Shown: piece after piece, positions 1 through 64,000 of the stretch
How the letters are laid out: each line of letters begins with the position of its first letter
Position numbering within the stretch: position 1 is the stretch's first letter
Source of the DNA: an uncultured Syntrophales bacterium
Lineage (GTDB): Bacteria > Desulfobacterota > Syntrophia > Syntrophales > JADFWA01
Direction: 5' to 3'
Assembly (NCBI GenBank): GCA_964652795.1
Contig: CAZZBF010000003.1
Span: 16,017-80,016 of the forward strand
Length of the DNA: 64,000 nucleotides
Translations under genes and position numbers: made by a program
The notes under the pieces: model-generated
Told to the model about the DNA's origin: nothing
Database searches by the model: none
The model's input: only the letters and a program-made list of their open reading frames with translations

Positions 1-981
1 TAATAAGGGAATATCATCCCTTCTTTCTCGCAAGGGGGGAAGGACAATGGAAAAAACATTTAACCTGTAATAAAGATCTTCTCTGAAACTGCCGTCTTTT
101 ACCGCCTTCTCCAGGTCTCTGTTGGTAGCGGAAATTACCCGAAAATCGACATCAATCGTTTTGTTGCCGCCAAGACGATTGAACCGCTTCGTCTCGATAG
201 CCCGAAGGAGATCCATCTGCATTTTCATACCGATATCTCCTATTTCGTCGAGGAAAAGTGTGCCATTGTTGGCCATTTCAAGTTTGCCTTTTCTCTGGTA
301 CACAGCTCCCGTAAAGGACCCTTTTTCGTGCCCGAAAAGCTCACTTTCGAGCAGACCCTCTGGATATGCCCCGCAATTAATAGTAATGATTGGGAAATAT
401 TTACGGTTGCTATGGCTATGTATTGCTCGGGCGATAAGTTCCTTGCCGGTTCCGCTTTCTCCCCTGATCATCACGGTTGAGTCGGTTTCAGCCACAGTGG
501 CTACCATTTCCATAACTTTTTTAATGGCTGAACTATCTCCTACAATATCATCCAAAGCATATAATTCATCAATTTTCTGTCTCAGCTGAATATTCTCCGA
601 GATGAGATTTCTCTGCTCAACCGCCTTTTTTATCAAACGGCTTAAATCATCGGGATCTATAGGTTTTGTGATATAATCAAATGCTCCTTCTTTTAACGCC
701 TTTATTGCGGTGTCCACGGAAGCATATGCCGTAATTATGATAGTTATAATGCTTTTATCAATCTGTTTAATTCGTTCTTGTAGCTCAATCCCGTCCATGC
801 CCGGCATTTTAATATCCAGAAAAATTATATCCCAGGAGTTTTCTTGAAGTTTTTTTAAAGCGCTTTCTGCATCCTCTGCTGTATCAACCCGGTAGTTATC
901 AAGCTTGAACCACTTACAGAGGGAATCTCTAACCGAAGGTTCATCATCGACAATCATTATTGCTATATCTTTAGGTTTCAT
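1..981 (-). CDS. sigma-54-dependent response regulator (NtrC/AtoC family), C-terminus runs off the window
   Basis: Absent from the ORF track because it is truncated by the window edge. My minus-strand translation from ATG 981 gives [28 protein letters not shown]...[18 protein letters not shown] (receiver), [20 protein letters not shown] (Walker A), [15 protein letters not shown] (GAFTGA-type loop) and [25 protein letters not shown]. Confidence 0.9.
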
Positions 982-1020
982 CTCTAATCTCCTTGATTTT
1001 GTTTTTCTAAATGACTTTGT

Positions 1021-2601
1021 TTAATTGTCATCTTTATTTGGGGGTACCAGGGGAAGGGTAACGGTGAATTTGGTTCCCCGGTTTACCTTAGATTCTACTT
1101 CAATATTACCGCCGTGTTGTTTTACAATTCCGTAAACCACTGAAAGGCCTACTCCGGTACTCTTTTCCGTTTCCTTAGTGGTAAAATAAGGCTCAAATAT
1201 ATTGGGAATAATATCTTTAGGTATTCCTTTACCATTATCAGTTACTGTGAATTTAACCCGGTCATTTTTTGCATTACAGTAAGTCTTAATTGTTACCTTT
1301 CCCCCACTGGGCGTAGCCTCAATAGAGTTCATAATCAAAGCGATCAGTACCTGCTGAAGGCTGGGATAGCACTGGATCAAGTCATTTTGCTGATCCAATT
1401 CTTTCAGTATCGTTATTCCTTTCATCTTAGCGCTGTGATTGATTACCTTAACACTGGTATCGATGATTTTGTTGAGATGTTCCTTCTTTAAAACGCCTAT
1501 TGTGCTCTTAGAAAAAAGGAGCAAATTTTTCACAATATCCCCGCATCTCTTTGCCTCATCGGCAATCAGGGAAAGGTTCTCTTTCGTCATTGCTATCGCT
1601 TCTTCGCTATTACTTTCTTCGTTCAGATGTCTTAACGAAAGTTTTGCATAGGAGAGAATTCCGGAAAGAGGGTTGTTGATTTCATGGGCAACCATTCCCG
1701 ATAGTTTTCCCAAGGAAGCCATCTTTTCTGAAAGTATCAGAGAAGATTGGGTTTTCTTGAGCTTGTCGGACGATTCTTTCAACTTTGTGGTCATCTTATT
1801 GAAGGAGCTTGCCAGATCTCCAAGCTCATCCTGTGATTTCACATCGACCTTGTAGTCGAAATTAAGTTTGGCTACTTCTTTGGTGCCCTTGGCAAGCTTT
1901 TTTATGGGGGAGTGAATCATTTTCCATATAAAGGAACCTACGAGCACGGCCGTTATCAGCATAAGAATAATAGAATAGATAATTATTTTTCGTTTGGTAG
2001 CTGTAATTTTGGCATCGACCTTCTCAAGAGATAATTTAACGTCTAAAAGACCGAGCAGTTTTACATCAGGAGAGTGAGCGTGGCATCCGGCATTATAACA
2101 ATCGGGTTCATTTTCTATGGGATTGATCATACCGAGCTGGCGGTATCCTTCCTTCGATTTTAATATTCGAGTGCGGTCTTTTGTGGGAAGAATTACTTTT
2201 GCAGACCCTTTCGCATGGCAAACATAACACTGCTCGGCTTGCTTATCGACAATATGATTCAGCTCGGTCGAATTATTGGAAAAAGAAACTCTACCTTTTT
2301 TATTGTAGATACGGACCCCGTCGATATCCTGTTCCTTCCCAATACTCATAATAGTACTGGTCAGGTCGTCGCGGCTGTTTTTTAACATACTGTAGCGAGT
2401 GGCGCGCTTGATTATATTGCTTATATGAATTGCGTTGGCGATGACGCTTTCCTTGTCGTGTGACATAAAAGTATTGATGTTTTGGTATAAAATAATAGTG
2501 AATGCTATTGCCAGCAGAAAGATCAGAAGAAGAAAGAGTTTTGCGCTGATCGAGCGGCCGGTAATAAGAAAATTTTTTAATATCCGATAAAAATAATTCA
2601 T
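1021..2601 (-). CDS. sensor histidine kinase with periplasmic c-type haem domain
   Basis: 526-aa ORF. Two TM segments (LFLLLIFLLAIAFTIILY, IIIYSIILMLITAVLVGSFIW) bracket a periplasmic domain with CYVCH (CXXCH) and CYNAGCH (CX4CH). These are followed by H-box MVAHEINNPL and ATPase motifs DNGKGIP and GVGLSVV. It ends 39 nt upstream of the response regulator. Confidence 0.85.
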   Translation of the reverse strand: MNYFYRILKNFLITGRSISAKLFLLLIFLLAIAFTIILYQNINTFMSHDKESVIANAIHISNIIKRATRYSMLKNSRDDLTSTIMSIGKEQDIDGVRIYNKKGRVSFSNNSTELNHIVDKQAEQCYVCHAKGSAKVILPTKDRTRILKSKEGYRQLGMINPIENEPDCYNAGCHAHSPDVKLLGLLDVKLSLEKVDAKITATKRKIIIYSIILMLITAVLVGSFIWKMIHSPIKKLAKGTKEVAKLNFDYKVDVKSQDELGDLASSFNKMTTKLKESSDKLKKTQSSLILSEKMASLGKLSGMVAHEINNPLSGILSYAKLSLRHLNEESNSEEAIAMTKENLSLIADEAKRCGDIVKNLLLFSKSTIGVLKKEHLNKIIDTSVKVINHSAKMKGITILKELDQQNDLIQCYPSLQQVLIALIMNSIEATPSGGKVTIKTYCNAKNDRVKFTVTDNGKGIPKDIIPNIFEPYFTTKETEKSTGVGLSVVYGIVKQHGGNIEVESKVNRGTKFTVTLPLVPPNKDDN

Positions 2602-3045
2602 GGATAACCTAATTCATTTACGAGGTGAGTGTTGCTATTATCTGTATTTACATGAAGTTATCAAACAGAGAGCTTGCATTTTCTTCTCGTATATTATTTT
2701 CTATATTAACATTACTGATGATTTAATCAACAGTTATTCATCAGCCAGTATGTCGGGTTGTGCCATGATTATTCACCTTGCTAATGGTAGATTTTGTTGT
2801 GTTAAAAATAATCTATCATTCTGTTCTTGCATTATCAATCAGGCTTTAATTTTTTTCATAGAAGGTTAAAGTTGCAGATTGGGTAGGTAATAGTTTTCCA
2901 CGGTTGCACCGCACAGGCACTGAGAAGTATAACATAGCGAACGTATTTTACAAGGCAGGCTTTTGGGGAATTAATTTTATAACTTGCAATTTCTTTAATA
3001 TGTGTTATTCACCGATGATAAAAATTTATGGAGGGAATTTAAGTT

Positions 3046-3486
3046 ATGAGTAAAGATGTAGTAGTTAAAAGAAGTTTGGTTTTCCTTTTTGTTGTGGTTT
3101 TGTTCTTTTCTCTTTCTGCTTTATCCTTTGCCGATATGACCGCGAAGGATTTTGTGAATGAGGCAAAGAAGACTGTAAAGGAAATTTCGGTTGCTGAAGC
3201 TAAAGCTGCAATAGATTCCGGTAAAGCGATAATTCTTGATTGCAGAACCGATAAGGAGTTCAAAAAAGGCCATATCCCCAAAGCAATTAATATACCCAGA
3301 GGACTTTTGGAATTTACAGTTGGTAAAAAAATTCCTGATAAGTCAGCTTATATTATTTGTTATTGCAAGTCAGGGGGACGATCATGTCTTAGTACCTGTT
3401 CATTAGGTAAAATGGGATATAAAAATGCGGTCAGTATGACCGGAGGTTGGAAAGCCTGGTTAAAGGCTGGTTATCCTGTAGAGTAA
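3046..3486 (+). CDS. exported single-domain rhodanese (sulfurtransferase, Sud-like)
   Basis: 146-aa ORF with an N-terminal signal-like segment LVFLFVVVLFFSLSALSFA. It has the rhodanese fold signature and active-site loop CYCKSGGRS. The RBS GGAGGG lies upstream of the ATG. Confidence 0.8.
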   Translation: MSKDVVVKRSLVFLFVVVLFFSLSALSFADMTAKDFVNEAKKTVKEISVAEAKAAIDSGKAIILDCRTDKEFKKGHIPKAINIPRGLLEFTVGKKIPDKSAYIICYCKSGGRSCLSTCSLGKMGYKNAVSMTGGWKAWLKAGYPVE

Positions 3487-3506
3487 ACAATTATCATAGT
3501 TCAACT

Positions 3507-3543
3507 AAAATGGGGAATAGCTTTCAGCTATTCCCCATTTTTA
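3507..3543. terminator. bidirectional rho-independent terminator
   Basis: Perfect 10-bp stem GGGGAATAGC (3512-3521) / GCTATTCCCC (3527-3536) with loop TTTCA. It is flanked by AAAAT and ATTTTT and sits between convergent rhodanese and cytochrome b genes. Confidence 0.8.
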
Positions 3544-3563
3544 ATCTCCCTTTTGTATAGTTG

Positions 3564-4187
3564 CTAATGTTCTTCTTTATCCGCGTACCCGGTGATCATG
3601 GAAATAAAATCAGCAAAAATGGTATGACCCGTGGTGGCCAAATAAAGGTGAGCAATCAGGAAAGCGGTAAAAATGATTGCCATAATGAAGTGAATAACGG
3701 CTATTACTTTCAACCCACCGATAGCGATGATAAACCCTATGAATAAAGAAGGGAAGAGATACAAAATACCGCTTACCAGTAGAATAGGCATCATCAGGAA
3801 CATAAACTTAAAATATGCCATCTTTTGCAGTGGATTGAACTTATTATCCTCGGATGCGCTGTAGGGATGCGGCTCATCCTTGAATATACCGTAAGCATAA
3901 AATCTTGCCTGCCTGGGGATACCCGGATACAAGTCCTCTTTCTTCGGTATGTAGTGAGAAACCCGTGTTGAAATCAAATTGTAAAACAACCAGAGAAAGA
4001 AATCGAGAACCACAAGTATTCCTGACCATTCATGAACAGTTATGGCGTTTGAAAAAGACCCAAAAAAGTTTACAGAGTCAGGCCAGTGTATCTGTATGCC
4101 TGATACTATGAGCAATATGATAAGGACAGCATGTATCCAGTGCCATATTCTCTCGGTTAATGGATGTAAATACATTTTCTCAGACAT
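3564..4187 (-). CDS. membrane dihaem cytochrome b (FdnI/HydC/PhsC-like quinone-interacting subunit)
   Basis: The track ORF is 3564..4229. The likely start is ATG 4187 (MSEKMYLHPLTERIWHWIHAVLIILLIVSGIQIH), 4 nt after the TAG of the cytochrome c gene, with AAGGAG upstream. It has four hydrophobic helices with conserved His residues. Confidence 0.75.
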   Translation of the reverse strand: MSEKMYLHPLTERIWHWIHAVLIILLIVSGIQIHWPDSVNFFGSFSNAITVHEWSGILVVLDFFLWLFYNLISTRVSHYIPKKEDLYPGIPRQARFYAYGIFKDEPHPYSASEDNKFNPLQKMAYFKFMFLMMPILLVSGILYLFPSLFIGFIIAIGGLKVIAVIHFIMAIIFTAFLIAHLYLATTGHTIFADFISMITGYADKEEH

Positions 4188-4191
4188 CTTC

Positions 4192-5856
4192 CTATTTTCT
4201 CCTTCTCGTGATAAAGCGCAGTGTCCCATGTGTGAGACATCCCGCGAAAGTGAGAACTACTATAAGAATTCCAAGAACATCAATAGCCGGGATCCTGTTG
4301 CTGCCCACGACATAGGCACCCTCTTCCATAAGTTCCTTGTTTGTGAAATTCCAGCTCATCGTATCTTTAGGAGTGCCTTCTTCTTTTGTTAAGAGAATGC
4401 TCTTGTCTGAATGGCATTGTTTGCAATCCTTTATGGGTGCTTCCAGTGACGGTTTATGGCAGGTTAAACAATCAACTCTTGTTAGGTGGAGCTCCGCCTG
4501 TGATAACCAGTCATGCCGGTCAAAAATGGAAGGTTTGTCAGGAACAATAACATTTTTATTGGCTGATATTTCCTGAGACCTCACATCTTGTTTCCTCAGA
4601 AAAAGTTTACTGTTATTATGACATGAAATACAACTTTCATTTTGTGGAGTTGAGAGCTGAATATTGTGCGGAGTAGCCATTTTCCAAGTAGGCGCATTAT
4701 CAAAATTTGTCAATCCATCCTTAACATAAAAATCAAACAACTCTCTATTCACCGGGATATGTCGTACAGTTACGTATTTTTCAGGTCTTTCCTCTGTCGG
4801 TTTTATGTTCAGACCAATTTTAAAGGCCATAACTGACGGATCGCTTTCAAAATAGGGATTACCTGTCTTATCCTTGGCAACATGACAGTTAAAACAGTTT
4901 TTATAGGAAACAGAGTGGCAGATCTGACAACTTACCTTATCTTTATGAATCACATGGCCAGGATTATCGTCGTCTTCTCCAGTGTGGCAGTTTACACATT
5001 TAGCTCGGTTTGTAACTTCATATCTATCAAAATGAGCTTCGCCGCTTCCATGCATTTCTTCTCCGGAATGGCAATTCTTGCACCCCAACCCATGCTCGCC
5101 GTGGTGAACATCTGCAGGTATACCTTCATTTTCACCAAAAAATTCTTTTCCGATCCTGCTTCCATGGCAAGAAGTACAGTTGGTTCTAACAGGTGGAGTC
5201 TTCTTAAAGAAATGTCCCTCAATCAATCCTCCCTCTACGGATGAGGGACGGCTGACGTGGCACTGACCGCAACTGCTATGGCAAGACATACAATGTGTGC
5301 CCATAGCGTTATTAATCTTGTCAAGCACATTTTTGTCCGGGTTTGCTCTAAGGTTTATCTTATTTGTGAAAGGAGCAAGTGTGACATGGAGGTTGGTCGT
5401 ATTTTTTTCTACGATTTCTTCATGACATTCGCCACAACTTTCCGAGGGACTATGATATGAGGGATCTTTTATCAAGCCTTCATGGGCGGTTTCCCAGTTA
5501 TCATCTTCCGGGTTGCCACCATGGCATGTGTTACAGGAAATCTCGCCATGACAATCTTCCTCGATAAAGTCGCTGTCTACGAACAGCTTTTCATATGGCT
5601 CCAACGGAGCCACAGCTCCTCCTCACCCCTCCCCCTTGGGTTCAGCTGGTTCACATGCTGCCTCTGGTTTTGATGCCTCGATGGCTCTGATTATTTCAAT
5701 AAGCTTTTTTGCGCTGGTATGACATGACACACAGCTACTTTCTTCGGCATTTAGTTTCGTGGGAAAGTGCCATAGAAAAAATGTAAAAGAGGCAATTAAA
5801 AATAAAAATAATACCGGTTTACAGATGCTTCTTTCCGCAATTCGAAAATAATTCAC
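4192..5856 (-). CDS. membrane-anchored 13-haem c-type cytochrome, candidate selenoprotein (in-frame TGA at 5623..5625)
   Basis: Track ORFs 5623..5856 (signal anchor plus CVSCH) and 4192..5613 (12 CXXCH, C-terminal TM helix, no signal peptide) share one frame and are split only by TGA. A hairpin follows the TGA with the same spacing as the selD SECIS. If the TGA is a true stop, these are two CDSs. Confidence 0.65.
5595..5625 (-). promoter_or_regulatory. candidate SECIS hairpin after in-frame UGA of the cytochrome c gene
   Basis: mRNA reads UGA GGAGGAGCU GUGGCUCC-GUU-GGAGCCAU. The stem is 8 bp (one G.U) and the loop occupies nt 21-23 from the U of UGA, identical to the geometry at selD. Confidence 0.5.
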
Positions 5857-6021
5857 TTCATTTTCCCCCCGTGTGATTGAGGTTCGCTATAGTATATTTA
5901 GAAGGAAAAAGCAAGTAAAAAGATAATTGCTGTGTTTTTCCGCCGGACAGAGTGAATCTTCTTGACACGTATCCGAAGTGCTTTATATGATGGGATAACG
6001 ACTTTTCTAAGAGGAGATGTT

Positions 6022-6501
6022 ATGGATAAGGTTCCGATTAGCAGAACGGGTTTTGAAAAATTAAAAGAAGAATTAGAGTATTTAAAAAAAGTTGTAGTAC
6101 CTGAAAATATAAGAGAGATTGAAGAGGCCAGAGCCCATGGTGATATATCGGAGAATGCGGAGTACGAAGCAGCCAAAGAGAGACAGGGATTCATTCAGGG
6201 AAAGATACAGGAAATAACAAATAATCTTGCCAGTTCAATTATTATTGATCCTAAAGAACTTACCGAAGATAGGGTTGTTTTTGGGTCGACCGTTACCATC
6301 GAAGACGTCAATACAGAAGAAATCGTTAAATATCAACTCGTTGGCCCCTTTGAATCCGATGTGGATAAGAACAGAATTTCAGTCACTTCCCCTATAGGAA
6401 AGGGTCTCATCGGTAAAGAAATAGGTGACGAAGTCAGTGTTAAAACACCGGGTGGTGTAAGAGAGTTTGAAATTATTGATATTTCTATAAGTGATATGTA
6501 A
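6022..6501 (+). CDS. greA: transcription elongation factor GreA
   Basis: The track starts at TTG 5962, but ATG 6022 is preceded by GAGGAG. MDKVPISRTGFEKLKEELEYLKKVVVPENIREIEEARAHGDISENAEYEAAKERQ is the GreA coiled-coil N-domain, and the length is 159 aa. Confidence 0.95.
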   Translation: MDKVPISRTGFEKLKEELEYLKKVVVPENIREIEEARAHGDISENAEYEAAKERQGFIQGKIQEITNNLASSIIIDPKELTEDRVVFGSTVTIEDVNTEEIVKYQLVGPFESDVDKNRISVTSPIGKGLIGKEIGDEVSVKTPGGVREFEIIDISISDM

Positions 6502-6528
6502 GACAAGAATTAAAATTACAGCTGCAAA

Positions 6529-6565
6529 AATAAAGCTCTCCGCCCTGTCGGTGGGGAGCTTTATT
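6529..6565. terminator. hairpin terminator between convergent greA and permease genes
   Basis: AAAGCTCTCC (6532-6541) / GGGGAGCTTT (6553-6562), a 10-bp stem with one T.G pair. The minus-strand reading is followed by ATTTTTG, and the plus-strand reading by a weaker TTTATT. Confidence 0.6.
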
Positions 6566-6646
6566 CATCGGTAAAAAGTCTCTTTTGAATAAGCACTTAT
6601 ACTGCTCCAAATGTCAAACACAATCTAATATCTGGCAACTCATTTA

Positions 6647-8185
6647 TTATATTATAAAAAAAACAAAAGTTACCAGAATGAAGATTGGAACAAGAATAGG
6701 AATCGAGAATTTAAACATATATCCAAAGAAGCTTGGCATATTTATACCAGCTTCTTCAGCTATTGATTTAACCATGAAATTTGGTGCGTTGCCAATATAG
6801 GTGTTTGCGCCCATAAAAACAGCGCCGGCTGAAATCCCCTTCAAGTAACTGACAAATAAGGGATTTAATGTTACGGTATTCGCTGCCAGCGCGCCCGGCA
6901 CCATAGCTTCCGTCAACCCGAGTTTACCCAGCGCAAGGTTAAAGAACGTAAGGTAAGTCGGAGCATTGTCCAGGAACGAAGAAAGCGCTCCCGTTACCCA
7001 GAAATAGTGAATAGGATCTTTTACTATCGCAACAAGACCTGACATGGCACCTTCATTTCCCGCCTTCAGAATCGCCAGAGCCGGAATAATCGTCATGAAT
7101 ATACCTGCGAAAAGCTTTGCAACTTCCTGAATCGGAAACCAACTGAATTCATTGGCTTCACGAAGTCTGGCCGGTGTGAAAAAGAGAGACAGCATCCCCA
7201 TTGTGATAATTATTATATCTCTTAAAATATTCTGGTAAGCCCATTCGACACCATACACGGTAAAATGACCCGCTTTCCAATAGCCGCTCATGAGAACCGA
7301 ACCAATAACACCCGCGAGAAAAAGAAGGTTATATATGCCTTCAATTTTTATGGGAGTTTTCTTTTCAGTATCTTCGGTGGTTGACGCATCCTTCTTCTCT
7401 TTTCTGTAATAGAAGCTGTCGACTATAAAGAAAATGGTCAAAAGAATTGCGGAAGCTAAAAGCATGTGAGGTAATATGCCGGTTGTGACCCAGAAGAATG
7501 GAACGTTATGGAGAAAACCCAGAAATAGCGGTGGATCTCCGAGAGGAGTTAAGGAACCTCCTATGTTGGCCACAAGAAATATGAAGAAACAAATAACATG
7601 CACCTTGTTGGTTCTATCCCTGTTTGCTCTTAAAACAGGGCGTATCATAACCATGGCGGCTCCCGTCGTACCGACCCATGAGGCGAGAACCGTTCCCAAC
7701 AGAAGCATTGTTGTATTGACTATGGGGGTTCCCTTGAAAGAACCGCTAACGACTATGCCGCCTGCGATGGTGAAAAGCCCCCATAAAAGAATTATGAAAG
7801 GGACATAATCGATAATATAGATATGAAGTATTTCATATATAGCTATGCCATGATAAACAAAAAGAAAGGGAGCTGCAAAGCTCAGCGCCCACATAGCGGA
7901 TATCTTGCCAAAATGGTGATGCCATATATCCGGTGCCACAAGGGGCAACACAGCTATGGATAGCAATATCCCGACAAAGGGAATAATTGACCAGATGGGT
8001 AGAATCTTTCCGATATCGCTCCCATGGTGGGTAACCGATTCATGCGCGCCGCTTGCCATACAGGGATTTGAAATAACAAGTATAACCAGGACACAAATGA
8101 AAGCAGATATTAAAATAGTAGCCAATATTCTTTTTTTTTGCACCATAAAACAATTCCTGTCTAAGTTGATAGAAAACGAATACAA
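6647..8185 (-). CDS. ion-transporter superfamily permease (ArsB/NhaD/CitMHS-like)
   Basis: 512-aa polytopic membrane ORF with about 12 hydrophobic segments. Motifs such as GTTGAAMVMIRP and GGSLTPLGDPPLFLGF are as I recall for NhaD/citrate-transporter-like permeases. The start is uncertain (an alternative Met lies further in). Confidence 0.6.
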   Translation of the reverse strand: MYSFSINLDRNCFMVQKKRILATILISAFICVLVILVISNPCMASGAHESVTHHGSDIGKILPIWSIIPFVGILLSIAVLPLVAPDIWHHHFGKISAMWALSFAAPFLFVYHGIAIYEILHIYIIDYVPFIILLWGLFTIAGGIVVSGSFKGTPIVNTTMLLLGTVLASWVGTTGAAMVMIRPVLRANRDRTNKVHVICFFIFLVANIGGSLTPLGDPPLFLGFLHNVPFFWVTTGILPHMLLASAILLTIFFIVDSFYYRKEKKDASTTEDTEKKTPIKIEGIYNLLFLAGVIGSVLMSGYWKAGHFTVYGVEWAYQNILRDIIIITMGMLSLFFTPARLREANEFSWFPIQEVAKLFAGIFMTIIPALAILKAGNEGAMSGLVAIVKDPIHYFWVTGALSSFLDNAPTYLTFFNLALGKLGLTEAMVPGALAANTVTLNPLFVSYLKGISAGAVFMGANTYIGNAPNFMVKSIAEEAGINMPSFFGYMFKFSIPILVPIFILVTFVFFII

Positions 8186-8310
8186 AAAAACAAACCAAGG
8201 ATGCCACGCACTTCCTTGGTTTGTTTTTTGTGTTCTGCGAGGCGGTAATTTTTATAGCAACTTAATCTCCTATATGCAATAAATAATTTACCCCAAAATT
8301 TTGTTCCGCT

Positions 8311-8340
8311 TAAATAGAAAGCCCCGCCTGCAGGCGGGGC
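8311..8340 (-). terminator. rho-independent terminator of the atp operon
   Basis: GCCCCGCC (8321-8328) TGCA GGCGGGGC (8333-8340). On the minus strand it is followed by UUUCUAUUU, and it lies 115 nt downstream of the atpC stop. Confidence 0.8.
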
Positions 8341-8455
8341 TTTTCGGTAAGAAATCGTAAATAGAGAACCGTTGAGAACAATGTGTTTATTTTATGTTGC
8401 GCTTCTTACCCTGTCTACAAGACGGGCGTGCAGGGGTGCGCTTTTGGTCAATCAT

Positions 8456-8863
8456 CTAAGCATTTTCAGCTATCTTGAGCCTTTTCTCCGCTCTTTCCAA
8501 AGCCTTTTTTATTTTTTCTTGATCAGGGTCATCTTTGGACATCTTGGAAAGTTTCTGTTCAGCGATCTCCTTAGCTCTTTTTGCCCGTTCTTTGTCGATC
8601 ATATCTGACCGTTCAGCAGATTCCACGAGGACCGTCACTTTGTGAGAAGTTACCTCGGCATAACCGGTATTGACGGCATAACGCGTTTTTTTGTTGTCTT
8701 TCGTATATTGGAGTTCACCAAAATTAACTGCGCTCAAAAGCGACGCATGTCCTACCAATACACCGAATTCACCTTCACTGCCGGGTATTGTTACGTCGAA
8801 AATCTCACCGCTGAACGCCATCTTATCCGGGGTAACAATTTCAAGCACCAGTTCATCAGCCAT
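8456..8863 (-). CDS. atpC: F1 ATP synthase epsilon subunit
   Basis: 135 aa beginning [36 protein letters not shown], and the last gene of the atp operon. Confidence 0.95.
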
Positions 8864-8883
8864 CTACAAAACCTCCAATTAAA

Positions 8884-10365
<1,482 letters not shown>

Positions 10366-10380
10366 TTAAGTTCCTGGATT

Positions 10381-11256
10381 TTATCCGGCTGCCAGCGCTT
10401 CCGTACCTCCTACAATATCCATCAACTCAGCGGTAATAGCCGCCTGTCTTGCCTTGTTAAATCTTAGTGTAAGGCTGTCGATCATTTCATCACAGTTATT
10501 GGTGGCATTGTCCATAGCCGCCATTCGCGCACCGTGCTCACCGGCTGAAGTTTCCAATAGAGCTCTGTAAATGAGAACCCGAAGATACATCGGAAGAAGC
10601 TGTTCTATTAAAATTTCTTCAGACGGTTCATATATATAATCAACCTTTTTTTCGGGTTCTACTTCTGTTTCTTTACCGACAGACGGCAGGGGGAGCAACC
10701 TCACAATCATCGGTCTCTGGACGGTGACATTAAAAAATTCGTTAAAAATCAGGTATAATTCATCGTATTCTTCGTCAATAAAAGAAGGTATTACATTTTC
10801 CCCTATTTTGGCTGAGAGACTCATGTCAAGTTTTCCGAACACGTCCGTGTATTGGGCTACAACATTTAATCTTCTCCTGAGAGAATCTCTTCCCTTCTTG
10901 CCGACGGCGATTAACGAAACTTCTTTACCTTGACTCGTTTTTTCTTTGACAAACCTTTCTGTCGCCCTGATTATATTTGTATTGAACCCCCCACAGAGAC
11001 CTCTATCCGATGTCATGCAGATTGCTTTGATTCTTTTCGGTTCCCGTATTGCCAGAAGAGGATGCGAGGTAGAATCTACCCGGAGAGCAAGACTGTTGAG
11101 TGTCTCCATAAACTTGCTTGCGTAGGGTCTGAAGTTGTCCATTTTTACCTGAGCAAACTTAAATTTTGAAGCAGCTACGGCATTCATGGCCTTTGTTATC
11201 TGTCTGGTTTTGTCAACCGCCACGATTTTTCTTTTAATATCTCTTAATGCGGCCAT
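10381..11256 (-). CDS. atpG: F1 ATP synthase gamma subunit
   Basis: 291 aa, with MAALRDIKRKI...ITKAM at the N-terminus and ITAELMDIVGGTEAL at the C-terminus. Confidence 0.95.
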   Translation of the reverse strand: MAALRDIKRKIVAVDKTRQITKAMNAVAASKFKFAQVKMDNFRPYASKFMETLNSLALRVDSTSHPLLAIREPKRIKAICMTSDRGLCGGFNTNIIRATERFVKEKTSQGKEVSLIAVGKKGRDSLRRRLNVVAQYTDVFGKLDMSLSAKIGENVIPSFIDEEYDELYLIFNEFFNVTVQRPMIVRLLPLPSVGKETEVEPEKKVDYIYEPSEEILIEQLLPMYLRVLIYRALLETSAGEHGARMAAMDNATNNCDEMIDSLTLRFNKARQAAITAELMDIVGGTEALAAG

Positions 11257-11283
11257 TAATATTTACTCCTTACTCAATAATGT

Positions 11284-12798
11284 CTACTCGGTAATGAATA
11301 CGGAATCGAATTCGGTCAGGGCATCGGTCATCTTTTTGTCCAGTTCCGGGCTTATTTCCTTTTTCTCATCTATCTCAGACATAATTTCAAGGTGCTTGCT
11401 CTTCACAAAGTTTGAAAGTTGAATTTCGTATTCTTTTAATTGTTCAACTTCATATTTATCCAGGAATCCTCTGGCTCCCGCGAAGAGAATAATAACCTGT
11501 TCCGACAGAAGCAATGGCTGGTACTGAGGTTGTTTCAATATTTCAACCAATCTGGCTCCCCTTGCCAGCTGAGCCTGTGTTGCCTTGTCGAGATCACTTC
11601 CGAATTGTGTAAAAGCCGCCAGCTCTCTGTATTGGGCGAGGTCAAGCTTCAGGGTTCCCGCAACCTGTTTCATGGCCTTTACCTGAGCGGCACCACCCAC
11701 CCTCGAGACCGACAGTCCCACATTGATCGCGGGCCGAATACCGGAGAAAAATAGATCCGGTTCAAGGTAGACCTGACCGTCTGTAATAGAAATAACGTTG
11801 GTGGGGATATAGGCGGAAACGTCTCCTGCCTGGGTTTCAATAATAGGAAGAGCAGTTAGGGAACCACTTCCCAACTCTTCACTTACCCTTGCAGAACGTT
11901 CCAGAAGTCTTGAGTGATTATAGAAAATATCACCTGGGAATGCCTCACGACCCGGAGGTCTTCTCAGGAGAAGAGATATCTGCCTGTAGGCAACCGCCTG
12001 TTTTGAAAGATCATCATAGATAATGAGGGCATCCTGCTTATTGTCCCGGAAATATTCGCCCATGCTGCATCCGGAGTACGCGGCGATATACTGCAATGTA
12101 GCCGGATCGCTGGCACAGGCTGAGACTACACATGTATAATCCATCGCATCATTTTTTCTCAAAGCTTCCACAACCTGAGCCACCGTTGATTTTTTTTGGC
12201 CGATGGCGACGTAAATGCACTTAACATCAGTATTCTTTTGTCTTATTATGGCATCGATACAAACGGCGGTTTTCCCTATCTGTCTATCACCGATGATGAG
12301 CTCCCGCTGTCCTCGTCCGATAGGTGTCATGGCATCAACGGCCTTTATCCCTGTATACATCGGTTCATTAACAGGCTGACGCTGGATAACACCGGGAGCG
12401 ACCATTTCTATTCTTCTAAATTCAGTCGTTTCGATGGGTCCCTTTCCGTCTATCGGTGCGCCGGTTCCATCAACAACTCGCCCCAATACGGCTTCCCCTA
12501 CAGGAACTTGGGCAATCTTGCCTGTCCTCTTAACGATGTCTCCTTCTTTGATGTGAGTATCTTCTCCAAGGATGGCGACACCGACGTTATCGGTTTCCAG
12601 GTTCAGAACCATTCCCAATAACCCGCCGGGAAATTCGAGTAGCTCCATTGCCATTGCGTTTTCCACTCCATAGATTCGCGCAATTCCGTCCCCGACGGAC
12701 AGGACAGTCCCGGTTTCGCTTACATCAAGTTTCTTTTCATAATCCTTTATCTGCTTGGAAATTATTTCGCTTATTTCTTCTGCCCTGATTCTTTCCAT
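11284..12798 (-). CDS. atpA: F1 ATP synthase alpha subunit
   Basis: 504 aa with GDRQIGKT Walker A and a highly conserved alpha-subunit sequence throughout. Confidence 0.98.
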
Positions 12799-13356
12799 CT
12801 ATATATCCTCCCCTAAGAGATTCCTTATGTTGTTCAGTTGAGTCTTTATGCTTCCATCGTAAACAGTATCACCAATCCGTACAACAACACCACCCAGAAG
12901 AGTTGAATCATCCTCAATGGTCACGTCTACCTTCTTATCGGTGAGTTCTTCCAATTTGTTCTTAATACTTTCGGACAATTCCGTGGATAAAGGAAAGGCT
13001 GTTTTAATGTCGGCCCTTACCTTTTTGAGGGTGTCATCAATAATTTCCCGATAACAAATTTCGATGTCAGGAAGAATATCAATTCTCCGTTTATCTACCA
13101 GCAACCTAAGAAAATTGCCGGTTATACCTGAAACATCTATCCTTTTTAACACTTCTTCGATAATAGCTTTTTTATCGCTCTGGTCAAATATGGGATTAGC
13201 TAAAAATTCTTTCAGGTTTTCGTTTCCCTCAAGTACAGACGAAAAACTTCTCAATTCACCGTAGTACTTTTCGTAGTTATCTCCTTCTTTGGCTATATTG
13301 AAGAAGGCCTTTGCATAACGTTTTGCAATACCACTGCCAATCAATTTTTTCACCAC
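12799..13356 (-). CDS. atpH: F1 ATP synthase delta (OSCP) subunit
   Basis: 185 aa with a GTG start and the OSCP-like N-terminus IAKRYAKAFF. It abuts the atpA start. Confidence 0.9.
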   Translation of the reverse strand: MVKKLIGSGIAKRYAKAFFNIAKEGDNYEKYYGELRSFSSVLEGNENLKEFLANPIFDQSDKKAIIEEVLKRIDVSGITGNFLRLLVDKRRIDILPDIEICYREIIDDTLKKVRADIKTAFPLSTELSESIKNKLEELTDKKVDVTIEDDSTLLGGVVVRIGDTVYDGSIKTQLNNIRNLLGEDI

Positions 13357-13383
13357 CCTGTCATAAAGAAAGTTTACATGCGC

Positions 13384-14019
13384 TTAAGAGTCTGTCTGTC
13401 TTGAACGAGTTTGCGAAGACATACTCTTCAAATAATCTTCAACTATATTTTCGTGATCTTTTTCTGAAACATTCTTTTTTAGAATTTCTTCAGCCATTTG
13501 AATGGAAAGTTCAACCGCTTCAGCCCTTAATTGACTTTTAGCCTTCTTGGTTTCCTGTTCGATTCTGGACTGGGCGTCCTCTTTCATTCTCTCGGCGGTT
13601 ATTTTGGCATTTTCAATAATTTTTTCCTTTTCCGCCAATCCCTGGGCACGTATCATTTCAGAGATTTCACTAATCTCCTCCGTAGCCTTATCCAGTTTGG
13701 CGGAGTATTCTTCAAATCTCTTTTCAGCTTCCTCCTTCGCTGCCATTGCTTCTTCCAGGGAAAGTTTGATATCCGTACGCCTTCCGGAGAAAAAAACTTT
13801 TATTCTGTCTTTAAGCAACCAGTAAAGAAGTCCGACAAGTATAACAAAGTTTATAACCCTCCATCCGAAATCGAGCAGTTGTCCTCCATGACCGGAACCT
13901 TCATCAGAGCCTCCTGAAGCGTAAACAATTGAGGAAGTTACAACCAGAATCATCAAGGTGAGTAGCAGGGAACGTACGAAAGGTTGCTTGTATAGATTTG
14001 TTGAAAGCAATTTTTTCAT
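13384..14019 (-). CDS. atpF: Fo ATP synthase subunit b
   Basis: 211 aa. A single N-terminal TM segment is followed by a long charged coiled coil (EEAMAAKEEAEKRFEEY...). Confidence 0.85.
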   Translation of the reverse strand: MKKLLSTNLYKQPFVRSLLLTLMILVVTSSIVYASGGSDEGSGHGGQLLDFGWRVINFVILVGLLYWLLKDRIKVFFSGRRTDIKLSLEEAMAAKEEAEKRFEEYSAKLDKATEEISEISEMIRAQGLAEKEKIIENAKITAERMKEDAQSRIEQETKKAKSQLRAEAVELSIQMAEEILKKNVSEKDHENIVEDYLKSMSSQTRSRQTDS

Positions 14020-14450
14020 TGAATGCTCCTTCCCAGCACTTTTTCGGCAATCTCAATCGACGTATTCCGGGACTGTTTTCTCAAGAAATCTCTCGCTTCA
14101 TCCATTTCCTTTTCAATCTTTCCATGAAGTTCTTGAATCATCTGTGAGATTTTGCTTTTTGCTTCCTCGATTACTTTTCCTCCTTCTTCAGATCCCGCTT
14201 GCTCAATTTCATTTTTCTGCTCAACTGCTTTGAGCCTTGCCTGGCGAACCTTTTCCTCATATTCAGCCATTTTTTGCTCAATAGTCTGATTGAGCTTCTT
14301 TACTTCTTCATCAGAGTCTTGAAGCTTTTGATTTCTCTTGCTGATTATTTTCAGGATTGATTTATAGAGGAATATATTCAATAAGAACATCAGGAAGAGG
14401 AAATTAAACATTTGAATCCAGATCGTATAATCAAGGTTTACCATTGCCAA
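14016..14450 (-). CDS. atpF: Fo ATP synthase subunit b'
   Basis: 144 aa, with one TM helix (IQMFNFLFLMFLLNIFLY) and a coiled coil. It overlaps atpF by 4 nt. An ATG at 14444 with GAGG upstream is an alternative start. Confidence 0.8.
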   Translation of the reverse strand: MAMVNLDYTIWIQMFNFLFLMFLLNIFLYKSILKIISKRNQKLQDSDEEVKKLNQTIEQKMAEYEEKVRQARLKAVEQKNEIEQAGSEEGGKVIEEAKSKISQMIQELHGKIEKEMDEARDFLRKQSRNTSIEIAEKVLGRSIQ

Positions 14451-14899
14451 TTACCTCATTAGGAAGATCCTTAAAATTAAAAACTAAAAAACCGAGCAAA
14501 TAGAGATTGACCCGGTTAAACTAAACTAATGCCAACTTAAAATAACGGCCTGTAAACATCCGCAAAATATATGTTGATATCTCAATTCTATGTGTGTCTG
14601 CACTAAGAAAACCCTTTACAACTCCTGAGTTAAAACAGCGGTTTCTTAATCACAACTCTCGATAATTGTCAAGTTTTTTTTGTTTTAACCGGGGAAATGA
14701 GAGCGAGCAATCTTTCGTGAACTGCAGTTAACTGTTTCTTTACGGAGGAAAACAAATGCGTTTTGCTGAAATAGCAATAAGCTTAACTTGATGACATTAT
14801 GGTAAACTCGACCAACTTAACAATAAAAGTGTTGACTAAATTTTTTGACGCGGATATGGTTGAACGGACCGAGTCGGTACCTTTTGGGGAGACTGTAAA

Positions 14900-15649
14900 A
14901 TGAGAAAACCCTGTATGGTTGCAAACTGGAAAATGCACAAAACCGTCAAGGAATCTGTCGATTTTGCATGTCAGTTGAGAAACAAAATTTCCGAACCTGC
15001 GGACATTGATATCGTAATTGCGCCGCCATTTACATCACTTTACCCCGTAGCAGAAGTATTGAGGGAATCTGCCATTCATCTTTCAGCCCAGAATCTTCAC
15101 TGGGATGAAAAAGGGGCGTATACGGGTGAAGTGTCTGCCGGGATGTTGGTTGATGTTGGCTGCAGGTACGTTATAATAGGCCACTCTGAACGCCGGACCC
15201 TTTTTAATGAAAATGATGAAGATATAAATCGGAAGATAAAAATTGCCCTGAAGTTCAATTTGAGGCCAATATTCTGTATAGGGGAAACTTTAGATGAGAG
15301 GGAATCAAGAAAGACATTTGCCGTTATTCAAAAACAGCTAAAAGAAGGATTGATTGATATTCCGACTAATGATATAAGGCACATAATTTTCGCTTATGAA
15401 CCGGTTTGGGCTATTGGTACGGGTAAAACCGCTTCACCTAGTCAGGCAGTAGAAGTACATAGTTTTATTCGAAACATGATAACGGAGATTCATGGAACAG
15501 ATGTTTCCGGTGGAACGGTAATCCTTTACGGGGGAAGCGTCAATCCGGATAATATAGCTGACCTTATGAGTCAGCCGGATATAGATGGTGCCCTTGTTGG
15601 GGGGGCGAGTCTGGATGTTGGAAAATTTATTAAAGTTATAAAATTCTAA
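14900..15649 (+). CDS. tpiA: triosephosphate isomerase
   Basis: 249 aa with ANWKMHKT, IIGHSERR and AYEPVWAIGTGKTA. Confidence 0.97.
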   Translation: MRKPCMVANWKMHKTVKESVDFACQLRNKISEPADIDIVIAPPFTSLYPVAEVLRESAIHLSAQNLHWDEKGAYTGEVSAGMLVDVGCRYVIIGHSERRTLFNENDEDINRKIKIALKFNLRPIFCIGETLDERESRKTFAVIQKQLKEGLIDIPTNDIRHIIFAYEPVWAIGTGKTASPSQAVEVHSFIRNMITEIHGTDVSGGTVILYGGSVNPDNIADLMSQPDIDGALVGGASLDVGKFIKVIKF

Positions 15650-15681
15650 TCTAAATCTAAAGATAAAGAGGTATTCCTAAA

Positions 15682-16014
15682 TTGTATGTATTTTTTGCTA
15701 TTGTGCATGTTGTTGTATGCATAATGTTGATTCTCATTGTTCTTCTTCAGAGGGGAAGGGGGGCGGATATGGGAGCTGTATTTGGTGGTGGATCAAGTCA
15801 AACTATTTTCGGAAGCAGCGGTCCCGGAACGTTCCTTGGAAAAGTGACAGCCGTCGTTGCCACGGTATTTATGATAACGTCTCTATGGCTTGCTTACTCC
15901 ACTACTCACAAGGGTTCAGTTATGGAGGGGGTTGCCACCAAGCCAGCAGTAGAGCAAAAGGTGCCAGTTGATCAAGGCACCACTGGTAATACCCCTCAGA
16001 ACACAAAGCAATAA
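15682..16014 (+). CDS. secG: preprotein translocase subunit SecG
   Basis: 110 aa with a TTG start. It has two TM segments with the Gly-rich loop LLQRGRGADMGAVFGGGSSQTIFGSSG. The tpiA-secG-tRNA-Leu order is the classic arrangement. Confidence 0.9.
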   Translation: MYVFFAIVHVVVCIMLILIVLLQRGRGADMGAVFGGGSSQTIFGSSGPGTFLGKVTAVVATVFMITSLWLAYSTTHKGSVMEGVATKPAVEQKVPVDQGTTGNTPQNTKQ

Positions 16015-16047
16015 TAGACAGGGAGTCTGCTTCCGATACTCCATTGT

Positions 16048-16134
16048 GCCGAAGTGGTGGAATATGGTAGACACGCTATCTTGAGGGGGTAGTGGGTTAC
16101 GCCCGTCCCGGTTCAAGTCCGGGCTTCGGCACCA
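16048..16134 (+). tRNA. tRNA-Leu (anticodon GAG)
   Basis: Acceptor GCCGAAG/CTTCGGC with ACCA. The anticodon arm is CTATC-TTGAGGG-GGTAG, which gives GAG. It has a long variable arm and the T arm CCGGTTCAAGTCCGG. Confidence 0.9.
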
Positions 16135-16143
16135 TAAAAAATC

Positions 16144-16180
16144 AAGGGGTTGATCTGACGAGGGTTAACCCCTTTTATTT
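16144..16180 (+). terminator. rho-independent terminator after tRNA-Leu
   Basis: AAGGGGTT (16144-16151) ... AACCCCTT (16167-16174), followed by TTATTTT. Confidence 0.75.
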
Positions 16181-16330
16181 TGATCGGGAGCGCACCCGCA
16201 CAAGCCTATACTATGCCAAGTGTCGAATGGTACCGGGATAAAGTCCTTCGCTTGAAAAATTTGAGGCGTCTGTCGTATGCTATTATTTTTTGTTTACCCA
16301 TACCACTTTTCTATACAAAAAATGATACCT

Positions 16331-16415
16331 TGAACTGAACAGCGAGCGCATTATCCTTCTAAATAACTTCGTTCCAAGCCGCTTGCAGCCGGGTTTAGCG
16401 AGTGAATGAAAAATG
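16331..16415 (+). repeat. REP-like intergenic repeat, copy 1
   Basis: TGAACTGAACAGCGAGCGCATTATCCTTCTAAATAACTTCGTTCC plus a degenerate hairpin and a TTAGCGAGTGAATGAAAAAT tail. It matches 21514..21580 and 55736..55820. Confidence 0.8.
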
Positions 16416-16534
16416 AAGGAATTCTTTAACAAATTCAAAATTTTCCTCTGGTTTTATCTTGCGTCTATTGTTTTTATTATTTACAATTCCCATTAGTTTT
16501 ACAAATTATAACTTGCTAGAGGAAAGAAAATCTT

Positions 16535-17827
16535 ATGAAAGTAAAGATGACACATCGTAATATATTTTTCATTATTACTATCATAACCGCCTTTCTCTTT
16601 TACTCATGTGCGGCCATGCGGACTTCAAAGGAATCCGAAAAAATCGAACAGCTTTATATTAAAGCGACGGTACAAAATATCTCGGATAATGAAGTTGCCT
16701 TAACACTGCAGTTGCCCGAGTTTAAAAAGTCGGCAGACCCGTTTATCGGCGAAATAGCCCAACAGGTTATTCGAAAGGGACTTTTCATTGAAGGGCTAAC
16801 AACGGAAATTGAGGGTACACCGGCGGTCGTGAAAGAGGTACATGGAAATATCATAAAGGTTCTGTTGAAAAAACCCAAGTCCTATTCTGTCGGTTCCAGT
16901 GTAAGTTTGAAAATTCCCCAAAAGACAATTGCAATTGTAGATTTCGAAGTAATTCGAGGTAAACAAAAAGAGGCCGGAAGGGTTACACTTGAAAAACTGA
17001 CATCCGCGCTAATTGATTCCGGTCATTTCAACGTTGTTGAAAGGGCAAAGCTGAAAACAATCATCGAAGAACTTAAATTAGGCATGACGGGCCTCACAAG
17101 CAAATCATCTATGGATAAAGTCGGCCAGCTCCAGATGGCAGACCTGATACTGACAGGAACACTGGCAGAGATGAGGGGGAAATGGGATATCAACCTCAGG
17201 CTTTTGAATGTCAAAACAGGGCAGGCCATGGCCGCAATTACGATGCAGACAAGACTATTCAGACCTTCGGAAATGAGAGATTCCGGACCATTGAACGCGG
17301 ATTTTGAATCGGATTTTGTCGATCCTTCGTGGAATATCGGCTTTAAAAGAAAAAGCGGTTTTCGTGTCGGTCTTGCTACTGCCGAGGGAGCCGAAGGTTC
17401 CAGACACTCTCTCGAAGTGCGGTTTAATCTCAAAACAACCCGCGGTATGGTTTTTCCCAGAGCAGAAAACAGGACTAAAAGGGATCTGTGTTTATACAAT
17501 GGTATTGAATTTTACGTGAAGTCAACTCGGTTGCTCACCGGCACGGTTTGGATTGCGACATCAAACCCGGATGATCCTAATAGTATGGATGCATGGACGG
17601 GAAATTTTGATACATATACGGACTGGAGAAAGATAAGAATACCATTTGACAATTTAACGGTTGGAAGGAGATGGATAAAGAAAGGCGCTGAAAAGTACGG
17701 CGCAAAATGTGGAGATCAGGTGTTGCGTCTCGACCGTGTTGAAATTGTATCGATAGGACTTCCGTGTCATAATAACCCTCCGGTAAAAGGGATAATGTGG
17801 ATAGATAAAATCTGTTTTTATCAGTAA
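16535..17827 (+). CDS. lipoprotein with CsgG/LpoB-like domain and C-terminal beta-sandwich-like domain
   Basis: 430 aa with lipobox LFYSC. The central segment IAIVDFEV...VVERAKLKTIIEELKLGMTGL...LILTGTL resembles CsgG/FlgO-type lipoproteins. The function is unknown. Confidence 0.55.
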   Translation: MKVKMTHRNIFFIITIITAFLFYSCAAMRTSKESEKIEQLYIKATVQNISDNEVALTLQLPEFKKSADPFIGEIAQQVIRKGLFIEGLTTEIEGTPAVVKEVHGNIIKVLLKKPKSYSVGSSVSLKIPQKTIAIVDFEVIRGKQKEAGRVTLEKLTSALIDSGHFNVVERAKLKTIIEELKLGMTGLTSKSSMDKVGQLQMADLILTGTLAEMRGKWDINLRLLNVKTGQAMAAITMQTRLFRPSEMRDSGPLNADFESDFVDPSWNIGFKRKSGFRVGLATAEGAEGSRHSLEVRFNLKTTRGMVFPRAENRTKRDLCLYNGIEFYVKSTRLLTGTVWIATSNPDDPNSMDAWTGNFDTYTDWRKIRIPFDNLTVGRRWIKKGAEKYGAKCGDQVLRLDRVEIVSIGLPCHNNPPVKGIMWIDKICFYQ

Positions 17828-17844
17828 TTTTAGGGACGTAAATA

Positions 17845-19065
17845 ATGGGTGGAGAAACAAAACGGAGTGAGACGAGGGTAAAAGGTTTCAGTGATGCTGA
17901 GATGGATTTTCAGCTTATTCGTCAGCTTGGATCAACCGCTTACGGCGGAGCATCTGTCGGTGAGTGTTTCTCTGTTGCAGAGCGTATCAATGACGGAGTT
18001 CCGTCAAGCTGGGTGGAAGAATTCGCAAAGCTGGCAAAGACGCAAAAGAAAGATGCCGATGAAAGAACCGCAAGAGGTCACGGGATCAGTGCACGTGAGC
18101 AGTATTTAAAAGCATGTAACTCGTACCGTGCTGCCGAATATTACACAGATTACCGTGACCCCATTCACAGAGAGCTCGGTATTAAAAGCCGGGAGTGCTT
18201 TGAAGAGGCAATGAAGTTTGTAAATCATACTTTTGAATCGGAAACCTTGGTCTTTAAAGATATTACTTTGCCCGTATACTTTATGGCTCCGTCGCTAGAC
18301 GGCAGGAAACGTAAAACTCTTATGATTGTAAGCGGTTTTGACGGTACCACAGAGGAAGAGTATCTTCAGACTGGCTTTGCCGCCCTCCAACGAGGTTTCA
18401 ACATCATTCTTTTTGCCGGACCGGGACAGATGGACACCTTGCGGTTTCATCCGGATACGTTTTTTGAACCGGATTTTGAACATCCTGTCGGTACGGTGCT
18501 CGAATATGTGAGTGACAGGAACGATGTAGACATGGAGCGTATAGCACTTTTGGGTATTAGCTTCGGAGGATATTTTGCGACTCGTGCTGTGTCACGTGAG
18601 CCTCGAATAAAAGCCCTTGTGGCCAATTCTCCGATAATTGATCTTCACAAATATATGGTTGGTTTTGTCGGCGTTGATCCGGCAGAGATGCCGGATGATG
18701 AAGACTTTACACCGCAGGATTTGCCGGAAATCCCTGAAGAGTTAATGTCAAGCCAGATGAAAGAACTTACCGGGAACCTGATGGGCCGGTTTGGGCAGCC
18801 ATCATTCAAGAAAACGTTCCAATATATGCGTCAATTCAATGTTGGAGAAGCTCTGGAAGACATTTCATGTCCATGTTTCGCAATGGCCGGAATCGGCGAG
18901 GGAGTAGAACCGCAGAGACAGTTCAACGTCTTCTGTGATAGAGTTTCAGGCCCGGTTGCATCTCATCTTTTTACCCAAGAAGAAGGAGCCGACTCCCACT
19001 GCCAGGTAGGCAATCTCGCTTTTTCAAATGCAGTTTACCTGGACTGGCTGGATGAACTTTTTTGA
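17845..19065 (+). CDS. alpha/beta-fold hydrolase
   Basis: 406 aa with the nucleophile elbow GISFGG (GxSxG). Its overall architecture resembles FrsA/DUF1100-type esterases. Confidence 0.7.
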   Translation: MGGETKRSETRVKGFSDAEMDFQLIRQLGSTAYGGASVGECFSVAERINDGVPSSWVEEFAKLAKTQKKDADERTARGHGISAREQYLKACNSYRAAEYYTDYRDPIHRELGIKSRECFEEAMKFVNHTFESETLVFKDITLPVYFMAPSLDGRKRKTLMIVSGFDGTTEEEYLQTGFAALQRGFNIILFAGPGQMDTLRFHPDTFFEPDFEHPVGTVLEYVSDRNDVDMERIALLGISFGGYFATRAVSREPRIKALVANSPIIDLHKYMVGFVGVDPAEMPDDEDFTPQDLPEIPEELMSSQMKELTGNLMGRFGQPSFKKTFQYMRQFNVGEALEDISCPCFAMAGIGEGVEPQRQFNVFCDRVSGPVASHLFTQEEGADSHCQVGNLAFSNAVYLDWLDELF

Positions 19066-19284
19066 CCGGAAACGCACCTCCGGCCCCCGTTCTGTGAGCG
19101 GTAAGCTTTGTATTATGAGTATTATGCAAAGCTTCCATCTTACAAAGATAAAATATATTTTAATCGTAACATACCTGATTAACGGCCAATATGCATAACT
19201 GATTGAAATTATAGCATATATTACCTGCATAAATCATATGCAATCCGGTATTAATTGGAGTTTATAAGGTATTTACAGGTTTTA

Positions 19285-19320
19285 TCAACATGTCTGTCAA
19301 CATATTTGTCAACATATCTG
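19285..19320 (+). repeat. 3 x 12-nt tandem repeat
   Basis: TCAACATGTCTG TCAACATATTTG TCAACATATCTG in non-coding DNA. A G9 tract lies 18 nt downstream (19338..19346). Confidence 0.9.
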
Positions 19321-19588
19321 TGGATTCAGGCACGGGAGGGGGGGGGATAATTTTTAAAAGCGGATTGAAATTAGGGACTTTCTTCACAAAGCCTGTTCCA
19401 TGAACGATTCGTATGTCACGGGTCTTTGACGGGATCAACCTCTGCAAGTTGATCAATTTCATCTGGCTCACATGCTTTATCTGTGCCGCGATCAAAAGAC
19501 AATCCCTGGTCTAATTTCTCTATTTGGGAAAGATTAAATTTTAGTCACAAAAAAAGGGATAGCCGCAGTAACAGCTAACCCTTTTTTC

Positions 19589-19663
19589 TGGTAGTCCCAA
19601 GGGGAATTGAACCCCTGTTTCTGGCGTGAGAGGCCAGCGTCCTAACCCCTAGACGATGGGACC
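19589..19663 (-). tRNA. tRNA-Glu (anticodon CUC)
   Basis: The reverse complement is GGTCCCATCGTCTAGGGGTTAGGACGCTGGCCTCTCACGCCAGAAACAGGGGTTCAATTCCCCTTGGGACTACCA. The anticodon arm CTGGC-CTCTCAC-GCCAG gives CUC. Confidence 0.9.
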
Positions 19664-19918
19664 ATAATGGCTGAAATCAGGATTCGTGCCCGTGCAGCAG
19701 ATTACAGAAATTTCAATCCTACCGGTAGAAAATTTATCGGTTCAAGTAAAATTTGAATTGCCGAACTTAGACAATAAAAATTGAAAAGTCAAGGCCAAGT
19801 TAAATCCACGATTTACGATGGCTGTCTGCTGCAGATTAAAATCCCTCCAACTGTTAGTTCGACAGCGGTTTTTTCTCCTTTCCGCGATTTTTTCTGGACA
19901 TTATGGTTATAAAAAATG

Positions 19919-21334
19919 TTAGCGGTTTTTGATATATGCCAAAGCCCTTTTTATTCTTTGAATTACAATATCCTTTCCCAGGGTTATCATAACCTCGTCA
20001 ATGCCGGGGCTTACTATTTTTCCGGTAAGGGCGACCCTTAGCGGTTGCGCGATAAATTTGAGCTTTGTTTGTCTTTCTTCCGCAATTTTCCTCAGGAAAA
20101 TTTCAATTCCTTCCCTTGTATAATTTTCCAGTGATGGCAACTCTTCCGCGATTGTTTCAAGATGCCCGGCGTATTCCATATTAAGAAACTCTCCGGCAGC
20201 TTTTTCATCATATTTTATTTCGTCTTGAAAGTAAAAAACACCGCATTCTGCCATTTCCGCAAGTGTTTTTGATCTGTTTTTCAGGTCGAGGACGACTTTC
20301 GTCACAAAATTTTTGTCTGACGTGTCCAGCCCTGTTTTTTTCAGGAAAGGACTTAATTCCCGGGCGAGTCTTTCAGTATTATATTCCTTTATGTAATGCT
20401 GATTAAGCCAGAGTAGCTTTTCCGGATTGAATACCGAAGCAGATTTACCGACGACCTGGAGAGTGAATAGATCAACCAGCTCGTCCAGGGAAAATATTTC
20501 CTGATCCCCGTGAGACCAGCCGAGTCTTACCAGATAATTGACAAGAGCCTCCGGGAGATACCCCATATTTTTATATTCCATGACAGATGTTGCACCGTGG
20601 CGTTTGCTTAACCGTGCCTTATCGGCTCCCAGGATCATAGGTGCGTGCGCGAATTGGGGCAGCTTGTATCCCAAGGCTTCATAGAGAAGGATCTGCCTCG
20701 GTGTGTTGTTAAGGTGATCATCGCCACGTATAACATGGGTGATCCCCATATCCGCATCATCAACAACGACGGCAAAATTATACGTCGGGTATCCATCACC
20801 TCTTTCAATAACCAAGTCGTCCAGCTCTTCATTATTAAAACGTATACTTCCCTTGATGAGGTCACTGACAATTGTAATGCCAATTTGCGGACATTTGAAT
20901 CTGACTACCGAATTTTCAGTCCTGCCAAGATTTTTGTCCCGGCATTTACCGTCATATTTCGGTTTTTCCCCATTTGAAAGCGCCTTTTTTCTCTTTTCTT
21001 CCAACTCTTCAGCAGTACATTTACAGTAATATGCCTTTCCTTCATCTAAAAGTTTTTGTACCATCTTCCTGTAAGTATCGATCCTTTTAGTCTGGAAGAA
21101 GGGGCCCTCATCCCAATCGAGGCCGAGCCACTTCATAGCGTCTAAAATGGCATTAGTAGACTCTTCTGTCGAGCGGAGTTGATCTGTATCCTCTATCCTG
21201 AGAATGAATTTTCCGCCGTTGTGCCTGGCGTAAAGCCAGTTGAAAAGGGCTGTCCTTGCACCCCCGATGTGCAAAACCCCGGTGGGAGACGGAGCAAATC
21301 TTGTTCTTACGCTTTTACCTTCTTTTTCAGGCAT
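19919..21334 (-). CDS. gltX: glutamyl-tRNA synthetase
   Basis: 471 aa with [18 protein letters not shown] (HIGH motif) and ARLSKRHG (KMSKS motif). Confidence 0.97.
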
Positions 21335-21513
21335 TTTCCATACACTCTCTGTTTATTGACAGAACCTTAATATGATTTATATCTGGCTTTTGTCAAGTTG
21401 GTTTTTATAAAATAAAAAATTTTATGAGGATATTTTTCTTGACAACTATAGAGATTTTTAATTAGCTATTAAATTCCTTTCTTGATATAAAAATTTTTTC
21501 TCTAAAGAGAGGG

Positions 21514-21580
21514 TGAACTGAACAGCGAGCGCATTATTCTCCGAATTACTTCGTTCCTCGCAGCTTGCTGCGGGGAGATT
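21514..21580 (+). repeat. REP-like intergenic repeat, copy 2
   Basis: TGAACTGAACAGCGAGCGCATTATTCTCCGAATTACTTCGTTCC followed by the hairpin CGCAG-CTTG-CTGCG and GGGGAGATT. It abuts the yceD ribosome-binding site. Confidence 0.8.
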
Positions 21581-22122
21581 TAATTTTGAAGGTTAAGGTT
21601 GGAAATATACCGGAAGAGGGTCTCAATCTTGAGTTTTCAAGAGATGGGGACTGGTTCCGTAAAGTATTGCCAGAGGATGAGAGATCTGTTTTTCTCCTTC
21701 ATAGGGTTGGTGTTTCCCTTTTGGCAAAAAAAGTCGGCAAGACTGTGTCCCTTGAGGTTAAAATAGAAACGACAGTCGACCTGGAATGTTGCAGATGTTT
21801 GGAAAGATTTACCTTTCCAGTAAAAACCGAATTCAAATATATTCTCTCTCCTGTTGAGGAACGGTTTGAAGAAGAATTAGAATTAACCAGCGACGACCTC
21901 TTGTCCGGTTATTACAAAAATGACATCATTGAATTGGACCCGGTCGTCTTTGAACAAATATTGCTTCAGATACCGATTAAACCGCTTTGCAGTGATTCCT
22001 GCAAGGGGATTTGTCCACATTGTGGTGTCAATCTTAATGATGAAACATGTAAATGTCAGATGAATGCAGTTGATTTAAGATTAGCCGTTTTAAAGAAATT
22101 TAGGGTTTCGAAAGAGAAATAA
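21565..22122 (+). CDS. yceD: YceD/DUF177 family protein
   Basis: It lies upstream of rpmF as in most bacteria and has the C-terminal Cys cluster CSDSCKGICPHCGVNLNDETCKC. The track start TTG 21565 lies inside the repeat, so TTG 21586 (MKVKVGNIPEEG, GGGGAG upstream) is more likely. Confidence 0.85.
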   Translation: MLRGDLILKVKVGNIPEEGLNLEFSRDGDWFRKVLPEDERSVFLLHRVGVSLLAKKVGKTVSLEVKIETTVDLECCRCLERFTFPVKTEFKYILSPVEERFEEELELTSDDLLSGYYKNDIIELDPVVFEQILLQIPIKPLCSDSCKGICPHCGVNLNDETCKCQMNAVDLRLAVLKKFRVSKEK

Positions 22123-22166
22123 GAAATTTACAATTAATGATAAACTGATTAAGAAAAGGATATTTA

Positions 22167-22352
22167 ATGCCAAATCCAGTCAAAAGACATTCGAAAACAA
22201 GAAGAAATAAGAGAAGATCTCATGATTTTCTCACAAAACCAGCAACTTCTCTGTGCCCTCAGTGCAATGAGCCGAAGTTGCCACACCGTGCGTGTTCGCA
22301 CTGTGGTACTTATAAGGGGCGGGAAGTTTTACCCATCGAAAAGATTTCTTAA
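22167..22352 (+). CDS. rpmF: 50S ribosomal protein L32
   Basis: 61 aa with MPNPVKRHSKTRRNKRRSH and the zinc ribbon CPQC...CSHC. Confidence 0.97.
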   Translation: MPNPVKRHSKTRRNKRRSHDFLTKPATSLCPQCNEPKLPHRACSHCGTYKGREVLPIEKIS

Positions 22353-22381
22353 TAGATAGCAATAAAGCTTGAGAGGAAATC

Positions 22382-23326
22382 ATGCGTAAAGTAGGTCTTG
22401 TCTTCTCCGGACAGGGGGCACAATATGTCGGGATGGGTCGTGATTTACACAGTCATTTCCAGACGGTAAAGGATGTTTTTGCCGAAGCCCATAAAGTCCT
22501 CGGTTTTGATGTTGCCTCACTCTGCTTTGATGGTCCTCAGGAAGAACTAGATCTGACTGCAAACACGCAGATCACCGTTCTCGCGGTAAATATTGCGGCG
22601 TACAAAGTATTTGAAGAAAAGGTCGGGGTCAAACCGGTTGCGATGGCAGGTCTCAGCCTCGGGGAATATGGCGCACTCTATGCCGCAGAAGCTATTGATC
22701 TTGCCGATGTCCTGGAGCTTGTTTATGATAGGGGGAAATATCATGAGGAAGCAGTATCGACAGGGGCCGGTTGCATGGCCGCGATAATCGGTCTGAGCAG
22801 GAAACAGGTTGAGGCGATATGTGATGATATCAGTGAGGATGATTGCTTGGTTTCTACGGCAATTTTCAACACTCCTGAACAGATTGTAATCTCCGGTCAC
22901 TCGACTGCCGTTGAAAAAGCTATGACGAGGGCAAAAAACGATGGGGCAAAGAGGGTTGCCAAGTTATCTGTCAGTGTTCCCTGCCATTGCAGTCTATTGG
23001 ATAAAGCGGCCGATATGTTTGAAACAAGTCTACGCGGGGTCGAATTGAGAGATTGTGAAATCCCCGTTATTCCCAATTCCAATCCTGAAGTGTTCCATTC
23101 AAAGGATAATACCCGAGAGCTTTTAGTAAAACAGATTAACTCTCCTGTCAGATGGCAGGAAACGATAGAAAAAATGGTGGAAATGGGCAGGGTATCCAGA
23201 ATGGAGATTGGACATAAGAGAAGACTGTCCGGCATTATAAGAAAAATAGACAGGAATATAAATATATTGAATATTGAAGACACTATCTCTATCGAAAAAA
23301 CCGTAAATGTTTCTAACGGGCGATAG
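22382..23326 (+). CDS. fabD: malonyl-CoA:ACP transacylase
   Basis: 314 aa with FSGQGAQYVGMG and the active-site region AGLSLGEYGALYAA. Confidence 0.9.
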   Translation: MRKVGLVFSGQGAQYVGMGRDLHSHFQTVKDVFAEAHKVLGFDVASLCFDGPQEELDLTANTQITVLAVNIAAYKVFEEKVGVKPVAMAGLSLGEYGALYAAEAIDLADVLELVYDRGKYHEEAVSTGAGCMAAIIGLSRKQVEAICDDISEDDCLVSTAIFNTPEQIVISGHSTAVEKAMTRAKNDGAKRVAKLSVSVPCHCSLLDKAADMFETSLRGVELRDCEIPVIPNSNPEVFHSKDNTRELLVKQINSPVRWQETIEKMVEMGRVSRMEIGHKRRLSGIIRKIDRNINILNIEDTISIEKTVNVSNGR

Positions 23327-23535
23327 TTTTTAAATGAAATTATTGAATAGTATAACGAGCTGGTCACCGAAAGGCCAAAAGCGAATGACCGGGCAATAGC
23401 AGAAAAAGCCGGATAGCCGGTTCTTTTATTATTAGATCTTTAAAGAACCGTTTTTAAAGAGCTTTTATTATGTCCTTCCATATTAAGTTTGGAACCCGGT
23501 GTTCGAAAGGTAAAGAGCAACGTATCTGAAAACTT

Positions 23536-24006
23536 ATGAAGAACAGCAATATTCTCAGGATTATTATAGGTTCTGACCATGCCGGTTTTTCTCTCAAAGA
23601 AGCTGTAAAGGTATTTCTTGGCGAAATGGGTCTGGAGGTGCTGGATGTGGGTACATACAATGATAAATCGGTGGATTATCCGGACTTCGGCGCGAAGGTT
23701 GCCGAAAAAGTTTCTTCGGGAGAAGTTGCGAGGGGGATATTGGTATGTGGCTCAGGTGTCGGAATGACAATAGTTGCAAATAAATTTCCGAACGTGCGAG
23801 CAATACTATGTCTTGATAGTGATACAGCACGTATGAGCAGAAGACATAACGACACAAATGTTCTTGTCTTGGCCGGGAGGAGAACGGACATAGAAACAGC
23901 AAAAACCATTGTCAAAATATGGCTGGAAACTGAATTTGAGGGGGAACGACATAGCAGGCGGCTCAGTAAAATCAACAGCATAGAGAAACAATTACATGTA
24001 ACGTAA
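23536..24006 (+). CDS. rpiB: ribose-5-phosphate isomerase B
   Basis: 156 aa with IIGSDHAGFSLKE and LVCGSGVGMTIVANK. Confidence 0.93.
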   Translation: MKNSNILRIIIGSDHAGFSLKEAVKVFLGEMGLEVLDVGTYNDKSVDYPDFGAKVAEKVSSGEVARGILVCGSGVGMTIVANKFPNVRAILCLDSDTARMSRRHNDTNVLVLAGRRTDIETAKTIVKIWLETEFEGERHSRRLSKINSIEKQLHVT

Positions 24007-24142
24007 GTATTGCATCTCCCCGCAGCGGACTTTGAAGAATGTGTCGGCCGATTGGGAAGCTTGAGGAAATCTGAAATATAAGATATTAAAATTTGTTTAT
24101 GGTATTAATAATAAACTTATCATGGGAGGAAAAATATTTAAA

Positions 24143-25387
24143 ATGTCTATTTTAGAGAAGACTGACCCGGAAATTTTCAAGGCGATATTAGAAGAAACAA
24201 AACGGCAGGCGGGAAAACTTGAGTTGATTGCGTCGGAGAACTTTGCCAGTGAGGCTGTGCTGGAGGCCCAGGGTTGCGTAATGACTAACAAATATGCGGA
24301 AGGTTACCCGGGAAAGAGATACTACGGGGGTTGTGAATTCGTCGATATCGCGGAGTCCCTTGCTATAGAGCGGGCAAAAAAGCTTTTTGGTTCTGATCAT
24401 GTTAATGTTCAGCCGCACTCAGGAACCCAGGCAAATATGGCGGTGTATTTTTCGGTGCTCCAGCCCGGGGACACAATTTTAGGTATGAATCTCTCTCATG
24501 GTGGGCATCTCTCACATGGAAGTCCGGTAAACTTTTCCGGAAGACTATATAATGTCGTTTCCTACGGTGTGGACAAGGAAACAGAGACAATAGATTTCAG
24601 TGAAGTAGAGGCTCAGGCTAAAAAACACAAGCCAAAGATAATCGTGGTGGGGGCGAGCGCCTATCCAAGAACTATAGACTTTAAATCCTTCAGGGAAATA
24701 GCGGATAAGGTGGGAGCGGTTGTCATGGCGGATATTGCACACATTGCGGGTCTTGTGGCAACGGGCATTCATCCTACACCCGTTCCTGTCTGTGAATTTG
24801 TGACGACAACTACCCACAAGACACTGCGGGGTCCGAGGGGAGGACTTATTATGTGCAAGGAGGATTTTGCCAAAGTCATGAATAGTCGTGTATTTCCCGG
24901 AAGCCAGGGAGGTCCCCTTATGCATATTATTGCCGCCAAGGCGGTGGCATTAAAAGAAGCATTGACTGATGAATTCAAAGTTTATCAGGCACAGATTGTA
25001 AAGAACGCAAAGGCCATGGCAGATGAGTTAAAATCTCTTGGATTTCGCCTCGTTTCCGGAGGAACAGATAATCACCTCTTTTTGATTGATCTTACAGATA
25101 AAGGGATTACCGGAAAAGATGCGGATGAAGCTCTTGACAGGGCCGGCATAACAGTTAACAAAAACACCATACCCTTTGATACAAAGGGGCCGCAGATTAC
25201 CAGTGGAATAAGAATTGGGACGCCTGCTGTTACAACGAGAGGAATGAAAGAAGGGGAAATGAAAATCGTTGCCGGCTTAATTTCCGATATTCTCAAGGAT
25301 GTCAGTAACGAAAAACGTGGTGCGGAAGTAAGGGAAGAGGTCAGGTCTCTCTGCGAAAAGTTTCCTCTTTACAGTGATAGAATTTAA
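24143..25387 (+). CDS. glyA: serine hydroxymethyltransferase
   Basis: It has the PLP-Lys motif [14 protein letters not shown] and the N-terminus [27 protein letters not shown]. The track start ATG 24122 adds 7 residues and is the alternative. Confidence 0.96.
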
Positions 25388-25436
25388 AACACAAGGGTAC
25401 TGCAAAGGGTAGAGGGAATCTGAGGAAATAAAATCA

Positions 25437-25961
25437 ATGGTTATAAAACCTGAAAACCGAAGCATAAAACTTGAAACTCAGACCGAGCGGCCGGATTGGG
25501 ATGAATATTTTATGGACATAGTGGAGCTCGTGTCGAGGCGCTCCACATGTTTGCGGCGTCACGTGGGGGCCGTTTTAGTAAAGGATAAGAGGATACTTGC
25601 TTCGGGGTATAATGGTGCGCCGACAGGGGTTCGCCATTGTGCGGAGACAGGTTGTTTAAGGGAACAATTGGAAGTTCCCTCCGGCGAGCGGCATGAACTT
25701 TGCCGTGGATTACATGCGGAACAGAATGCGATCATTCAGGCCGCCCTTCATGGAGTAAGCACTAAAAATGCTGTAATTTACTGCACAAATCATCCCTGTG
25801 TAATATGTTCAAAGATGATAATAAACGCGGGTATAATAGGTATTATTTATCGGGAAGGTTATAGTGATAAGCTGGCGGGGGAGATGTTGAAGGAGGCTGG
25901 CATCAAGGTATCAAAATATGAAGTGTCCTTTTTGCGCGAATGCAGAAAACAGGGTTATTGA
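25437..25961 (+). CDS. dCMP deaminase / ComEB-type cytidine-deoxycytidylate deaminase
   Basis: 174 aa with zinc-binding motifs HAEQNAI and PCVICSKMI. It overlaps the nrdR start by 44 nt. Confidence 0.85.
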
Positions 25962-26388
25962 TTCTCGAATAAGCAAGGATGGTAACGCCATCCGGAGGAG
26001 AAGGGAGTGTCTTGCCTGTGAGAAAAGATTTACTACCTATGAGTTTGTAGAGGAAAGTCTCCCTGTGGTGGTACAAAAGGACGGCAGAAGAGAAACTTTC
26101 GATAGAGGAAAGATTTTTTCCGGTATAAAGAAAGCTTGTGAAAAACGTCCCATCAGTATTAATGTTATCGAAAATATGGTTGAGAGGATCGAGCAGCTCT
26201 GTCAGGATTTTCCTGCTAAAGAAATTCCTTCGTCTATTATAGGAGAAGAAGTTATGGCCGGCCTTCACAAAATTGATGGAGTTGCCTATGTGAGATTTGC
26301 TTCTGTTTACAGGCAGTTTAGGGACGTAAGCGAGTTTTTGGACGAACTAAAGGATCTTTTGAGCACGAAAGATAAAAAGGATAAATAG
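25918..26388 (+). CDS. nrdR: transcriptional repressor NrdR
   Basis: 156 aa with [17 protein letters not shown]...[12 protein letters not shown] (zinc ribbon) followed by an ATP-cone. Confidence 0.96.
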
Positions 26389-26512
26389 ACCGCTGTCGAT
26401 TAAAGTTAACAGCTTTAGGAACAAGGGTGCGTTGTTCCAAATATGAGAACCAAACTAAAGTCTTAGCTTAAGGACGAGGATTTTACTCGAAATATCCGGA
26501 TAGGATGATATA

Positions 26513-27160
26513 ATGTTTACCGGTATAATAGAAGAAATGGGAATTGTCAGCAGGGTGACTAAGAAGGGAGAAGATGTTCTTCTGGAGATAGATACCTTAA
26601 TGAGCCTTGGTGATGTTAAGATTGGAGATAGTATTTCGGTCAGCGGAGCGTGTCTCACGGTTACTAACAAAACCGGTAATAGTTTTGCCGTTGATGTTTC
26701 GGCGGAAACGTTGTCAAAAACAACACTCAAAAAGTTGAAAAAAGGTGACCGAACAAACCTGGAGAAGTCTTTAAGTATGAACGGGCTTTTAGGTGGGCAT
26801 ATCGTTCTGGGACATGTTGACTGTGTTGGAAAGATCTGCGAAAAGAGCGTAAAATCAAATTCCTTGATATTCGGTGTTGAGATAGATTCGGTGTTTAATA
26901 AATATCTGGTGGAAAAAGGGTCGGTAACCGTTGATGGGATCAGCCTTACGGTAAACAGGTGTGAAAGAAACAGATTTTATGTTAATATAGTTCCCCACAC
27001 TGCCCGTGTTACAACACTGGGGTTTAAAATGATTGGCGATCAGGTGAACATAGAGACGGATATATTAGGGAAATATGTGGAAAAACTTTTGCATCGCAAT
27101 GAAGGAATTGATATGACATTTTTGGTAGAACATGGATTTGTGCAGGAGGAAAAAGGATAA
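26513..27160 (+). CDS. ribE: riboflavin synthase alpha chain
   Basis: 215 aa with the MFTGIIEEMG N-terminus and duplicated barrel repeats (GDSISVSGACLTV / GSVTVDGISLTV). Confidence 0.95.
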   Translation: MFTGIIEEMGIVSRVTKKGEDVLLEIDTLMSLGDVKIGDSISVSGACLTVTNKTGNSFAVDVSAETLSKTTLKKLKKGDRTNLEKSLSMNGLLGGHIVLGHVDCVGKICEKSVKSNSLIFGVEIDSVFNKYLVEKGSVTVDGISLTVNRCERNRFYVNIVPHTARVTTLGFKMIGDQVNIETDILGKYVEKLLHRNEGIDMTFLVEHGFVQEEKG

Positions 27161-27161
27161 A

Positions 27162-28364
27162 ATGAGCATTAGCATGATTGAAGAAGCCATTGAAGATATT
27201 AAAAATGGCAAAATGATTATCCTGGTGGATGATGAAGATAGAGAAAACGAGGGTGATCTATGTATATCCGCGGAGCATATTACTCCGGAGGCAATTAACT
27301 TTATGGCAAAGTATGGCAGGGGATTAATATGTCTTTCCCTTGATAACGAAATAGCAGACAGACTGAATCTTCCCTTAATGGTGAGGGACAACACGTCTCG
27401 TTTCCAGACTGCTTTCACGGTGTCCATTGAAGCCAGGCGTGGTGTTACTACTGGTATTTCTGCGGCCGATAGGGCAACTACGATACTGACAGCTGTTGCC
27501 GATGGTTCTACTCCGGATGATATTGTGAGCCCGGGGCATGTATTTCCTCTCCGTGCCAAGACAGGGGGTGTACTTGTGAGAACCGGCCAGACTGAAGGTT
27601 CTGTTGACCTTGCGCGGCTGTCCGGACTGAAACCTACCGGTGTTATTTGTGAGATTATGAATGAAGACGGCACCATGGCGAGGATGCCCGATCTGGAAGT
27701 CTTTGCGGAAAAACACGGATTAAAAATAGTAACGATTGCTGATTTAATCAACTTCAGGTTACAAAATGAATCCCTTGTTAGAAGAGTTGCGACTGCTGTT
27801 CTTCCAACCAGATATGGGGGCGAGTTTAATTTAATAGTTTATGAAAATGATGTTGATAACTTGAAACATGTTGCTCTGATTAAAGGTGATATCAAACCGG
27901 AGGATGAAGTTCTGGTGAGGGTCCATTCTGAGTGCCTGACAGGAGATGTCTTCGGTTCAGAGAGATGTGACTGTGGTGATCAGCTTCATGTTGCCATGGA
28001 AATGGTGGGGAAAGAGGGCAAAGGGATCATTGTATATATGCATCAGGAAGGAAGAGGCATCGGTCTGGTAAATAAGATAAGGGCCTATCATTTGCAGGAA
28101 CTGGGGAGAGACACCGTTGATGCAAATCTTGAACTTGGATTTAAGGAAGATCTGAGAGATTACGGATTAGGTGCTCAGATACTCGTTGACTTGGGTGTCA
28201 AAAAGATGAGATTGATAACGAATAATCCCAAAAAGATTGTCGGGCTTGAAGGTTACGGTGTTACGGTCATCGAAAGGGTTCCTTTAGAAATCAAGCCCGG
28301 TAAGAATAACGTCCGTTATCTCATGACGAAAAAAGAGAGGATGGGACACCTGCTGGATATATAA
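27162..28364 (+). CDS. ribBA: bifunctional 3,4-dihydroxy-2-butanone-4-phosphate synthase / GTP cyclohydrolase II
   Basis: ATG 27162 lies 1 nt after the ribE stop. It has DDEDRENEGDL (DHBPS) and HSECLTGDVFGSERCDCG (GCH II zinc site). The track start 27132 overlaps ribE. Confidence 0.96.
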   Translation: MSISMIEEAIEDIKNGKMIILVDDEDRENEGDLCISAEHITPEAINFMAKYGRGLICLSLDNEIADRLNLPLMVRDNTSRFQTAFTVSIEARRGVTTGISAADRATTILTAVADGSTPDDIVSPGHVFPLRAKTGGVLVRTGQTEGSVDLARLSGLKPTGVICEIMNEDGTMARMPDLEVFAEKHGLKIVTIADLINFRLQNESLVRRVATAVLPTRYGGEFNLIVYENDVDNLKHVALIKGDIKPEDEVLVRVHSECLTGDVFGSERCDCGDQLHVAMEMVGKEGKGIIVYMHQEGRGIGLVNKIRAYHLQELGRDTVDANLELGFKEDLRDYGLGAQILVDLGVKKMRLITNNPKKIVGLEGYGVTVIERVPLEIKPGKNNVRYLMTKKERMGHLLDI

Positions 28365-28483
28365 AAAATAAGTCAGAAGCCAGAATTCAAAATTCAGAAG
28401 GGAATCGGAATATGATTGTTTGTAATCTTTTTATGCTGATTCCTTACTACTGAATCCTATTTTCACAAAGGAAAAATGGAGAA

Positions 28484-28954
28484 ATGGTGATGTCAAAAAT
28501 TATCGAAGGAAAAATTGTTGCAAAGGGTATGAAATTTGGTTTGGTTGCCAGCCGTTTTAATGATTTCATTTGTGAGAGGCTTATCGGTGGTGCCGAAGAT
28601 GCCCTTAAAAGGGCTGGAGCGGATGAAAAAGATATACATATTGTAAAAGTTCCCGGAGCTTTTGAAATACCGCTGACAGCCAAGAAACTCGCAAAGAGCG
28701 GTAAATTTGATGCCGTTATATGTCTTGGTGCCGTTATAAGGGGAGCCACTCCTCATTTTGAGTACATTAGTGCCGAGGTTTCAAAGGGAATTGCCGTTGC
28801 GGCACTAGAGACCGAAATCCCAATAGCCTTTGGTGTGATTACCGCGGATACAATTGAACAGGCCATAGAAAGAGCAGGTTCAAAATCCGGTAACAAGGGA
28901 TGGGATGCCGCAATCTCCGCTATAGAAATGGTCGATCTTTTCAGGAAATTATAG
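28484..28954 (+). CDS. ribH: 6,7-dimethyl-8-ribityllumazine synthase
   Basis: 156 aa with [11 protein letters not shown] and [14 protein letters not shown]. Confidence 0.96.
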
Positions 28955-28980
28955 GAACTCACATATATTTAGGAAGATTA

Positions 28981-29400
28981 ATGGGTCGCAGGAGAAAGGC
29001 AAGAGAGATTGCCTTACAGGTTCTTTATCAGATTGATGTTTTAAAAATTGATGCCAAAGAAGCTATCCAGCTTTTCCGGGACAATTTTGAAGTGTCCGAA
29101 GAAGCAAGTGAATTCTCTTCCAGGTTAATAGAGGGTACGTGGAATCACAGAGAAGGGATAGACAAGCTCATTGACAGTTGTTCGGAAAACTGGTCTCTCG
29201 GAAGAATGGCAAAGGTGGATAAGAATATACTCCGAATGGCCGCATATGAGCTTTTGTACTGCCGTGATATTCCGTACAAGGTGACCCTTAATGAGGCAAT
29301 AGATCTTGGGAAGAATTATGGTTCGGAGAATTCAGGTTCTTTTATAAACGGTATTCTGGATGCCTTGTACTTAAGGTTGCAAAGGGAAAATGCAGATTAG
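28981..29400 (+). CDS. nusB: transcription antitermination factor NusB
   Basis: ATG 28981 gives MGRRRKAREIALQVLYQ. The track start at 28900 overlaps ribH in another frame. This is the typical ribH-nusB order. Confidence 0.93.
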   Translation: MGRRRKAREIALQVLYQIDVLKIDAKEAIQLFRDNFEVSEEASEFSSRLIEGTWNHREGIDKLIDSCSENWSLGRMAKVDKNILRMAAYELLYCRDIPYKVTLNEAIDLGKNYGSENSGSFINGILDALYLRLQRENAD

Positions 29401-29947
29401 AATATCGACAAAACCACTGGATATTATCAAGCATGAAAGTCTGGTTCTTGGATTCTTTTCTGACGAAAGACCGCCCAGAGGTTACTGTGGCCTTGTTGAT
29501 TGGCGTCTCAACGGCATGATTTCAACAAAGATTGCGAATGGTAAAATTACCGGCATCTTCATGGAAAAAGTTCTTATTGCCCCTCATCAACGAATCCCCT
29601 CTTCAAAAGTGTTGCTTTTTGGTTTAGGCCAAGCAACTGAACTAACCTATGATACGTTATATACGGCAGGATATGATATTTCTCAAACAATCACAAAAAT
29701 AAATTGCGTTGACTTTGCCTTTGACATCCCGGCCATAGGCAGGTGCAATCTGGAAGTACCGCTAATGACAGAGGCCATGATTACGGGATGCTTTGATTAT
29801 CTTTTTAAAAATATCGCGAGATGGAGTTCAGTTTCACCCTGTGTGCTGGGTGATGACTCCTGTCTTGACGAGATTGTTCTTGGCTTGCACAAGTTTAAGG
29901 TAAGTGTCAAGGAGAAGGTTAAGATTAACATTTCAGATTTAATATAA
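29390..29947 (+). CDS. hypothetical protein (possibly M17 aminopeptidase N-terminal-like domain)
   Basis: 185-aa ORF that overlaps the nusB stop by 11 nt. I see no catalytic motif, and the family assignment is from memory only. Confidence 0.4.
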   Translation: MQIRISTKPLDIIKHESLVLGFFSDERPPRGYCGLVDWRLNGMISTKIANGKITGIFMEKVLIAPHQRIPSSKVLLFGLGQATELTYDTLYTAGYDISQTITKINCVDFAFDIPAIGRCNLEVPLMTEAMITGCFDYLFKNIARWSSVSPCVLGDDSCLDEIVLGLHKFKVSVKEKVKINISDLI

Positions 29948-29993
29948 AAAATCAAATGTCACCATCTGATACCTTACTGGAGGATGCGCAAAG

Positions 29994-31361
29994 GTGAAAA
30001 TAATAATAATAGGAGCAGGCGAGGTAGGTTATAACATAGCGGATATCCTTTCAAAAGAGGGCAATGATGTTGTCATTGTGGATAAAAATGAAAAACAGTT
30101 AAAGATGGTTTCTGAAAGCCTGGATGTACAGGCGGTATCGGGTAGCGGAAGCAGTCCTCATGTTTTGAAAGAGGCTGGTCTTGATCGTTCTGATATGATT
30201 CTTGCCGTAACCGATAGTGATGAAATAAATATGATAGCCTGTCTGCTTGCTGCTACGCAATCGAATGTGCCTCTCAAAATAGCCAGGATAAGAAGCCCTG
30301 AACTAAACGAAAACCATGAGCTCTTCGACAAAAACCATCTTAATATAGACCTTTGCATAAATCCGGAGCGTGAAGCGGTTAAAAATGCCGTGAATCTAAT
30401 GGAGTTTCCCGGTGCTTCAGAGATCATCGATTTTGCCGGAGGTCGCATCAGGCTTGTAGGGTTAAATATTGATGGCGATAGTGTTGTAATAGGGAAGAAA
30501 CTGAGTAAAATTAGAGAACTGAGCGGTGGGAAAAAAGTTTTGATTGTATCTATTACTCGTGGCGACAAGTTGATTGTGCCGACCGGTAATTCTGTTATTC
30601 AGGAGAACGATTATCTGTTTGCCGTGGCGGAATCGACTGAAGTAAGGGATGTGCTTGATTTTTTCGGGAAAGGTTCCGATCCTCCCAAAAGAATTATAAT
30701 AATGGGGGGAGGAATCACAGGTCTTATGCTGTCCGAACTTCTTGAGAAGAGAGGTATTTCCACCAAGATTATCGAAAAAAGACAGGACAGATGTGAAATC
30801 CTGGCGTCCCAATTAAATAAGACCGTTTGCCTTCAAGGTGATGGAACAAGCCAGGAACTGCTCAGGGAAGAGAACATTCAGGATACAGATTATTTTATTG
30901 CGGTGACAAATGATGAAGAAGCGAATATTTTGGGTGCCCTTCTGGCAAAGCAGCTCGGAGCGAAAAAGGTAATATCTCTTATAAGCAGGGCGGATTACGT
31001 TCATCTTATTTCGACAATTGGAATAGATGGTGTTATAAATCCGAGACATGCCGCAATCGGCAAGATATTGCACCACATAAGAAAGGGAAAGATTATTTCG
31101 GCCGCACCCCTGTACGATGACAGGGCGGAAATCTTTGAAGTTGTGGCATTGGAGACGTCGGAAATAACGAATAAACCCTTAAAAGATATCAAATTTCCCA
31201 AGGGAACGATAGTAGGCGCCATCATGCGAGAAAATGAAGTTATCATTCCAGGCGGCGACTCCGTTGTTCTTCCGGGAGACCATGTTGTGATTTTTACCCT
31301 CCGCAGCGCGATTCCGCAGGTGGAAAAGACCTTGACAGTCAAACTGGATTATTTTGAATGA
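29994..31361 (+). CDS. trkA: Trk potassium uptake system NAD-binding subunit TrkA
   Basis: 455 aa with a GTG start and two Rossmann motifs, IIIIGAGEVG and IIIMGGGITG, each followed by an RCK-C-like segment. Confidence 0.93.
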   Translation: MKIIIIGAGEVGYNIADILSKEGNDVVIVDKNEKQLKMVSESLDVQAVSGSGSSPHVLKEAGLDRSDMILAVTDSDEINMIACLLAATQSNVPLKIARIRSPELNENHELFDKNHLNIDLCINPEREAVKNAVNLMEFPGASEIIDFAGGRIRLVGLNIDGDSVVIGKKLSKIRELSGGKKVLIVSITRGDKLIVPTGNSVIQENDYLFAVAESTEVRDVLDFFGKGSDPPKRIIIMGGGITGLMLSELLEKRGISTKIIEKRQDRCEILASQLNKTVCLQGDGTSQELLREENIQDTDYFIAVTNDEEANILGALLAKQLGAKKVISLISRADYVHLISTIGIDGVINPRHAAIGKILHHIRKGKIISAAPLYDDRAEIFEVVALETSEITNKPLKDIKFPKGTIVGAIMRENEVIIPGGDSVVLPGDHVVIFTLRSAIPQVEKTLTVKLDYFE

Positions 31362-32809
31362 AGATCGAGAACATCTTCCATATCTTAGGGGCATTTCTTT
31401 TCTTTTTTGGTCTTGCCATGCTCCTTCCCATAGGCTGGTCTGTTTATTTCGGAGAGGGAGACTTCAAGACTCTTATCTTATCCCTGCTGGTGACATCCGC
31501 GACAGGTTCCTTTTTTTATGTTATCTTCAAGCCTATTGAGGAAAGAATATCTTTAACCCACAAGGAAGGTTTTGTAATAGTAGCTGGCGGATGGATACTT
31601 GCCGCCGCGTTTGGCTCTCTTCCCTATCTTATATATGGGGTCTTCCCTACGTTTACCGACGCGTTTTTCGAATCAATGTCCGGGTTTACGACTACCGGGG
31701 CAACGGTTATCACAAGTATAGCGGATATTCCACACGGCATACTTTTGTGGCGTTCTTTTACCCAGTGGCTGGGCGGCATGGGCATTATTATACTATCAAT
31801 TACCATTCTTCCTTTTCTCGGTGTAGGTGGAATGCAACTATATAAAGCGGAACTGCCCAGTCCGGTAAAGGACAAGCTTAAACCACGCATCATAGAAACG
31901 GCCAGGATTCTCTGGATCGTTTATTTTATTATCTCAACAGTTGAATTTATTCTGCTTCTTTTCGGGGGGATGAGTGTTTTTGATTCCATGTGCCATACTT
32001 TTACCACAATGGCTACAGGAGGTTTCTCTACAAGTGATGCCAGTATAGCCTCTTTCCACAGTGCGTACATAGACGCTGTGATTACCGTATTTATGCTTAT
32101 GGCCGGGATCAACTTTTCTCTTCACTACAGCGTTCTGACAGGAAACTTTAAGGAGGTCTTTAAAAACAGCGAACTTCGCTTCTTTCTTATAGTCGCATTT
32201 ATTGCAACGATTATAGTAACGCTCAACCTGCGCGTGAGTCTCTTTGACGAAACGGCAAAGGCTTTTCGCTATGCCTCCTTCCAGGTGGTTTCCATATTTA
32301 CCACAACAGGTTATACAACGGACAATTTTGCCGGCTGGCCCGCGCTCTCCAAGATTATATTACTTCTATTGATGTTTGTAGGTGGATCAGCAGGTTCCAC
32401 CGGTGGAAGCATAAAGTGTCTCAGAATACTCCTCATAATAAAACACAGTTATAAGGAACTATACAGGCTTATACATCCTCATGCGGTGACCACGGTAAAG
32501 CTTGGTAAAAACAAAGTATCTGCGGAAGTGATGGGAAGCATCTGGGGCTTTTTCATCCTGTATCTTTCGTTGACAGTTGTTGCCGCCCTGATTATGTCTT
32601 CATTAGGGTTGGATATGATGACGGCCTTTTCATCGGTTGCCGCGACCATCGGCAATGTGGGGCCTGGATTCGGGATGGTGGGTCCTGTTTCGACTTATAG
32701 TGAAATTCCCTGCCTTGGAAAGTGGGTTCTGTCGTTCTGTATGTTGGTCGGACGGCTTGAGATTTATACCGTTATTGTCCTTCTGGTCCCGGAGTTCTGG
32801 AAAAAGTAG
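31358..32809 (+). CDS. trkH: Trk potassium uptake system membrane subunit TrkH
   Basis: 483 aa and polytopic. It has repeated selectivity-filter-like motifs (TTTGAT, TMATGGFST, TTTGYT) and a 4-nt ATGA overlap with trkA. Confidence 0.93.
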   Translation: MKIENIFHILGAFLFFFGLAMLLPIGWSVYFGEGDFKTLILSLLVTSATGSFFYVIFKPIEERISLTHKEGFVIVAGGWILAAAFGSLPYLIYGVFPTFTDAFFESMSGFTTTGATVITSIADIPHGILLWRSFTQWLGGMGIIILSITILPFLGVGGMQLYKAELPSPVKDKLKPRIIETARILWIVYFIISTVEFILLLFGGMSVFDSMCHTFTTMATGGFSTSDASIASFHSAYIDAVITVFMLMAGINFSLHYSVLTGNFKEVFKNSELRFFLIVAFIATIIVTLNLRVSLFDETAKAFRYASFQVVSIFTTTGYTTDNFAGWPALSKIILLLLMFVGGSAGSTGGSIKCLRILLIIKHSYKELYRLIHPHAVTTVKLGKNKVSAEVMGSIWGFFILYLSLTVVAALIMSSLGLDMMTAFSSVAATIGNVGPGFGMVGPVSTYSEIPCLGKWVLSFCMLVGRLEIYTVIVLLVPEFWKK

Positions 32810-33256
32810 GACAATCTCAACCCCAGAGAGAAGAATACAATCTCACTTTAATTGTTGGAAGATTTATGGTAGAAAGGCGACTGGAGTTTTGCTGGGTTGT
32901 CAAATACTGGGATTTTTATTTTAAAATTAACTGAATAGTAGAAAGTCCGTTTTCTTCATTCAGAACCATTTTGGGGATACTGTTATTGCCCGGCTTAAGA
33001 TCTAAAATTCGTGCTTGCGCTTTTCAAATAGTTAGATTTTCTTAACGCCGGTTACTATCATAATCTTTATCCCGAAATATTTAGATTACTTGCGTGATTC
33101 TTTGAATTACTACGTTATTCTTCGAACTCGCTCCGAAAAGACTTTCTATTAATCTTACCTGAATTTAAGTTTTAAAAATCCATTTATAATGGATTTAGAG
33201 ACGTTTGCTTCGTATGCAAACGTCTCATATTATGACACTGGATACTGGAGATATTT

Positions 33257-35842
33257 ATGAAGAGGAAGTACAGACCGCACGAAATTGAAGAAAAGTGGCA
33301 AAGACACTGGGAGAAAGAGAAGACCTTTAAAGTTACAGAGGACCCCGATAAGGAAAAGTACTACCTTCTGGAGATGTTTCCATACCCCTCCGGCAGGATT
33401 CACATGGGACACGTGAGAAACTATACCATAGGTGATGTGGTGGCACGGTATAAAAAGATGAGAGGATACAATGTGCTGCATCCGATGGGTTGGGATTCTT
33501 TTGGTATGCCTGCGGAAAACGCCGCTATTGAACGCGGTATTCACCCTTCAGAGTGGACCAACGATAATATCACAAACATGAAAAAGCAGCTTAAGAGGAT
33601 GGGTTTCAGCTATGACTGGGATAGGGAACTATCAACCTCCGATCCCGAGTACTACAGATGGGAGCAACTATTCTTCCTCTGGATGTTTGAGAAAGGTTTG
33701 GTCTACAAAAGACAGTCGGCAATTAACTGGTGTAGTAGGTGCAAAACTGTCCTGGCAAATGAGCAGGTAGAAGCTGGGCTCTGCTGGAGATGCAGTACCG
33801 AGGTTGAGGAAAAGTATCTTGAACAGTGGTTTTTTCGTATAACGTCTTACGTGGAAGAACTTCTGGATTACTGTGACAAACTTCCCGGCTGGCCGGAAAG
33901 GGTTCTTACCATGCAGAAAAACTGGATAGGTAAGAGCCATGGGGTTGAGATAACTTTTCCGATGGCGGAGGGTAATGGTTCAATAAAAGTTTTTACTACC
34001 AGGCAGGACACTCTTTTCGGAGCCACTTTTATGCTGATTGCTCCCGAACAGCCTCTCGTGATGGAACTGGTAAGAGGAAAACCGAGAGAAAAAGAAGTGA
34101 GAGAATTTGTTGAAAATGTAAAGAAACAGGACATGATGACAAGGACATCGGAGTATTATGAGAAGGAGGGAATTTTTCTTGATGCCTACTGTCTCAATCC
34201 CGTAACCAACAATAAAATGCCTATTTTTGCGGCGAATTTTGTCCTTGCCGACTATGGTACTGGTTGTGTCATGGCGGTTCCGACTCATGACCAGAGAGAC
34301 TTTGAATTTGCCGAAAAATATAACCTTCCGATGATAGTAGTTATTCAGAATTCTGACAACCCCCTTGATGTGGAAACAATGACAGAGGCTTATGTGGATG
34401 AAGGTATTCTTGTAAATTCAGATCAGTTTGATGGTATGGAGAACATGAAGGCCCTCGATGCAATAGCTGATTATCTGGAATCCATTGACAGGGGAAAAAG
34501 AACCGTGGAGTATCGTTTGAGGGACTGGGGTATATCGAGGCAGAGATATTGGGGTGCCCCGATTCCCGTAATTTACTGTGAAAAATGCGGTACGGTGCCT
34601 GTGCCCGAATCTGACCTTCCCGTAGTCCTTCCGGATAACGTTGAGCTGAAGATAGAAGGGGGGTCTCCACTGGCAAGCCATAAGTCCTTTGTGGAGACTA
34701 AATGTCCAAAGTGTGGGGGTTTTGCGAAAAGAGAGACCGATACGATGGATACATTTGTCGAATCTTCTTGGTACTTCGACAGATTCTGCTGCGCGGATTA
34801 TTCGGAGAAACCAGGTCTTGACAGGAAAAAAGTGGATTACTGGATGCCCGTGGATCAGTATATCGGAGGGATTGAACATGCGATACTTCATTTGCTTTAC
34901 TCAAGGTTCTATACAAAGATGCTGAGGGATTTCGGAGTATTGGGAGTAGATGAACCATTTACGAACCTCCTTACTCAGGGAATGGTATGTAAGGAAACCA
35001 TGAGATGTAAAGAACACGGATATCTTTACCCTGACGAGGCAAAGGACGCTAAATGTGTGCACTGCGGTTGTAAGGTGACGATAGGTAAAACGGAGAAGAT
35101 GTCCAAATCCCTGAAGAATGTGATCGATCCCGATTATCTTGTTGAAGAGTATGGTGCCGATACCGCCAGGCTGTTCTGCCTCTTTGCCTCCCCTCCCGAG
35201 AAAGATCTGGAGTGGAATGACCAGGGGGTGGAGGGGTCGTTCCGCTTTCTCGGCAGGGTATGGCGTGTTGTCATAGATTACCTTGATGACATCAAAGAGG
35301 TTGAGCCATTCGATGGAAGGGAAGAGCTTGAGGGTGATATTAGAAACCTGAGAAGAAAAACTCACCAGACAATAAAGAGAGTAACCCATGATATAGAAGA
35401 AAGATTTCATTTCAATACTGCTATAAGCGCTGTTATGGAGCTTGTCAATATGTTATATCAGGTAAAATATCCTGATGGGTCGGACGCTAAAGCTTTTTCC
35501 GTCGTAAGAGAAACCGTGGAAAATATAATTATTCTGCTTGCCCCGATAGTTCCCCATATTGCGGAAGAACTCTGGGAGGTGCTTGGAAAAAGTAAAAAAC
35601 TTTCCGATGTCCCTTGGCCGGACTACGAAGACGCGGTTGTTGCGGAAGAGAAAATTACAATAGTAGTGCAAATAAATGGGAAACTGAGGAGCAGAATTGT
35701 GGTAGACGCGGATGAACCTGACGAAAAAATAAAAGAAATAGCGCTGTCTGATGATAGAATAATCAATCTTATCGCTGACAAAGAAGTGGTGAAAAAGATA
35801 TACGTTCCTAAAAAGCTGGTTAATATTGTTGTAAAGGGTTAG
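33257..35842 (+). CDS. leuS: leucyl-tRNA synthetase
   Basis: 861 aa with [15 protein letters not shown] (HIGH motif) and [10 protein letters not shown] (KMSKS motif). Confidence 0.98.
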
Positions 35843-36101
35843 ACTTTATTCGTGACATCTAAGTTTTTGTGGAGATGCTGGTATCAGTTCAGACAGCAAG
35901 ATTTAGTTAAGAGTAAAATAACTTAAAATACCTGAAGTTGAAGCGTTCGTAAAAAGTTACTTTTACGAGCGCATAAAAGTTTTAAAATGTGCTTTCGGCG
36001 CAGCCTGTTAAAACTTTGGTCGCGCCGAAGGCGTGTATAATAACTTTAGTTCACTTTCGGCACTTTTTTTGTTCCGGCTTAGCCGGGTTAGGAGTTTATC
36101 T

Positions 36102-36638
36102 ATGATTTGGCAAGTATCAAAAAAAATTTTTACGACAGTTATCGTGATATTTTCTTTTCTTGTCGCTGGTTGCGGATATCACTTCTCTCCGGCAGGAGAA
36201 CATATAGATAAAAAACTTCAAACGGTTTTTGTTGATAATTTTTCCAACAATACCAGTGAGGCGAACATTGAAAACTATTTCAGGAACTCATTTGTTGATC
36301 AGTTTAGAAAAGGAAGCAGATTCAAGCTGGCGAACAGTAAAAATCTTGCCGATACTGTATTAAAGGGAAGTATAAACAGCCTTGTTACTCCTCACCTTGC
36401 TTACAGCTCGACCGATTTCGCTAAGGAAAACCGTGTAACCGTGACAATGGAAATTGTGTTTGAGGAGAAAGCAACTAAAAAAATTATCTGGGCGAATAAG
36501 AATCTTTCGGAGAATGAAGATTACCTGGTTGATGAAAGTAACCCTAATGCAACTGAAATCAATAGAACAGCTGCCCTGAAGAAACTTGCCGAAGACACAG
36601 CTAAAAAGGCATATCGATATATGATGTCAGGATTCTGA
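36102..36638 (+). CDS. lptE: LPS-assembly lipoprotein LptE
   Basis: ATG 36102 with GGAG upstream gives MIWQVSKKIFTTVIVIFSFLVAGCGYHF (lipobox LVAGC). The position after leuS is conserved in proteobacteria. The track start GTG 36033 lies inside a hairpin. Confidence 0.75.
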   Translation: MIWQVSKKIFTTVIVIFSFLVAGCGYHFSPAGEHIDKKLQTVFVDNFSNNTSEANIENYFRNSFVDQFRKGSRFKLANSKNLADTVLKGSINSLVTPHLAYSSTDFAKENRVTVTMEIVFEEKATKKIIWANKNLSENEDYLVDESNPNATEINRTAALKKLAEDTAKKAYRYMMSGF

Positions 36639-36902
36639 AGCGTGAAGGGTATTTACTTTCCTGGTCAGTCTTGAAATTTTTCGCGATGCAGTGTTATTAT
36701 GAAGGACACCCTTGGCTGAGGCCTTGTCTATGACAGGTATAACGACGGCAAGGGCGCTTTTTGCCCCTTCGATATCCTTATTTCTAACGGATTCGAGAAC
36801 CGCCTTAACCCTTGTTTTTACATGGGTCTTTATCGATGTGTTCCTCATCCTTCGTTTTTCATTCTGTTTGTTTCTTTTTTCTGCGGATTTATGTGTCGCC
36901 AA
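36627..36902 (-). CDS. rpsT: 30S ribosomal protein S20
   Basis: 91 aa with a TTG start, beginning (M)ATHKSAEKRNKQNEKRRMRN. Confidence 0.93.
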   Translation of the reverse strand: MATHKSAEKRNKQNEKRRMRNTSIKTHVKTRVKAVLESVRNKDIEGAKSALAVVIPVIDKASAKGVLHNNTASRKISRLTRKVNTLHASES

Positions 36903-37111
36903 TAAATTTCTCCTTATAACTTAATTCTTTTTTATGTTTTTTATCTTGAATAAGATTCGCTTATCTATATTAGTTTAGATAGCATGTCAAGTTTAAATCG
37001 CTTTTAAAAAGCAATATGCCGGTTATAAAATTCGACTCTGCAATTCTGTAAAGTGGCATTTTATATTCGACCGCGTACTTGTTATCCATTATAAAGGTAC
37101 ACAGTGACGGC

Positions 37112-37582
37112 TTATTTTCTGAGTGTGGCTGCCAGCCTGTTCGGTTTGAACAAAAGATCAAGGGCATCGTTTATGTCGGAGATGACCAGATCGGAAGCCA
37201 TTATAGCGTCTTTAGATGCTCCTTCTCTCCCCAGTACGCAGATTCCTATTAGTGATTCTTTCAACATGAGAACATCATTGGAACCGTTTCCGATTGCTAT
37301 GGTTTTCGTTTCGCCTATCTTTTTAAGAAGCTCAAGTTTCTGACCAGTTTCATTATCTTTTTTTATTTTATGCAACTTGACCTTCAGATCTTTTATAACT
37401 CTTTCCGCGCTTCCCATAGTATCGGAAGTAATAATGAAAATATCAAGTAATCCGCTTAACCGATCGAGCCTTTCCGCCACACCGTTTATTATCTTTCCAT
37501 CCAGCGCGATAGTGCCGTTCAGATCCAAAACCAGTTGTTTAATTCTGAATGTTCCCCTGCCGGGAATTGTAGTATCTATCAT
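37112..37582 (-). CDS. HAD-superfamily protein (soluble P-type ATPase-like, COG4087-type)
   Basis: 156 aa with LVLDLNGT (DxxGT-type motif I) and IAIGNGSNDVLML (GDGxND-like). Its ATG directly abuts the selD TAA. Confidence 0.65.
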   Translation of the reverse strand: MIDTTIPGRGTFRIKQLVLDLNGTIALDGKIINGVAERLDRLSGLLDIFIITSDTMGSAERVIKDLKVKLHKIKKDNETGQKLELLKKIGETKTIAIGNGSNDVLMLKESLIGICVLGREGASKDAIMASDLVISDINDALDLLFKPNRLAATLRK

Positions 37583-38635
37583 TTATATTACCCGGATTTT
37601 ACTTTTCGGTTCTGAGATTACCTCACCAACAATGGCTGCCTCCTCCATGCCTTCATCGTGCAACTTTTTGAGTAACTCATCTGCCTGATTTGGTGGTAAA
37701 GCAATTAATAGACCGCCGGCAGTTTGCGGATCAAAGAGAATATCCACCATCCAGTCGGGACAGTCGGTATCCTTCTTGATCATGTGCATGCGAAATTCCC
37801 TGTTTCTGTGCAAGCCTCCCGGCACTATCCCCATTTCTACTAATTCCCGGATTTCCCGGAAATAGGGAACGGAGGATGAATAGATAATCATTCCCACATC
37901 GCTTCCTTCTATCATCTCGCACGCATGACCGAGGAATCCGAAACCGGTTACATCCGTGCAAGCGTGAATATCGGCAAAATCCGCCATCAACTCTGCCGCC
38001 TTTTTATTTAAAGTGAGCATGCATTTTATCGATTGAGCCACCAGGTCATCATCGGCCATTTCCCCCTTCAAGGCTGTGTTTACAATCCCTGTTCCCAGAG
38101 ATTTGGTCAGGATGAGTTTGTCACCGGTCCTTGCGCCCCTGTTGAAAAGTACCTTGTCAGGGTGGATAATCCCGGTAACGGATAGCCCATACTTTAGCTC
38201 ATCATCTTCCACACTGTGTCCGCCGACCAGAACTACGTTCGCCTCCCGCATCTTATCCAGACCGCCGAGAAGAACCTGCTGGAGTATAAGAATATCCATC
38301 TTATTTATCGGAAAACATATTATATTCATGGCCGTAATCGGTTTTCCTCCCATGGCATAGACATCGGATAGTGAGTTTACCGCGGCAACCTGACCGAAAG
38401 TGTAAGGATCATCAACAATCGGAGTGAAAAAATCGAGTGTCTGAATAATGGCGAGGTCATCGCTCAGCTTATACACACCGGCATCCTCAGCGCTTTCCAT
38501 ACCCGCAATCAGGTTCGGATCGGACTGGAGTGGCAGTCCACGTAAAGCCTTGTCAAGGTCCCCCGGACCTATCTTGCAGGCTCACCCGGCACCATGTACC
38601 GTTTCCGTAAGACGTATTTTCGTTCTTTTATCCAT
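37583..38635 (-). CDS. selD: selenide, water dikinase SelD, selenocysteine-containing (UGA at 38582..38584)
   Basis: The track ORF 37583..38500 starts at an internal Met. The upstream in-frame reading is ATG 38635 MDKRTKIRLTETVHGAG-UGA-ACKIGPGDLDKAL..., and the UGA aligns with catalytic Cys17 of E. coli SelD (GAGCGCK). A hairpin lies downstream. Confidence 0.92.
38556..38584 (-). promoter_or_regulatory. SECIS element of selD
   Basis: UGA GCCUGCAAGAU AGGUCC-GGG-GGACCU, a 6-bp stem with the G-rich loop at nt 21-23 from the UGA. Confidence 0.8.
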
Positions 38636-39004
38636 TTAATTATCCTTGTATATAAAGAATCAATACCCGGTATAACTTTTCCCTTTTAAAAGTCTGTGAC
38701 TAACTTTTATACTTATAATGGTCGCCACTAGGTAACAAATTCCTACTAACAAGTCTCGATGTCAAAAGCAAATAAAATTGTCCAATCTTTCTGATCGTGT
38801 AGCCTATATTCACAGGGGAGTACCCCGTAAGCACTGCCTTGAGGGCGGGGAGCCTAACAATTCTTAATTGTCATATAGCGCCGTATCGCTTACTGTTTAA
38901 CAGGAAGTCTTGTAATCTTTATTTAGTGGAGATGGCTTCTTGCAAATCACGCAACTCAACATTGACAAAAATAAAAACCTGCCATTCGCTTTTCTAAATA
39001 AAAA

Positions 39005-39754
39005 TCACTTGATTTCACCAGACAGCAACGCCGCACCCAGAGCGCCCACCATTTGCGGGTCTTCGGGTACCATAATCTTTTGGTCGAGTACCTCTTCCAA
39101 CAGACAGCGCGCACATGGATTTCGTGCGACGCCCCCCGCAAAGATGATAGGTTCTTTAACAGAGACCCTCTTTAACATTCCTACGGCCCGGCTTACTACA
39201 GAACGGTGCAGACCCAGGGCGATGTCTCTCCGGTTAACTCCTTTGGCTACAAGTGAAGTGACTTCCGATTCCGCAAACACGGTACACATACTGCTTATCT
39301 GGACATCTTTGGTTGCCTGAAGTGCTTCAACACCAAACTGATCTAAACTAAAACCGAGGGTGTTCGCCATAATTTCCAAAAATTTTCCGGTCCCGGCCGC
39401 GCATCTGTCGTTCATCTCGAACTTGACGACTTTTCTCTCATTACTAACAGCAATGGCTTTGGAGTCCTGACCTCCGATATCCAGTATCGTCCTGACTTCA
39501 GGAAACAGAGACCTTGCGCCCACAGCATAGGCCTTGATTTCTGTGACCGTGGGTGTATTAAAGGCAAGTTCAAAGAGATGACGTCCATAACCGGTGGCCA
39601 TAATTCTGTCATACTGAACCCCTTCAAGGAGTTCTTTTGCCTGCGTCATCGGATCAAAGCCTGACTCTGCCCGCTTGCTTTCAATAATTCCTCTTTCGTT
39701 TAACACCACCAGTTCAATGGTTCGGGAACCGATGTCGATACCGGCGAGTCTCAT
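39005..39754 (-). CDS. HgdC/BcrAD-BadFG-type ATP-dependent [4Fe-4S] activase
   Basis: 249 aa with MRLAGIDIGSRTIELVV (ASKHA phosphate-1) and the cluster cysteines in NDRCAAGTGKFLE and SSMCTVFAESE. Confidence 0.88.
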   Translation of the reverse strand: MRLAGIDIGSRTIELVVLNERGIIESKRAESGFDPMTQAKELLEGVQYDRIMATGYGRHLFELAFNTPTVTEIKAYAVGARSLFPEVRTILDIGGQDSKAIAVSNERKVVKFEMNDRCAAGTGKFLEIMANTLGFSLDQFGVEALQATKDVQISSMCTVFAESEVTSLVAKGVNRRDIALGLHRSVVSRAVGMLKRVSVKEPIIFAGGVARNPCARCLLEEVLDQKIMVPEDPQMVGALGAALLSGEIK

Positions 39755-39799
39755 TCAGAAAACCTCCTCTATACTCGAAAGCCGTTTCTGTCGCATTAT

Positions 39800-40378
39800 C
39801 TAATATCCAGGTTTAATCACCCCTTTTATGGAGGTGACGGTCTTCTCGGGGAACAGAAGGCAACCATGACTAATTTTTAATCCAGGGATAGAATCCTTGA
39901 CCAGATCGAAAAATATCTGCTGTGCCTTAATCGAAAAATCGCCATACCCGGGGCTGAATCGGTGGGTGGTGGCAAATCCTTCTTCCTCGCACCGCCGGGA
40001 GATTTCCATGTCTGTCTTTTTCACCTCTTCTTCCACTATAAAACTCCCCAATCGGTCCAGTATGTATCCCTTAAAGACTTCATTTTCTCTAAAATATTCT
40101 CTGGATCTGCGATCTATATCTTCCCCCAGGGTTACCACGAGCAACCAGACTTTCTTTGCCTGTGCCAACAACTTAGTAATTGAGCTGCTTTGGCTGGCAT
40201 AAGGATAAAACAGTGTGAAAAACTCATCTATTGTTATGCATTTTCGCCACTCTTTGGTATTCAATAAGCCTGAGGATTCATCCAATATGTAAGAGATCTT
40301 TTCTATTATCTGCCTATTAACCGGAGCCCCAAGGTACTTAAGCAATCTTCGAGACACTGTAGTATCGTCTTTTACCAT
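39800..40378 (-). CDS. methionine-synthase (MetH) activation-domain-like protein
   Basis: ATG 40378 gives MVKDDTTVSRRLLKYLG. The C-terminal THRFSPGYGDFSI...PEKTVTSIKGV resembles the B12-dependent MetH reactivation (SAM-binding) domain. The track TTG 40429 start overlaps the upstream remnant. Confidence 0.65.
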   Translation of the reverse strand: MVKDDTTVSRRLLKYLGAPVNRQIIEKISYILDESSGLLNTKEWRKCITIDEFFTLFYPYASQSSSITKLLAQAKKVWLLVVTLGEDIDRRSREYFRENEVFKGYILDRLGSFIVEEEVKKTDMEISRRCEEEGFATTHRFSPGYGDFSIKAQQIFFDLVKDSIPGLKISHGCLLFPEKTVTSIKGVIKPGY

Positions 40379-40382
40379 TTGA

Positions 40383-40515
40383 TTATATGTTGACCTTTGA
40401 TTGTAAAAGAAGATTCTCAAACAGCCCAACTGCCTTTACCGCATCACGCGAATATGCATCTGCGCCGAAGAAACGAGAGACTGTATTATATCCAGCGGCT
40501 CTTCCAATTATAAGT
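40383..40515 (-). pseudogene. 3'-terminal remnant of a cobalamin-binding-domain gene
   Basis: The minus-strand frame reads KLIIGRAAGYNTVSRFFGADAYSRDAVKAVGLFENLLLQSKVNI*. It aligns to FIVGGAAVNSEVSRSIGADGYARDAVRAVNLVEKLLKQ at the C-terminus of ORF 41476..43104. There is no upstream continuation, because the EamA gene stop abuts it. Confidence 0.75.
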
Positions 40516-41361
40516 TTACACGCGTGACAGAAAAATGATAGCAACTGAGGCGATAACGATTGCTATTCCTTTTTCCCGAGTTAACTGTTCCATCCGCATT
40601 GAAGCGGCCAATCCTAAAGCAACCAAAAAACCCATGTTAGCAATGGGAATAACTACTGTAGCTTCACCATATTTAAGGGCAAGTGTCAGAAAAAGAGCGA
40701 TAAAAAAAATCATTATGCCTGATAACCCGGAATAAAGTGATGTCTTTACACTCAAATGTAAATTCTTTTCTATAAATGCAGCATAAAGTATACCTCCAAC
40801 AATCCAACAAACAGCGACAATCGCCAGCATTAATTGAGGATCTCCATGTTTCAATATACCTACCTTTGTGAGAACCCCATAACATGCTCTGGACAAGGAG
40901 GCCAATATAGCAACTCCAAAAAACATCATAAAATGATCTCTCTTGACCGGAAACATTAGTGGAGTTTCGCATAGAAATAAAACAGCTATGATTGCCAGCA
41001 GTATTCCCAATCCTTTTATGTATCCAATTGGTTCGCACAAGAAAAAAAATGATAAAATCACTACTCCAACAGTGTTTAGCCGATAGACAGTCGAACCAAG
41101 ACTGACATCGAGATGCTTTAGACTTTCCAACAAGAGAATATTGGATAGAAAAAGGATTATACCCGCAGAAAAGCCAAATTGAAGAGTAGGTATATTGTAT
41201 ACTATAGCATTATTGTTTACCAAAACGACTATTCCCTGAAGGCATATCCAGACCAAACCAATGCCGCAAATATACATGCCTCGAGAGCGGGGCTTAACAG
41301 AATACTTTTTAAAGATAAAGTCATTCAGCCCCGCAAATACCAAGCTAAGCAGTGCAAACAT
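40516..41361 (-). CDS. EamA/DMT-family transporter
   Basis: 281 aa with about 10 TM helices and a duplicated 5-TM architecture. Confidence 0.7.
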   Translation of the reverse strand: MFALLSLVFAGLNDFIFKKYSVKPRSRGMYICGIGLVWICLQGIVVLVNNNAIVYNIPTLQFGFSAGIILFLSNILLLESLKHLDVSLGSTVYRLNTVGVVILSFFFLCEPIGYIKGLGILLAIIAVLFLCETPLMFPVKRDHFMMFFGVAILASLSRACYGVLTKVGILKHGDPQLMLAIVAVCWIVGGILYAAFIEKNLHLSVKTSLYSGLSGIMIFFIALFLTLALKYGEATVVIPIANMGFLVALGLAASMRMEQLTREKGIAIVIASVAIIFLSRV

Positions 41362-41475
41362 AACGGCAGTTTTAATGGTAGAAACCTCTCTTTCTTTGCA
41401 AGAGTATTTTTAATTACTTTTTTCGAAAAATAGCCAAAAACTCTGCGGGGAAGAAGAACCCATCTATTTTGGCAT

Positions 41476-43104
41476 TTATGAAGAAATGTCGCCCCTTGGC
41501 TGTTTAAGGAGTTTTTCAACAAGGTTAACTGCCCTTACGGCATCACGGGCATATCCGTCGGCCCCAATAGATCGAGAAACCTCGCTATTTACGGCAGCTC
41601 CGCCAACTATAAAGAGGGGCTCTTTTATCCCCTCTTTATAAAATGAATTAATGACTCTTGCCATTTCTTTTCTTGAATCTGTTGTAAATGCGGAGAGGCC
41701 CATTATTGAAGGGCGGAATTTCTGATAAGCTTTTATGAATGCATCTTCAGCAATATCAACGCCCAAGTCAACCACATTGTGCCCATGTGTCTCAAGGAAT
41801 ATCCTCACAAGGTTCTTCCCTATTTCATGTATGTCGCCTTTTACCGTACCAATGAGAATGGTAGGCTTATTCGGCCCGTTGATTTCAAGTCTATGCTCCA
41901 GAATATGAAATCCCTCATAGAACGCATCGACCATGAGAAGGATAGACGGCAAAAAACACTTTTTGACCTCATACATGGCGCTACCCTTCCGAATAGCTCG
42001 CGTCAAGCCTTCGGTAACAATGTTTAACGGGTCAATACCGGCCTCGAGGCCCGCCGCCACTAAATTCTTTGTTACCTCGCGCTCACCCACATACACATTA
42101 TCGCTCATCTTTGACAGCAAAGAGATATGAGATTCCAGCCTATTAATAGACCTTCTGCCGGTTTCCACAAAAAGTCTGATATTTTCAATGGGGGCGGACG
42201 GCGGGACAGCGCAACCGGTGCTTAAAACGAAGTTATCCCTCATGCCCATCATGGAAACCAGATCCGAGGTCTGAGAAATAATATCATCCGCTGATCCAAG
42301 TTCAACAATCTCAACCGGATCAATATTTCCGATTATATAGACATCTTCGGGTATTTCGTCCTCCACCGCTAAAAGCTCCATACAGTTATCGAAGCTGATC
42401 CCGCGCACACCTGTTTTCACTATTTCCGGGACAATCCGATAGGTATCGCCACAAATATGAAGGATTGTTGGGATAGAGGTAAATAGCTCAAAAATCCTTT
42501 TCAAGAAACTGCCGGCAAAATTCCAAAACTGGTCGGGAGGAATCAGTGCGGCAAGGGGATCAGAAACCCATAACAAGTTTGCTCCTGACTCTACAAGGTA
42601 CAGAGCGTATCTTTTTGCGCATTCAAAGGTTTTTTCAAGGACAGCAAGGATTTCCTGTTGGTTTTCCGCAAGCCCTTTAAGTATACTCTCCTCACCTGCT
42701 ACCTGCCCGGCTACTGTGAATGGTCCGTAAAGCTGAGCTACTCTTAGCCTGTCAGGAAATTCCTTCTTCATCTCCTTCAGTACCTGCGCATTCACCTTCA
42801 TCCTGGGGACATTGGTCGGATGCGGAACACAAAAGACTTGAGGCGGAGATTGAACAGAGGGCATCCCTTCCCTGGAATACTTTATCGTGGCCCCCATAGC
42901 CTCTGCCTGAATGGCGATATCACCAAGGTAAAACAGGAGGTCGGAGTCAATCTTTTCATAGTACCGTCTTAAAGCTTCGAACTTTAAGTCCGCCCTCCAG
43001 AGAATGTCATCAATACCAGCGTCAACCATCTGACAAGAAGGCAGAGCATTAATTGGAAATATTAAGTGTCGCATAATAAAATTCCTTACGAGACTTTTCA
43101 ACAC
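41476..43104 (-). CDS. CmuA-like fusion: URO-D/MtaA-family methyltransferase plus cobalamin-binding domain
   Basis: 542 aa. The N-terminal ~340 aa are URO-D/MtaA-like. The C-terminal domain has the B12 motif GDIHEIGKNLV (DxHxxG) followed by GHNVVDLGVD and MGLSAF. The start may be the Met at MRHLIFP. Confidence 0.8.
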   Translation of the reverse strand: MLKSLVRNFIMRHLIFPINALPSCQMVDAGIDDILWRADLKFEALRRYYEKIDSDLLFYLGDIAIQAEAMGATIKYSREGMPSVQSPPQVFCVPHPTNVPRMKVNAQVLKEMKKEFPDRLRVAQLYGPFTVAGQVAGEESILKGLAENQQEILAVLEKTFECAKRYALYLVESGANLLWVSDPLAALIPPDQFWNFAGSFLKRIFELFTSIPTILHICGDTYRIVPEIVKTGVRGISFDNCMELLAVEDEIPEDVYIIGNIDPVEIVELGSADDIISQTSDLVSMMGMRDNFVLSTGCAVPPSAPIENIRLFVETGRRSINRLESHISLLSKMSDNVYVGEREVTKNLVAAGLEAGIDPLNIVTEGLTRAIRKGSAMYEVKKCFLPSILLMVDAFYEGFHILEHRLEINGPNKPTILIGTVKGDIHEIGKNLVRIFLETHGHNVVDLGVDIAEDAFIKAYQKFRPSIMGLSAFTTDSRKEMARVINSFYKEGIKEPLFIVGGAAVNSEVSRSIGADGYARDAVRAVNLVEKLLKQPRGDISS

Positions 43105-43281
43105 ATCAGTTTCGACGAAAATGTTAGTGTCTCAGGATACTTTTTGGGACAAAAAAGATCACCTCTGATCCTGGTTCTATCAAATAAATCTACTCCTTAA
43201 CTTCGCGCATACGTAATCGATAATGCTGACGGAAATGATGATCATAATTATCATGGTACAAACTTTTCGGTAATATTGTTT

Positions 43282-44010
43282 TTAAATCGCCGTCTTGAGG
43301 AGCAATAAAGTACCCATGATGAAAAGCAAGCCACAAATGAACTTATCAAACGTGCGGTCCTGAATCATTCTGAATACGTAAATGCCAAGGCCGATACCGA
43401 CCAGTATAAGCGGTGAAAAATAAAGATTCATGATTAGGATTCTTGATGTAAAAAGGCCCAAACATATGTACCATGATAAAAGGTACAGGTTTGTAAGCAG
43501 GAAAAATACCTGCAAATTTACTTTAAATATGAATTTGTTGTTATGCGTCCAGGTATTGTAAATAATGACTGGTGGTCCTGGCATGTAGACAGCTCCCCCT
43601 AGAATTCCAGAAAGAAATCCTGCCAGGCAGGACCAAGATTTTCTTTCTGCGGTAATTGAGGCCTTGTTGTTTAAGACAGACCAGAGTGAAAATGAAATTA
43701 AGATTGCTCCAACACCAAACTTAAGTACGGGATCACTCATGTTTGTGAGAAAGAATACACCAAGCAACGCTCCCGGCATGAATCCAATTATTTGAAGCAT
43801 GACTCTTTTTATTTTTATGTAGCTTCTGAGCTGTATAAGCAGTATCAAATTAATAGCCATATTATACGTGAGTATAAAAGGAACGGTTTCCTTGATAGAC
43901 CAGAAGAAAGACAAAAATGATATGGCTACTATAGCAAAGCCAAATCCGGAAAACCCCATTATCAGGCTCGAAAAAACTAATATAGCCCCGATCAGGACTG
44001 TGTTTTCCAT
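43282..44010 (-). CDS. TauE/SafE (TSUP) family anion exporter
   Basis: 242 aa with 7-8 TM helices and an internally duplicated Gly-rich architecture typical of TSUP proteins. It overlaps the ABC ATPase gene by 19 nt. Confidence 0.7.
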   Translation of the reverse strand: MENTVLIGAILVFSSLIMGFSGFGFAIVAISFLSFFWSIKETVPFILTYNMAINLILLIQLRSYIKIKRVMLQIIGFMPGALLGVFFLTNMSDPVLKFGVGAILISFSLWSVLNNKASITAERKSWSCLAGFLSGILGGAVYMPGPPVIIYNTWTHNNKFIFKVNLQVFFLLTNLYLLSWYICLGLFTSRILIMNLYFSPLILVGIGLGIYVFRMIQDRTFDKFICGLLFIMGTLLLLKTAI

Positions 44011-44753
44011 AAATCATCTTCCAACATACTATGAATTAGTGTGCAGTAATCTTTGAACTCCTTGCTCGTCCTAGCTCTCGGTCTCGATCCATCAATTTCA
44101 ATGACATCGTGAATTCTACCAGGCCTGCTTTTCATAACAACGATGCGATCAGCAAGGAAAACCGCCTCGCTGATACTGTGTGTGACAAATAAAACTGTCT
44201 TTCGCTCGGTTGCCCATATCCTGATCAATTCATTCTGCAAAAAATCTCTCGTCCGGGTATCTAACGCGCCAAATGGTTCGTCCATCAACAGGATTTTAGG
44301 ATTTACAGCCAAAGCCCTTATGATAGCCACCCTTTGCTGCATACCGCCGGAAAGTTCATAAGGGTAAGCATCGGCATAATCAGCGAGTCCCACCATTTCG
44401 AGATATTTTTTTGCTGTTTCTGTCCTTTTTCTCTTGCTGATATTTTTTACCTCAAGTCCGATGGTTACGTTCTCCAGTACGCTCCTCCAGGGAAACAGAG
44501 TATATTCCTGAAAAACAACGCCTCTTTCAGGGCTGGGGCCGTTAATCTCATTTCCCTCTAAAACAATTTTTCCTTCTGTCGGCACCTCAAGGCCTGAAAT
44601 TAGCTTTAGAGTTGTAGTTTTTCCACATCCCGATGCTCCTACGATACAGACAAATTCACTCTCATCTACATCCAGATTCACATTATTTATGGCCTGAAAT
44701 TTTTCTCCGTTTGTTTTTTTAAATGTTTTCGTGACGTTGATTATATCTAACAT
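43992..44753 (-). CDS. ABC transporter ATP-binding protein (NitT/TauT family, TauB/SsuB-like)
   Basis: 253 aa with GASGCGKTT, LSGGMQQR and LLMDEPFGALD. Confidence 0.9.
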   Translation of the reverse strand: MLDIINVTKTFKKTNGEKFQAINNVNLDVDESEFVCIVGASGCGKTTTLKLISGLEVPTEGKIVLEGNEINGPSPERGVVFQEYTLFPWRSVLENVTIGLEVKNISKRKRTETAKKYLEMVGLADYADAYPYELSGGMQQRVAIIRALAVNPKILLMDEPFGALDTRTRDFLQNELIRIWATERKTVLFVTHSISEAVFLADRIVVMKSRPGRIHDVIEIDGSRPRARTSKEFKDYCTLIHSMLEDDLWKTQS

Positions 44754-44756
44754 GGC

Positions 44757-45593
44757 CTATTTCATCCTGCTGACCCAGGCAAATCGTTGCCTCTCTACAT
44801 GCCTGAAAAACCAATCCATAATAAATCCGATGAATCCAATAACAATCATGCCGGCCACAATTATCTCGGTGCGAAGAAGTTCATAGGCATACCATATAAG
44901 ATAACCGAGGCCTGCATTGCTGCCCGGCATCATCTCTGCCGCTACAAGGCACATCCATCCTATCCCCATTCCGATCCGTAGACCTGTTACTATCGAGGGA
45001 AGGCTGGCAGGGATAATTACCTTTAAAAGTAGTGAAAAGCCTCTTAAACCGAGGGTCCTTGCAGATTCAATATAAATTTTAGGGATGCTTTTGGCTCCGT
45101 GAATAGTATTGAGTAAAATGGGGAAAAAGGCGCCGATCAGTATGATGATAATCATAGAAAACTGAACGCCTCCAAAGAGCACACTACTACTCAGTTCCGG
45201 GAAACAATCGGAAAGGCCTTTTATCCCGAACCATGATAGAATCAAAGGAACCCAGGCCAGCGGGGGGATTGGCCTTAAGGATTCAATCAATGACGCAAAA
45301 AACCTTTCAGCCAATCTATAATAACCCATCAATATCCCCAGAGGAACAGCCAAAACAACGGCCAGAAAAAAACCACACATTACCCTGACAAGACTTATGC
45401 CCATATTTTCAATAAGGCTTCCGGTTATCAGAATCTTTGTGCCTGGATGTGCCAGGACTTTTCCCACCGCCTCCAATCTTGGAAGAACCATTGGCTTATC
45501 AATGTGAATAGCCAGCATCTGCCATATGAACGCCAATAAAAAAGGGAGTAAGAGGTGGGAAAATACCTTTTCTAAAACTTGTTCTTTATTCAC
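44757..45593 (-). CDS. ABC transporter permease (TauC/SsuC-like)
   Basis: 278 aa with 6 TM helices and an EAA-type loop (ESARTLGLRGFSLLLKVIIP). Confidence 0.88.
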   Translation of the reverse strand: MNKEQVLEKVFSHLLLPFLLAFIWQMLAIHIDKPMVLPRLEAVGKVLAHPGTKILITGSLIENMGISLVRVMCGFFLAVVLAVPLGILMGYYRLAERFFASLIESLRPIPPLAWVPLILSWFGIKGLSDCFPELSSSVLFGGVQFSMIIIILIGAFFPILLNTIHGAKSIPKIYIESARTLGLRGFSLLLKVIIPASLPSIVTGLRIGMGIGWMCLVAAEMMPGSNAGLGYLIWYAYELLRTEIIVAGMIVIGFIGFIMDWFFRHVERQRFAWVSRMK

Positions 45594-46773
45594 TAATGAA
45601 TTTCTTCTTTCTCAAATCCTTTTTCGCTGCATCCATATATCGAAAATCGAAGAGAAGAGGAACCAGTTCCTTATCCCGTTTTCCCCGTAACTTTTTGCTG
45701 ACGATGTTCATGCCGTCCATTATTTTTACATATGTGTAAACGCTATTCTTCCACTCTTGTGTAGGTGTTGTAGTGTAGGTGAGGGTGGGCATCGCCACTT
45801 TTTCTACTGATTCTTCAACACCGAGCCAGGATGAACAGGTTCTTGCAGTCATTTCTTTATCCCCATTGGCCGCGTTCACCCCGAGTAAAATCAATTCCAT
45901 CATCTTACCCAGCAGATCCCTGTCCCTTTCTTCAAACCCTTCGGTTGCCTCAAGGGAGCAGCAGGCATGTCCATACCACCTATTGCTGGGAGGAACGTCC
46001 TGTAGATTAAGAATCAATTTGCCCAAACCCCTGTTTATGGTAACCGATGGGAAGGGTTGGGCTCCAATGATGCCTTCTGTTATTCTGTTTGCCAATGCAG
46101 AAATAAGATTTCCATGTCCTTTCATGTTAATGAAGAGGATATCCGATTTATTATCTGTGCTGTCTTCCGTATAGGTAATACCTTCATAATCAAGGGCAGA
46201 TCTGAAAATAATGGTTGCCACACAATGAGGTCCCGGCATTCCAATCTTGAACTGTCTTTTGCTCCCTTTGATTTCATTTACGAAATCACTCCAGCTGTTC
46301 ATAGGGAGCTCCTTCTTGAGTACGAATACATTACCCGCGGTCTGAAGGGGAGATATGATCTTTGTCTTTACTCCTTTATCTATCGACATAATGATGCCCT
46401 GTGTGCCGCTGATTCCCATATCCACACTTCCTTGGGCCACGAGTTTGTCAAGATCAGGTCCCTTTTTTGTGGGGATAAGTTTAACTCTAGATATCTTTGA
46501 GCCTTCATAAAAGAAATCATACAACTTATACTCCTGTACCGGTTTAAGATAGGTTTTGTATTTTCCCTGGAAAAATTCCCAGTCCTTTGCAAGAACCATT
46601 AATGGTGCATGATGGTCGGATAATATATAGCCAAAATTAATTGTGGATTCTTTGGCATACGCCATTTTTGCGATAAAACCCGGAGCCAGCCCAGCCAGTG
46701 CGGTTCCGGCAGCTAAAGTTCCACTTTTCTTTAAAAAGTCTCTCCTTGTTAGATCTTTTTCATGCTTGTTCAT
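45586..46773 (-). CDS. Tat-signal periplasmic substrate-binding protein (NMT1/SsuA/TauA-like)
   Basis: The likely start is ATG 46773 (AAGGAG upstream), giving MNKHEKDLTRRDFLKKSGTLAAGTALAGL (twin-arginine motif). At about 395 aa it is longer than typical SsuA/TauA. The track start is 46818. Confidence 0.75.
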   Translation of the reverse strand: MNKHEKDLTRRDFLKKSGTLAAGTALAGLAPGFIAKMAYAKESTINFGYILSDHHAPLMVLAKDWEFFQGKYKTYLKPVQEYKLYDFFYEGSKISRVKLIPTKKGPDLDKLVAQGSVDMGISGTQGIIMSIDKGVKTKIISPLQTAGNVFVLKKELPMNSWSDFVNEIKGSKRQFKIGMPGPHCVATIIFRSALDYEGITYTEDSTDNKSDILFINMKGHGNLISALANRITEGIIGAQPFPSVTINRGLGKLILNLQDVPPSNRWYGHACCSLEATEGFEERDRDLLGKMMELILLGVNAANGDKEMTARTCSSWLGVEESVEKVAMPTLTYTTTPTQEWKNSVYTYVKIMDGMNIVSKKLRGKRDKELVPLLFDFRYMDAAKKDLRKKKFISE

Positions 46774-46814
46774 CTCTCCATTCTCCTTATCTTTAATTTG
46801 TAGAAATTTCATAT

Positions 46815-47966
46815 TCAATGTAACATCTCCAAGAACGCCTCTATCCTTGTCTTTAATTGTCCCGTGTCCGAGGAGGAATAATCTGTCTCAATTTGTAGCA
46901 GTGGTATTTGATGCTCTTTCTCCAGAAATTCTTTGATAAGGTAGGATTCTACATTGTAGGTATGGCAGCAGTGCCAAGTTAGATCAACTACGCCCTGAAT
47001 CTTGAAGTCTTTAACAAGCCGGCCTAAAAGATTGATCCGGTCCTGATTGGGCGTCATACACGAGCAGGGAATTTTCAAATAACGGCTTGCGATGGATCTG
47101 TAAGGATCACCATCTTCATTTACAAGCAGATCAAAACTCTTTATACCTGTGCAATTCTCCTGGCAGACCACAACACCCCCGCATTCCTCGATCAACCGCA
47201 GAACCTTTTCCGAACCTTTTCCTATCGGACAACCGGTAAGAAGAATCCTTGGTACTTCGAGACTGCATACCGATTCCCCTTTCCTTTTTATGACCTCAAG
47301 CTCATAGGCAAGTTCCCGTAAGGCATTTAAATAGTTTTCGGGCTCAACGGAAAAATTCTTCGATTCCATCACCAGCATCATATCGAGGCCTGAAATAGGT
47401 ACGGGATACTCCGTGCAAAAGCTGACAATTTTCTTTAATAACATTCTTTTATTATTGTGAAGTTTGATCTGATGTCTTAACTCTTTTTCGGATATCCTTG
47501 TGCCTGTCTGAATCTCCAAAAAATCTTTAAGCCTTGCAATCTCTTCAATCCAGTAATTCAGGGAACGATCCCCGTCCGATGTGGGCGGCAGATGCATAAG
47601 AAACAACGGCTTAATTCTTTCCAATAGTTCAAACATCTTCTTCTTGCCGTCACAGGTGGTCTCCCCGATAATAAAATCGGAGAACCCAAAGTAGTTGCAT
47701 GTATTTGTAATGGCATACCCGAAGCTCGATTTGATCAGTGGGCAAAGATTGGCGGGAAGCACGGTTTCCGCGTCGCTAAGAGGGCTCTGATTCTTTCCGC
47801 AGAGACCCACAGGGATAGCTCCGGATGCACGAACCAGCTCTTTTGGAGCAAAGACACAGTACAGGCCAACAATCTTTATCCCTGCTTTCTTCATCTTTTC
47901 ACATTCAAGTTGGCTGTTTTCTCTTAAATGTTCAAACAGAGACATGCTTTCCGGTCTCAATGCCAA
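46815..47966 (-). CDS. HgdB/BcrB-family (2-hydroxyacyl-CoA dehydratase D-component-like) Cys-rich protein, paralogue B
   Basis: 383 aa. It aligns along its length with ORF 47980..49257 and shares nine Cys positions with it (GLYCVF, GLCG, NLCPLIKS, TCNYF, GETTCDGKKK, TGCPIG, ENCTG, PCSCMTPNQDR, HCCHTY). Confidence 0.8.
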   Translation of the reverse strand: MALRPESMSLFEHLRENSQLECEKMKKAGIKIVGLYCVFAPKELVRASGAIPVGLCGKNQSPLSDAETVLPANLCPLIKSSFGYAITNTCNYFGFSDFIIGETTCDGKKKMFELLERIKPLFLMHLPPTSDGDRSLNYWIEEIARLKDFLEIQTGTRISEKELRHQIKLHNNKRMLLKKIVSFCTEYPVPISGLDMMLVMESKNFSVEPENYLNALRELAYELEVIKRKGESVCSLEVPRILLTGCPIGKGSEKVLRLIEECGGVVVCQENCTGIKSFDLLVNEDGDPYRSIASRYLKIPCSCMTPNQDRINLLGRLVKDFKIQGVVDLTWHCCHTYNVESYLIKEFLEKEHQIPLLQIETDYSSSDTGQLKTRIEAFLEMLH

Positions 47967-47979
47967 TTTCCTTTACCTC

Positions 47980-49257
47980 CTACTTAATCAATTCTATGAA
48001 AGCCTCCACTCTTGTTCTGAGCTGTCCCACATCTTCCATGCTGTAGTCCGTATCAATACGAAGTGTTGGAATACTTTTTGCCTCGAGGGCCTTTTCCACC
48101 GGCATGGACTCCATAAGATAGGGCTGACAGAATTGCAGACCGTAATGGATGACGCCGTCCGCCTGATATTTTTCAGCCATCTCGACAATATGATCAAGAC
48201 GATCCGGATTTGGCGTGAAGATGGCGCAATCTACCTTGAAATAGCGGTCAACGATGGCCTCCATAAGTTCATCCACGGTATTACCGGAACCATCGGTAAG
48301 GTTGCGTGTGCCCCGCTCTCCCACGCATGACTCCTCTCCCACAATAACAGCACCGGCGGTTTCTATAATCCAGGGGAGCTTCCAGTTGGGAACGGCCATG
48401 GGGCAGCCGGATATTAAGATTCTTGGAGCTGATTCCGGGATGACGCCTTCTTTTTTTTCGATACGAGTCTCCAGTTCGTCGCAGATGTTATTAACCGAGT
48501 CGGTAAAACGCACGGGATCATCATAGAAAAAAACCTGGTTGGCTAAAAGCGCGTCCAGCCCTGAGATTGGGGCCGGGTTTGCCTTTCTCAGATATGAAAG
48601 CCTGTGAATGGCCTTTCGCTTGTTGTTGACGATCTCAATGCCTTTCTTGAGTCTGTCCGTGTCAATGGTTATGCCCGTAAGTTTTTCAACAGCCTCCTTG
48701 AAGCGCAGATATTCCGCTTTTAAAAGAGCCCTTCCTTCAGCAGATTTCACCTGCGGCAGGTCCATAACATAGAGGTTAGGGACGAGATCACTCAGTGTCT
48801 CGTAGGACTTTTTCTTGCCGTCGCAGGTATTCTCTCCCACAATCATGTCTGCGGATTCAAGATAGGGGCATACTTTCCCCAATTTGAATCCGAAGGCCGA
48901 CTTGATAAGGGAGCAGGTATTGCGGGGAAGGAGCTTTTCCACTTCTTCCATCGCAAAGTCGGCCCCTGTACAAAGACCAACCAGTGTAGCATCGGCAGCT
49001 CTCACGATTTCTTCCGGCACGAAGACGCAGAAGGAACCGATTACCTTCCGCCCGCTCGCCTTTTCGTTCATTAATTCTTTGATCCGCAGGCCGTGAACTT
49101 CGCTCATGACAAAATCAAAATATCCCATGCCCTCCGGCCGCTTCTTCTGGGCGAGATAAATATTCTGATAACCTTTACCAAGAACCTCCAGCAGGGCATC
49201 GTGCGCTGCGAGATCAAGTCCTAATGTTTCCCACATACTCTTGTAATCCTCGCTCAT
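47980..49257 (-). CDS. HgdA/BcrC-family (2-hydroxyacyl-CoA dehydratase D-component-like) Cys-rich protein, paralogue A
   Basis: 425 aa with motifs GSFCVF, GLCTG, NTCSLIKS, VCPYL, GENTCDGKKK, SGCPMA, ESCVG, DCAIFTPNPDR and FCQPY. It ends with the family-typical RIDTDYS...GQLRTRVEAF. Confidence 0.8.
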   Translation of the reverse strand: MSEDYKSMWETLGLDLAAHDALLEVLGKGYQNIYLAQKKRPEGMGYFDFVMSEVHGLRIKELMNEKASGRKVIGSFCVFVPEEIVRAADATLVGLCTGADFAMEEVEKLLPRNTCSLIKSAFGFKLGKVCPYLESADMIVGENTCDGKKKSYETLSDLVPNLYVMDLPQVKSAEGRALLKAEYLRFKEAVEKLTGITIDTDRLKKGIEIVNNKRKAIHRLSYLRKANPAPISGLDALLANQVFFYDDPVRFTDSVNNICDELETRIEKKEGVIPESAPRILISGCPMAVPNWKLPWIIETAGAVIVGEESCVGERGTRNLTDGSGNTVDELMEAIVDRYFKVDCAIFTPNPDRLDHIVEMAEKYQADGVIHYGLQFCQPYLMESMPVEKALEAKSIPTLRIDTDYSMEDVGQLRTRVEAFIELIK

Positions 49258-49626
49258 CTTTTTCCTCCTGTAAGTTTTTATTTAATAATCCCGCATACCT
49301 TTCCGCCCAAGGGTGAATTCAACAGCGTGATTCGGTCCTGACATGGAATTTCTTTTGCCATGTCAAGGTTTCCGTCAAAGCAGTTGAATACAATCCTGTT
49401 GCCTCTTCAGCTTACTGTAATGGTCTTTAACTACTCTATTCTTTTGAGATCGAAGACCGACTCAAAGAAAGACATACGAGCCAGACCGAAAAGATTTGAA
49501 AACTGGTGATTAAAAATGAAGGGAAGAAATTTGAGTTTCCAGTTTGGCCCTGTACCTACCGAACCCAGGTAGAATTTCGATCGTAGCTCAGGTAAAGCCG
49601 AAAAATTTATACATGACCAAACTCCT
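49258..49626 (-). repeat. 5' region of the HgdA-like gene, copy 1 of a duplicated ~370-bp segment
   Basis: It aligns base-for-base with 63482..63855. By eye the identity is roughly 85 percent in the distal 250 nt and lower near the ATG. Confidence 0.85.
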
Positions 49627-49951
49627 GTTAATATAGTTTTATATGACTACCTAAGTTTAAGGAATATGTCAAATTCATAATAGTTATAGTTTTTTGCTAA
49701 TTATAATTGAAATTTATGATAATTAAGTTATTTATGAGTTGTAATCAATGACGACCAAAGATTGTTCCCTTGACATAGCCGGTAGCTACGAACTGGATTT
49801 GTGGGAACGAATCAGATCGGAAAAAGAGGTAACCATGCTCGAATTATCAGATATTAGATAAAGGCTAAATACGATTAACAACCTATTTCCCCGTTATTGC
49901 GGGCTTTGAAATTTTTTGGGTTCCCAGGCCAATTAAAAGACTTTGTAGCTG

Positions 49952-51244
49952 TTAAAAGCTATATCGAATAGCCGTATAGATATTCGTATTATTCTCAAAT
50001 TGACCCCAAAAAGTATGAGACTCTTCTCCTGAAAAAATATTTGCTCCTGTTACTAATGTTATTTTGTCGGTGTACTTGTAACGTATGTTCGGACGAAGAT
50101 AGGCATCCCTGTCACTGGGCGAATAATACGACGAGAGGGATAATTCCAGATTCTGATTCATCAGCAATTTCGTTAATTGTAGCGTTATGACATGCCTGTC
50201 ATGATCCCGGGCCGGACCGCCGGATAGGTGTGTCATGTAATTACTATAATCCAGCATATACTCAATATAATATTGCAGGCTTGCGTTGAAGTCTCGTGCG
50301 AGATCCTGCGTATAACCTACTAGGTACCGCATTTCCGAGTTATTGACCAACGGGTTTGAACCGCTTTCGTCATCGACAGATTGATAATATGCATATTCGA
50401 TATTTCCGATCCCCGGACCGATCTGTCCCCTGGCGCTGAAACCGTAAACATTCAGATCGGGGAATATGTCCACGCCCGATGGTGTCTGGCCGCCGGGCCG
50501 TTTCCAGAACCCATGATAACCATATAAGGCCAATTCGTAGTTGCTGATATTTTGATAGATACGAACGGCAATCTCTTCATCCCGGAACCAGTGATCCGGT
50601 CTGTCGGCGGTGACAATCGCATCCCGGCCGGCACATCTTCCCAGCCGGTCATTCCAATATGAAACATATTCACCGGTGATGTACCTGTCCGCGTCAAACC
50701 GTGGCGTATAGACCACGTCAATATTGATCGGACCCGCAAAAAGACTTACTTTTGCGGCATCGGACGGGGCCTTAAGATACTCCTTGTCTCGTCCGATAAA
50801 ATATGACTGCCAGTCCTTGGGGAACATATCGTTGAGGAAAACAAGATCCCCCGTTCCCCAAGTCAGGACCTGGCGACCGATTTTGATATCCATAAAATCA
50901 AACGGCCGTGAGAACATCCAGGCCTCACGGGTGTCATATTTGCCTTCTTCGGTTACGCCGTCACCCCACACGTCCCCCTTGTACTTGAACTCCGCCCAAT
51001 CGGTGTAGGTGAAGAGTTCGGCCTGCAACCGGACCTCCATTACGGAAGCGTCTTTTTCATACGGGTCATTCTGCATACGGCAGCCCGCCCGTAGCTCAAG
51101 GAAACCATGTATCTCAAGAGGCGGAAGCTGATCCAAAAAAGGATTTTTATAGGCTTCCGCAGCGTGAACCGGAGGGACGGGGAACATCAGGACAATGAAC
51201 AGTGTTAACAGAAATAATTTGCCGGGATTTAAAAGAACTTTCAT
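49952..51244 (-). CDS. outer-membrane beta-barrel protein (unknown family)
   Basis: 430 aa with the signal peptide LFLLTLFIVLMFPVPPVHA. It has alternating-pattern beta-strand-like sequence rich in Tyr/Gly/Asp and a C-terminal AIRYSF ending in Phe. Confidence 0.65.
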   Translation of the reverse strand: MKVLLNPGKLFLLTLFIVLMFPVPPVHAAEAYKNPFLDQLPPLEIHGFLELRAGCRMQNDPYEKDASVMEVRLQAELFTYTDWAEFKYKGDVWGDGVTEEGKYDTREAWMFSRPFDFMDIKIGRQVLTWGTGDLVFLNDMFPKDWQSYFIGRDKEYLKAPSDAAKVSLFAGPINIDVVYTPRFDADRYITGEYVSYWNDRLGRCAGRDAIVTADRPDHWFRDEEIAVRIYQNISNYELALYGYHGFWKRPGGQTPSGVDIFPDLNVYGFSARGQIGPGIGNIEYAYYQSVDDESGSNPLVNNSEMRYLVGYTQDLARDFNASLQYYIEYMLDYSNYMTHLSGGPARDHDRHVITLQLTKLLMNQNLELSLSSYYSPSDRDAYLRPNIRYKYTDKITLVTGANIFSGEESHTFWGQFENNTNIYTAIRYSF

Positions 51245-52074
51245 CGCATTGCATTACGTGGCGGTCTTCTCAGGTAGCGTTCCGTAAAAATCTCATCACC
51301 AAGTCCGATATTATACCGGATATTGGAAAAGATCATTTTCGTCGTACTACCGCTTTCCAGGTCTTTGGCAATCGACACGGTCGCCGTCGGGTATACCACC
51401 TTTTTGCCGTTTTCCTCGGATTGAATCTCTTCCAGCTTCGCCACCTCGATAACACGGTAGAGTTGATCGCCCTTTTTAAAAAATTCCATTTTCATCGGCA
51501 TAAATGTCTTTCTGTCGATGTAAGCCGTGTAATATTTAAACTCCACGGTATCGGGATTTTTCGGAACGTTTTTGAGGATATAACAAGTATCCGTTTTATT
51601 GATCAGTTCATGTGTGTCTTCGGCGGGACTGCGGCCGGAAATATCTTCATACAAAAAATCCGATCCGACAAAACTTGTCCGCTTATCGCTTGCGGCAATC
51701 CGTTTGACCAGATCCAGCCCGGGCATATAGAGCCAGCGGTCATCGTCTTTTTCAAGGGCGGCATGCTTGTGCACCATAAAGACCATCTTGCGCACATCGG
51801 CAGGCGCCTGAAAAAAGGAGTAATACTTCTGGTCCTGATCTCTTTCGTCGACATTTTTCCGAAGCATGTTGAACTTCCTTATCCGCATCCGTCCCTGCTT
51901 ATCCTGTATCTCCAAGATAACCGTGCCTTTGCCGTCCGCTCCCTGGTATAAAGCCATATGATTGGCCTTCCGTATGATTTCATCCACTGTCGGTTCTCCC
52001 GCCTGTCCTTCACCACATACAACTCCCACGAACAATACAAAGAATATTGCAACAATCATCGCTCTTGTTTTCAT
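51241..52074 (-). CDS. LolA-like outer-membrane lipoprotein-sorting family protein
   Basis: ATG 52074 gives MKTRAMIVAIFFVLFVGVVCGEGQA, 1 nt after the RND stop. It has a 4-nt overlap with the OMP gene. The family assignment is from memory of LolA-like proteins that accompany MMPL/RND exporters. Confidence 0.6.
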   Translation of the reverse strand: MKTRAMIVAIFFVLFVGVVCGEGQAGEPTVDEIIRKANHMALYQGADGKGTVILEIQDKQGRMRIRKFNMLRKNVDERDQDQKYYSFFQAPADVRKMVFMVHKHAALEKDDDRWLYMPGLDLVKRIAASDKRTSFVGSDFLYEDISGRSPAEDTHELINKTDTCYILKNVPKNPDTVEFKYYTAYIDRKTFMPMKMEFFKKGDQLYRVIEVAKLEEIQSEENGKKVVYPTATVSIAKDLESGSTTKMIFSNIRYNIGLGDEIFTERYLRRPPRNAMR

Positions 52075-52075
52075 T

Positions 52076-54784
52076 TTATTTTTCGCTTTCTTCGAGTAAA
52101 TTCTCACTTGCCGTAACCCGGCCTCGAAGTTCAGCCGGATGGAATGCGGCAGTATTTATCTTAACCTTCCTGAAAAACCACCTTTCCGCTGCAGTCAATA
52201 TCGCTGGCAGGGCCAGCAATGTGATTACACCGGAGAGCATCATGATCGCGAACAGCATAATTCCCATTGTTTTGTACGGGACTAGCGGCGCCACCGTCAA
52301 CGGCAGGAATCCTAAGGCTATTACCAAGACATTCCGGCTTATCGCCCGGGCCGGTTCATCGAACATCTTGTCAATTGCTGCTTTCCACGAACCGGTTTCA
52401 GTATATTTGCCGAGACCTCGTTGCAGGAAATGAATCGCAAAATCTACCGCCATGCCGAGTGCCAGAACTCCCAGAACCGCAATCGGCAGGTCGTAATCTT
52501 TACCGATGATGCCGATGATGCCGTAAATCGTTACAATGGTAATCGTCAGTGGTACCATGCACAACGACCCCCACCGGAAAGAGCGAAACAGAAAGGACAT
52601 CATAAAAAAGACCACCACAAAGCTTCCGATCAACGATCGCAGCATCGATGGAATCAATTTGTCTTCCAGTACAAGATTGATATAATGCAGACCGGCCCAG
52701 CGGTGATTCAACTCGACCGGTGGCGGAACTTCATTGAAATAGTCGTCGACCGCCTTGATGGCAGCCTTCATGGCCTTACTGTCACCCGTGTTTAACTGTA
52801 TCCAGACATTGGCATTCATGTAATCCGGGGCAACCATGTGCCACAGATCGTTAGGACGGTGACCCTGCTGAAATTGCATACAGCACTGTGCAACTCCCTG
52901 TAACGTATCCGGTATGCGGAAGTTTTCCGGCCTTCCGTCAATCATTTCCTGATTGACTTTGCGGACCGCATCCACAACGGACGTGGTTTTTCCAACCAAT
53001 CCGCTTTCCTCCATGTGGTACTGTAATGCGGCCATGTACCTCAAAACCTCAGGACGTTTGAATACTTTCAGCTCTTCTTTCTTGATGCCGATGTAGGTCC
53101 GCAGTTCATCATATACATAGAAATCATCGTCAGACGCATTCCCGGATATTTTATTGATATAATCTGCTATCGAATTCAGAAAGTCTTCGTACGACCGGCT
53201 CTGCCCGGCCAGCCCCGGAATAATTTCCGCAAGCTCCTTTGCCAGTTCCGGGGCATTTTTGAATTCGGTCTTTATCTTGTCGGCGGCGATAACCAAATCC
53301 CGGAAGATTTCCTGTATATCCGTGTCGGTAAATGTATCCGGTTTTTGACCTTCCAGCACCAGATATGCCGTATAGGTTCCGTCAAGGCGCTTGTTCAAAG
53401 CGATATCGGCTTCACGGATGGGGTGCCCCTTCGCAAAGCGTTTGGCATAGTTATCGTTAACCTGGATCTGGGTGGTCCCCCAGATTGCAACGGCAACCAC
53501 GATTACCAGTATTCCAAGAACCGGTTTTGCGTGTTTATAGGTGAGATTGCCGACCGCATGTAACATACTGGTCATACGGCTCCGTGTATCTCTTTGCTGT
53601 TCATACATACCGAAATTTTGCAATCTTTTCTCAGGGATCATCATGATATACGCAGGAACAAAAACAACGGTGTAAAGCCAGGCGATTACAACACCGATAC
53701 TGAGGAACGCGCCGAAGATCTGGGCCGGCGGGATGGGTGTAAATACCAGCGAAGCAAAACCTGCGGCGGTGGTCAACGATGTGTAAAAAATGGGAACGAA
53801 GAGGGTATTCATAACGTCCCGTATGGTTTCTGTACGCCCTCTTTCTATTGTATAGACATCAAAAAAATCGGACAGGATGTGTATTGAGCTGACGGCGCCG
53901 ATACACATCAGAAAAATAGGGATCATCGAACTCAGTATATGAATCTGGAATCCGAGAGCGATCATCAAACCCATTGTGGACATGACTGAGAACATTGCAA
54001 TGATCATCGGGAGGATTACCAGCCGCAATTTACGGAAGAAGACCCACAGCAGAAAAAAGATAACCGCCATGGCCAATGGCGACCCGACAGCCATCTGGGA
54101 AAACATTTCCACACCGATAGCAACTTCGGCAACCGGTGCACCGGCGATGTGATATTCTTCATCGCCATCCATCTGTTCTATTTTTTTGCTCAATTCATTG
54201 CAGATACGGTAACTCAGGTGCTTGTCCGTCAACGGCAGGTATATGCACATCACTGTGCCATCTTTCGAGAACATCCTGCCCACGAGCATCTGATTTGAAA
54301 ATGCTTTTTCCCGAATGGCCCGGGCCTCTTCCCTGGTCTCCGGCGGCTTGGACATGAGCCATTCGAACTTGATCTCTCCGGGCCTTCCCTGGCTCATGTG
54401 GTCTGCCAGCGACGGAGCAAGCATATCCGCCTCAATGACACCGGATAAACGATCAGGATTTTCTTCATCGGGCCAGCGAAGCATTTTGGCAAATTCGGTC
54501 AGTTCATACACGCGTTTTAAGGTTGCCGGATTGAAAACACCATCCGAGTCGTGCTTGTTGATAACGCCCAGAACAACGGTTTCACTGAGAGCGAATTCTC
54601 TTTTGCTTTGATTATGAAATACACGATGGGGGTCATCTTTCGGGATCATGTTTTCGGGATCCGTATCGATCTCTGCCAGCGGAAAGAATGCACACATGGC
54701 GATTGTAAACACTACCATCACCAGTGTGGCAAGTTTGTAATGGTTGATTGAGAAATTAATTAAAACGTCTTTTAAATTTTTCAT
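52076..54784 (-). CDS. MMPL/RND-superfamily exporter (COG1033-type, two 6-TM bundles)
   Basis: 902 aa with two hydrophobic blocks, each preceded by a large soluble loop. This is the typical MMPL/HpnN-like architecture. Confidence 0.8.
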   Translation of the reverse strand: MKNLKDVLINFSINHYKLATLVMVVFTIAMCAFFPLAEIDTDPENMIPKDDPHRVFHNQSKREFALSETVVLGVINKHDSDGVFNPATLKRVYELTEFAKMLRWPDEENPDRLSGVIEADMLAPSLADHMSQGRPGEIKFEWLMSKPPETREEARAIREKAFSNQMLVGRMFSKDGTVMCIYLPLTDKHLSYRICNELSKKIEQMDGDEEYHIAGAPVAEVAIGVEMFSQMAVGSPLAMAVIFFLLWVFFRKLRLVILPMIIAMFSVMSTMGLMIALGFQIHILSSMIPIFLMCIGAVSSIHILSDFFDVYTIERGRTETIRDVMNTLFVPIFYTSLTTAAGFASLVFTPIPPAQIFGAFLSIGVVIAWLYTVVFVPAYIMMIPEKRLQNFGMYEQQRDTRSRMTSMLHAVGNLTYKHAKPVLGILVIVVAVAIWGTTQIQVNDNYAKRFAKGHPIREADIALNKRLDGTYTAYLVLEGQKPDTFTDTDIQEIFRDLVIAADKIKTEFKNAPELAKELAEIIPGLAGQSRSYEDFLNSIADYINKISGNASDDDFYVYDELRTYIGIKKEELKVFKRPEVLRYMAALQYHMEESGLVGKTTSVVDAVRKVNQEMIDGRPENFRIPDTLQGVAQCCMQFQQGHRPNDLWHMVAPDYMNANVWIQLNTGDSKAMKAAIKAVDDYFNEVPPPVELNHRWAGLHYINLVLEDKLIPSMLRSLIGSFVVVFFMMSFLFRSFRWGSLCMVPLTITIVTIYGIIGIIGKDYDLPIAVLGVLALGMAVDFAIHFLQRGLGKYTETGSWKAAIDKMFDEPARAISRNVLVIALGFLPLTVAPLVPYKTMGIMLFAIMMLSGVITLLALPAILTAAERWFFRKVKINTAAFHPAELRGRVTASENLLEESEK

Positions 54785-54839
54785 ATTATTGCTCCGACGG
54801 CTGCATTAGTTAAGGTACTTAACCATTATGGTAAAAAAA

Positions 54840-55316
54840 TTACTTCCTTGTCCGATTCGAAAGACGCTGGTCCATGACACTTCCAAGTGCCTCCAACAGA
54901 ACCGATAAGGTTGCAATTTGTGAAAGAGAGAATGCACTCAAACGTTTAATCAAATCGGTCATATCTCTTCCATGAAACTGATCATGAGCCCGAAACGCCT
55001 TCCACCCTAAAGGCGTAAGTGAAAGCTCGAATTCCTTGTTACTGTGAACAGCTTGTTTTTTTGACAAATAACCCCTCTTGGTCAACTTGGAAACCATCTG
55101 CGAGGCCGCACTTTTTGTTATTCCAAAATAAGAGGCTACTTGTGTAACGCTCATCCGCTCATGTTTACCAACAGCTTGGATTGTATGGGCCTCCCGGGTC
55201 GTGATTTTCAATCCTGTATCAACAGGTATAGATAACTCTTCAATCCGTGAATACATATTGGCAATGCGCAAGAGTTTCTGAATAGTGGACTTGATAAGAT
55301 CTTCCTTGGTTTCCAT
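54840..55316 (-). CDS. MarR-family transcriptional regulator
   Basis: 158 aa with the winged HTH MSVTQVASYFGITKSAASQMVSKLTKRGYLSKK. Confidence 0.88.
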   Translation of the reverse strand: METKEDLIKSTIQKLLRIANMYSRIEELSIPVDTGLKITTREAHTIQAVGKHERMSVTQVASYFGITKSAASQMVSKLTKRGYLSKKQAVHSNKEFELSLTPLGWKAFRAHDQFHGRDMTDLIKRLSAFSLSQIATLSVLLEALGSVMDQRLSNRTRK

Positions 55317-55703
55317 AATGCGGAAAGTACAGTAGCTTAACCATTATGTCAAGAAAAAAATTGTCGTGTTCGAAATAAACATAAAATAAAGTTGTCTCTA
55401 CGTTTCGTTACACGATAGCCGTAATTTGGATTTCTACAGCATCGCTTCGTGTCCTTGACTTGCCTCCTTTGCATACGGGTTTCCTTAATTTAAAGTTAGG
55501 TCATCGCAGAACAAAAGAATTGATAAGGAACAGGGAAAAATCATGCGAAATATTATGATAAACCGTATTATCAGCGGCTTTTCCTCCTTAGCGTGTACTT
55601 TACCATCTGGAAGGTGTGTTGAATATTCCTGCTGCTGTTTGTCTTGGCTAAATATGGAAAGGTGCAGAGTCTGATTGGCATGTATTGGAGAAAACCGGTT
55701 ATG

Positions 55704-55820
55704 ATTGACAACCTATTTGCCCGTTCTCGCAGACTTTGAACTGAACAGCGAGCGTATTATTCTCCGAATTACTTCGTTCCCCGCTACTTGTGGCGGGGTT
55801 AGCAAGCGAATAAAAATAAT
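55704..55820 (+). repeat. REP-like intergenic repeat, copy 3 (most complete: box A + core + hairpin + tail)
   Basis: ATTGACAACCTATTTGCCCGTTCTCGCAGACTTTGAA, then CTGAACAGCGAGCGTATTATTCTCCGAATTACTTCGTTCC, then CCCCGC-TACTTGTG-GCGGGG, then TTAGCAAGCGAATAAAAATAAT. A second related hairpin lies at 55845..55866. Confidence 0.85.
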
Positions 55821-55868
55821 AATCTTCATTAACAGTCGGAGATTCCCCGCAACTTGTTGAGAGGGGCT

Positions 55869-56858
55869 TCAAATTTTTATAGGTGAGTGTTTGATAGAAT
55901 CACCTTTGTAAGAAGAAATAATCCTCTCTGCCTTCAGGATTGTTTCTTTAGCTTTTTCTAATGTTATGTGTGCCTTGTTGTCGTAGATTGTGTAATCTTT
56001 TCTGTGACGGTCGGGCGTGAAGTCTGGCATAATGACATTTGCTCCTGTCTTTAATCCGCGGAAAAGCCCCATTTCAGAATCGGCAGTTGCAATTGCCGTG
56101 GTCACGGGTATATGAGAGTTCCTGGTCACGATTCGTGCCAGTGCAAGGACTTTCAGCGCTAATGATAAATTTCCCTGAGGAGCCTGCGACAGCGGTGTAT
56201 CATGTTGAGGAATAAAAAGACCGACTGATAACATATCAGTATCCAGTTCCTTTAGCAGCAGGATATCCGCACAGAGATCATTTATGCTTTGACCTGGAAG
56301 GCCCACGATATTTCCGGTTCCGATCTGGTATCCCGTTTCCCGTAAAAATTTCAGGGTGCGTATCCTGTGTTTCAGGTACTGGCGGGGGTGGAATTTTTTG
56401 TACAGCTCTTCACTGGCTGTCTCATGCTTGAGCAGGTAGCGGTCTGCACCCGCGAATTTAAACGCCCTGTAGTCCTCAAAAGGTCTTTCTCCGACGCTCA
56501 GGGTAATTGCGACATCAGCATGGTCTTTTATGCGCTCTATGACCCGGCAGAGCATAGATTGAGTGAAATAAAAATCATCACCCGATTGCAAAACAATAGT
56601 TCTGATACCGAATGATATGATCTGCAGGGCAAGATCTATTATTTCTTCCTCATCCATTCGGTATCTGTTCAGATTTTTATTATCTTTCCGAAGTCCGCAA
56701 TAGAGACAGTTACGGCAGCAATAGCTGGAAAATTCGATGATACCCCTGATATGTACTTCATCACCGCAATGTTTCTTTCTGACTTTATCAGCCTTCTGAA
56801 AGAGTTCTTCATCTGTGGCTGAGGTTTGCAAATAGTATAAGATCTCATCCCTGTCCAT
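55869..56858 (-). CDS. hydE: [FeFe]-hydrogenase maturase HydE (radical SAM)
   Basis: 329 aa with CRNCLYCGLR (CX3CX2C). It is BioB-like and sits in an operon with hydG and hydF. Confidence 0.87.
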   Translation of the reverse strand: MDRDEILYYLQTSATDEELFQKADKVRKKHCGDEVHIRGIIEFSSYCCRNCLYCGLRKDNKNLNRYRMDEEEIIDLALQIISFGIRTIVLQSGDDFYFTQSMLCRVIERIKDHADVAITLSVGERPFEDYRAFKFAGADRYLLKHETASEELYKKFHPRQYLKHRIRTLKFLRETGYQIGTGNIVGLPGQSINDLCADILLLKELDTDMLSVGLFIPQHDTPLSQAPQGNLSLALKVLALARIVTRNSHIPVTTAIATADSEMGLFRGLKTGANVIMPDFTPDRHRKDYTIYDNKAHITLEKAKETILKAERIISSYKGDSIKHSPIKI

Positions 56859-57147
56859 ATATCTTTATTTGCTCTTTCAGTGACGATAGAATTTTTCCTC
56901 TTTCAGTGACGGGGATTTCCTTCCATCTATTCGAAACAATGCCGAACCGTTTATTCAGCCGGATGCGGTCCGAGGGAAAAAGAGAAATTTCCCCTTCTCT
57001 CTGTCCTGCAATATATGACCATCTTTTCCCTAATATCTCGGCAAACCATATGTTAACACCATATTCTTTCTTAACAAGGTCTGCTACACGGGCAAGTTTT
57101 CCTGTCAGATTTTCCTTAGAAATAGAGGTCCCTTTCCCCATTTTCAA
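56845..57147 (-). CDS. hypothetical 100-aa protein between hydG and hydE
   Basis: The ORF overlaps the hydG 3' end by 32 nt and the hydE start by 14 nt, which suggests translational coupling. I recognise no motif in MKMGKGTSISKENLTGKLARVADLVKKEYGVNIWFAEILGKRW.... Confidence 0.55.
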   Translation of the reverse strand: MKMGKGTSISKENLTGKLARVADLVKKEYGVNIWFAEILGKRWSYIAGQREGEISLFPSDRIRLNKRFGIVSNRWKEIPVTERGKILSSLKEQIKIYGQG

Positions 57148-58609
57148 TCCTTTTGCAATATTCCGTCAATTTCGGATATATAGAAGGCATTTGTTCTTTG
57201 ATTTCATTCATCTCTCTTTCTATTACTTTTTCTCCCATTTTCTTTGTTCCCTCACTGGCAAAATCATTCAGCCATTCCCTGAAGGTGAGCACCGCGTTGA
57301 GTTTGCAGAAACGACCTTCCTGTCCGCATTTCAGGAGTTTCATAATAAGTTTGCCGGTTCTCCCGCATCTGTAGCCCGCTGTGCAGAAAGATGTAATATA
57401 CCCCATTTCGGCAAGCTCTTTTATGAACTCATCCAGACTTCTTGGATCACCCAGAAGAAACTGTTGCCTTTTTGCCTCCTGTTCATCATATTTCTCACTA
57501 TAGGTACCAATGCCGATTTTCGTACCCGCGTCCGCCTGAGTAACTCCCAGCGGGATAACCTCACGGCGTAGCTGTGCACTTTCCCTCGCAGTTAAAATAA
57601 GACCCGTGTAAGGAACTGAAAGTCTTATTATAGTTACCAGTTTTTTAAAATCATCATCACAAACCCTGTAATCGGTTGAGCTTATAAAGGGAGTGTTTTC
57701 TGCCGGCTGTAGTCTTGGGATTGAAATAGTATGGGGTCCTACCCCAAATTGCTCTTCTAAATTTAAGGCATGGTACAACAAACCCATAACCTCGAATTTC
57801 CAGTTATACAGGCCAAAGAGCACGCCTATGCCCACGTCATCTATGCCGGCATCCATTGCCCTATGCAGAGAATAGAGTCTCCACCCATAATTTGATTTTG
57901 GTCCTTCAGAGTTGGGATGAACATCCCTATAGGTTTTATGATGGTATGTCTCTTGAAATACCTGATATGTTCCTATGCCCACTTCGTTTAGCATTCTGAG
58001 CTTTTCAATGCTCATTGAGGCAACATTGACATTAATTCTTCTTATTTCACCTCTTCCAATTTTTGTTTCGTAGATGGTACGAAGTACATCGGCAATGTAA
58101 TCGGCGTCCATGCTGGGATGTTCTCCACAATCCAGCATGAGACGTTTATGGCCCACGGAAATCATCGCCTTTGTTTCCTCTCGTACTTGATCCAGAGATA
58201 ATCGATTTCTCACTTCCTTTAGATTGTCTTTCCTGAAAGCACAATATAGGCAATCGTTAACACAAAGATTACCAAAATAAAGAGGCGCAAATGTTACGAT
58301 ACGGTTATCATAAACTTTTCTCTTCACCTCACCCGCCACCTCAAACATTTCATTCCATAACTCTTCATCTTGCACATTCAGTAGCGCTGCGGTTTCATCC
58401 CGGCTGAGAGTTTCTATGGAAAGGGATTTTTGAAGGATCTCTCTTATTTTTTTAGATTCGGGATTTTTATTCCTTGCAATTTCCCCCCATATTTTATCGT
58501 CGGATATAAAATCTTTCCCGTTGGTCATGTATCTTGTTATCTCATCCTCTTCGATAACACTTTTTGCCCAGTTTGACTCTGATTGGTTAAGAACTGATCC
58601 TGCGTTCAT
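57116..58609 (-). CDS. hydG: [FeFe]-hydrogenase maturase HydG (radical SAM tyrosine lyase)
   Basis: 497 aa with CVNDCLYCAFR and the C-terminal Cys cluster FCTAGYRCGRTG...CGQEGRFC. Confidence 0.9.
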   Translation of the reverse strand: MNAGSVLNQSESNWAKSVIEEDEITRYMTNGKDFISDDKIWGEIARNKNPESKKIREILQKSLSIETLSRDETAALLNVQDEELWNEMFEVAGEVKRKVYDNRIVTFAPLYFGNLCVNDCLYCAFRKDNLKEVRNRLSLDQVREETKAMISVGHKRLMLDCGEHPSMDADYIADVLRTIYETKIGRGEIRRINVNVASMSIEKLRMLNEVGIGTYQVFQETYHHKTYRDVHPNSEGPKSNYGWRLYSLHRAMDAGIDDVGIGVLFGLYNWKFEVMGLLYHALNLEEQFGVGPHTISIPRLQPAENTPFISSTDYRVCDDDFKKLVTIIRLSVPYTGLILTARESAQLRREVIPLGVTQADAGTKIGIGTYSEKYDEQEAKRQQFLLGDPRSLDEFIKELAEMGYITSFCTAGYRCGRTGKLIMKLLKCGQEGRFCKLNAVLTFREWLNDFASEGTKKMGEKVIEREMNEIKEQMPSIYPKLTEYCKRIENGERDLYF

Positions 58610-59870
58610 TTTTTAAATCCTCCTCGATTTCTTTCATTTTCTTGTCAAAAGCAACCAGTGCCGCGGGGAAGGGGGTCAGGGTTCTTCTCAATACACCTTG
58701 CAGAAAGGAGATGGCCACGCCATAATTTGTAATGGGCACCTTTGCCTCACACGCCTTTTGAATCCTGTTTAACATTTCTTTTCTGGTGAGCATACAGGCT
58801 CCGCAGTGTATGATGAGACTGTATTCTCTTAAGTTTTCCGGGTAATCCCTTCCCGCATAAACATCAATATCCAGTTCACAGCCTAAATATTGTTTTAGCC
58901 ACCTTGGTATTTTTACCCTCCCGATATCGTCCTGAACAGGGTGATGGGAGCATGCCTCCGCGATCAATACCTTGTCACCCGGGTTTAAAGTTTCTATAAA
59001 GGCGGCGCCCCTTGCCGCTTCTGCGAGGTCTCCCTTGTGCCTCGCGAAGAGGATGGAGAATGTGGTGGCCGGAACACCTTTCGGCGTGTCGGCACACATC
59101 TTCTGAACAACCTGGGAATCGCAGACAACGATATCGGGTTGCCTGTTTAAGGTGTTCAATGTATAGGAGAGTTCTCTTTCCTTTACAATCAGCGCCCCCG
59201 CGTCGCTATCCAGCGCGTCCCTTATAGTCTGAACTTGGGGCAGTATGATTCTCCCCTTTGGTGCCTCGAGGTCTATGGGAACGACGAGAACGGCCAGTCC
59301 TCCCGGAACAAGAAGGTCTCCGATTATCGGTGGTGGTTGGATGAAATCATCCGGGCAGACTTCAATCAGGTGTTGTTTTAAAGATTCTATATAACTATCT
59401 CTTTTCCCCCAGTCTATGCTGGACGCAAAAACCACATGTTCGGTCTTTTCTGAAATTAGTTTTATAAATTCGGGAGCCGGCTTTCTCTGATCAATCTTGT
59501 TTATTACTGCAATTGCGGGAACTTTTCTCTTCTTCGTTTCGCGGAACACTTCATCTTCAAAATTCGTCCATATATCCGGTTCTACAACAAGGAACACGAC
59601 ATCCGCTCTCTCGAATACATTGTGCGTCTTCTTCAGTCTCAAGGTCGAAAGGATGGATACGTCATCCAGGCCTCCAGTATCGAGAAAAAGTACCGGCCCC
59701 AGGGGTAGAAGCTCCATCGCCTTTTCCACAATATCGGTGGTTGTTCCCGCGATGGGCGATGTGATGGCTATATCCTGTCCCATGATAAGATTGAGCAAAC
59801 TTGATTTGCCCACATTTGTCCTGCCGAAGAGGGCAATTTGCAACCTATCTCCCTTTGGCGTTCCTTTCAT
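58587..59870 (-). CDS. hydF: [FeFe]-hydrogenase maturation GTPase HydF
   Basis: 427 aa with the G1 motif GRTNVGKSS, DTGG, NKID and the C-terminal cluster motif EACSHH...HCGACML. Confidence 0.9.
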   Translation of the reverse strand: MKGTPKGDRLQIALFGRTNVGKSSLLNLIMGQDIAITSPIAGTTTDIVEKAMELLPLGPVLFLDTGGLDDVSILSTLRLKKTHNVFERADVVFLVVEPDIWTNFEDEVFRETKKRKVPAIAVINKIDQRKPAPEFIKLISEKTEHVVFASSIDWGKRDSYIESLKQHLIEVCPDDFIQPPPIIGDLLVPGGLAVLVVPIDLEAPKGRIILPQVQTIRDALDSDAGALIVKERELSYTLNTLNRQPDIVVCDSQVVQKMCADTPKGVPATTFSILFARHKGDLAEAARGAAFIETLNPGDKVLIAEACSHHPVQDDIGRVKIPRWLKQYLGCELDIDVYAGRDYPENLREYSLIIHCGACMLTRKEMLNRIQKACEAKVPITNYGVAISFLQGVLRRTLTPFPAALVAFDKKMKEIEEDLKNERRISS

Positions 59871-61245
59871 AATTGCTATTTCCCAAAGCTGTTATTCTAT
59901 AGGGAGAAAACATCTTTTCTATCAGTTCTATCCCCAGTTCATCTTCCAGAAACCTTCTCATATCTTTTTGACCGGCCGAAACAAACTCGTCGATTAACTC
60001 TGTCGCCTTTTCATAACCGATAACAGGTAAAAGCGCCGTAATGATCATAGGACTTTTGTCAAAATATTCCTTGCACTTTTCTTCATCAGCTCTTATTTGA
60101 TTCACATGTTCCGATAGAAGGTCATTTATGTTGACAAGTATATCCAGAGATTCCAGGATTGCGTGAGCGAGAAGAGGTAGAAATTCGTTTATCTGCAGTG
60201 TTCCCCTGCTTACTACCTCAGTCACTATGAAATCATTCGCGATTACCTTCATTCCCGCCTGCATTGCCGACTCCAGCATCACGGGGTTGACCTTGCCGGG
60301 CATGATGGATGAGCCCGCCTGAAGCTCAGGAAGTTTTATCTCACCCAAAAGATTCAGCAACCTCAAGTCATTGCATATCTTTATTATATTCGCAGCATGT
60401 GCCTTCAGGATACCGGAAACCTCAACGAAGGGATCGGCATTGGCTGTTTCTCCCATTATGTTTTCTCCCCTGGAGAGACCAAGCCCGGTGATATCACGCA
60501 GTTTCTCTATGACCAGAAAGATATAGTCCCGAGGAGAGGTAAGCCCGGTTCCTACTGCTGTTCCTCCGAGGTTTACGACTCGCAGTCGTTCCTCACATTT
60601 AAATGTCCTCCATCTGTCTCTTGAAATAGCCTCGGCAAATGCTGAAAATTCGGCACCAAGGGTGATGGGAACAGCCTCCTGCAGTTCCGTCCTTCCGATC
60701 TTAACCATTTTCCCGAATTCTTTCTCCTTTTTCTGGAAGGCGCCCTGCAGATGGGCAATCGTTTGACTGAGAACTCTCAAAGAGTATATACAGGCGATTT
60801 TTATCGCGGTAGGGTACGTATCGTTCGTTGACTGATGGAGGTTTACGTCTTCGAGGGGATGAACGAGAGAATAAATTCCTTTTTCTCCTCCCAGAATTTC
60901 TATTGCCCTGTTGGCGACAACCTCATTTACATTCATGTTTGTCGACGTGCCCGCTCCGCCCTGGAGGGCATCGATAGGAAATTGTTTTAGGAGCTTGCCG
61001 TCGATAATTTCGTTACAGGCGGTGATTATCGCCTTTGCCTTTTTCCCATGCAGGTATTCCAACTCGGAGTTGGCCATGCAGCAGGCCTTTTTCACCATCG
61101 CCACAGCCTTAATCAGGGATGGATTCACCGTATGACCGCTAATCTGGAAATTACAAAGAGCTCTTTGTGTGTGTATGCCCCAGTAAACATCACAGGGGAT
61201 CTTTATCTTTCCGAGAAAGTCATGTTCTAGGCGCAGGTCATCCAT
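59845..61245 (-). CDS. aspartate ammonia-lyase / fumarase-family lyase
   Basis: ATG 61245 gives MDDLRLEHDFLGKIKIPCDVYWGIHTQRAL and forms an ATGGATGA overlap with the upstream gene. It has the signature GSSIMPGKVNP. The track start is 61284. Confidence 0.88.
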   Translation of the reverse strand: MDDLRLEHDFLGKIKIPCDVYWGIHTQRALCNFQISGHTVNPSLIKAVAMVKKACCMANSELEYLHGKKAKAIITACNEIIDGKLLKQFPIDALQGGAGTSTNMNVNEVVANRAIEILGGEKGIYSLVHPLEDVNLHQSTNDTYPTAIKIACIYSLRVLSQTIAHLQGAFQKKEKEFGKMVKIGRTELQEAVPITLGAEFSAFAEAISRDRWRTFKCEERLRVVNLGGTAVGTGLTSPRDYIFLVIEKLRDITGLGLSRGENIMGETANADPFVEVSGILKAHAANIIKICNDLRLLNLLGEIKLPELQAGSSIMPGKVNPVMLESAMQAGMKVIANDFIVTEVVSRGTLQINEFLPLLAHAILESLDILVNINDLLSEHVNQIRADEEKCKEYFDKSPMIITALLPVIGYEKATELIDEFVSAGQKDMRRFLEDELGIELIEKMFSPYRITALGNSNYERNAKGR

Positions 61246-61495
61246 TTTCTTTTGCCATCGTTGATTTGACTGTAACCCCTTCAATCATACCGAGCTTTCC
61301 TGTCATTGCTCCTATATCACTTACGGTACCGTCCACAATGAGTGCGATTACACTAACCTCTCTTTCGGCGTATGGAATGCCCATCCTTCCAACAATAATG
61401 TCTCCATATTGGGTGAGTAACTCATTTACCTTCGGGGCGCGATCCTTCCTATTATGAATAATAATTCCGACAATACCTACTCTCCTTTTTTCCAT
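61238..61495 (-). CDS. TM1266-like small protein (putative [FeFe]-hydrogenase system regulator family)
   Basis: 85 aa: MEKRRVGIVGIIIHNRKDRAPKVNELLTQYGDIIVGRMGIPY...VIALIVDGT. It is the ACT/NikR-C-like family I recall as always linked to hydEFG. Confidence 0.7.
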   Translation of the reverse strand: MEKRRVGIVGIIIHNRKDRAPKVNELLTQYGDIIVGRMGIPYAEREVSVIALIVDGTVSDIGAMTGKLGMIEGVTVKSTMAKENG

Positions 61496-61506
61496 TCTTC
61501 CCTCCG

Positions 61507-61541
61507 ATAAAAAACCCAGCTTGTACTGAACGGGCTGGGTT
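61507..61541 (-). terminator. rho-independent terminator after hydB
   Basis: The minus strand reads AACCCAGC-CCGUUCAGUACAA-GCUGGGUU followed by UUUUUAU. This separates hydAB from the maturation operon. Confidence 0.8.
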
Positions 61542-61613
61542 TTCTATTGTTTCTTCCCGCCCTTGGGTTCAGAAGCATCCCTTGCCTCAGGCTGCTATAC
61601 AAATTAAAATATT

Positions 61614-61943
61614 TTACACTTTGAGTTTGAGACCGCTTTCCTTAAGCCTTTTCACCCTGCTGGAACGGTCAATGTAATGGGTGTGCAGGAGCCGGTGCGA
61701 CATATGAGAACAAGGTTCATGAAGAAAATCCTTGTAAATCTTGTGAACCGCCGGGCTGTCCTGGGACTTCCTGAATTTCATTTTTGTGTCATGTGCATAG
61801 ACGGATTTCTGCCTTTCAGTAAGATAGTCTTTTACTGCCGCATAAGTAAATTTAGCGAAGTTCCAACTATACAATACGGCCCCAACAGTAATTCCGGAAA
61901 CTTTGACAAATTGACGTCTCGTCATTTTAGCAATATCTTTCAT
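61614..61943 (-). CDS. hydB: periplasmic [FeFe]-hydrogenase small subunit with Tat signal
   Basis: 109 aa with MTRRQFVKVSGITVGAVL (twin-arginine signal), then AAVKDYLTERQKSVYAHD...HMSHRLLHTHYIDRS. It closely parallels Desulfovibrio HydB. Confidence 0.9.
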   Translation of the reverse strand: MKDIAKMTRRQFVKVSGITVGAVLYSWNFAKFTYAAVKDYLTERQKSVYAHDTKMKFRKSQDSPAVHKIYKDFLHEPCSHMSHRLLHTHYIDRSSRVKRLKESGLKLKV

Positions 61944-61956
61944 GTCATTCCTCCTG

Positions 61957-63210
61957 TTAAGCCACTCTTCTTATGTTAAATCTTCTGTTCATCGTGGCAA
62001 TCATTGTTCTAAACAAAGAGGCCTCGCGCGCGTCGGGGAAAAGAGGCTGCCCGCCGCCATTGATACAACCGCCAGTACATGCCATAACCTCTATAAAGTG
62101 GTATTTACACTTTCCTTTTTTGATATCCTCAAGAATCGGTACCGTGTTTTTGAGACCGCTCACCACACAGACCCTCAACTCACCGAATTTAGGAATCTTT
62201 ATTTTGGCAGCTTTGACACCTTTATGAGTTCGAACAGATTTAATGTCAGGATTTTTCAGTTTTTTACCGGATACGACCTCATAGGCAAGACGAAGGGCCG
62301 CTTCCATAACACCGCCGCTGTTGCTGAAGATGGTACTGGCACCTGTGGATTCTCCCAGTTCAAAATCCGGTTTCTCATCGGGAAGGCTTTTGAAATCGAT
62401 ACCGGCCTTCTTGATCATATAGGCAAGCTCCCGGGTTGTGATCGTGGCATCAATATCTCTGAAGCCACTGTCGGCCATCTCAGGCCTCAGCCCCTCATAC
62501 TTTTTGGCCACGCAAGGCATAATGGAGACTGTATACATCTTCTTAGCGGGTGTTTCTGACACCTCGGCGCCATAGGTCTTTGACAGGGGTCCCAGCATAG
62601 CGATGGGCGACTTGCATGTTGACACATGGGGGGACAGTTCGGGATAAAACGTCTCCACAAATTTGATCCATCCCGGGCAACAGGAGGTAAACTGCGGAAG
62701 CGGTTTCTTTACTTTGCCGGTAAGTCTGCCGACAAGCTCGGTTCCTTCTTCCATAATGGTAACATCGGCAGTCATCTGATTGTCCCAGATGCGATCGAAA
62801 CCAAGCTTTCGAAGCGCCGCAAAGAGTTTCCCCCCCACATAAGTTCCTGTGGGATAGCCGAACGGCTCACCAAGACCGTAACGAACAGCAGGCGCGGGCA
62901 TGGAGACAACGACCTTGTTAGGGTCTTTCAGGGCGTGAAAAACCTCGTCCACAAACGAAACACCTTCATAAATTGCCCCGTATGGACAATTGATGAGACA
63001 CTGAGCGCAGTTCATGCATGCCGCGGGGTCGACCACCGTTCGGGGTCCGTCCTTTCCATCCCTCGGCTGAATTGCACCTGTCGCGCAGTGAGTTTCACAT
63101 ACACCGCATTGTTGGCACTTGTTCTCGTCCACCTGAACAAAAAACGCGTTATCGTAGTCTTTTGTATCAGGCGCATTGCTTAATTCTAGAACGTTTTCAA
63201 TTTGTTTCAT
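61957..63210 (-). CDS. hydA: periplasmic [FeFe]-hydrogenase large subunit
   Basis: 417 aa with two ferredoxin motifs (CQQCGVCETHC, CMNCAQCLINCP) and the H-cluster motifs TSCCPGW, MPCVAKKYE and EVMACTGGCINGGGQP. Confidence 0.95.
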   Translation of the reverse strand: MKQIENVLELSNAPDTKDYDNAFFVQVDENKCQQCGVCETHCATGAIQPRDGKDGPRTVVDPAACMNCAQCLINCPYGAIYEGVSFVDEVFHALKDPNKVVVSMPAPAVRYGLGEPFGYPTGTYVGGKLFAALRKLGFDRIWDNQMTADVTIMEEGTELVGRLTGKVKKPLPQFTSCCPGWIKFVETFYPELSPHVSTCKSPIAMLGPLSKTYGAEVSETPAKKMYTVSIMPCVAKKYEGLRPEMADSGFRDIDATITTRELAYMIKKAGIDFKSLPDEKPDFELGESTGASTIFSNSGGVMEAALRLAYEVVSGKKLKNPDIKSVRTHKGVKAAKIKIPKFGELRVCVVSGLKNTVPILEDIKKGKCKYHFIEVMACTGGCINGGGQPLFPDAREASLFRTMIATMNRRFNIRRVA

Positions 63211-63433
63211 AATTTCCTCCTCTCTTTATTTTTTACGCAAATCTTTAACTTTTACCAGTCTTCCAACTTTATTAGATGGAAGGAAAATGCTATGCTATTT
63301 TTAGCTTATGTCTTTTGTGACATAGCCTATACCTGAGTCTTGCCCTTCTGTCAATACTTTTTAGGAAAATTTTTCTTAAAATTATCGTGGGCTGATCACG
63401 AATTCTTATCAAAACATGATAATCACCTCCCCT

Positions 63434-63481
63434 TTTCTCGTTCATTAATTCTTTAATCCGCAGGCCATGGTCTTTGCTCAT
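63434..63481 (-). pseudogene. 48-nt 5' stub of an HgdA-like gene
   Basis: MSKDHGLRIKELMNEK matches MSEVHGLRIKELMNEK (residues 52-67 of ORF 47980..49257) and is preceded by the duplicated leader. Beyond codon 16 the track ORF 63290..63481 shows no similarity. Confidence 0.75.
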
Positions 63482-63855
63482 CCTGTCTCCTTGAATAATT
63501 TTTTGTTTATAAGCTCCCTTATATCCTACCGCCTGTGGGTAAATTCAGCAGTATGGTTCGGTTCTGGCGCGGGATTTCATATTTCATGTTGAAGTGTCTA
63601 TCAAAGCAGTTGAAGACAATTCTGTTGATTCTTCAGCTTACTGTAATGGTCTTGAACCGCTCTCTTCTTTTGATATCGAAGACAGTCTCACAAAGAAGTA
63701 TATGATGAGCCGGACTGGAAAGATTTGAAAATTGGCGATTAGAAATGAAGGAAAGAAATTTGAGTTTCCAGTTTGGCCCTGTGCCTACCGAACCCGGGCA
63801 GAATTTCGATCGCAGCTCAGGTAAAGCCGAAAAATTTATACATGGCCAAACTCCT
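63482..63855 (-). repeat. duplicated ~370-bp 5' region, copy 2
   Basis: It aligns with 49258..49626, for example AGAAATTTGAGTTTCCAGTTTGGCCCTGT(A/G)CCTACCGAACCC and CAGGTAAAGCCGAAAAATTTATACATG. Confidence 0.85.
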
Positions 63856-63919
63856 TATGGAAGGGTTTTTGCAGCACCCTTGCGGGGTGATTATTCCGTT
63901 TATATCAGATAGTCACTTT

Positions 63920-64000
63920 TTATATATTGACTACCTTGCCGGCAGTTAAGAGAGCATCAACCATTTCATACATATTGGTTATTTTGCCGATCCTCAGTTT
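63920..64000 (-). CDS. 3' end of an unidentified gene (partial)
   Basis: Open minus-strand frame entering from the window edge: ...KLRIGKITNMYEMVDALLTAGKVVNI*, with TAA at 63920..63922. It is too short to assign. Confidence 0.3.
   Translation of the reverse strand, partial: KLRIGKITNMYEMVDALLTAGKVVNI

Follow-up and report, generated by a model that had tools for sequence, protein, structure and literature searches.

A multihaem cytochrome c gene with a predicted in-frame selenocysteine codon in Syntrophales and its family in Thermodesulfobacteriota

In the window, i.e. the whole 64,000-nt stretch of DNA analysed here, the region 5856..4192 of the minus strand is very probably a single gene for a multihaem cytochrome c in which a UGA codon is recoded as selenocysteine (Sec). 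Comparative sequence evidence shows the recoding, the single-gene structure and the equivalence of Sec and Cys; no selenium incorporation was measured. The predicted product would be a 554-residue precursor with a Sec-pathway signal peptide (residues 1-37), a haem c, the motif GEG-U-GG with Sec78, twelve further haems c and a membrane helix; reading of the UGA would be helped by a SECIS-type hairpin on its 3' side (Table 1). The family is large in Thermodesulfobacteriota, among both sulfate-reducing and syntrophic bacteria. It has a short soluble form with 11 haems in Desulfobacterales and an anchored long form with 13 haems in Syntrophales, as well as some fusions with cytochrome b.

Two minus-strand ORFs, 5856..5626 (GTG start, 77 codons) and 5613..4192, share a common reading frame, and the spacer between them consists only of TGA (5625..5623) GGA GGA GCT. 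The upstream ORF has a hydrophobic N-terminus and one CVSCH. The downstream ORF starts with a hydrophilic N-terminus (VAPLEPYEKLFVDSD), has no export signal, and carries 12 CXXCH motifs followed by a C-terminal hydrophobic helix and RRRK. The first-pass annotation had proposed that the TGA joins a signal-bearing monohaem ORF to a 12-haem ORF, and all its statements on the sequence hold. The 12 downstream haem motifs begin at residues 108, 141, 189, 196, 227, 259, 287, 310, 321, 409, 463 and 478, and the cytochrome scored 53.5 bits against Pfam Cytochrome_C7 (PF14522; cut-off 24.8). With 13 CXXCH motifs, an N-terminal signal and this match, what is expected of a multihaem c-type cytochrome is satisfied. 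We also observed that no distal His or Met is conserved for haem 1 within its own module.

The N-terminal hydrophobic stretch, which had been read as a permanent anchor, ends in KLNA/EE, while the corresponding stretches of homologues end in RSA/EN, SQA/YE and VSA/ED (the slash marks the likely cleavage site). Its hydrophobicity and the CVSCH motif are borne out, while the permanent anchor is not: with such ends, the stretch is probably a cleavable signal peptide (no predictor was run). Equivalent signal peptides with A-x-A-like ends were present in all 76 full-length loci. The GTG start is identical to the start chosen by NCBI in the orthologue P0001, which has Trp at the site of the TGA. At the other end of the protein, the transmembrane helix is kept in 12 of 12 long-form loci, and residues 525-555 form a helix (pLDDT 86-95) in an AF2 model of P0001. 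The promoter-like site 5' of the gene is a candidate only; such sites were found in the consensus scan as often as expected from shuffles. In the syntenic locus L001, a near-identical copy of this stretch lies 5' of the gene.

Table 1. Positions of the cytochrome gene, its elements and the other genes discussed (coordinates of the window)
Feature	Position	Strand	Basis or remark
Promoter-like site TTTACT-17-TATACT	5891..5919	-	5' of gene; consensus scan; weak evidence
GTG start and signal peptide, residues 1-37 (MNYFRIAERSICKPVLFLFLIASFTFFLWHFPTKLNA/EE)	5746..5856	-	Sequence, homologues; no predictor run
Haem motif 1, C42-V-S-C-H46	5719..5733	-	Invariant in 76/76 aligned full-length homologues
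Motif G-E-G-U-G-G, residues 75-80	5617..5634	-	Homologue alignment
In-frame TGA, predicted selenocysteine codon (Sec78)	5623..5625	-	Codon conservation across loci
SECIS-like hairpin GUGGCUCC-GUU-GGAGCCAU	5595..5613	-	Fold and covariation
Rest of cytochrome, residues 79-554, 12 CXXCH	4192..5622	-	Stop TAG at 4194..4192
C-terminal transmembrane helix (~AIDVLGILIVVLTFAGCLTHGTL), then RFITRRRK	4219..4287	-	Read from sequence
Cytochrome b membrane subunit (PhsC / Ni_hydr_CYTB type)	3564..4186	-	PF01292, NF011582
Periplasmic single-domain rhodanese, convergent with cytochrome b gene	3046..3486	+	Pfam PF00581, 80.9 bits
selD (selenophosphate synthetase), own in-frame TGA at 38584..38582	37583..38635	-	Pfam AIRS, AIRS_C

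A codon census was made over 79 species-level homologous loci. The codon at the site was TGA in 77 of them and TGG in two, and it was never TAA or TAG; all 77 loci with a stop at the site thus have TGA. Such a recurrence of the TGA together with the hairpin (77/79 loci) is far beyond chance. The comparison of the site among orthologues, where Cys homologues exist as well, came out in support of the proposed Sec codon. A genome scan for relatives of the cytochrome gave at least 318 stretches encoding them.

The codon always lies within GEG-U-GG, and coding conservation extends over both of its flanks. On the 5' side the signal peptide, CxxCH and KLIxITREIA are conserved, and on the 3' side the motif continues into (V)APLEP or (V)EPLAP. 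In the homologue alignment G77, U78 and G79 are invariant, with G75 and G80 nearly so, while the third positions of the Gly codons vary freely. The claim that the Sec residue sits in a loose linker was wrong: no motif in the N-terminal module is more conserved than GEG-U-GG.

The upstream ORF expected in orthologues was confirmed at the DNA level: an ORF with a signal and a haem motif is present 5' of the stop and always in frame across it. The supposition that the downstream ORF has no export signal of its own was also confirmed. Among the top 120 database homologues, 118 start right after the stop, at (M/V/L)APLEP, and the downstream ORF with its 10-12 CXXCH never had its own signal peptide among the homologues examined.

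The hairpin has an 8-bp stem that begins 10 nt past the UGA (from nt 13, counting from the U of UGA), and an invariant GUU loop at nt 21-23. The 60 nt located 3' of the UGA fold with -22.5 kcal/mol (z = -3.2), and none of 200 shuffles folded as well. For the 76-sequence alignment A2, on which covariation was computed, 96.4% of the cells are paired in the hairpin and none of 500 shuffles attained the observed score, in agreement with the first-pass expectation of a conserved hairpin. Full compensatory changes were seen in two pairs (A-U/C-G 40:27 and G-C/U-A 52:21), and the compensatory swaps between the arms accompany a change of the peptide from VAPLEP to VEPLAP. Since mainly two large clades contribute, this covariation represents few independent events. 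The synonymous sites of the hairpin are frozen: the third-position entropy is 0.00-0.10 bits in its GTG, CCG and TTG codons (Pro is always CCG, Leu always TTG) compared to 1.7-1.96 bits in the free Gly codons that adjoin them.

Bacterial SECIS elements are short and variable. By consensus rules they have a downstream stem-loop at SECIS distance from the UGA and a G in the apical loop. The hairpin meets this description in its distance and its G-first loop (no dedicated SECIS predictor was run). No Rfam family matched the hairpin, either in 5480..5720 at E<=10 or in the entire window at the gathering score, as is expected for elements of this kind.

The same window provides an internal reference in selD, where the in-frame TGA has the context HGAG-U-ACK (in a longer reading, MDKRTKIRLTETVHGAG-U-ACKIGPGD). 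The selD hairpin, AGGUCC-GGG-GGACCU, has its loop at nt 21-23, the position of the loop in the cytochrome hairpin; this coincidence, already pointed out in the first-pass annotation, was reproduced by folding. The Sec-containing SelD indicates that the organism decodes UGA as Sec. We found no selA, selB or tRNA-Sec within the 64-kb window, and the local support for the use of Sec therefore consists of SelD only.

Distant homologues were informative with respect to the residue at position 78. Cys was aligned to the Sec column in P0257, P0270, P0274, P0280, P0284, P0295 and P0321, with the motifs GEGCGG (P0280), GGGCGG (P0321), SCGG (P0257, P0270) and GECCGG (P0274, P0284) in full-length sequences. 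In P0256 a DGCGG motif is seen by eye but is misaligned in the alignment. The Cys codons at this column are TGT or TGC (loci L087 and L088), and the GUU hairpin is missing at the equivalent position. Trp (TGG) occupies the site in three homologues, and the hairpin is retained in two of these loci, L001 and L002. Trp at this site is unusual for a catalytic Sec, and it shows that forms of the protein without a chalcogen at this position can occur. The GEG-U-GG motif is missing altogether from many homologues that are more distant. The Cys forms were counted from an exhaustive phmmer search. A word-indexed search with the N-terminal profile A3 returned only fragments and upstream ORFs of ~71 aa; it could not be used for these counts because even P0001 and P0066 were missed.

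We considered several other explanations of the TGA. Reassignment of TGA in the genetic code was dismissed because TGA, though the rarest of the ordinary stops in the window, terminates 8 of its 39 long ORFs. Another reading follows the public annotations, in which the TGA would end a monohaem membrane protein of 77 aa, with translation of the 12-haem protein re-initiated at the GTG 12 nt downstream. All the annotations we checked, like the gene callers and GenBank/RefSeq, split the gene into two ORFs, an export-less 12-haem (or 10-haem) cytochrome and a 'hypothetical protein' of ~70 aa (for example, DSCA_51140 and DSCA_51130 in Desulfosarcina alkanivorans; also DSCW_56430 in D. widdelii). Most homologues do have a start-type codon (GTG, ATG or TTG) at the position of the GTG, and GGAGG does follow the TGA in the window. 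However, the supposed start is not conserved, being CTG or GTA in some species (L018, L078, L043). The GGAGGAG to which the first-pass annotation drew attention is present after the TGA, but it has to be corrected to two Gly codons with variable third bases, and it is not conserved as a Shine-Dalgarno sequence among homologues. Moreover, the separate downstream product would be a c-type cytochrome without an export signal, no stop other than TGA occurs in 77 species, the frame is always kept across the stop, and the homologues with a sense codon at the site (Cys or Trp) are single proteins. We consider two separate genes very improbable. Even less room is left for an error of sequencing or assembly, or for a nonsense mutation that arose recently in this one genome. 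While just a single base (TGA vs TGG) differs from the closest annotated full-length orthologue, P0001, the TGA is present in 77 species-level genomes and stays constant where flanking synonymous sites vary. Complete genomes of cultured isolates are among them (the gene is present in two such isolates, Desulfosarcina alkanivorans PL12 and D. widdelii PP31), and the TGA is found in the assembly from run SRR2187629 as well, whose reads may be those behind the window itself. Complete genomes with the TGA include NZ_AP021874, NZ_AP021875 and OY761459, and CP070657 is one with TGG. On these comparative data, an artefact or pseudogene is effectively refuted.

The Trp homologues raise a different question, namely whether the UGA is read through without Sec. 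Trp or another near-cognate residue would then be inserted, the hairpin would be a read-through stimulator or an attenuator, and the TGA would regulate the amount of the full-length protein. Near-cognate decoding of UGA as Trp is known in bacteria, and the retention of the hairpin in L001 and L002, next to a TGG codon, fits this explanation. On the other hand, the recurrent sense residue in distant homologues is Cys, with at least seven representatives compared to three for Trp, and TGG arises from TGA by a single transition, the easiest mutational escape on loss of the Sec supply. In its geometry and its G-first loop, the hairpin agrees with the selD SECIS of the window, the organisms concerned all belong to Sec-rich lineages, and efficient programmed UGA-to-Trp decoding driven by a hairpin is not an established mechanism in bacteria. 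Read-through without Sec is thus improbable, if a little less so than two genes, and a single gene with UGA recoded as Sec remains the preferred reading.

The genes next to this predicted selenoprotein gene provide the clues to its function. The likely start of the cytochrome b gene is the ATG at 4186, 6 nt past the stop of the cytochrome c gene (the mechanical ORF start is at 4229), and a 207-aa gene is called at this position in loci L001 and L089. The cytochrome b scored 91.9 bits against Pfam PF01292 (cut-off 30.1) and 170.9 bits against NCBIfam NF011582 (thiosulfate reductase cytochrome B), below the cut-off of 204. By these scores, it is assigned to the wider PF01292 family and not to the NF011582 equivalog. 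A PhsC-like cytochrome b gene lies directly 3' of the long form in 12 of 12 loci. The rhodanese of the window has a signal peptide (...LSFA/DM) and the active-site loop CKSGGRS. For the short form, 62 of 66 loci have a homologous rhodanese directly 3' of the gene; for the long form, 6 of 12 have one within 4 kb. A rhodanese also adjoins the Cys form in L088. Natural fusions repeat the same associations, with a cytochrome joined to a double rhodanese (P0260), a rhodanese piece joined to a cytochrome (P0263) and cytochromes joined to cytochrome b (P0029, P0030).

We suggest, with somewhat less than even confidence, that the product is a periplasmic redox enzyme and not a pure electron wire; its substrate and the direction of electron flow are not established. 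The role inferred for it, still undemonstrated, is the quinol-linked reduction of sulfane sulfur or polysulfide (or selenium) at an active site that contains the Sec, and the sole basis of this functional model is the gene neighbourhood and the fusions. In the model, electrons would pass between the menaquinone pool and the co-transcribed PhsC-like cytochrome b, and the haem chain would carry them to or from the Sec site. The conserved periplasmic rhodanese would hand sulfane sulfur to the selenolate, as persulfide or polysulfide and possibly as thiosulfate or selenium species; a Se-S bond would form there and then be cleaved reductively. The scheme is likened to polysulfide reduction by MccSep, and its overall logic would resemble that of Sud/Psr or PhsABC.

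A more specific version places Sec78 as an axial ligand of a haem or immediately beside one, in a selenolate-haem centre that would accept sulfane sulfur or selenium from the rhodanese and reduce it with electrons passed on from the menaquinone pool by a 13-haem wire. We regard this version as speculative and rather unlikely. It counts against the main reading, too, that no Cys outside the CXXCH motifs is conserved as a partner of the Sec in the alignment. For the 11 core haems there are nine strictly invariant and two nearly invariant non-motif His residues, and therefore the count of His cannot decide whether a haem needs Sec as a ligand. The AF2 model of P0001 (mean pLDDT 71.4) has pLDDT <50 at residues 64-84 around the Sec/Trp site and so gives no Sec-haem distance. 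A Foldseek search of this model against the PDB produced no match, and in a profile search of PDB sequences the best E-value was 0.027.

The first-pass annotation knew of no described multihaem-cytochrome selenoprotein family, but such proteins are on record. MccSep/ExtKL of Geobacter sulfurreducens (GSU2937-2936), a polysulfide reductase, is an experimentally demonstrated multihaem cytochrome c selenoprotein (PMC13510729), and two further families are catalogued, the GSU2204 family (NF041027) and octahaem tetrathionate reductase in its Sec forms (TIGR04315) (Table 1 of PMC13188914). The window protein had no match at E<=10 to the MccSep/ExtKL model NF040886, to NF041027 or to NF049953 ('hypothetical protein DG', motif GUxG; its presence in release 20 is unconfirmed). 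It had no match to TIGR04315 either, while the homologue P0030 reached only 5.8 bits with a cut-off of 375. Searches of NCBIfam and Pfam identified no known selenoprotein or cytochrome family beyond generic multihaem matches and a weak similarity to ExtM/ExtN/ExtS. Membership in MccSep/ExtKL was rejected, given the lack of an NF040886 match, 13 CXXCH motifs instead of five, and a Sec at residue 78 instead of the C-terminal region; membership in octahaem tetrathionate reductase was rejected by the TIGR04315 cut-off. We found no description of a GEG-U-GG cytochrome family in the open-access literature or the selenoprotein catalogues checked.

The likeness to MccSep is nevertheless considerable. 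Both are periplasmic multihaem c-type cytochromes whose gene is split by annotation at an in-frame UGA, and both have a SECIS-like hairpin just 3' of it, Sec and Cys homologues and a link to sulfur or selenium. The Geobacter ext cluster also encodes a rhodanese-family protein, ExtH. The two differ in that no sequence relationship is detectable, and the window protein has no sequence match in the PDB. MccSep has five haems and the family of the window protein 11-13; its Sec lies near the C-terminus in PDG-U-PTP and not near the N-terminus in GEG-U-GG; it has a haem-ligating partner Cys, while no conserved one is evident here; and the membrane anchor and the cytochrome b partner are features of the window protein. 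The GSU2204 family and the octahaem Sec forms are also CXXCH proteins with one Sec in related anaerobes, but they differ in the number of haems, the motif and the position of the Sec.

Outside selenoproteins, TsdA, SoxAX and DsrJ have a His/Cys-ligated catalytic haem, with a chalcogen next to or bound to the haem, and carry out periplasmic S-S chemistry. They have no sequence similarity to the window protein, in which the proximity of Sec78 to a haem is not known (pLDDT <50). PhsABC and PsrABC are membrane-anchored sulfur-compound reductases, and Sud is the rhodanese-type polysulfide-sulfur transferase of Wolinella. The PhsC-like cytochrome b would correspond to their quinol-side anchor, and the periplasmic rhodanese is presumed to be a sulfur carrier. 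However, the catalytic subunit of PhsABC and PsrABC is a molybdopterin/FeS protein, compared to a haem c/Sec protein in the window. Enzymes of sulfur metabolism with a His/Cys-ligated catalytic haem are also covered in the discussion of PMC13510729.

Reading the UGA as Sec would repair hundreds of gene models, given the size of the family in the genome scan, and the GEG-U-GG cytochrome would be an addition to the 119 selenoprotein families catalogued in a 2026 review (PMC13188914). If Sec78 were indeed at a haem, sulfur respiration by way of haem and selenium would have evolved a second time, independently, and this route would be widespread among sulfate reducers and syntrophs while going unseen in current annotation. 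MccSep has shown that the sulfur reductase long sought in Geobacter can be a haem-plus-Sec enzyme (PMC13510729). The present family would be a second haem-plus-Sec family, unrelated to MccSep and tightly linked to both a rhodanese and a cytochrome b that oxidises quinol. It suggests that sulfur or polysulfide chemistry that depends on selenium and takes place on multihaem scaffolds is common among sulfate-reducing and syntrophic members of the Thermodesulfobacteriota.

The cytochrome c reading frame is interrupted only by the in-frame TGA. The N-terminus encoded by the 77 codons 5' of it is basic and hydrophobic and ends in ...KLNA|EE; it is followed by the first haem motif, CVSCH, and a helix-forming stretch KKLIEIIRAIEAS before ...PKGEG. 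The part 3' of the TGA opens with GG-AVAPLEPYEK, carries twelve more CXXCH motifs and ends in a hydrophobic helix followed by RFITRRRK. When the ORFs, the TGA, the CXXCH motifs, the hairpin and selD were read again, all factual sequence statements of the first-pass annotation proved correct.

Features discussed in the text, in window positions
Feature	Position	Strand	Remarks
Cytochrome c reading frame	GTG at 5856 to TAG at 4194..4192	-	one interruption only, TGA 5625..5623
Hairpin GUGGCUCC-GUU-GGAGCCAU	5613..5595	-	RNA fold and covariation
PhsC-like cytochrome b	4186..3564	-	6 nt past cytochrome c; PF01292 91.9 bits, NF011582 170.9 bits
Periplasmic rhodanese	3046..3486	+	PF00581 80.9 bits; signal peptide; CKSGGRS loop; convergent with cytochrome b
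HAMP/HisKA/HATPase_c sensor histidine kinase	1021..2601	-	just past rhodanese gene
selD	38635..37583	-	in-frame TGA 38584..38582; AIRS/AIRS_C gene by domain search
BadF/BcrA-type ATPase, EamA transporter, URO-D-like protein fused to B12-binding domain	39005..43104	-	adjoining selD
HydF and radical-SAM/BATS protein	57116..59870

A protein search with the cytochrome produced 1672 homologues. Among the best 120 of them, 118 start at (M/V/L)APLEP, the residue directly past the TGA, and none of these 118 has its own signal peptide; downstream orthologues with such a peptide would have refuted the fusion of a signal-anchored monohaem ORF to a signal-less 12-haem ORF. The remaining two, P0001 (from a Syntrophales MAG with synteny to the window) and P0066 (from the complete genome CP070657), cover the whole gene with Trp at the site, and a check of their DNA found a genuine TGG. 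Scanning a single genome for each GTDB species gave at least 80 loci, with isolates among their sources (Desulfosarcina alkanivorans PL12, D. widdelii PP31). Among the readable loci of those listed, the codon was TGA in 77 of 79, TGG in two, and TAA or TAG in none; with the Cys of distant homologues, this answers the proposed check of the orthologous residue. In two loci N runs mask the N-terminal module, leaving the Sec codon unreadable (L013) or the N-terminus incomplete (L017). In every locus compared, the upstream ORF with signal peptide and CXXCH is in frame with the downstream part, and the site codon is always within GEG-x-GG. With TGA in 77 of 79 species-level loci, both a sequencing error and a nonsense mutation private to this genome are excluded. 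The identical TGA is seen in an assembly of run SRR2187629, which may have been built from the reads that also gave the window. As an ordinary stop TGA is the rarest in the window, ending 8 of 39 long ORFs (TAA 21, TAG 10).

The 60 nt 3' of the UGA fold at -22.5 kcal/mol (z = -3.2 against shuffles). In a gapless alignment of 76 homologous sequences, 96.4% of the cells of the 8-bp stem were paired; none of 500 column shuffles attained the score of the real alignment, and pairing was lost when the 3' partner was slid along the alignment. Two stem pairs vary on both sides (A-U/C-G 40:27 and G-C/U-A 52:21), matching a peptide swap from VAPLEP to VEPLAP, while the GUU loop does not vary. Most of these compensatory changes stem from just two large clades and thus represent few independent events; with that reservation, the loss of hairpin conservation that would have spoken against Sec was not observed. 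Third-position entropy was 1.7-1.96 bits in the Gly codons on either side of the TGA, compared to 0.10 bits in the GTG codon of the hairpin and 0.00 bits in both its CCG and its TTG codon; Pro is CCG in 68 of 68 and Leu TTG in 73 of 73 sequences. Such a difference indicates selection on the RNA rather than on the protein. In three loci with a single additional codon, the hairpin has shifted along with it.

We found no support for a conserved re-initiation signal at the downstream ORF, since some species have CTG or GTA where gene callers place the start and the GGAGG of the window is made of two Gly codons whose third bases are free among homologues.

More distant full-length homologues came from an exhaustive phmmer search of 1.84 billion representatives, with P0066 as the query. 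Seven have Cys in the Sec column: P0280 (GEGCGG), P0321 (GGGCGG), P0257 and P0270 (SCGG), P0274 and P0284 (GECCGG), and P0295. P0256 has a DGCGG motif, but misaligned, and in further homologues GEG-x-GG is missing entirely. The Cys codons in loci L087 and L088 are TGT and TGC, and neither locus has a hairpin at +10. The selD of the window encodes Sec in the context MDKRTKIRLTETVHGAG-U-ACKIGPGD, within HGAG-U-ACK, followed by the 6-bp hairpin AGGUCC-GGG-GGACCU; the loops of the selD and cytochrome hairpins share the same position, nt 21-23. The conserved TGA, the hairpin, the Sec/Cys pairs and the Sec-containing SelD support the Sec reading and, on comparative evidence, meet the usual criteria for a bacterial selenoprotein. 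The main oddity is Trp, an unusual replacement of Sec among selenoproteins: TGG stands exactly at the Sec codon in three homologues (L001:6232-6234, L002:6199-6201 and protein P0263), and loci L001 and L002 retain the complete SECIS-like hairpin. A decoding of UGA as Trp by read-through would agree with both observations and cannot be fully excluded, although we regard it as very improbable. We read the Trp forms as recent escapes from Sec dependence, TGG being one transition from TGA, without being fully certain. Insertion of Sec at the UGA is thus predicted with high confidence, and we are equally confident in a single gene for a Sec-containing 13-haem cytochrome, both inferred from sequence.

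The mechanical ORF list had selD only as the 305-aa portion past its TGA. Of the genes adjoining selD, the URO-D-like fusion is of the corrinoid methyltransferase type. HydF and the radical-SAM/BATS protein agree with maturation of an [FeFe]-hydrogenase by HydF and either HydE or HydG, and both gene groups fit an anaerobic syntroph.

The family has a soluble short form (~445 aa, 1+10 haems; 66 loci, mostly Desulfobacterales and relatives), a long form (~555-580 aa, 1+12 haems plus a TM helix at the C-terminus) seen in Syntrophales, the window among them, and a fused form of ~960 aa that adds further haems and a membrane domain of cytochrome b (P0029, P0030). Outside the CXXCH motifs, no chalcogen residue other than Sec78 is conserved. 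Nine invariant and two nearly invariant free His are available to the 11 core haems, a count compatible with either answer on Sec as haem ligand. Pfam gave generic multihaem domains only. The family is not modelled in NCBIfam release 20, whose search gave no match to ExtKL/MccSep (NF040886), the GSU2204 family (NF041027) or NF049953, only 5.8 bits for octahaem tetrathionate reductase and, as the sole other signal, weak similarity to ExtM, ExtN and ExtS. No PDB sequence was a relative better than E = 0.027, and Foldseek found no match with the AF2 model of P0001 (mean pLDDT 71.4; <50 at residues 64-84).

The first-pass statement that no multihaem-cytochrome selenoprotein family had been described is out of date. 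MccSep/ExtKL, with five haems and Sec in PDG-U-PTP close to the C-terminus, has been purified, and its Se content and polysulfide reductase activity were shown (PMC13510729); a 2026 review lists it among 119 prokaryotic selenoprotein families together with the GSU2204 family and Sec-type octahaem tetrathionate reductases (PMC13188914). The cytochrome studied here fails the membership tests for all three and is absent from the 119-family table. Even for cultured strains, GenBank splits it into two genes, and RefSeq gives its upstream ORF an entry of its own as a hypothetical protein. Therefore, it apparently represents an uncatalogued selenoprotein family of multihaem cytochrome c type; only open-access literature was covered, and an earlier description cannot be excluded. 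The main text of the Olavius symbiont selenoproteome paper (PMC1976440) does not mention cytochromes or haem.

The cytochrome b gene, whose NF011582 score is below the model cut-off of 204, lies immediately downstream in 12 of 12 long-form loci. With ATG 4229, its start in the mechanical ORF list, the gene shares 38 nt with the cytochrome c gene; ATG 4186 is the more likely start because it is preceded by AGAAGGAGAAAA and fits the gene calls of 207 aa in L001 and L089. Immediately downstream of the cytochrome, 62 of 66 short-form loci have a homologous rhodanese that carries a signal peptide or is a lipoprotein; 6 of 12 long-form loci have one no more than 4 kb away. A rhodanese also follows the cytochrome in the Cys-form locus L088. 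Natural fusions to rhodanese occur in P0260 (715 aa, C-terminal double rhodanese) and P0263 (N-terminal fragment), and may be behind the JGI name 'thiosulfate/3-mercaptopyruvate sulfurtransferase' on several plain members. The sensor histidine kinase could regulate the cluster; the short-form locus L083 instead has a sigma-54 PAS activator upstream. L083 (Desulfobacterales) also has two adjoining DUF1573 ORFs of 71 and 158 aa at 2633-3334, ~4 kb upstream of the cytochrome, which may be another gene split at UGA; DUF1573 is a catalogued selenoprotein family (PMC13188914).

Our tentative suggestion, short of an even chance, is a periplasmic, quinol-linked sulfur or selenium redox enzyme linked to rhodanese and cytochrome b, with substrate and electron direction not established. 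The selenolate would receive sulfane sulfur bound to rhodanese, or else a related species of S or Se, which would be reduced via the haem chain, in a logic analogous to that of MccSep (PMC13510729), Sud/Psr and PhsABC.

Follow-up and report, generated by a model that had tools for sequence, protein, structure and literature searches.

A conserved array of double-cubane cluster protein, ABC importer and corrinoid methyltransferase genes as a possible selenium-acquisition module of a Desulfobacterota-type bacterium

Described systems and layout of the array

Double-cubane cluster proteins (DCCPs) cannot be reduced by dithionite but need ATP, and residues C115 and C152 of the partner protein DCCP-R serve as its cluster ligands (PMC9351452). 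Proteins of family NF040772 were found in SelD-encoding genomes in 955 of 970 cases (Haft and Gwadz, 10.1101/2022.07.06.499078), and DCCP-containing clusters of MtaA-like corrinoid methyltransferases were linked to methyl-selenide use, an association with MarHDK being assigned to a non-selenium, methyl-sulfur clade (Kountz and Balskus, 2023 preprint, PMC10418091). Selenide is a substrate of ClMlp2 (Km, 80 µM; PMC10418091), and in Methanococcus dimethylselenide is used via the Sdm corrinoid system (PMC11097638).

In the window, i.e., the entire 64,000-nucleotide stretch analyzed here, an earlier note made from the sequence alone had described an array of ten genes on the minus strand. All ten ORFs were confirmed in position, strand, and family; profile-HMM searches recovered the claimed families, except that the MetH-activation-like ORF (P9) had no Pfam hit and was assigned via PDB entry 1J6R. 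The features are as follows:

37583..38635, minus strand: selD, Sec-containing selenide-water dikinase, translated through the UGA at 38582-38584 (motif HGAGUACK)
39005..39754, minus strand: activase, ASKHA [4Fe-4S] ATPase ("archerase") of the HgdC/DCCP-R type (BcrAD_BadFG, TIGR00241)
39800..40378, minus strand: P9, stand-alone MetH-activation-domain homologue, 192 aa (family profile against PDB 1J6R; ORF listed as 39800-40429)
40516..41361, minus strand: EamA-family transporter (Pfam EamA)
41476..43104, minus strand: MtaA/CmuA-type Zn methyltransferase fused to a corrinoid-binding domain (URO-D, B12-binding_2, B12-binding; probable ATG start 43074)
43282..44010, minus strand: TauE/SafE-family membrane protein (Pfam TauE, E = 5e-22)
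43992..44753, minus strand: ABC ATPase (ABC_tran)
44757..45593, minus strand: ABC permease with Cys215 in the motif GWMCLVAAEMM (BPD_transp_1)
45586..46773, minus strand: Tat-signal substrate-binding protein of NitT/TauT (NMT1/SsuA) fold, 395 aa (NMT1_2, TIGR01409; ORF listed as 45586-46818)
46815..47966, minus strand: DCCP_B, shorter double-cubane paralogue (NF040772, PDB 7YYL; probable ATG start 47945)
47980..49257, minus strand: DCCP_A, full-length double-cubane paralogue, 425 aa (NF040772, PDB 7YYL/6ENO)
49258..49951, minus strand: 694-nt untranslated leader upstream of DCCP_A

Gaps and overlaps match the earlier description: several junctions abut or overlap, three gaps measure 114 to 177 nt, the latter being the largest with the ORF-list starts, and no intergenic gap holds a terminator-like site. 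As had been claimed, profile searches found no CoA-transferase, acyl-CoA dehydrogenase, or benzoyl-CoA gene within or beside the array. Genes for a RamA/RACE protein, a methyl acceptor, and a methyl-H4folate methyltransferase are all missing from the array itself. Unlike the Sao proteins, the array proteins include no selenoprotein in any locus. The leader is ~90% identical to that of the closest relative (locus L087) except for three large indels; an Rfam search gave nothing, even at E ≤ 1, and the folding z-score was -1.8.

Proteins of the array

Both HGD-D paralogues (Pfam HGD-D, E about 1e-122) exceed the 350-bit cutoff of NCBIfam NF040772 ("double_cubane"), with 471 bits for DCCP_A and 506 bits for DCCP_B. 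DCCP_A matches the solved DCCP (7YYL/6ENO) over residues 4-425 (E = 1e-142); DCCP_B, which lacks the N-terminal ~40 aa, matches 7YYL at E = 5e-89. A classical 2-hydroxyacyl-CoA dehydratase or benzoyl-CoA reductase was rejected, the Had and Bcr models reaching only 15-128 bits against cutoffs of 420-750, so that the double-cubane type favored in the earlier note holds. The nine aligned Cys residues reported for the two paralogues (36% identity) are real, eight of them being common to the solved DCCP in the alignment. DCCP_A carries a 7-Cys motif, and its Cys residues are invariant in six orthologues; the nine of DCCP_B are invariant in 14. In most related arrays, DCCP_B is the copy directly upstream of the binding-protein gene. 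The activase scored 230 bits with TIGR00241, and its Cys118 and Cys157 align with the two DCCP-R cluster ligands in 7YYL. On these matches, the paralogues are [8Fe-9S]-type double-cubane reductases and the activase their ATP-hydrolyzing [4Fe-4S] electron donor.

The binding protein probably starts at 46773, from where it is 100% identical to database protein P0154; its twin-arginine signal scored 22.2 bits with TIGR01409 (cutoff, 16.7 bits). The motifs SDHH, MKGH, and H-A-C-C-S are invariant; specifically, H54, H55, H220, H269, C271, and C272 are retained in all of 31 homologues and C313 in at least 90%. The top Foldseek matches of its AlphaFold model (pLDDT, 88) were SsuA/TauA/NrtA/Thi5 at no more than 16% identity, its SsuA_fam score was 27 bits against a cutoff of 163, and the invariant His/Cys-Cys set appears unlike known sulfonate binders. 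The permease reached 145 bits with TauC (cutoff, 342), its best NCBIfam match being SaoP (NF040733; 187 bits, cutoff 295), and the ATPase scored best with SaoA (267 bits, cutoff 360; TauB, 246 bits). These scores give no support to a TauABC/SsuABC identity; the importer can be placed at the level of the NitT/TauT superfamily only, with SaoP and SaoA, both below cutoff, as its closest named relatives. Permease Cys215 is invariant across all orthologous permeases, is missing from a second ABC type of related loci, and probably lies at the transport gate; its equivalence to the Sec gate of SaoP is one of position only.

TauE is a recurrent yet optional member: it lies between the ATPase and methyltransferase genes, at 45-50% identity, in L011, L012, L013, L084, L098, L100, L104, and L109 and is absent from L087. 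EamA has no counterpart in any related locus, L087 included, and is an insertion peculiar to the window.

In the methyltransferase, His216, Cys218, and Cys298 as well as the DxHxxG motif (D424xH426xxG429) are invariant among 22 homologues, and a profile search of the PDB recovered MtaA (4AY7) and corrinoid proteins (1Y80/7XCN). The three Zn ligands are of the thiol/selenol type, a His-Cys-Cys site that does not tell S from Se. The P9 family, with a conserved RxSPGYGDF motif, matches 1J6R, the stand-alone MetH activation protein of Thermotoga, at E = 5e-16, which bears out the "MetH-activation-like" label. P9 always lies immediately 3' of the fused methyltransferase, and the pair occurs in 11 of 12 orthologous genome loci.

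Conservation and selenium genes in the neighborhood

The gene order DCCP, binding protein, permease, ATPase, (TauE), methyltransferase, P9, (activase) recurs, at 45-90% identity, in about 20 independent Desulfobacterota contigs, so that co-location is far beyond chance, and the functional unit proposed in the earlier note is borne out. Full or near-full arrays are present in L001/L088, L087, L090, L098, L100, L103, L104, L109, and Desulfatibacillum alkenivorans (L084). Of 24 distinct loci whose upstream sequence is available, about 21 carry a DCCP gene next to that of the binding protein; of 18 that extend far enough downstream, 17 have the methyltransferase gene beside those of the ABC importer. 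The two halves also occur apart, a DCCP_B-ABC module being found without the methyltransferase in L110 and the methyltransferase-P9 pair without DCCP in L085 and L096; consequently, the two chemistries may not share one substrate. In a Desulfosarcina MAG (L003/L007), paralogous methyltransferase-P9 pairs adjoin nitrogenase-like NifHDK genes.

That the genes are accidental neighbors or separate operons is very improbable and already contradicted by this synteny, together with the overlapping junctions and the lack of terminator-like sites, even though three gaps exceed 100 nt, selD is set off by 369 nt, and the right half is mosaic relative to L087, with TauE and EamA as indels and only 68% identity of the methyltransferase.

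The selD gene, absent from the earlier note, lies 369 nt downstream of the array on the same strand (TIGR00476, 391 bits, cutoff 125; NF002098, 353 bits, cutoff 299); its in-frame UGA (Sec18) shortens the mechanical ORF call. Given this separation, selD may have its own promoter; the contig of L087 ends before the corresponding position. Further selenium genes, all above their NCBIfam cutoffs, flank the orthologous arrays: yedF (TIGR03527, 216 bits) abuts DCCP_A in L001/L088, yedE (TIGR04112, 476-482 bits) is found in L103 and L104, and selB (TIGR00475, 303 bits) lies upstream in L096/L108, along with a gene for a C-GCAxxG-C-C (seleno)protein. Such neighbors occur in 5 of about 15 independent long loci against a chance expectation of roughly 2% per 20 kb (rough binomial p about 1e-5 by our own estimate, which assumes about six selenium genes per 5-Mb genome). 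About two-thirds of the related loci (L084, L085, L011-13, L109, L110) have no selenium gene within 10 kb.

Possible functions of the array

This repeated adjacency to selenium-metabolism genes suggests that what is scavenged is a selenium compound and not a sulfonate; we infer this to be the most likely substrate and tentatively propose, at a probability of roughly 45%, that the array serves an anaerobic Desulfobacterota-type bacterium in acquiring (salvaging) selenium. Selenium in reduced or methylated form, e.g., as methylselenol, dimethyl(di)selenide, or a selenenyl-sulfide adduct, would be bound in the periplasm and then transported into the cell, possibly via Se-S exchange on Cys residues. 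The activase would then energize DCCP_B, and DCCP_A where present, for a very low-potential reduction of the imported compound, with C-Se cleavage, Se-Se cleavage, and conversion of Se(0)-level selenium to selenide (calculated E0' near -0.7 V) as candidates. The fused methyltransferase would move the methyl group of CH3-Se- onto Co(I) and from there to a thiol; a single MtaA-type domain could suffice for both half-reactions, as in MtsA. Oxidized Co(II) would be repaired by P9 through SAM-dependent reductive methylation, a role that RamA/RACE fills in other corrinoid systems. Selenide would pass to SelD, and TauE and EamA would be accessory carriers, e.g., for a methylated by-product. Counting against this reading are the loci lacking nearby selenium genes, the distance to selD, a Zn site that suits S as well as Se, the lack of selenoproteins among the array proteins and of a gene for a methyl acceptor or a methyl-H4folate methyltransferase, and the separate occurrence of the two halves.

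Import of a methylated thiol, thioether, or sulfonate (dimethyl sulfide, methanethiol, methylmercaptopropionate, or a methyl-coenzyme M-like compound), with corrinoid demethylation for carbon or energy and C-S cleavage by DCCP as in nitrogenase-like MarBHDK, is a doubtful though serious alternative. It would suit the MtaA/MtsA-like methyltransferase with its thiol-type Zn site, the superfamily of the importer, the recurrence of TauE, and the many loci devoid of nearby selenium genes, and the NifHDK neighbors in L003/L007 echo the MarHDK association of the non-selenium clade. Sulfonate uptake as suggested in the earlier note is, however, not supported, given the importer scores, the His/Cys-Cys set, the permease Cys, and the selD/yedF/yedE/selB flanks; moreover, a catabolic route would want the missing methyl-H4folate methyltransferase. 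Sulfide is presumably abundant in sulfate reducers, making sulfur scavenging needless, and with selenium scarce, an ATP-costly organosulfur scavenger would make little sense.

Handling of organometals or metalloids, as proposed for the SAO locus, is unlikely. Soft metal(loid) species (Hg, As, Sb, or Te compounds) would enter through a Cys-lined importer, be methylated or demethylated by the corrinoid enzyme, and be reduced by DCCP. SaoP and SaoA are indeed the best named matches, CC motifs are rare in binding proteins and were read as metal ligands by Haft and Gwadz (10.1101/2022.07.06.499078), DCCPs often flank SAO loci, and the HgcAB corrinoid proteins methylate Hg. Yet the scores fall below the Sao cutoffs, SaoL (MerB-like), SaoE, SaoC, SaoT, SaoD, SaoB, and SaoX were all undetected among the array proteins, no mer or ars genes were found nearby, and the neighbors serve selenium assimilation, not resistance.

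Quite unlikely, too, is that DCCP and activase merely supply ATP-driven reductant for Co(II) to Co(I) in place of RamA/RACE and reduce no substrate. The absence of RamA/RACE, the very low potential of the Co(II)/Co(I) couple, and gene adjacency would fit, but P9 already provides a repair route and always accompanies the methyltransferase, each partner occurs without the other (L085, L096, L110), and DCCPs mostly occur in genomes and loci lacking corrinoid proteins.

For the preferred reading, selenium acquisition, the logic of binding-protein-dependent import, corrinoid methyl transfer, and ATP-driven low-potential reduction set out in the earlier note is supported by the identity of the parts. 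Its statement that no such pathway had been described stands for the exact gene composition, of which no description was found in the literature, but not for the selenium link of DCCPs and MtaA-like corrinoid methyltransferase clusters, already drawn in the two preprints of Haft and Gwadz (2022) and Kountz and Balskus (2023).

Layout of the array and its genomic surroundings

The minus strand between positions 39005 and 49257 carries ten ORFs, and the ORF list together with Pfam and NCBIfam searches bears out both the gene order and the family assignments that had been proposed from the sequence in the earlier note. These genes, in order of transcription, and two further regions of the window are the following.

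Features of the array and of two further regions (basis of the assignment in brackets)
47980-49257 and 46815-47966, minus: two HGD-D proteins, DCCP_A and DCCP_B (Pfam/NCBIfam)
array, minus: NMT1_2 binding protein with Tat signal, SBP (Pfam/NCBIfam)
array, minus: BPD_transp_1 permease and ABC ATPase (Pfam)
array, minus: TauE-family protein (Pfam)
41476-43104, minus: URO-D, B12-binding_2, and B12-binding fusion, the methyltransferase (Pfam)
array, minus: EamA transporter (Pfam)
39800-40378, minus: P9, 192 residues, without family match (Pfam/NCBIfam)
39005-39754, minus: BcrAD_BadFG/TIGR00241 activase (Pfam/NCBIfam)
55869-63210, minus: HydE, HydG-like radical SAM protein, HydF, aspartate ammonia-lyase, and group A [FeFe]-hydrogenase
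3564-5613, start of the window: multihaem cytochrome c and cytochrome b

With the starts of the ORF list, the gaps within the array do not exceed 177 nt and several genes overlap. The true starts likely make three ORFs shorter; identical database proteins set the start of the SBP at 46773 (P0154) and that of P9 at 40378 (P0121), and the methyltransferase probably starts at 43074. The remaining window is occupied by chromosomal housekeeping genes (ATP synthase, tpiA, gltX, glyA, riboflavin genes, trkAH, leuS, and lptE), and the hydrogenase region and the cytochromes fit an anaerobic, Desulfobacterota-like host. The LptE and LolA-like genes, along with the taxonomic placement of the relatives, point to a Gram-negative organism of this kind.

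Upstream of the array, on the same strand (49952-54784), a trio of genes encodes a 430-residue protein without family match, a LolA-like/DUF1329 protein, and, as its third product, an RND transporter of the MMPL/HAE3 type; a MarR regulator gene (54840-55316) precedes the trio. The closest relative of the array, locus L087, features three ORFs that correspond in length and order, in a region that is 85% identical in DNA. The 694-nt leader 5' of DCCP_A (49258-49951) is approximately 90% identical to that of L087 except for three large indels, and it contains a mini-ORF with a ribosome binding site (MYKFFGFT, about 49590-49616). Rfam yielded no match to this leader at E values of up to 1, its fold is not distinctive (z = -1.8), and at Rfam gathering thresholds the window showed no riboswitch, whether for cobalamin or of another type.

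Double-cubane proteins, corrinoid methyltransferase, and importer

At the sequence level, both HGD-D proteins belong to the double-cubane family NF040772, with scores of 471 and 506 bits at a curated cutoff of 350. The 425-residue DCCP_A matches the solved DCCP of Carboxydothermus (6ENO/7YYL) over its full length (E = 1e-142), and the 383-residue DCCP_B, in which the N-terminal approximately 40 residues are missing, matches it with E = 5e-89. DCCP_A and DCCP_B are 36% identical to each other and have nine Cys in aligned positions, eight of which are also present in the solved DCCP; all three proteins contain the published 7-Cys motif of Haft and Gwadz (spacing tolerance ±1), and the Cys of the array DCCPs are invariant among the orthologues of other contigs. 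The models for dehydratases (HadB/HadC) and for Bcr/Bzd proteins gave 15 to 128 bits with cutoffs of 420 to 750, and according to the window annotation neither the array nor its flanks contain a CoA-transferase, acyl-CoA dehydrogenase, or benzoyl-CoA gene. The subcutoff scores and the lack of the first two of these genes rule out a classical 2-hydroxyacyl-CoA dehydratase or class I benzoyl-CoA reductase. The earlier note had thus counted the nine Cys exactly, had correctly reported the absence of CoA-related genes, and had rightly regarded a classical 2-hydroxyacyl-CoA or aryl-CoA role as unsupported; its impression that the pair was reminiscent of double-cubane reductases can, on the family score, the DCCP match, and the Cys motif, be extended to predicted family membership.

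The activase, an ATPase of the ASKHA type (TIGR00241, 230 bits), aligns about equally well with DCCP-R, HgdC, and MbdQ, and its residues C118 and C157 take the positions of C115 and C152 in chain E of 7YYL; in DCCP-R, the Cys pair bridges a [4Fe-4S] cluster (PMC9351452). Apart from this pair, the family, and the eight common Cys including the 7-Cys motif, all shared with the array, the DCCP/DCCP-R system of Carboxydothermus hydrogenoformans differs in two respects. The solved DCCP is a homodimer of one gene product, whereas the array encodes two paralogues, one of them shorter, so that a DCCP_A/DCCP_B heterodimer is possible; and the array DCCPs, unlike those of Carboxydothermus, are encoded together with an importer and a corrinoid enzyme.

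The fused methyltransferase consists of an MtaA/CmuA-like barrel and a C-terminal half comprising a cap and a Rossmann corrinoid domain. Since it reaches 129 bits with TIGR01463, the cutoff of which is 235, it is to be considered a relative rather than a member of this family; its nearest solved relative is MtaA 4AY7 (PDB profile match, E = 2e-29). Matches to both PF02310 and PF02607, along with the DxHxxG motif, identify a cobalamin-binding domain with the hallmarks of base-off/His-on binding. Across 22 homologues, with identities down to 41%, D424-x-H426-x-x-G429 is invariant, and so are His216, Cys218, and Cys298; a His-Cys-Cys zinc site has been associated with S- or Se-methyltransferases by Kountz and Balskus (PMC10418091). 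CmuA, of the MtaA/CmuA family, which acts on chloromethane, likewise carries a fused corrinoid domain in the same domain order, and the same family includes MtsA and MtsD/F/H of Methanosarcina, which act on methyl sulfides, work with a corrinoid domain, and possess a thiol-type Zn site. In MtsA, both half-reactions are carried out by one domain, which sets a precedent. From CmuA and the Mts proteins, the array enzyme differs in its subcutoff TIGR01463 score, in the lack of a CmuB-type or H4folate partner, and in its genomic context.

P9 is named "hypothetical" wherever it is named and contains no Pfam or NCBIfam domain; PF02965 (Met_synt_B12) did not match the window protein and matched one of the 19 family members at E = 0.011. 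A profile of these 19 members matches PDB entry 1J6R, i.e., TM0269 of Thermotoga, with E = 5e-16 over 120 residues, which supports the "MetH activation" label originally given to P9 as a putative remote homology. The motif RxSPGYGDF is invariant in the family. Pfam and NCBIfam searches revealed no RamA/RACE-type corrinoid activase in the array. In the split methionine synthase of Thermotoga maritima (TM0268 and TM0269), the SAM-dependent reactivation domain is also a stand-alone protein, encoded right after its corrinoid enzyme; unlike in Thermotoga, the partner of P9 is not MetH and has neither a folate-binding nor an Hcy-binding domain.

For the importer, the curated sulfonate models all scored below their cutoffs (TauC, 145 versus 342 bits; SsuC, 122 versus 347; TauB, 246 versus 357; SsuA_fam, 27 versus 163.5), which rules out a TauABC/SsuABC-type sulfonate importer. 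The TauABC-like system first proposed for these genes therefore has the superfamily fold, and nothing further, in common with them. The best named matches of the permease and the ATPase were SaoP (187 versus 295 bits) and SaoA (267 versus 360 bits), both again below cutoff.

The SBP family comprises 86 proteins at identities of at least 46%, nearly all from Desulfobacterota-type sources. In 31 members, S52-D-H-H55, M217-K-G-H220, H269-A-C271-C272-S, and the first Arg of the twin-arginine motif are invariant, and the second Arg and C313 are conserved to at least 90%. Since Tat-type signals are also present among NrtA/CmpA-type members of this fold, the signal by itself would be unremarkable. 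The AlphaFold model of the SBP (pLDDT of 88) displays the type II binding-protein fold of SsuA, TauA, NrtA, and Thi5, and a Foldseek search with this model returned generic NitT/TauT-fold binders alone, which point to no particular ligand; identity to solved proteins does not exceed 16%. By predicted secondary structure, the invariant His and Cys residues follow strand 1, lie at the N terminus of a lobe-2 helix, and lie on a crossing strand; they would sit where ligands usually bind in the type II fold.

Cys215 of the permease (GWMCLVAAEMM) is invariant in every orthologue, and a second ABC type of related loci has Gly or Ala at this position. Judged by the distance from the C terminus alone, Cys215 would correspond to Sec210 of SaoP, a selenocysteine that Haft and Gwadz (preprint) placed at the SaoP gate. 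Among the array proteins of all loci, no in-frame UGA aligned to a Cys was found; the sole Sec/Cys swap concerns the SelD of a related locus, L025. The second ABC module, in which the permease lacks the Cys and is joined by an ATPase and an SsuA-family SBP of approximately 330 residues with a weak SaoX match (42 bits), is often located 5' of the methyltransferase-P9 pair (loci L005, L008, L009, L010, L013, and L085), at times together with the Cys-lined type.

Conservation of the array and adjacency to selenium genes

Related loci were collected in two scans, one anchored on a methyltransferase alignment with one genome per species, in which the matches listed were mostly distant corrinoid proteins, and one anchored on an SBP alignment with metagenome contigs, which was the better anchor. 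Individual contigs were also fetched, and genes were labelled with the proteins of the window as tblastn/blastp queries. Many loci show the order DCCP_A-DCCP_B-SBP-permease-ATPase-(TauE)-methyltransferase-P9-activase. Far from never being co-located elsewhere, the genes therefore form a unit, as had been supposed.

Loci related to the array
L087: closest relative, array order present
L001 = L004 = L088: Guaymas Basin Deltaproteobacteria MAG, array order present
L090, L098, and L100: array order present
L011, L012, and L013: Desulfocapsaceae and relatives, array order present
L104: every array gene of the window but EamA
L103 and L109: complete but rearranged array
L084: cultured Desulfatibacillum alkenivorans DSM 16219, DCCP_B-SBP-permease-ATPase-TauE-methyltransferase

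Among the matches listed, a DCCP gene adjoins the SBP gene in approximately 21 of 24 distinct loci with upstream sequence (in one, L107, as a pseudogene), the methyltransferase adjoins the ABC genes in 17 of the 18 loci whose downstream sequence is long enough, and the methyltransferase-P9 pair is found in 11 of 12 orthologous genome loci; TauE is an optional, recurrent member, and EamA occurs in the window alone. Two submodules are separable, with DCCP_B-ABC lacking the methyltransferase in L110 (Desulfarculaceae MAG) and ABC-methyltransferase-P9 lacking DCCP in L085 and L096/L108. Identity in DNA between the window and L087 is 88% from DCCP_A through the ATPase and 71 to 73% for the methyltransferase, P9, and the activase. 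Because of this drop and because TauE and EamA are missing in L087, the right half of the array is mosaic, suggesting that it was swapped by recombination.

Individual loci showed further peculiarities. In L107, DCCP_B 5' of the SBP (8685-9389) contains several in-frame stops, with importer, methyltransferase, and P9 intact. L108, where selB is linked to the array, encodes a CMD/AhpD-like protein and a MIP-family channel after P9 (15041-16205). In L006 (Desulfosarcina MAG, 4798-8856), methyltransferase-P9 is divergent from a HadB/HadC- or BCR-like HGD-D pair, which scores below the DCCP cutoff, with two activases; a peroxiredoxin gene is also present.

A selD gene, missed in the earlier note, lies on the same strand 369 nt downstream of the array, and the flanking selenium gene differs between orthologous arrays.

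Selenium genes flanking the arrays (score versus cutoff in bits)
37583-38635, minus: selD of the window, UGA at 38582-38584 for Sec at residue 18
L001/L088, abutting DCCP_A: YedF (TIGR03527, 216 versus 110)
L103 and L104, after the array: YedE (TIGR04112, 476-482 versus 200)
L096/L108, 5' of the array: SelB (TIGR00475, 303 versus 242)

ORF calling truncates selD to a 305-residue AIRS-family ORF; read through the UGA, it encodes 350 residues starting MDKRTKIRLTETVHGAG-U-ACK. With the SelD motif HGAG-U-ACK and 391 bits for TIGR00476 (cutoff of 125; Cys put for Sec), it is assigned to this family. The UGA is followed by a hairpin whose stability, as that of a SECIS candidate, is not statistically unusual. 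A 156-residue HAD/P-type-ATPase-like fragment (37112-37582) abuts selD with zero gap. In L103, a small TusA-like gene follows YedE; in L104, a formate dehydrogenase alpha subunit is encoded upstream; and in L096/L108, a DsbC-like protein and a C-GCAxxG-C-C (seleno)protein also precede the array. In total, selenium genes occur at 5 of approximately 15 independent long loci. The chance level is approximately 2% per 20-kb window, assuming about six such genes per 5 Mb, and our own rough binomial estimate is approximately 1e-5.

According to Haft and Gwadz (10.1101/2022.07.06.499078), 955 of 970 strong NF040772 proteins occur in SelD-encoding assemblies, and DCCPs cluster with the selenoprotein-rich SAO (selenocysteine-assisted organometallic) locus. 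HGD-D and activase genes are STRING partners of YedE/YedF (Lin et al.), and "mlp" clusters (MtaA-like) contain DCCP and sel genes, methylcobalamin demethylation by one Mlp being dependent on selenide (Kountz and Balskus, PMC10418091). Methanococcus acquires selenium from dimethylselenide via the corrinoid Sdm system (Niess and Klein 2004, as cited in PMC11097638).

A possible selenium pathway and its relation to known systems

What the array consists of, that it is conserved as a unit, and that selenium genes repeatedly adjoin it are observations; as their interpretation we favor, with a probability of roughly 0.45, a selenium-acquisition pathway, of which we infer the substrate and the DCCP reaction. 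Reduced or methylated Se species would be caught in the periplasm and imported, perhaps via Se-S exchange on Cys. DCCP, energised by its ATPase, would catalyze a low-potential reductive step, either C-Se or Se-Se cleavage, in parallel to C-S cleavage by MarBHDK, or the conversion of Se(0)-level selenium to HSe-, for which the calculated E0' near -0.7 V at pH 7 would explain why an electron donor driven by ATP is needed. CH3-Se- would be demethylated by the Zn/corrinoid enzyme and the methyl group passed to a thiol, a single MtaA-type domain serving both half-reactions as in MtsA; P9 would repair Co(II) via SAM-dependent reductive methylation; selenide would be delivered to SelD; and TauE and EamA may export by-products. 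A more specific version is a high-affinity Se uptake and release pathway in which Se is relayed covalently over the Cys of SBP and permease, with DCCP as physiological "selenium reductase" (C-Se/Se-Se cleavage or Se(0) to selenide); we regard this version as doubtful. If true, it would explain why DCCPs are nearly confined to SelD-encoding genomes, and the family would gain its first natural substrate.

MarBHDK, the nitrogenase-like methylthio-alkane reductase, uses ATP to drive the low-potential cleavage of C-S bonds alongside methyl-sulfur metabolism; its likeness to the array is a functional analogy alone, since the protein families are unrelated, and the window contains no Nif-like gene. 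In L003/L007 (Desulfosarcina MAG, 10001-21000), genes for a TonB-dependent receptor, an unassigned trio of nitrogenase-like NifH/D/K proteins, and a BtuFCD-like ABC system come after a paralogous methyltransferase-P9 pair, and in Clostridioides difficile (L066/L067) distant unfused methyltransferase relatives lie near NifHDK-like genes. From these arrangements, it seems that ATP-driven reductases of two different kinds can serve as partners of corrinoid S/Se-methyltransferases.

The paralogous pair beside nitrogenase-like genes in L003/L007 speaks for methyl-sulfur or sulfonate catabolism, the function originally envisaged, as do the ambiguity of the Zn site between S and Se and the many loci without selenium neighbors. 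For a sulfide producer, ATP-costly sulfur scavenging seems pointless and selenium is scarce and poorly available, an argument that is purely ecological; altogether, we consider methyl-sulfur or sulfonate catabolism rather unlikely. The SAO locus resembles the array in its SsuA-fold SBP with a CC motif, a Cys/Sec-type permease residue that in the array would lie near the gate, adjacent DCCP genes, and its occurrence in SelD-positive anaerobes. It differs in that the Sao scores of the array are below cutoff, no array protein contains Sec, and a corrinoid methyltransferase, which SAO lacks, is present; SaoL, SaoE, SaoC, SaoT, SaoD, and SaoB were not matched by any array protein in NCBIfam. Membership in the SAO locus is ruled out by the subcutoff SaoP/SaoA scores, the absence of seven of nine families, and the lack of Sec, and an SAO-like handling of organometals or organometalloids is improbable. 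Still less probable, given that the modules can be separated and that P9 is present, is that DCCP serves as the reductive activator of the corrinoid. Finally, a mere juxtaposition of genes that recur together in so many loci is extremely improbable.

Type 1 mlp clusters (PMC10418091) and the Sdm dimethylselenide system of Methanococcus (as cited in PMC11097638) share with the array a His-Cys-Cys MtaA-like methyltransferase, a corrinoid carrier, and an association with DCCP and selenium genes; methyl-selenide demethylation is the proposed function. By definition, type 1 clusters encode at least the Mlp2 and Mlp3 methyltransferases, a separate corrinoid protein, and a RamA/RACE activase (PMC10418091). 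Whereas they comprise two or three separate Mlps besides the corrinoid protein, the array combines one methyltransferase domain with the corrinoid domain in a fusion protein and has a putative MetH-activation-domain protein in place of RamA/RACE as well as a dedicated ABC importer; mlp hosts are mainly Firmicutes, array hosts Desulfobacterota. The single fused methyltransferase and the lack of RamA/RACE rule out a type 1 mlp cluster.

Judged by sequence, DCCP and SelD are thus family members, and the MtaA/CmuA, SaoP/SaoA, and MetH-activation counterparts are relatives but not members. A literature search yielded no published description of this gene composition, and to this extent the earlier statement that no such pathway had been described stands; it requires correction in that two preprints already tie DCCPs and corrinoid S/Se-methyltransferase clusters to selenium, which makes the array a variant within a known theme. 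What is new in this Desulfobacterota form is the added Cys-lined importer, dedicated to the system, and a predicted MetH-type repair protein in place of the corrinoid activase.

The natural function of DCCP has been open since its discovery and was stated as unknown in the 2022 structure paper (PMC9351452), and the selenium supply of anaerobes with large selenoproteomes in sulfidic sediments is poorly understood. The array joins a DCCP pair directly to a specific importer and a corrinoid methyltransferase of the selenol/thiol type, with selD, yedE, yedF, or selB as recurrent neighbors, and in this way it turns the statistical correlation of DCCP with SelD into a concrete, testable pathway. It also presents a corrinoid methyltransferase with a MetH-type activation protein, rather than RamA/RACE, as its predicted repair system, and a Sao-like Cys-lined ABC importer without selenocysteine. 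With Desulfatibacillum alkenivorans as a cultured carrier and three purifiable components with screenable ligands, the function of DCCP becomes directly testable.

Follow-up and report, generated by a model that had tools for sequence, protein, structure and literature searches.

The segment duplicated upstream of the [FeFe] hydrogenase genes in this 64-kb stretch of DNA from an uncultured Syntrophales bacterium (hereafter the window) proves to be the leader of a selenium-associated double-cubane-reductase operon, present here a second time. Comparison of its copies shows the 96-nt core of this leader to be a conserved cis-regulatory module, and the regulatory leader is apparently previously undescribed. 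The interpretation that is slightly favoured here is that it would act as a ribosome-mediated attenuator reading the capacity of the cell for selenocysteine (Sec) decoding, with the hydAB-hydEFG cluster probably under its partial control.

All of the features considered here lie on the minus strand. A local alignment of 63855-63476 (copy A) with 49626-49252 (copy B) contains 313 identities in 383 columns (81.7%), and the same pair was recovered as repeats D1/D2 in an independent repeat search; the similarity, as judged from these alignments, is far beyond chance and bears out the match between 63482..63855 and 49258..49626 that had been claimed in a first-pass annotation. A covariance-model search found only these two copies in the window, both at E ~1e-20, and model R1 delimits the 96-nt cores, which run from the Shine-Dalgarno (SD) sequence to the 3′ strand of helix P1, at 63761..63856 for copy A (89.7 bits, E = 1.5e-20) and 49532..49627 for copy B (88.7 bits, E = 2.8e-20). 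Identity between the copies is uneven, being 93.8% over the first 96 nt, 77% over the next 69 nt, 73% over the rest of the leader (63482..63704) and 87.5% in the coding stub that follows. The 3′ part of the leader (63482..63704) is common only to copies A and B and is missing from the related locus L001 and other relatives; it was considered as a degraded selC* tRNA and rejected, since ARAGORN reports no tRNA and its alignment to ten selC* sequences is at noise level.

The homology does continue into coding sequence, with MSKDHGLRIKELMNEK of the stub matching MSEVHGLRIKELMNEK of the full gene at 13 of 16 residues (repeat D4; 63435-63481 vs 49061-49107, 87% identity). The stub ORF has 63 codons and its own SD, AAGGAG (63290..63481); its homology to the double-cubane reductase is confined to codons 1-16 (63481-63434), which correspond to codons 51-66 of that gene, and the remainder is unrelated. 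The interval from the end of homology to hydA, earlier put at about 220 nt, measures 223 nt, with hydA starting at 63210. The stub had been thought to start at residue 52, after a 51-aa extension, but (49257-49107)/3 = 50 puts the internal Met at codon 51 of the full gene, which makes the extension 50 aa long and the deleted stretch 150 nt. As to its origin, an internal deletion is supported, the junction falling in a repeated ATGAGC, whereas a short paralogue as donor is not, the 425-aa form being present in all 80 relatives; the second reductase gene of the window was ruled out as a source because its N-terminus is unrelated. The history may thus have been a segmental duplication, most simply tandem, whose endpoint lay about 66 codons inside the reductase gene and which would have left copy A and the gene stub joined to the region upstream of hydA, followed by a 150-nt deletion between two ATGAGC repeats that would have shortened the stub.

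The flanks of the two copies differ. Homology between them begins exactly at the SD of the upstream ORF (uORF), and the AT-rich region upstream of copy B (49628..49750, with TTGACA at 49672-49667), which lies outside the duplication and is 88% identical to L001 9360-9484, is missing from copy A, which has nothing similar in its flanks. The idea that hydAB had captured both promoter and leader is therefore supported in essence for the leader, which is complete and well kept upstream of hydAB on the same strand, and is not supported for the promoter. A YedF/DsrE-like gene, of which the window contains only the 3′ end (63923..64000; identified by tblastn with the YedF C-termini of relatives and the L001 remnant), precedes copy A, with a hairpin, CACCCCGCAAGGGTG, between the two (63891-63877). 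The single copy in L001 is preceded by a remnant of this same YedF-like flank.

The operon headed by copy B had been described as HgdA-like, a label that is misleading. Both the first gene, with its N-terminal extension (47980..49257), and the second (46815-47966) are double-cubane-cluster anaerobic reductases of NCBIfam family NF040772 (471 and 506 bits vs a cut-off of 350), and both are far under the cut-offs of the 2-hydroxyacyl-CoA dehydratase and benzoyl-CoA reductase models. The same gene array contains a selD selenoprotein gene (37583..38635, Sec UGA at 38584-38582), which serves as an in-genome SECIS reference; no selC*-type tRNA was found in the 64-kb window. The arrangement resembles the SAO system (Haft and Gwadz, bioRxiv 10.1101/2022.07.06.499078), in that NF040772 reductases adjoin a nitrate/sulfonate/taurine-type ABC transporter, an activase, a DsrE-like protein and SelD. 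However, the permease and ATPase of the window are under the cut-offs for SaoP (187 vs 295 bits) and SaoA (267 vs 360), and the transporter is related to SAO, not a member. The words ‘leader’ and ‘riboswitch’ are absent from that preprint.

Within each core the order of elements is SD-AUG, uORF, a spacer of 15-16 nt and a hairpin, P2, the whole being enclosed by helix P1 and followed by a C-rich, G-poor tract. In copy A the SD AGGAG (63855-63851) precedes a uORF at 63817..63843 that reads AUG UAU AAA UUU UUC GGC UUU ACC UGA (MYKFFGFT-stop), with the UGA at 63819-63817. The 5′ strand of P1 (UUUUUCGG, 63827..63834) lies inside codons 4-6 of the uORF. P2 (CUGCC-CGGGUUC-GGUAG, 63785..63801) starts 15 nt past the UGA, and the 3′ strand of P1 (CUGGAAA, 63765..63771), which is equivalent to region 2 of an attenuator, is about 50 nt downstream of the UGA and complementary to motif 2, CUUUCCAGUCCGGCUCAU (63722-63705), at the end of the C/U-rich, G-poor tract (63705..63760). 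The corresponding parts of copy B are the uORF at 49614-49588, its UGA at 49590-49588, P2 at 49572-49556 and the P1 3′ strand at 49542-49536.

The only genes downstream of copy A are those of the hyd cluster, namely hydA, encoding the [FeFe] hydrogenase large subunit (61957..63210; PF02906, E = 1e-89), followed by genes assigned by Pfam family as hydB, TM1266-like, aspartase-like and hydF/G/E (55869-61943). It is conceivable that copy A is a dead relic of rearrangement, that hydAB is expressed solely from its own promoter and that the similarity of the cores reflects gene conversion or a recent event. Such a history is unlikely, although several observations fit it. The reductase gene has been cut down to a 16-codon stub, and the interval separating the homologous part of the stub from hydA contains a sigma-70-like candidate promoter, TTGACA-17 nt-TATAGG (63354-63326), which a promoter scanner missed because the −10 hexamer is without its final T, as well as a terminator-like hairpin (63401-63385). 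Together these suggest that hydA may also start independently; TTGACA is likewise found upstream of hydA in relative L082. The element was not found before hydA among the other ~90 copies sampled, and in the closest hydA relatives it is absent or the contigs are too short to show one, that of the 95% HydA relative beginning only 98 nt upstream of hydA and the HydB match being on a 1.7-kb contig only, while HydA itself matched no record exactly. The intact reductase gene that the first-pass annotation had suggested looking for in relatives is not found in an 80% relative, where hydA is instead preceded by 780 nt of intergenic DNA, which bears TTGACA and is without the element, and by a divergent peptidase gene. 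Finally, in the output tract (nt 96-165) A-specific changes outnumber B-specific changes, 9 vs 4.

The core itself tells against a relic. Copies A and B differ at only 6 of its 96 nt, as opposed to 23-27% divergence in the adjacent leader (P = 2e-7), and comparison with L001 assigns four of these changes to the B lineage and two to the A lineage, against about 13 expected from the adjacent leader (binomial P = 1e-4), which argues that the core of copy A is still under selection. Of the two A-lineage changes, one falls in the variable spacer and the other converts an A-U pair of P2 to G-U, both being harmless, and copy A retains an intact uORF, SD, P1, P2 and motif 2. In addition, the candidate promoter does not have the conserved final T of the −10 hexamer, and the terminator-like hairpin, whose U tract is poor, is a weak one. 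The scarcity of core changes indicates that copy A is probably functional, in which case it may place hydAB under selenium control; the connection would then run from selenium status to hydrogenase and not, as the earlier label implied, from 2-hydroxyacyl-CoA chemistry to H2.

What the leader might respond to is suggested by its relatives. In total, 94 distinct copies were collected from Desulfobacterota genomes and metagenomes; nhmmer and a covariance model placed the element in 37 of 80 reductase loci, and 64 more matches came from 120 metagenome loci that had been fished out with a short pattern. At the Rfam 15 gathering score, the window and the loci of nine relatives yielded nothing except tRNA and tRNA-Sec, and no description of this element was found in the literature on Sec/UGA leader peptides or selenium attenuators. 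In relatives the element heads a selC* tRNA(Cys) (anticodon UCA or GCA) with SelB*, YedE-YedF-DUF3343-SelD or SelD alone, the Cys-type FdhA (2/2), HdrD/HdrA/MvhD operons, and double-cubane reductases with their activase. Two Desulfomonile MAGs, L020 and L025, were among the genomes recovered, and in L020 the element stands before selC*. These genes look like a selenium-limitation regulon. Since the leader stands before both selenium-uptake and selenium-backup genes, it may be the means by which these bacteria sense selenium. The apparent regulon of this kind in relatives, coupled with the intact and conserved state of copy A, makes it probable that the selenium-free hydAB-hydEFG cluster is at least partly under the same control.

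The uORF ends in Gly-Phe/Tyr-Thr followed by UGA in all 94 distinct copies, starts with AUG or GUG in 92 and is preceded by an SD-like site in 80; exactly eight sense codons are present in 79 of the 92 copies with a start codon. Tandem regulatory sense codons are absent, leaving the terminal UGA as the sole candidate sensing codon. The frame beyond it is not conserved and encodes no conserved protein, the next in-frame stop coming 2-53 codons on and being a UAG after 10 codons in 43/94 copies. With a spacer of either 15 or 16 nt and a variable stop, it follows that the UGA may simply be a stop.

Both helices are supported by covariation. In alignment A4, P2 is paired in 96% of cells and four of its five pairs have changed on both sides, while P1 is 86-97% paired with all seven outer pairs changed on both sides, values that 0/500 shuffles reach; for P1 and P2 together, 90% of cells are paired, 13 pairs have changed on both sides and again 0/500 shuffles reach the score. 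Folding of the two window copies as single sequences is no better than that of shuffles (z = 0.0 and −0.35). A helix between the SD-AUG spacer and GGCCAAACU, proposed by a two-sequence alifold, was rejected as lineage-specific, being missing in other relatives.

Hairpin P2 is comparable with the SECIS of bacterial genes such as fdhF and selD, where the hairpin loop lies about 21 nt after the UGA and carries a G (and GU). The P2 loop starts 21-22 nt after the UGA, the loops of 21 selD SECIS from loci of the same clade are at +21, and the P2 loop consensus, C-G-K-G-U-Y-Y, exposes a G/GU as in bacterial SECIS. The element thus has a UGA in a translated ORF and a covarying hairpin with a loop G, set at a fixed distance within the range of about 16-37 nt expected of a bacterial SECIS; it does not have an ORF that continues past the UGA as a conserved protein. 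It further differs from the fdhF and selD SECIS in its location in a leader and its enclosure by P1, and the P2 and selD loops are not alike, those of the clade's selD being GGA. The SECIS-like element of E. coli selAB is not known to contain a UGA or a uORF.

These features also bear on a second alternative, that the leader belongs to the selenium regulon without sensing UGA decoding. In this case the RNA would bind SelB, SelB*, another factor or a small molecule, and the uORF would have no role beyond opening P1 or coupling translation to Rho. The enclosure of the conserved core by P1 is reminiscent of many riboswitches, a binding surface could be provided by the nucleotides that vary least, GGCUUUACCUGA and CCCGKGUUYGG, the lack of a conserved frame after the UGA is in accord with this, and a SelB* gene is directly downstream in many loci. 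Thanbichler and Bock, in 2002, are said to have observed that SelB bound a SECIS-like hairpin in the selAB 5′ UTR. Nonetheless, this alternative is rather doubtful. The GGN-UUY-ACN codons vary at third positions alone (Gly GGC/GGU/GGA, Phe UUU/UUC and all four Thr codons), a pattern in keeping with a peptide that is translated and not with a pocket specific for nucleotides. A pseudoknot between ACCUG, which includes the UG of the UGA, and the P2 loop, suggested by RNAalifold, fails because its middle pair is unpaired in 21/43 sequences. Moreover, a distance from UGA to P2 that is held strictly at 15-16 nt while the sequence of the spacer is free to vary is what is predicted for a signal positioned by the ribosome, and neither copy has a relevant Rfam match even at E up to 10.

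The output of the element would lie in the tract that follows. The 60 nt after the element contain 10-19% G and 27-31% C, and in 73/77 instances there is more C than G in the first 70 nt, giving a rut-like tract; an intrinsic terminator was found within 200 nt of the element in 1/88 instances and in the relevant part of neither window copy. Region 2, which is the 3′ strand of P1, has a second potential partner in motif 2 of the tract, with which it can form an alternative helix, 2:3. For copy A, the best duplex with region 2 has a predicted energy of −20.3 kcal/mol (z = −3.9), and across instances the best duplexes cluster 38-43 nt downstream with a mean z of −1.2. Own partners form more pairs than swapped ones (7.75 vs 7.25, a value reached in 9/2000 permutations), and the pairing register is shifted in the L002 subgroup. 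Support for helix 2:3 is modest.

In the attenuator reading, each mechanistic step of which we infer from these patterns, the ribosome would wait at the UGA when Sec-tRNA(Sec)-SelB is scarce and cover region 1, whereupon region 2 would pair with region 3 and transcription would run on into the downstream genes. When Sec-tRNA(Sec)-SelB is plentiful, the UGA would be decoded and the ribosome would move on, in 43/94 copies as far as a UAG ten codons later that lies inside P2. The advanced ribosome would then cover region 2, leaving the C-rich region 3 single-stranded, and Rho would terminate transcription. The logic is that of the trp, his and pheA attenuators, in which region 1 similarly lies within a short translated uORF and helices 1:2 and 2:3 (the latter predicted here) exclude each other, the position of the ribosome reports on one charged tRNA and the leader stands at the head of a coherent regulon. 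In contrast to them, the element has a single terminal UGA where they have sense codons in tandem, its regions 1 and 2 are separated by a SECIS-like hairpin, and it has no 3:4 intrinsic terminator, so that any termination would be Rho-dependent.

Another possible precedent is E. coli tnaC, a uORF that also ends in UGA and has conserved C-terminal residues, and whose output is exerted through a downstream Rho loading region without an intrinsic terminator. The tna leader responds to free tryptophan by way of its nascent peptide, lacks a SECIS-like hairpin and has a rut site that abuts the stop codon, whereas the element described here has such a hairpin and its C-rich tract begins only about 55 nt downstream of the UGA. 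An arrest peptide of this type, in which a Gly-Phe-Thr chain blocks RF2 at the UGA in response to some metabolite and the stalled ribosome masks or exposes a Rho site without involvement of SelB or Sec-tRNA, would account for the conserved C-terminal tripeptide, the invariant RF2-specific stop and the rut-like tract without an intrinsic terminator, but it is very unlikely, as it leaves unexplained both the covarying hairpin at SECIS distance and the exclusive association with selenium genes, and the C-rich tract would be outside the footprint of the stalled ribosome.

A further parallel to the proposed attenuator is provided by Treponema primitia, where selenium controls transcription of fdhF(Sec) via translation of a UGA/SECIS (PMC3892789). 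Selenium is read there, as it would be here, by translation across a UGA/SECIS so as to alter transcript elongation. However, the UGA/SECIS of T. primitia is inside the regulated selenoprotein gene itself, while here it is in a mini-ORF before mostly non-selenoprotein genes. The selC* tRNA(Cys)/selB*/cysS* loci are themselves known from Desulfobacterales and Syntrophobacterales, and the main text of the paper that reports them does not describe an upstream leader or a link to double-cubane reductases (PMC5389517). The loci of the relatives are of this selC*/selB* type, with a gene for a SelB paralogue downstream of a 92-nt tRNA(Sec)-like tRNA whose discriminator base is U73 and whose anticodon is UCA or GCA.

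Taken further, the element may represent a new type of selenium sensor, a tentative but credible proposal. The UGA of the mini-ORF would be decoded as Sec by means of its own SECIS-like hairpin, and the supply of Sec-tRNA(Sec)-SelB, through the position of the ribosome and the choice between P1 and helix 2:3 with Rho, would set expression of a selenium-limitation regulon of Desulfobacterota. That regulon would comprise uptake (yedE/yedF/selD), the selC*/selB* backup that places Cys for Sec, Cys-type isoenzymes and double-cubane reductases, and in this genome the selenium-free [FeFe] hydrogenase would have been recruited to it by duplication.

Little is known of how bacteria sense selenium: the only regulator put forward is a predicted one of the LysR type (PMC5322559), and in-gene translational coupling to selenium has been shown in one case (PMC3892789). 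In D. vulgaris, the availability of metals, selenium included, shifts the dominant periplasmic hydrogenase, as summarised in a later article (PMC10920352, citing Valente et al. 2006). A compact and widespread leader that reports on UGA/Sec decoding would, if the proposal is true, bring selenium sensing within reach of simple reporters, place the puzzling selC* tRNA(Cys)/selB* system in a regulatory setting and lend independent support to the association of double-cubane reductases with selenium, which is so far unexplained. The element would also serve as an annotation marker for operons of the selenium regulon. By the same token, its presence upstream of hydAB would suggest a possible mechanism by which sulfate reducers and related bacteria could switch between hydrogenase isoenzymes according to selenium supply.

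The duplication that the first-pass annotation had reported upstream of hydAB is borne out by pairwise alignment. On the minus strand, 63855-63476 (copy A) and 49626-49252 (copy B, the leader of the first reductase gene at 47980-49257) are identical at 313 of 383 columns (81.7%), and a repeat search independently recovers the same pair. That search also returns a separate 47-nt match (87%) between 63435-63481 and 49061-49107, which connects a gene stub after copy A with the interior of the full gene. As had been noticed, the stub is genuine: it reads MSKDHGLRIKELMNEK and continues as unrelated sequence up to a stop at 63290, ahead of the hydA start at 63210 (PF02906, E = 1e-89). It begins at the equivalent of an internal methionine, although this is codon 51 ((49257-49107)/3 = 50) and not residue 52 as first given. 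The copy A leader passes directly from ...GGATGAGC to sequence equivalent to codon 51, and in the full gene ATGAGC is present at both codon 1 and codon 51; a deletion of the 150 nt between the two repeats accounts for the stub. Of the two origins originally offered, internal deletion is thus retained, whereas a short donor paralogue is unlikely because all 80 recovered relatives have the 425-aa form. The second reductase gene was ruled out as donor.

The history of the duplication can be read from L001, the locus of the closest relative (reductase 92% identical), which has a single copy of the leader element. Its order is MarR-MMPL-LolA-430aa, an AT-rich region, the remnant of a YedF-like gene end with a hairpin, the element and the full reductase gene. 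The AT-rich region also lies upstream of copy B (88% identity), and the YedF-like remnant and hairpin form the flank found upstream of copy A. This arrangement implies that the upstream flank at copy A is the ancestral one, and that the promoter region and downstream gene of the ancestor survive at copy B. The proposed capture of a promoter by hydAB is not supported. Tandem duplication of a block that starts upstream of hydA and ends near codon 66 of the reductase gene would yield exactly the observed junction, with the stub joined to the hydA upstream region; copy B would later have lost its YedF-like piece, and the stub would have undergone the 150-nt deletion. The window ends at 64000, and a search for contigs reaching further gave none. 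Since a 220-nt 3' part of the leader is common to copies A and B and absent from L001, the duplication is younger than the split from this relative. The gene that leaves the window upstream of copy A has an end resembling YedF/DsrE-type proteins. The 430-aa ORF (49952-51244, minus strand), between the LolA-like gene and copy B, is conserved in L001 and has no match in Pfam or NCBIfam. A 62-nt intergenic direct repeat (90% identity) occurs at 21514-21575 and 55737-55798, the second copy between hydE and the MarR gene, with a related stretch at 8991-9057 of L001.

The genes earlier called 'HgdA-like' and 'HgdB-like' score 471 and 506 bits against NF040772 (cut-off 350), the NCBIfam equivalog model for double-cubane-cluster anaerobic reductases, and fall far under the cut-offs of dehydratase and benzoyl-CoA reductase models; on these profiles both pass as double-cubane-cluster reductases. 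The first has a 50-aa N-terminal extension (49108-49257, minus strand) outside the NF040772 profile, whose match begins at residue 50, and this is kept in 80/80 relatives at 75-92% overall identity. The array further encodes an NMT1-type binding protein, TauE, a corrinoid methyltransferase, an activase, a SaoP-like permease and a SaoA-like ATPase (the last two each under its cut-off), and selD (37583-38635, minus strand). The latter is itself a selenoprotein gene, reading MDKRTKIRLTETVHGAG-U-ACKIGPG with an in-frame UGA at 38584-38582, and is shortened to 305 aa in the automatic ORF list. This gene content agrees with the reported link of double-cubane proteins to SelD and the SAO system (bioRxiv 10.1101/2022.07.06.499078).

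A profile of the two copies matches relatives over the first ~165 nt only, at varying distance and orientation to the reductase gene. Alignment of the element, the first 96 nt of each copy, gives the order Shine-Dalgarno (SD) site, AUG, two variable codons, F-F-G-F-T and UGA, then 15-16 nt of free sequence, a 5-bp hairpin (P2) with the 7-nt loop CGKGUUY, and GGGYCAGGCYGRAAA. A covariance model of 16 sequences finds 37 matches in 80 reductase loci, exactly two in the window, and 64 more in 120 metagenome stretches fished by a pattern that prescribes no more than GGCTTYACNTGA and a portion of the loop. Among 94 distinct copies, 92 start with AUG or GUG, 80 have an SD-like site and all 94 stop the upstream ORF (uORF) with UGA; its length is exactly eight sense codons in 79 of the 92 with a start codon. 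The stop is preceded in every copy by codons for Gly (GGC, GGU, GGA), Phe (UUU, UUC; a single UAC) and Thr (each of the four), in that order, and such third-position-only variation indicates that the mini-ORF is translated. A helix, P1, joins uORF codons 4-6 to CYGRAAA ~50 nt downstream of UGA (10 bp, 86-97% paired). In the metagenome alignment 7/7 outer pairs of P1 change on both sides, as do 4/5 pairs of P2, which is 96% paired; the covariation score is reached by 0/500 column shuffles, and sliding the partners out of register lowers pairing from 90% to 27-54%. The same pairing test rejected a pseudoknot that had been suggested. Single-sequence folding of the copies is unremarkable, and the leader was found neither in Rfam nor in the literature that could be searched. 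One metagenome contig, L156, carries a second copy (2474-2570, minus strand) in which UGC (Cys) replaces the otherwise invariant UGA and the mini-ORF continues; the copy is a 'Cys mutant' of the leader that arose naturally, or else it is decaying.

Wherever annotation is available, the element is oriented toward the downstream genes, which identifies it, by genomic context, as the leader of a selenium-related regulon. In many relatives it is directly followed by a 92-nt tRNA(Sec)-like gene (discriminator U, anticodon UCA or GCA) and then a SelB paralogue (TIGR00475, 303 bits), a pair that constitutes the selC* tRNA(Cys)/selB* system described by Mukai et al. (PMC5389517). Elsewhere it precedes yedE-yedF-DUF3343-selD, selD alone, fdhA/fdhB, HdrD-like/HdrA/MvhD operons, or double-cubane reductases with their activase. 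Among genes whose Sec position can be recognised, selD after the element is Sec-type (7/7) and fdhA Cys-type (2/2). The regulon extends beyond selenium uptake and Sec/Cys isoenzymes, given that the element also precedes a MauE/DoxX membrane protein (L100:1233-2071) and, in occasional loci, a CooC-like ATPase together with the ACS beta subunit (L189:1510-4156; likewise L107) or a PstS-like ABC transporter (L180:2890-5910). In L174, the tRNA(Sec)-like gene lying 58-150 nt downstream of the element (4075-4171, minus strand) and followed by a SelB paralogue has, according to ARAGORN, the anticodon UUA, which would read UAA, in contrast to UCA or GCA elsewhere. In L006 (609-1100) and L007 (9676-10000) the element is followed by a selC*-like tRNA and this directly by the double-cubane reductase gene, without selB* between; the L006 tRNA has no ARAGORN call and may be degenerate. 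In L012 (4157-5666) the HdrA-like gene after the element consists of two overlapping ORFs that lie in different frames, owing to a frameshift or assembly error and not to an in-frame UGA.

The distance from UGA to hairpin is fixed while the sequence between is free, and the P2 loop begins 21-22 nt after UGA, equal in position to that of 21 selD SECIS elements from the same loci (median +21) but unlike them in loop sequence. No protein conservation follows the UGA among the copies; the next in-frame stop is a UAG in the P2 3' arm, ten codons on, in 43/94. The 60 nt after the element contain 10-19% G and 27-31% C, C exceeds G across the first 70 nt in 73/77 copies, and intrinsic terminators are essentially absent (1/88). 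A second motif ~40 nt further on, UUUYCAGUCYGGCUCAY, is complementary to region 2, which includes the P1 3' strand. The best duplexes formed by region 2 are concentrated at +38 to +43, and region 2 pairs better with its own than with swapped partners (9/2000 permutations reach the observed value), suggestive of an alternative pairing with the second motif. In copies A and B and L001, though not in other relatives, the SD-AUG spacer (AGUUUGGCC) forms a strong helix with GGCCAAACU in region 2 (63844-63854 with 63772-63782, minus strand), which competes with P1 and could mask the uORF start region. We infer a trp-like attenuator with UGA as the sensing codon. With Sec-tRNA(Sec)-SelB in short supply, the ribosome would wait at UGA, perhaps with RF2 slowed by the conserved GFT peptide, and cover region 1, region 2 would pair with region 3 and the operon would be transcribed; when UGA is decoded, the ribosome would move forward onto region 2, leaving the C-rich region 3 single-stranded for Rho to terminate transcription. 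The lack of protein conservation after UGA, the P2 loop that differs from selD loops and the unremarkable single-sequence folding speak against this model. Possibly the uORF encodes a tnaC-like arrest peptide instead, or the structured element is a protein- or ligand-binding RNA. A precedent for coupling the control of transcription by selenium to translation is Treponema primitia fdhF(Sec) (PMC3892789).

Whether copy A serves hydAB bears on leader capture, the other half of the original proposal. The 96-nt core has 6 differences between copies, against 23-27% divergence of the adjacent leader (P = 2e-7). Polarised with L001, only 2 core changes fall in the A lineage where ~13 are expected (P = 1e-4), both structurally harmless, and the SD, uORF, P1, P2 and second motif are all intact. 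An SD of its own precedes the stub, and the stub ORF extends to within 80 nt of hydA, which would keep read-through transcripts translated. Alternatively, hydAB may be independent of copy A, and gene conversion could have mimicked selection on the core. A TTGACA-17-TATAGG site (63354-63326) and a weak hairpin (63401-63385) lie between copy A and hydA, none of the other copies in the sample precedes hydA, and in an 80% hydA relative no element lies ahead of the gene. Capture of the leader by hydAB is nevertheless plausible in view of the intact, conserved copy A, and acquires the concrete meaning of a selenium-related leader. A selenium-free [FeFe] hydrogenase fits the regulon, and selenium reportedly represses the [FeFe] enzyme of D. 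vulgaris. According to Valente et al. (2006), as cited in PMC10920352, the expression of periplasmic hydrogenases in that organism is reported to be regulated by selenium.

The main result is the leader itself, which by covariation and gene context is a widespread uORF-UGA-hairpin module heading selenium-related operons. Its proposed function is that of a sensor of selenocysteine decoding, and the genes it precedes look like a selenium-limitation response.
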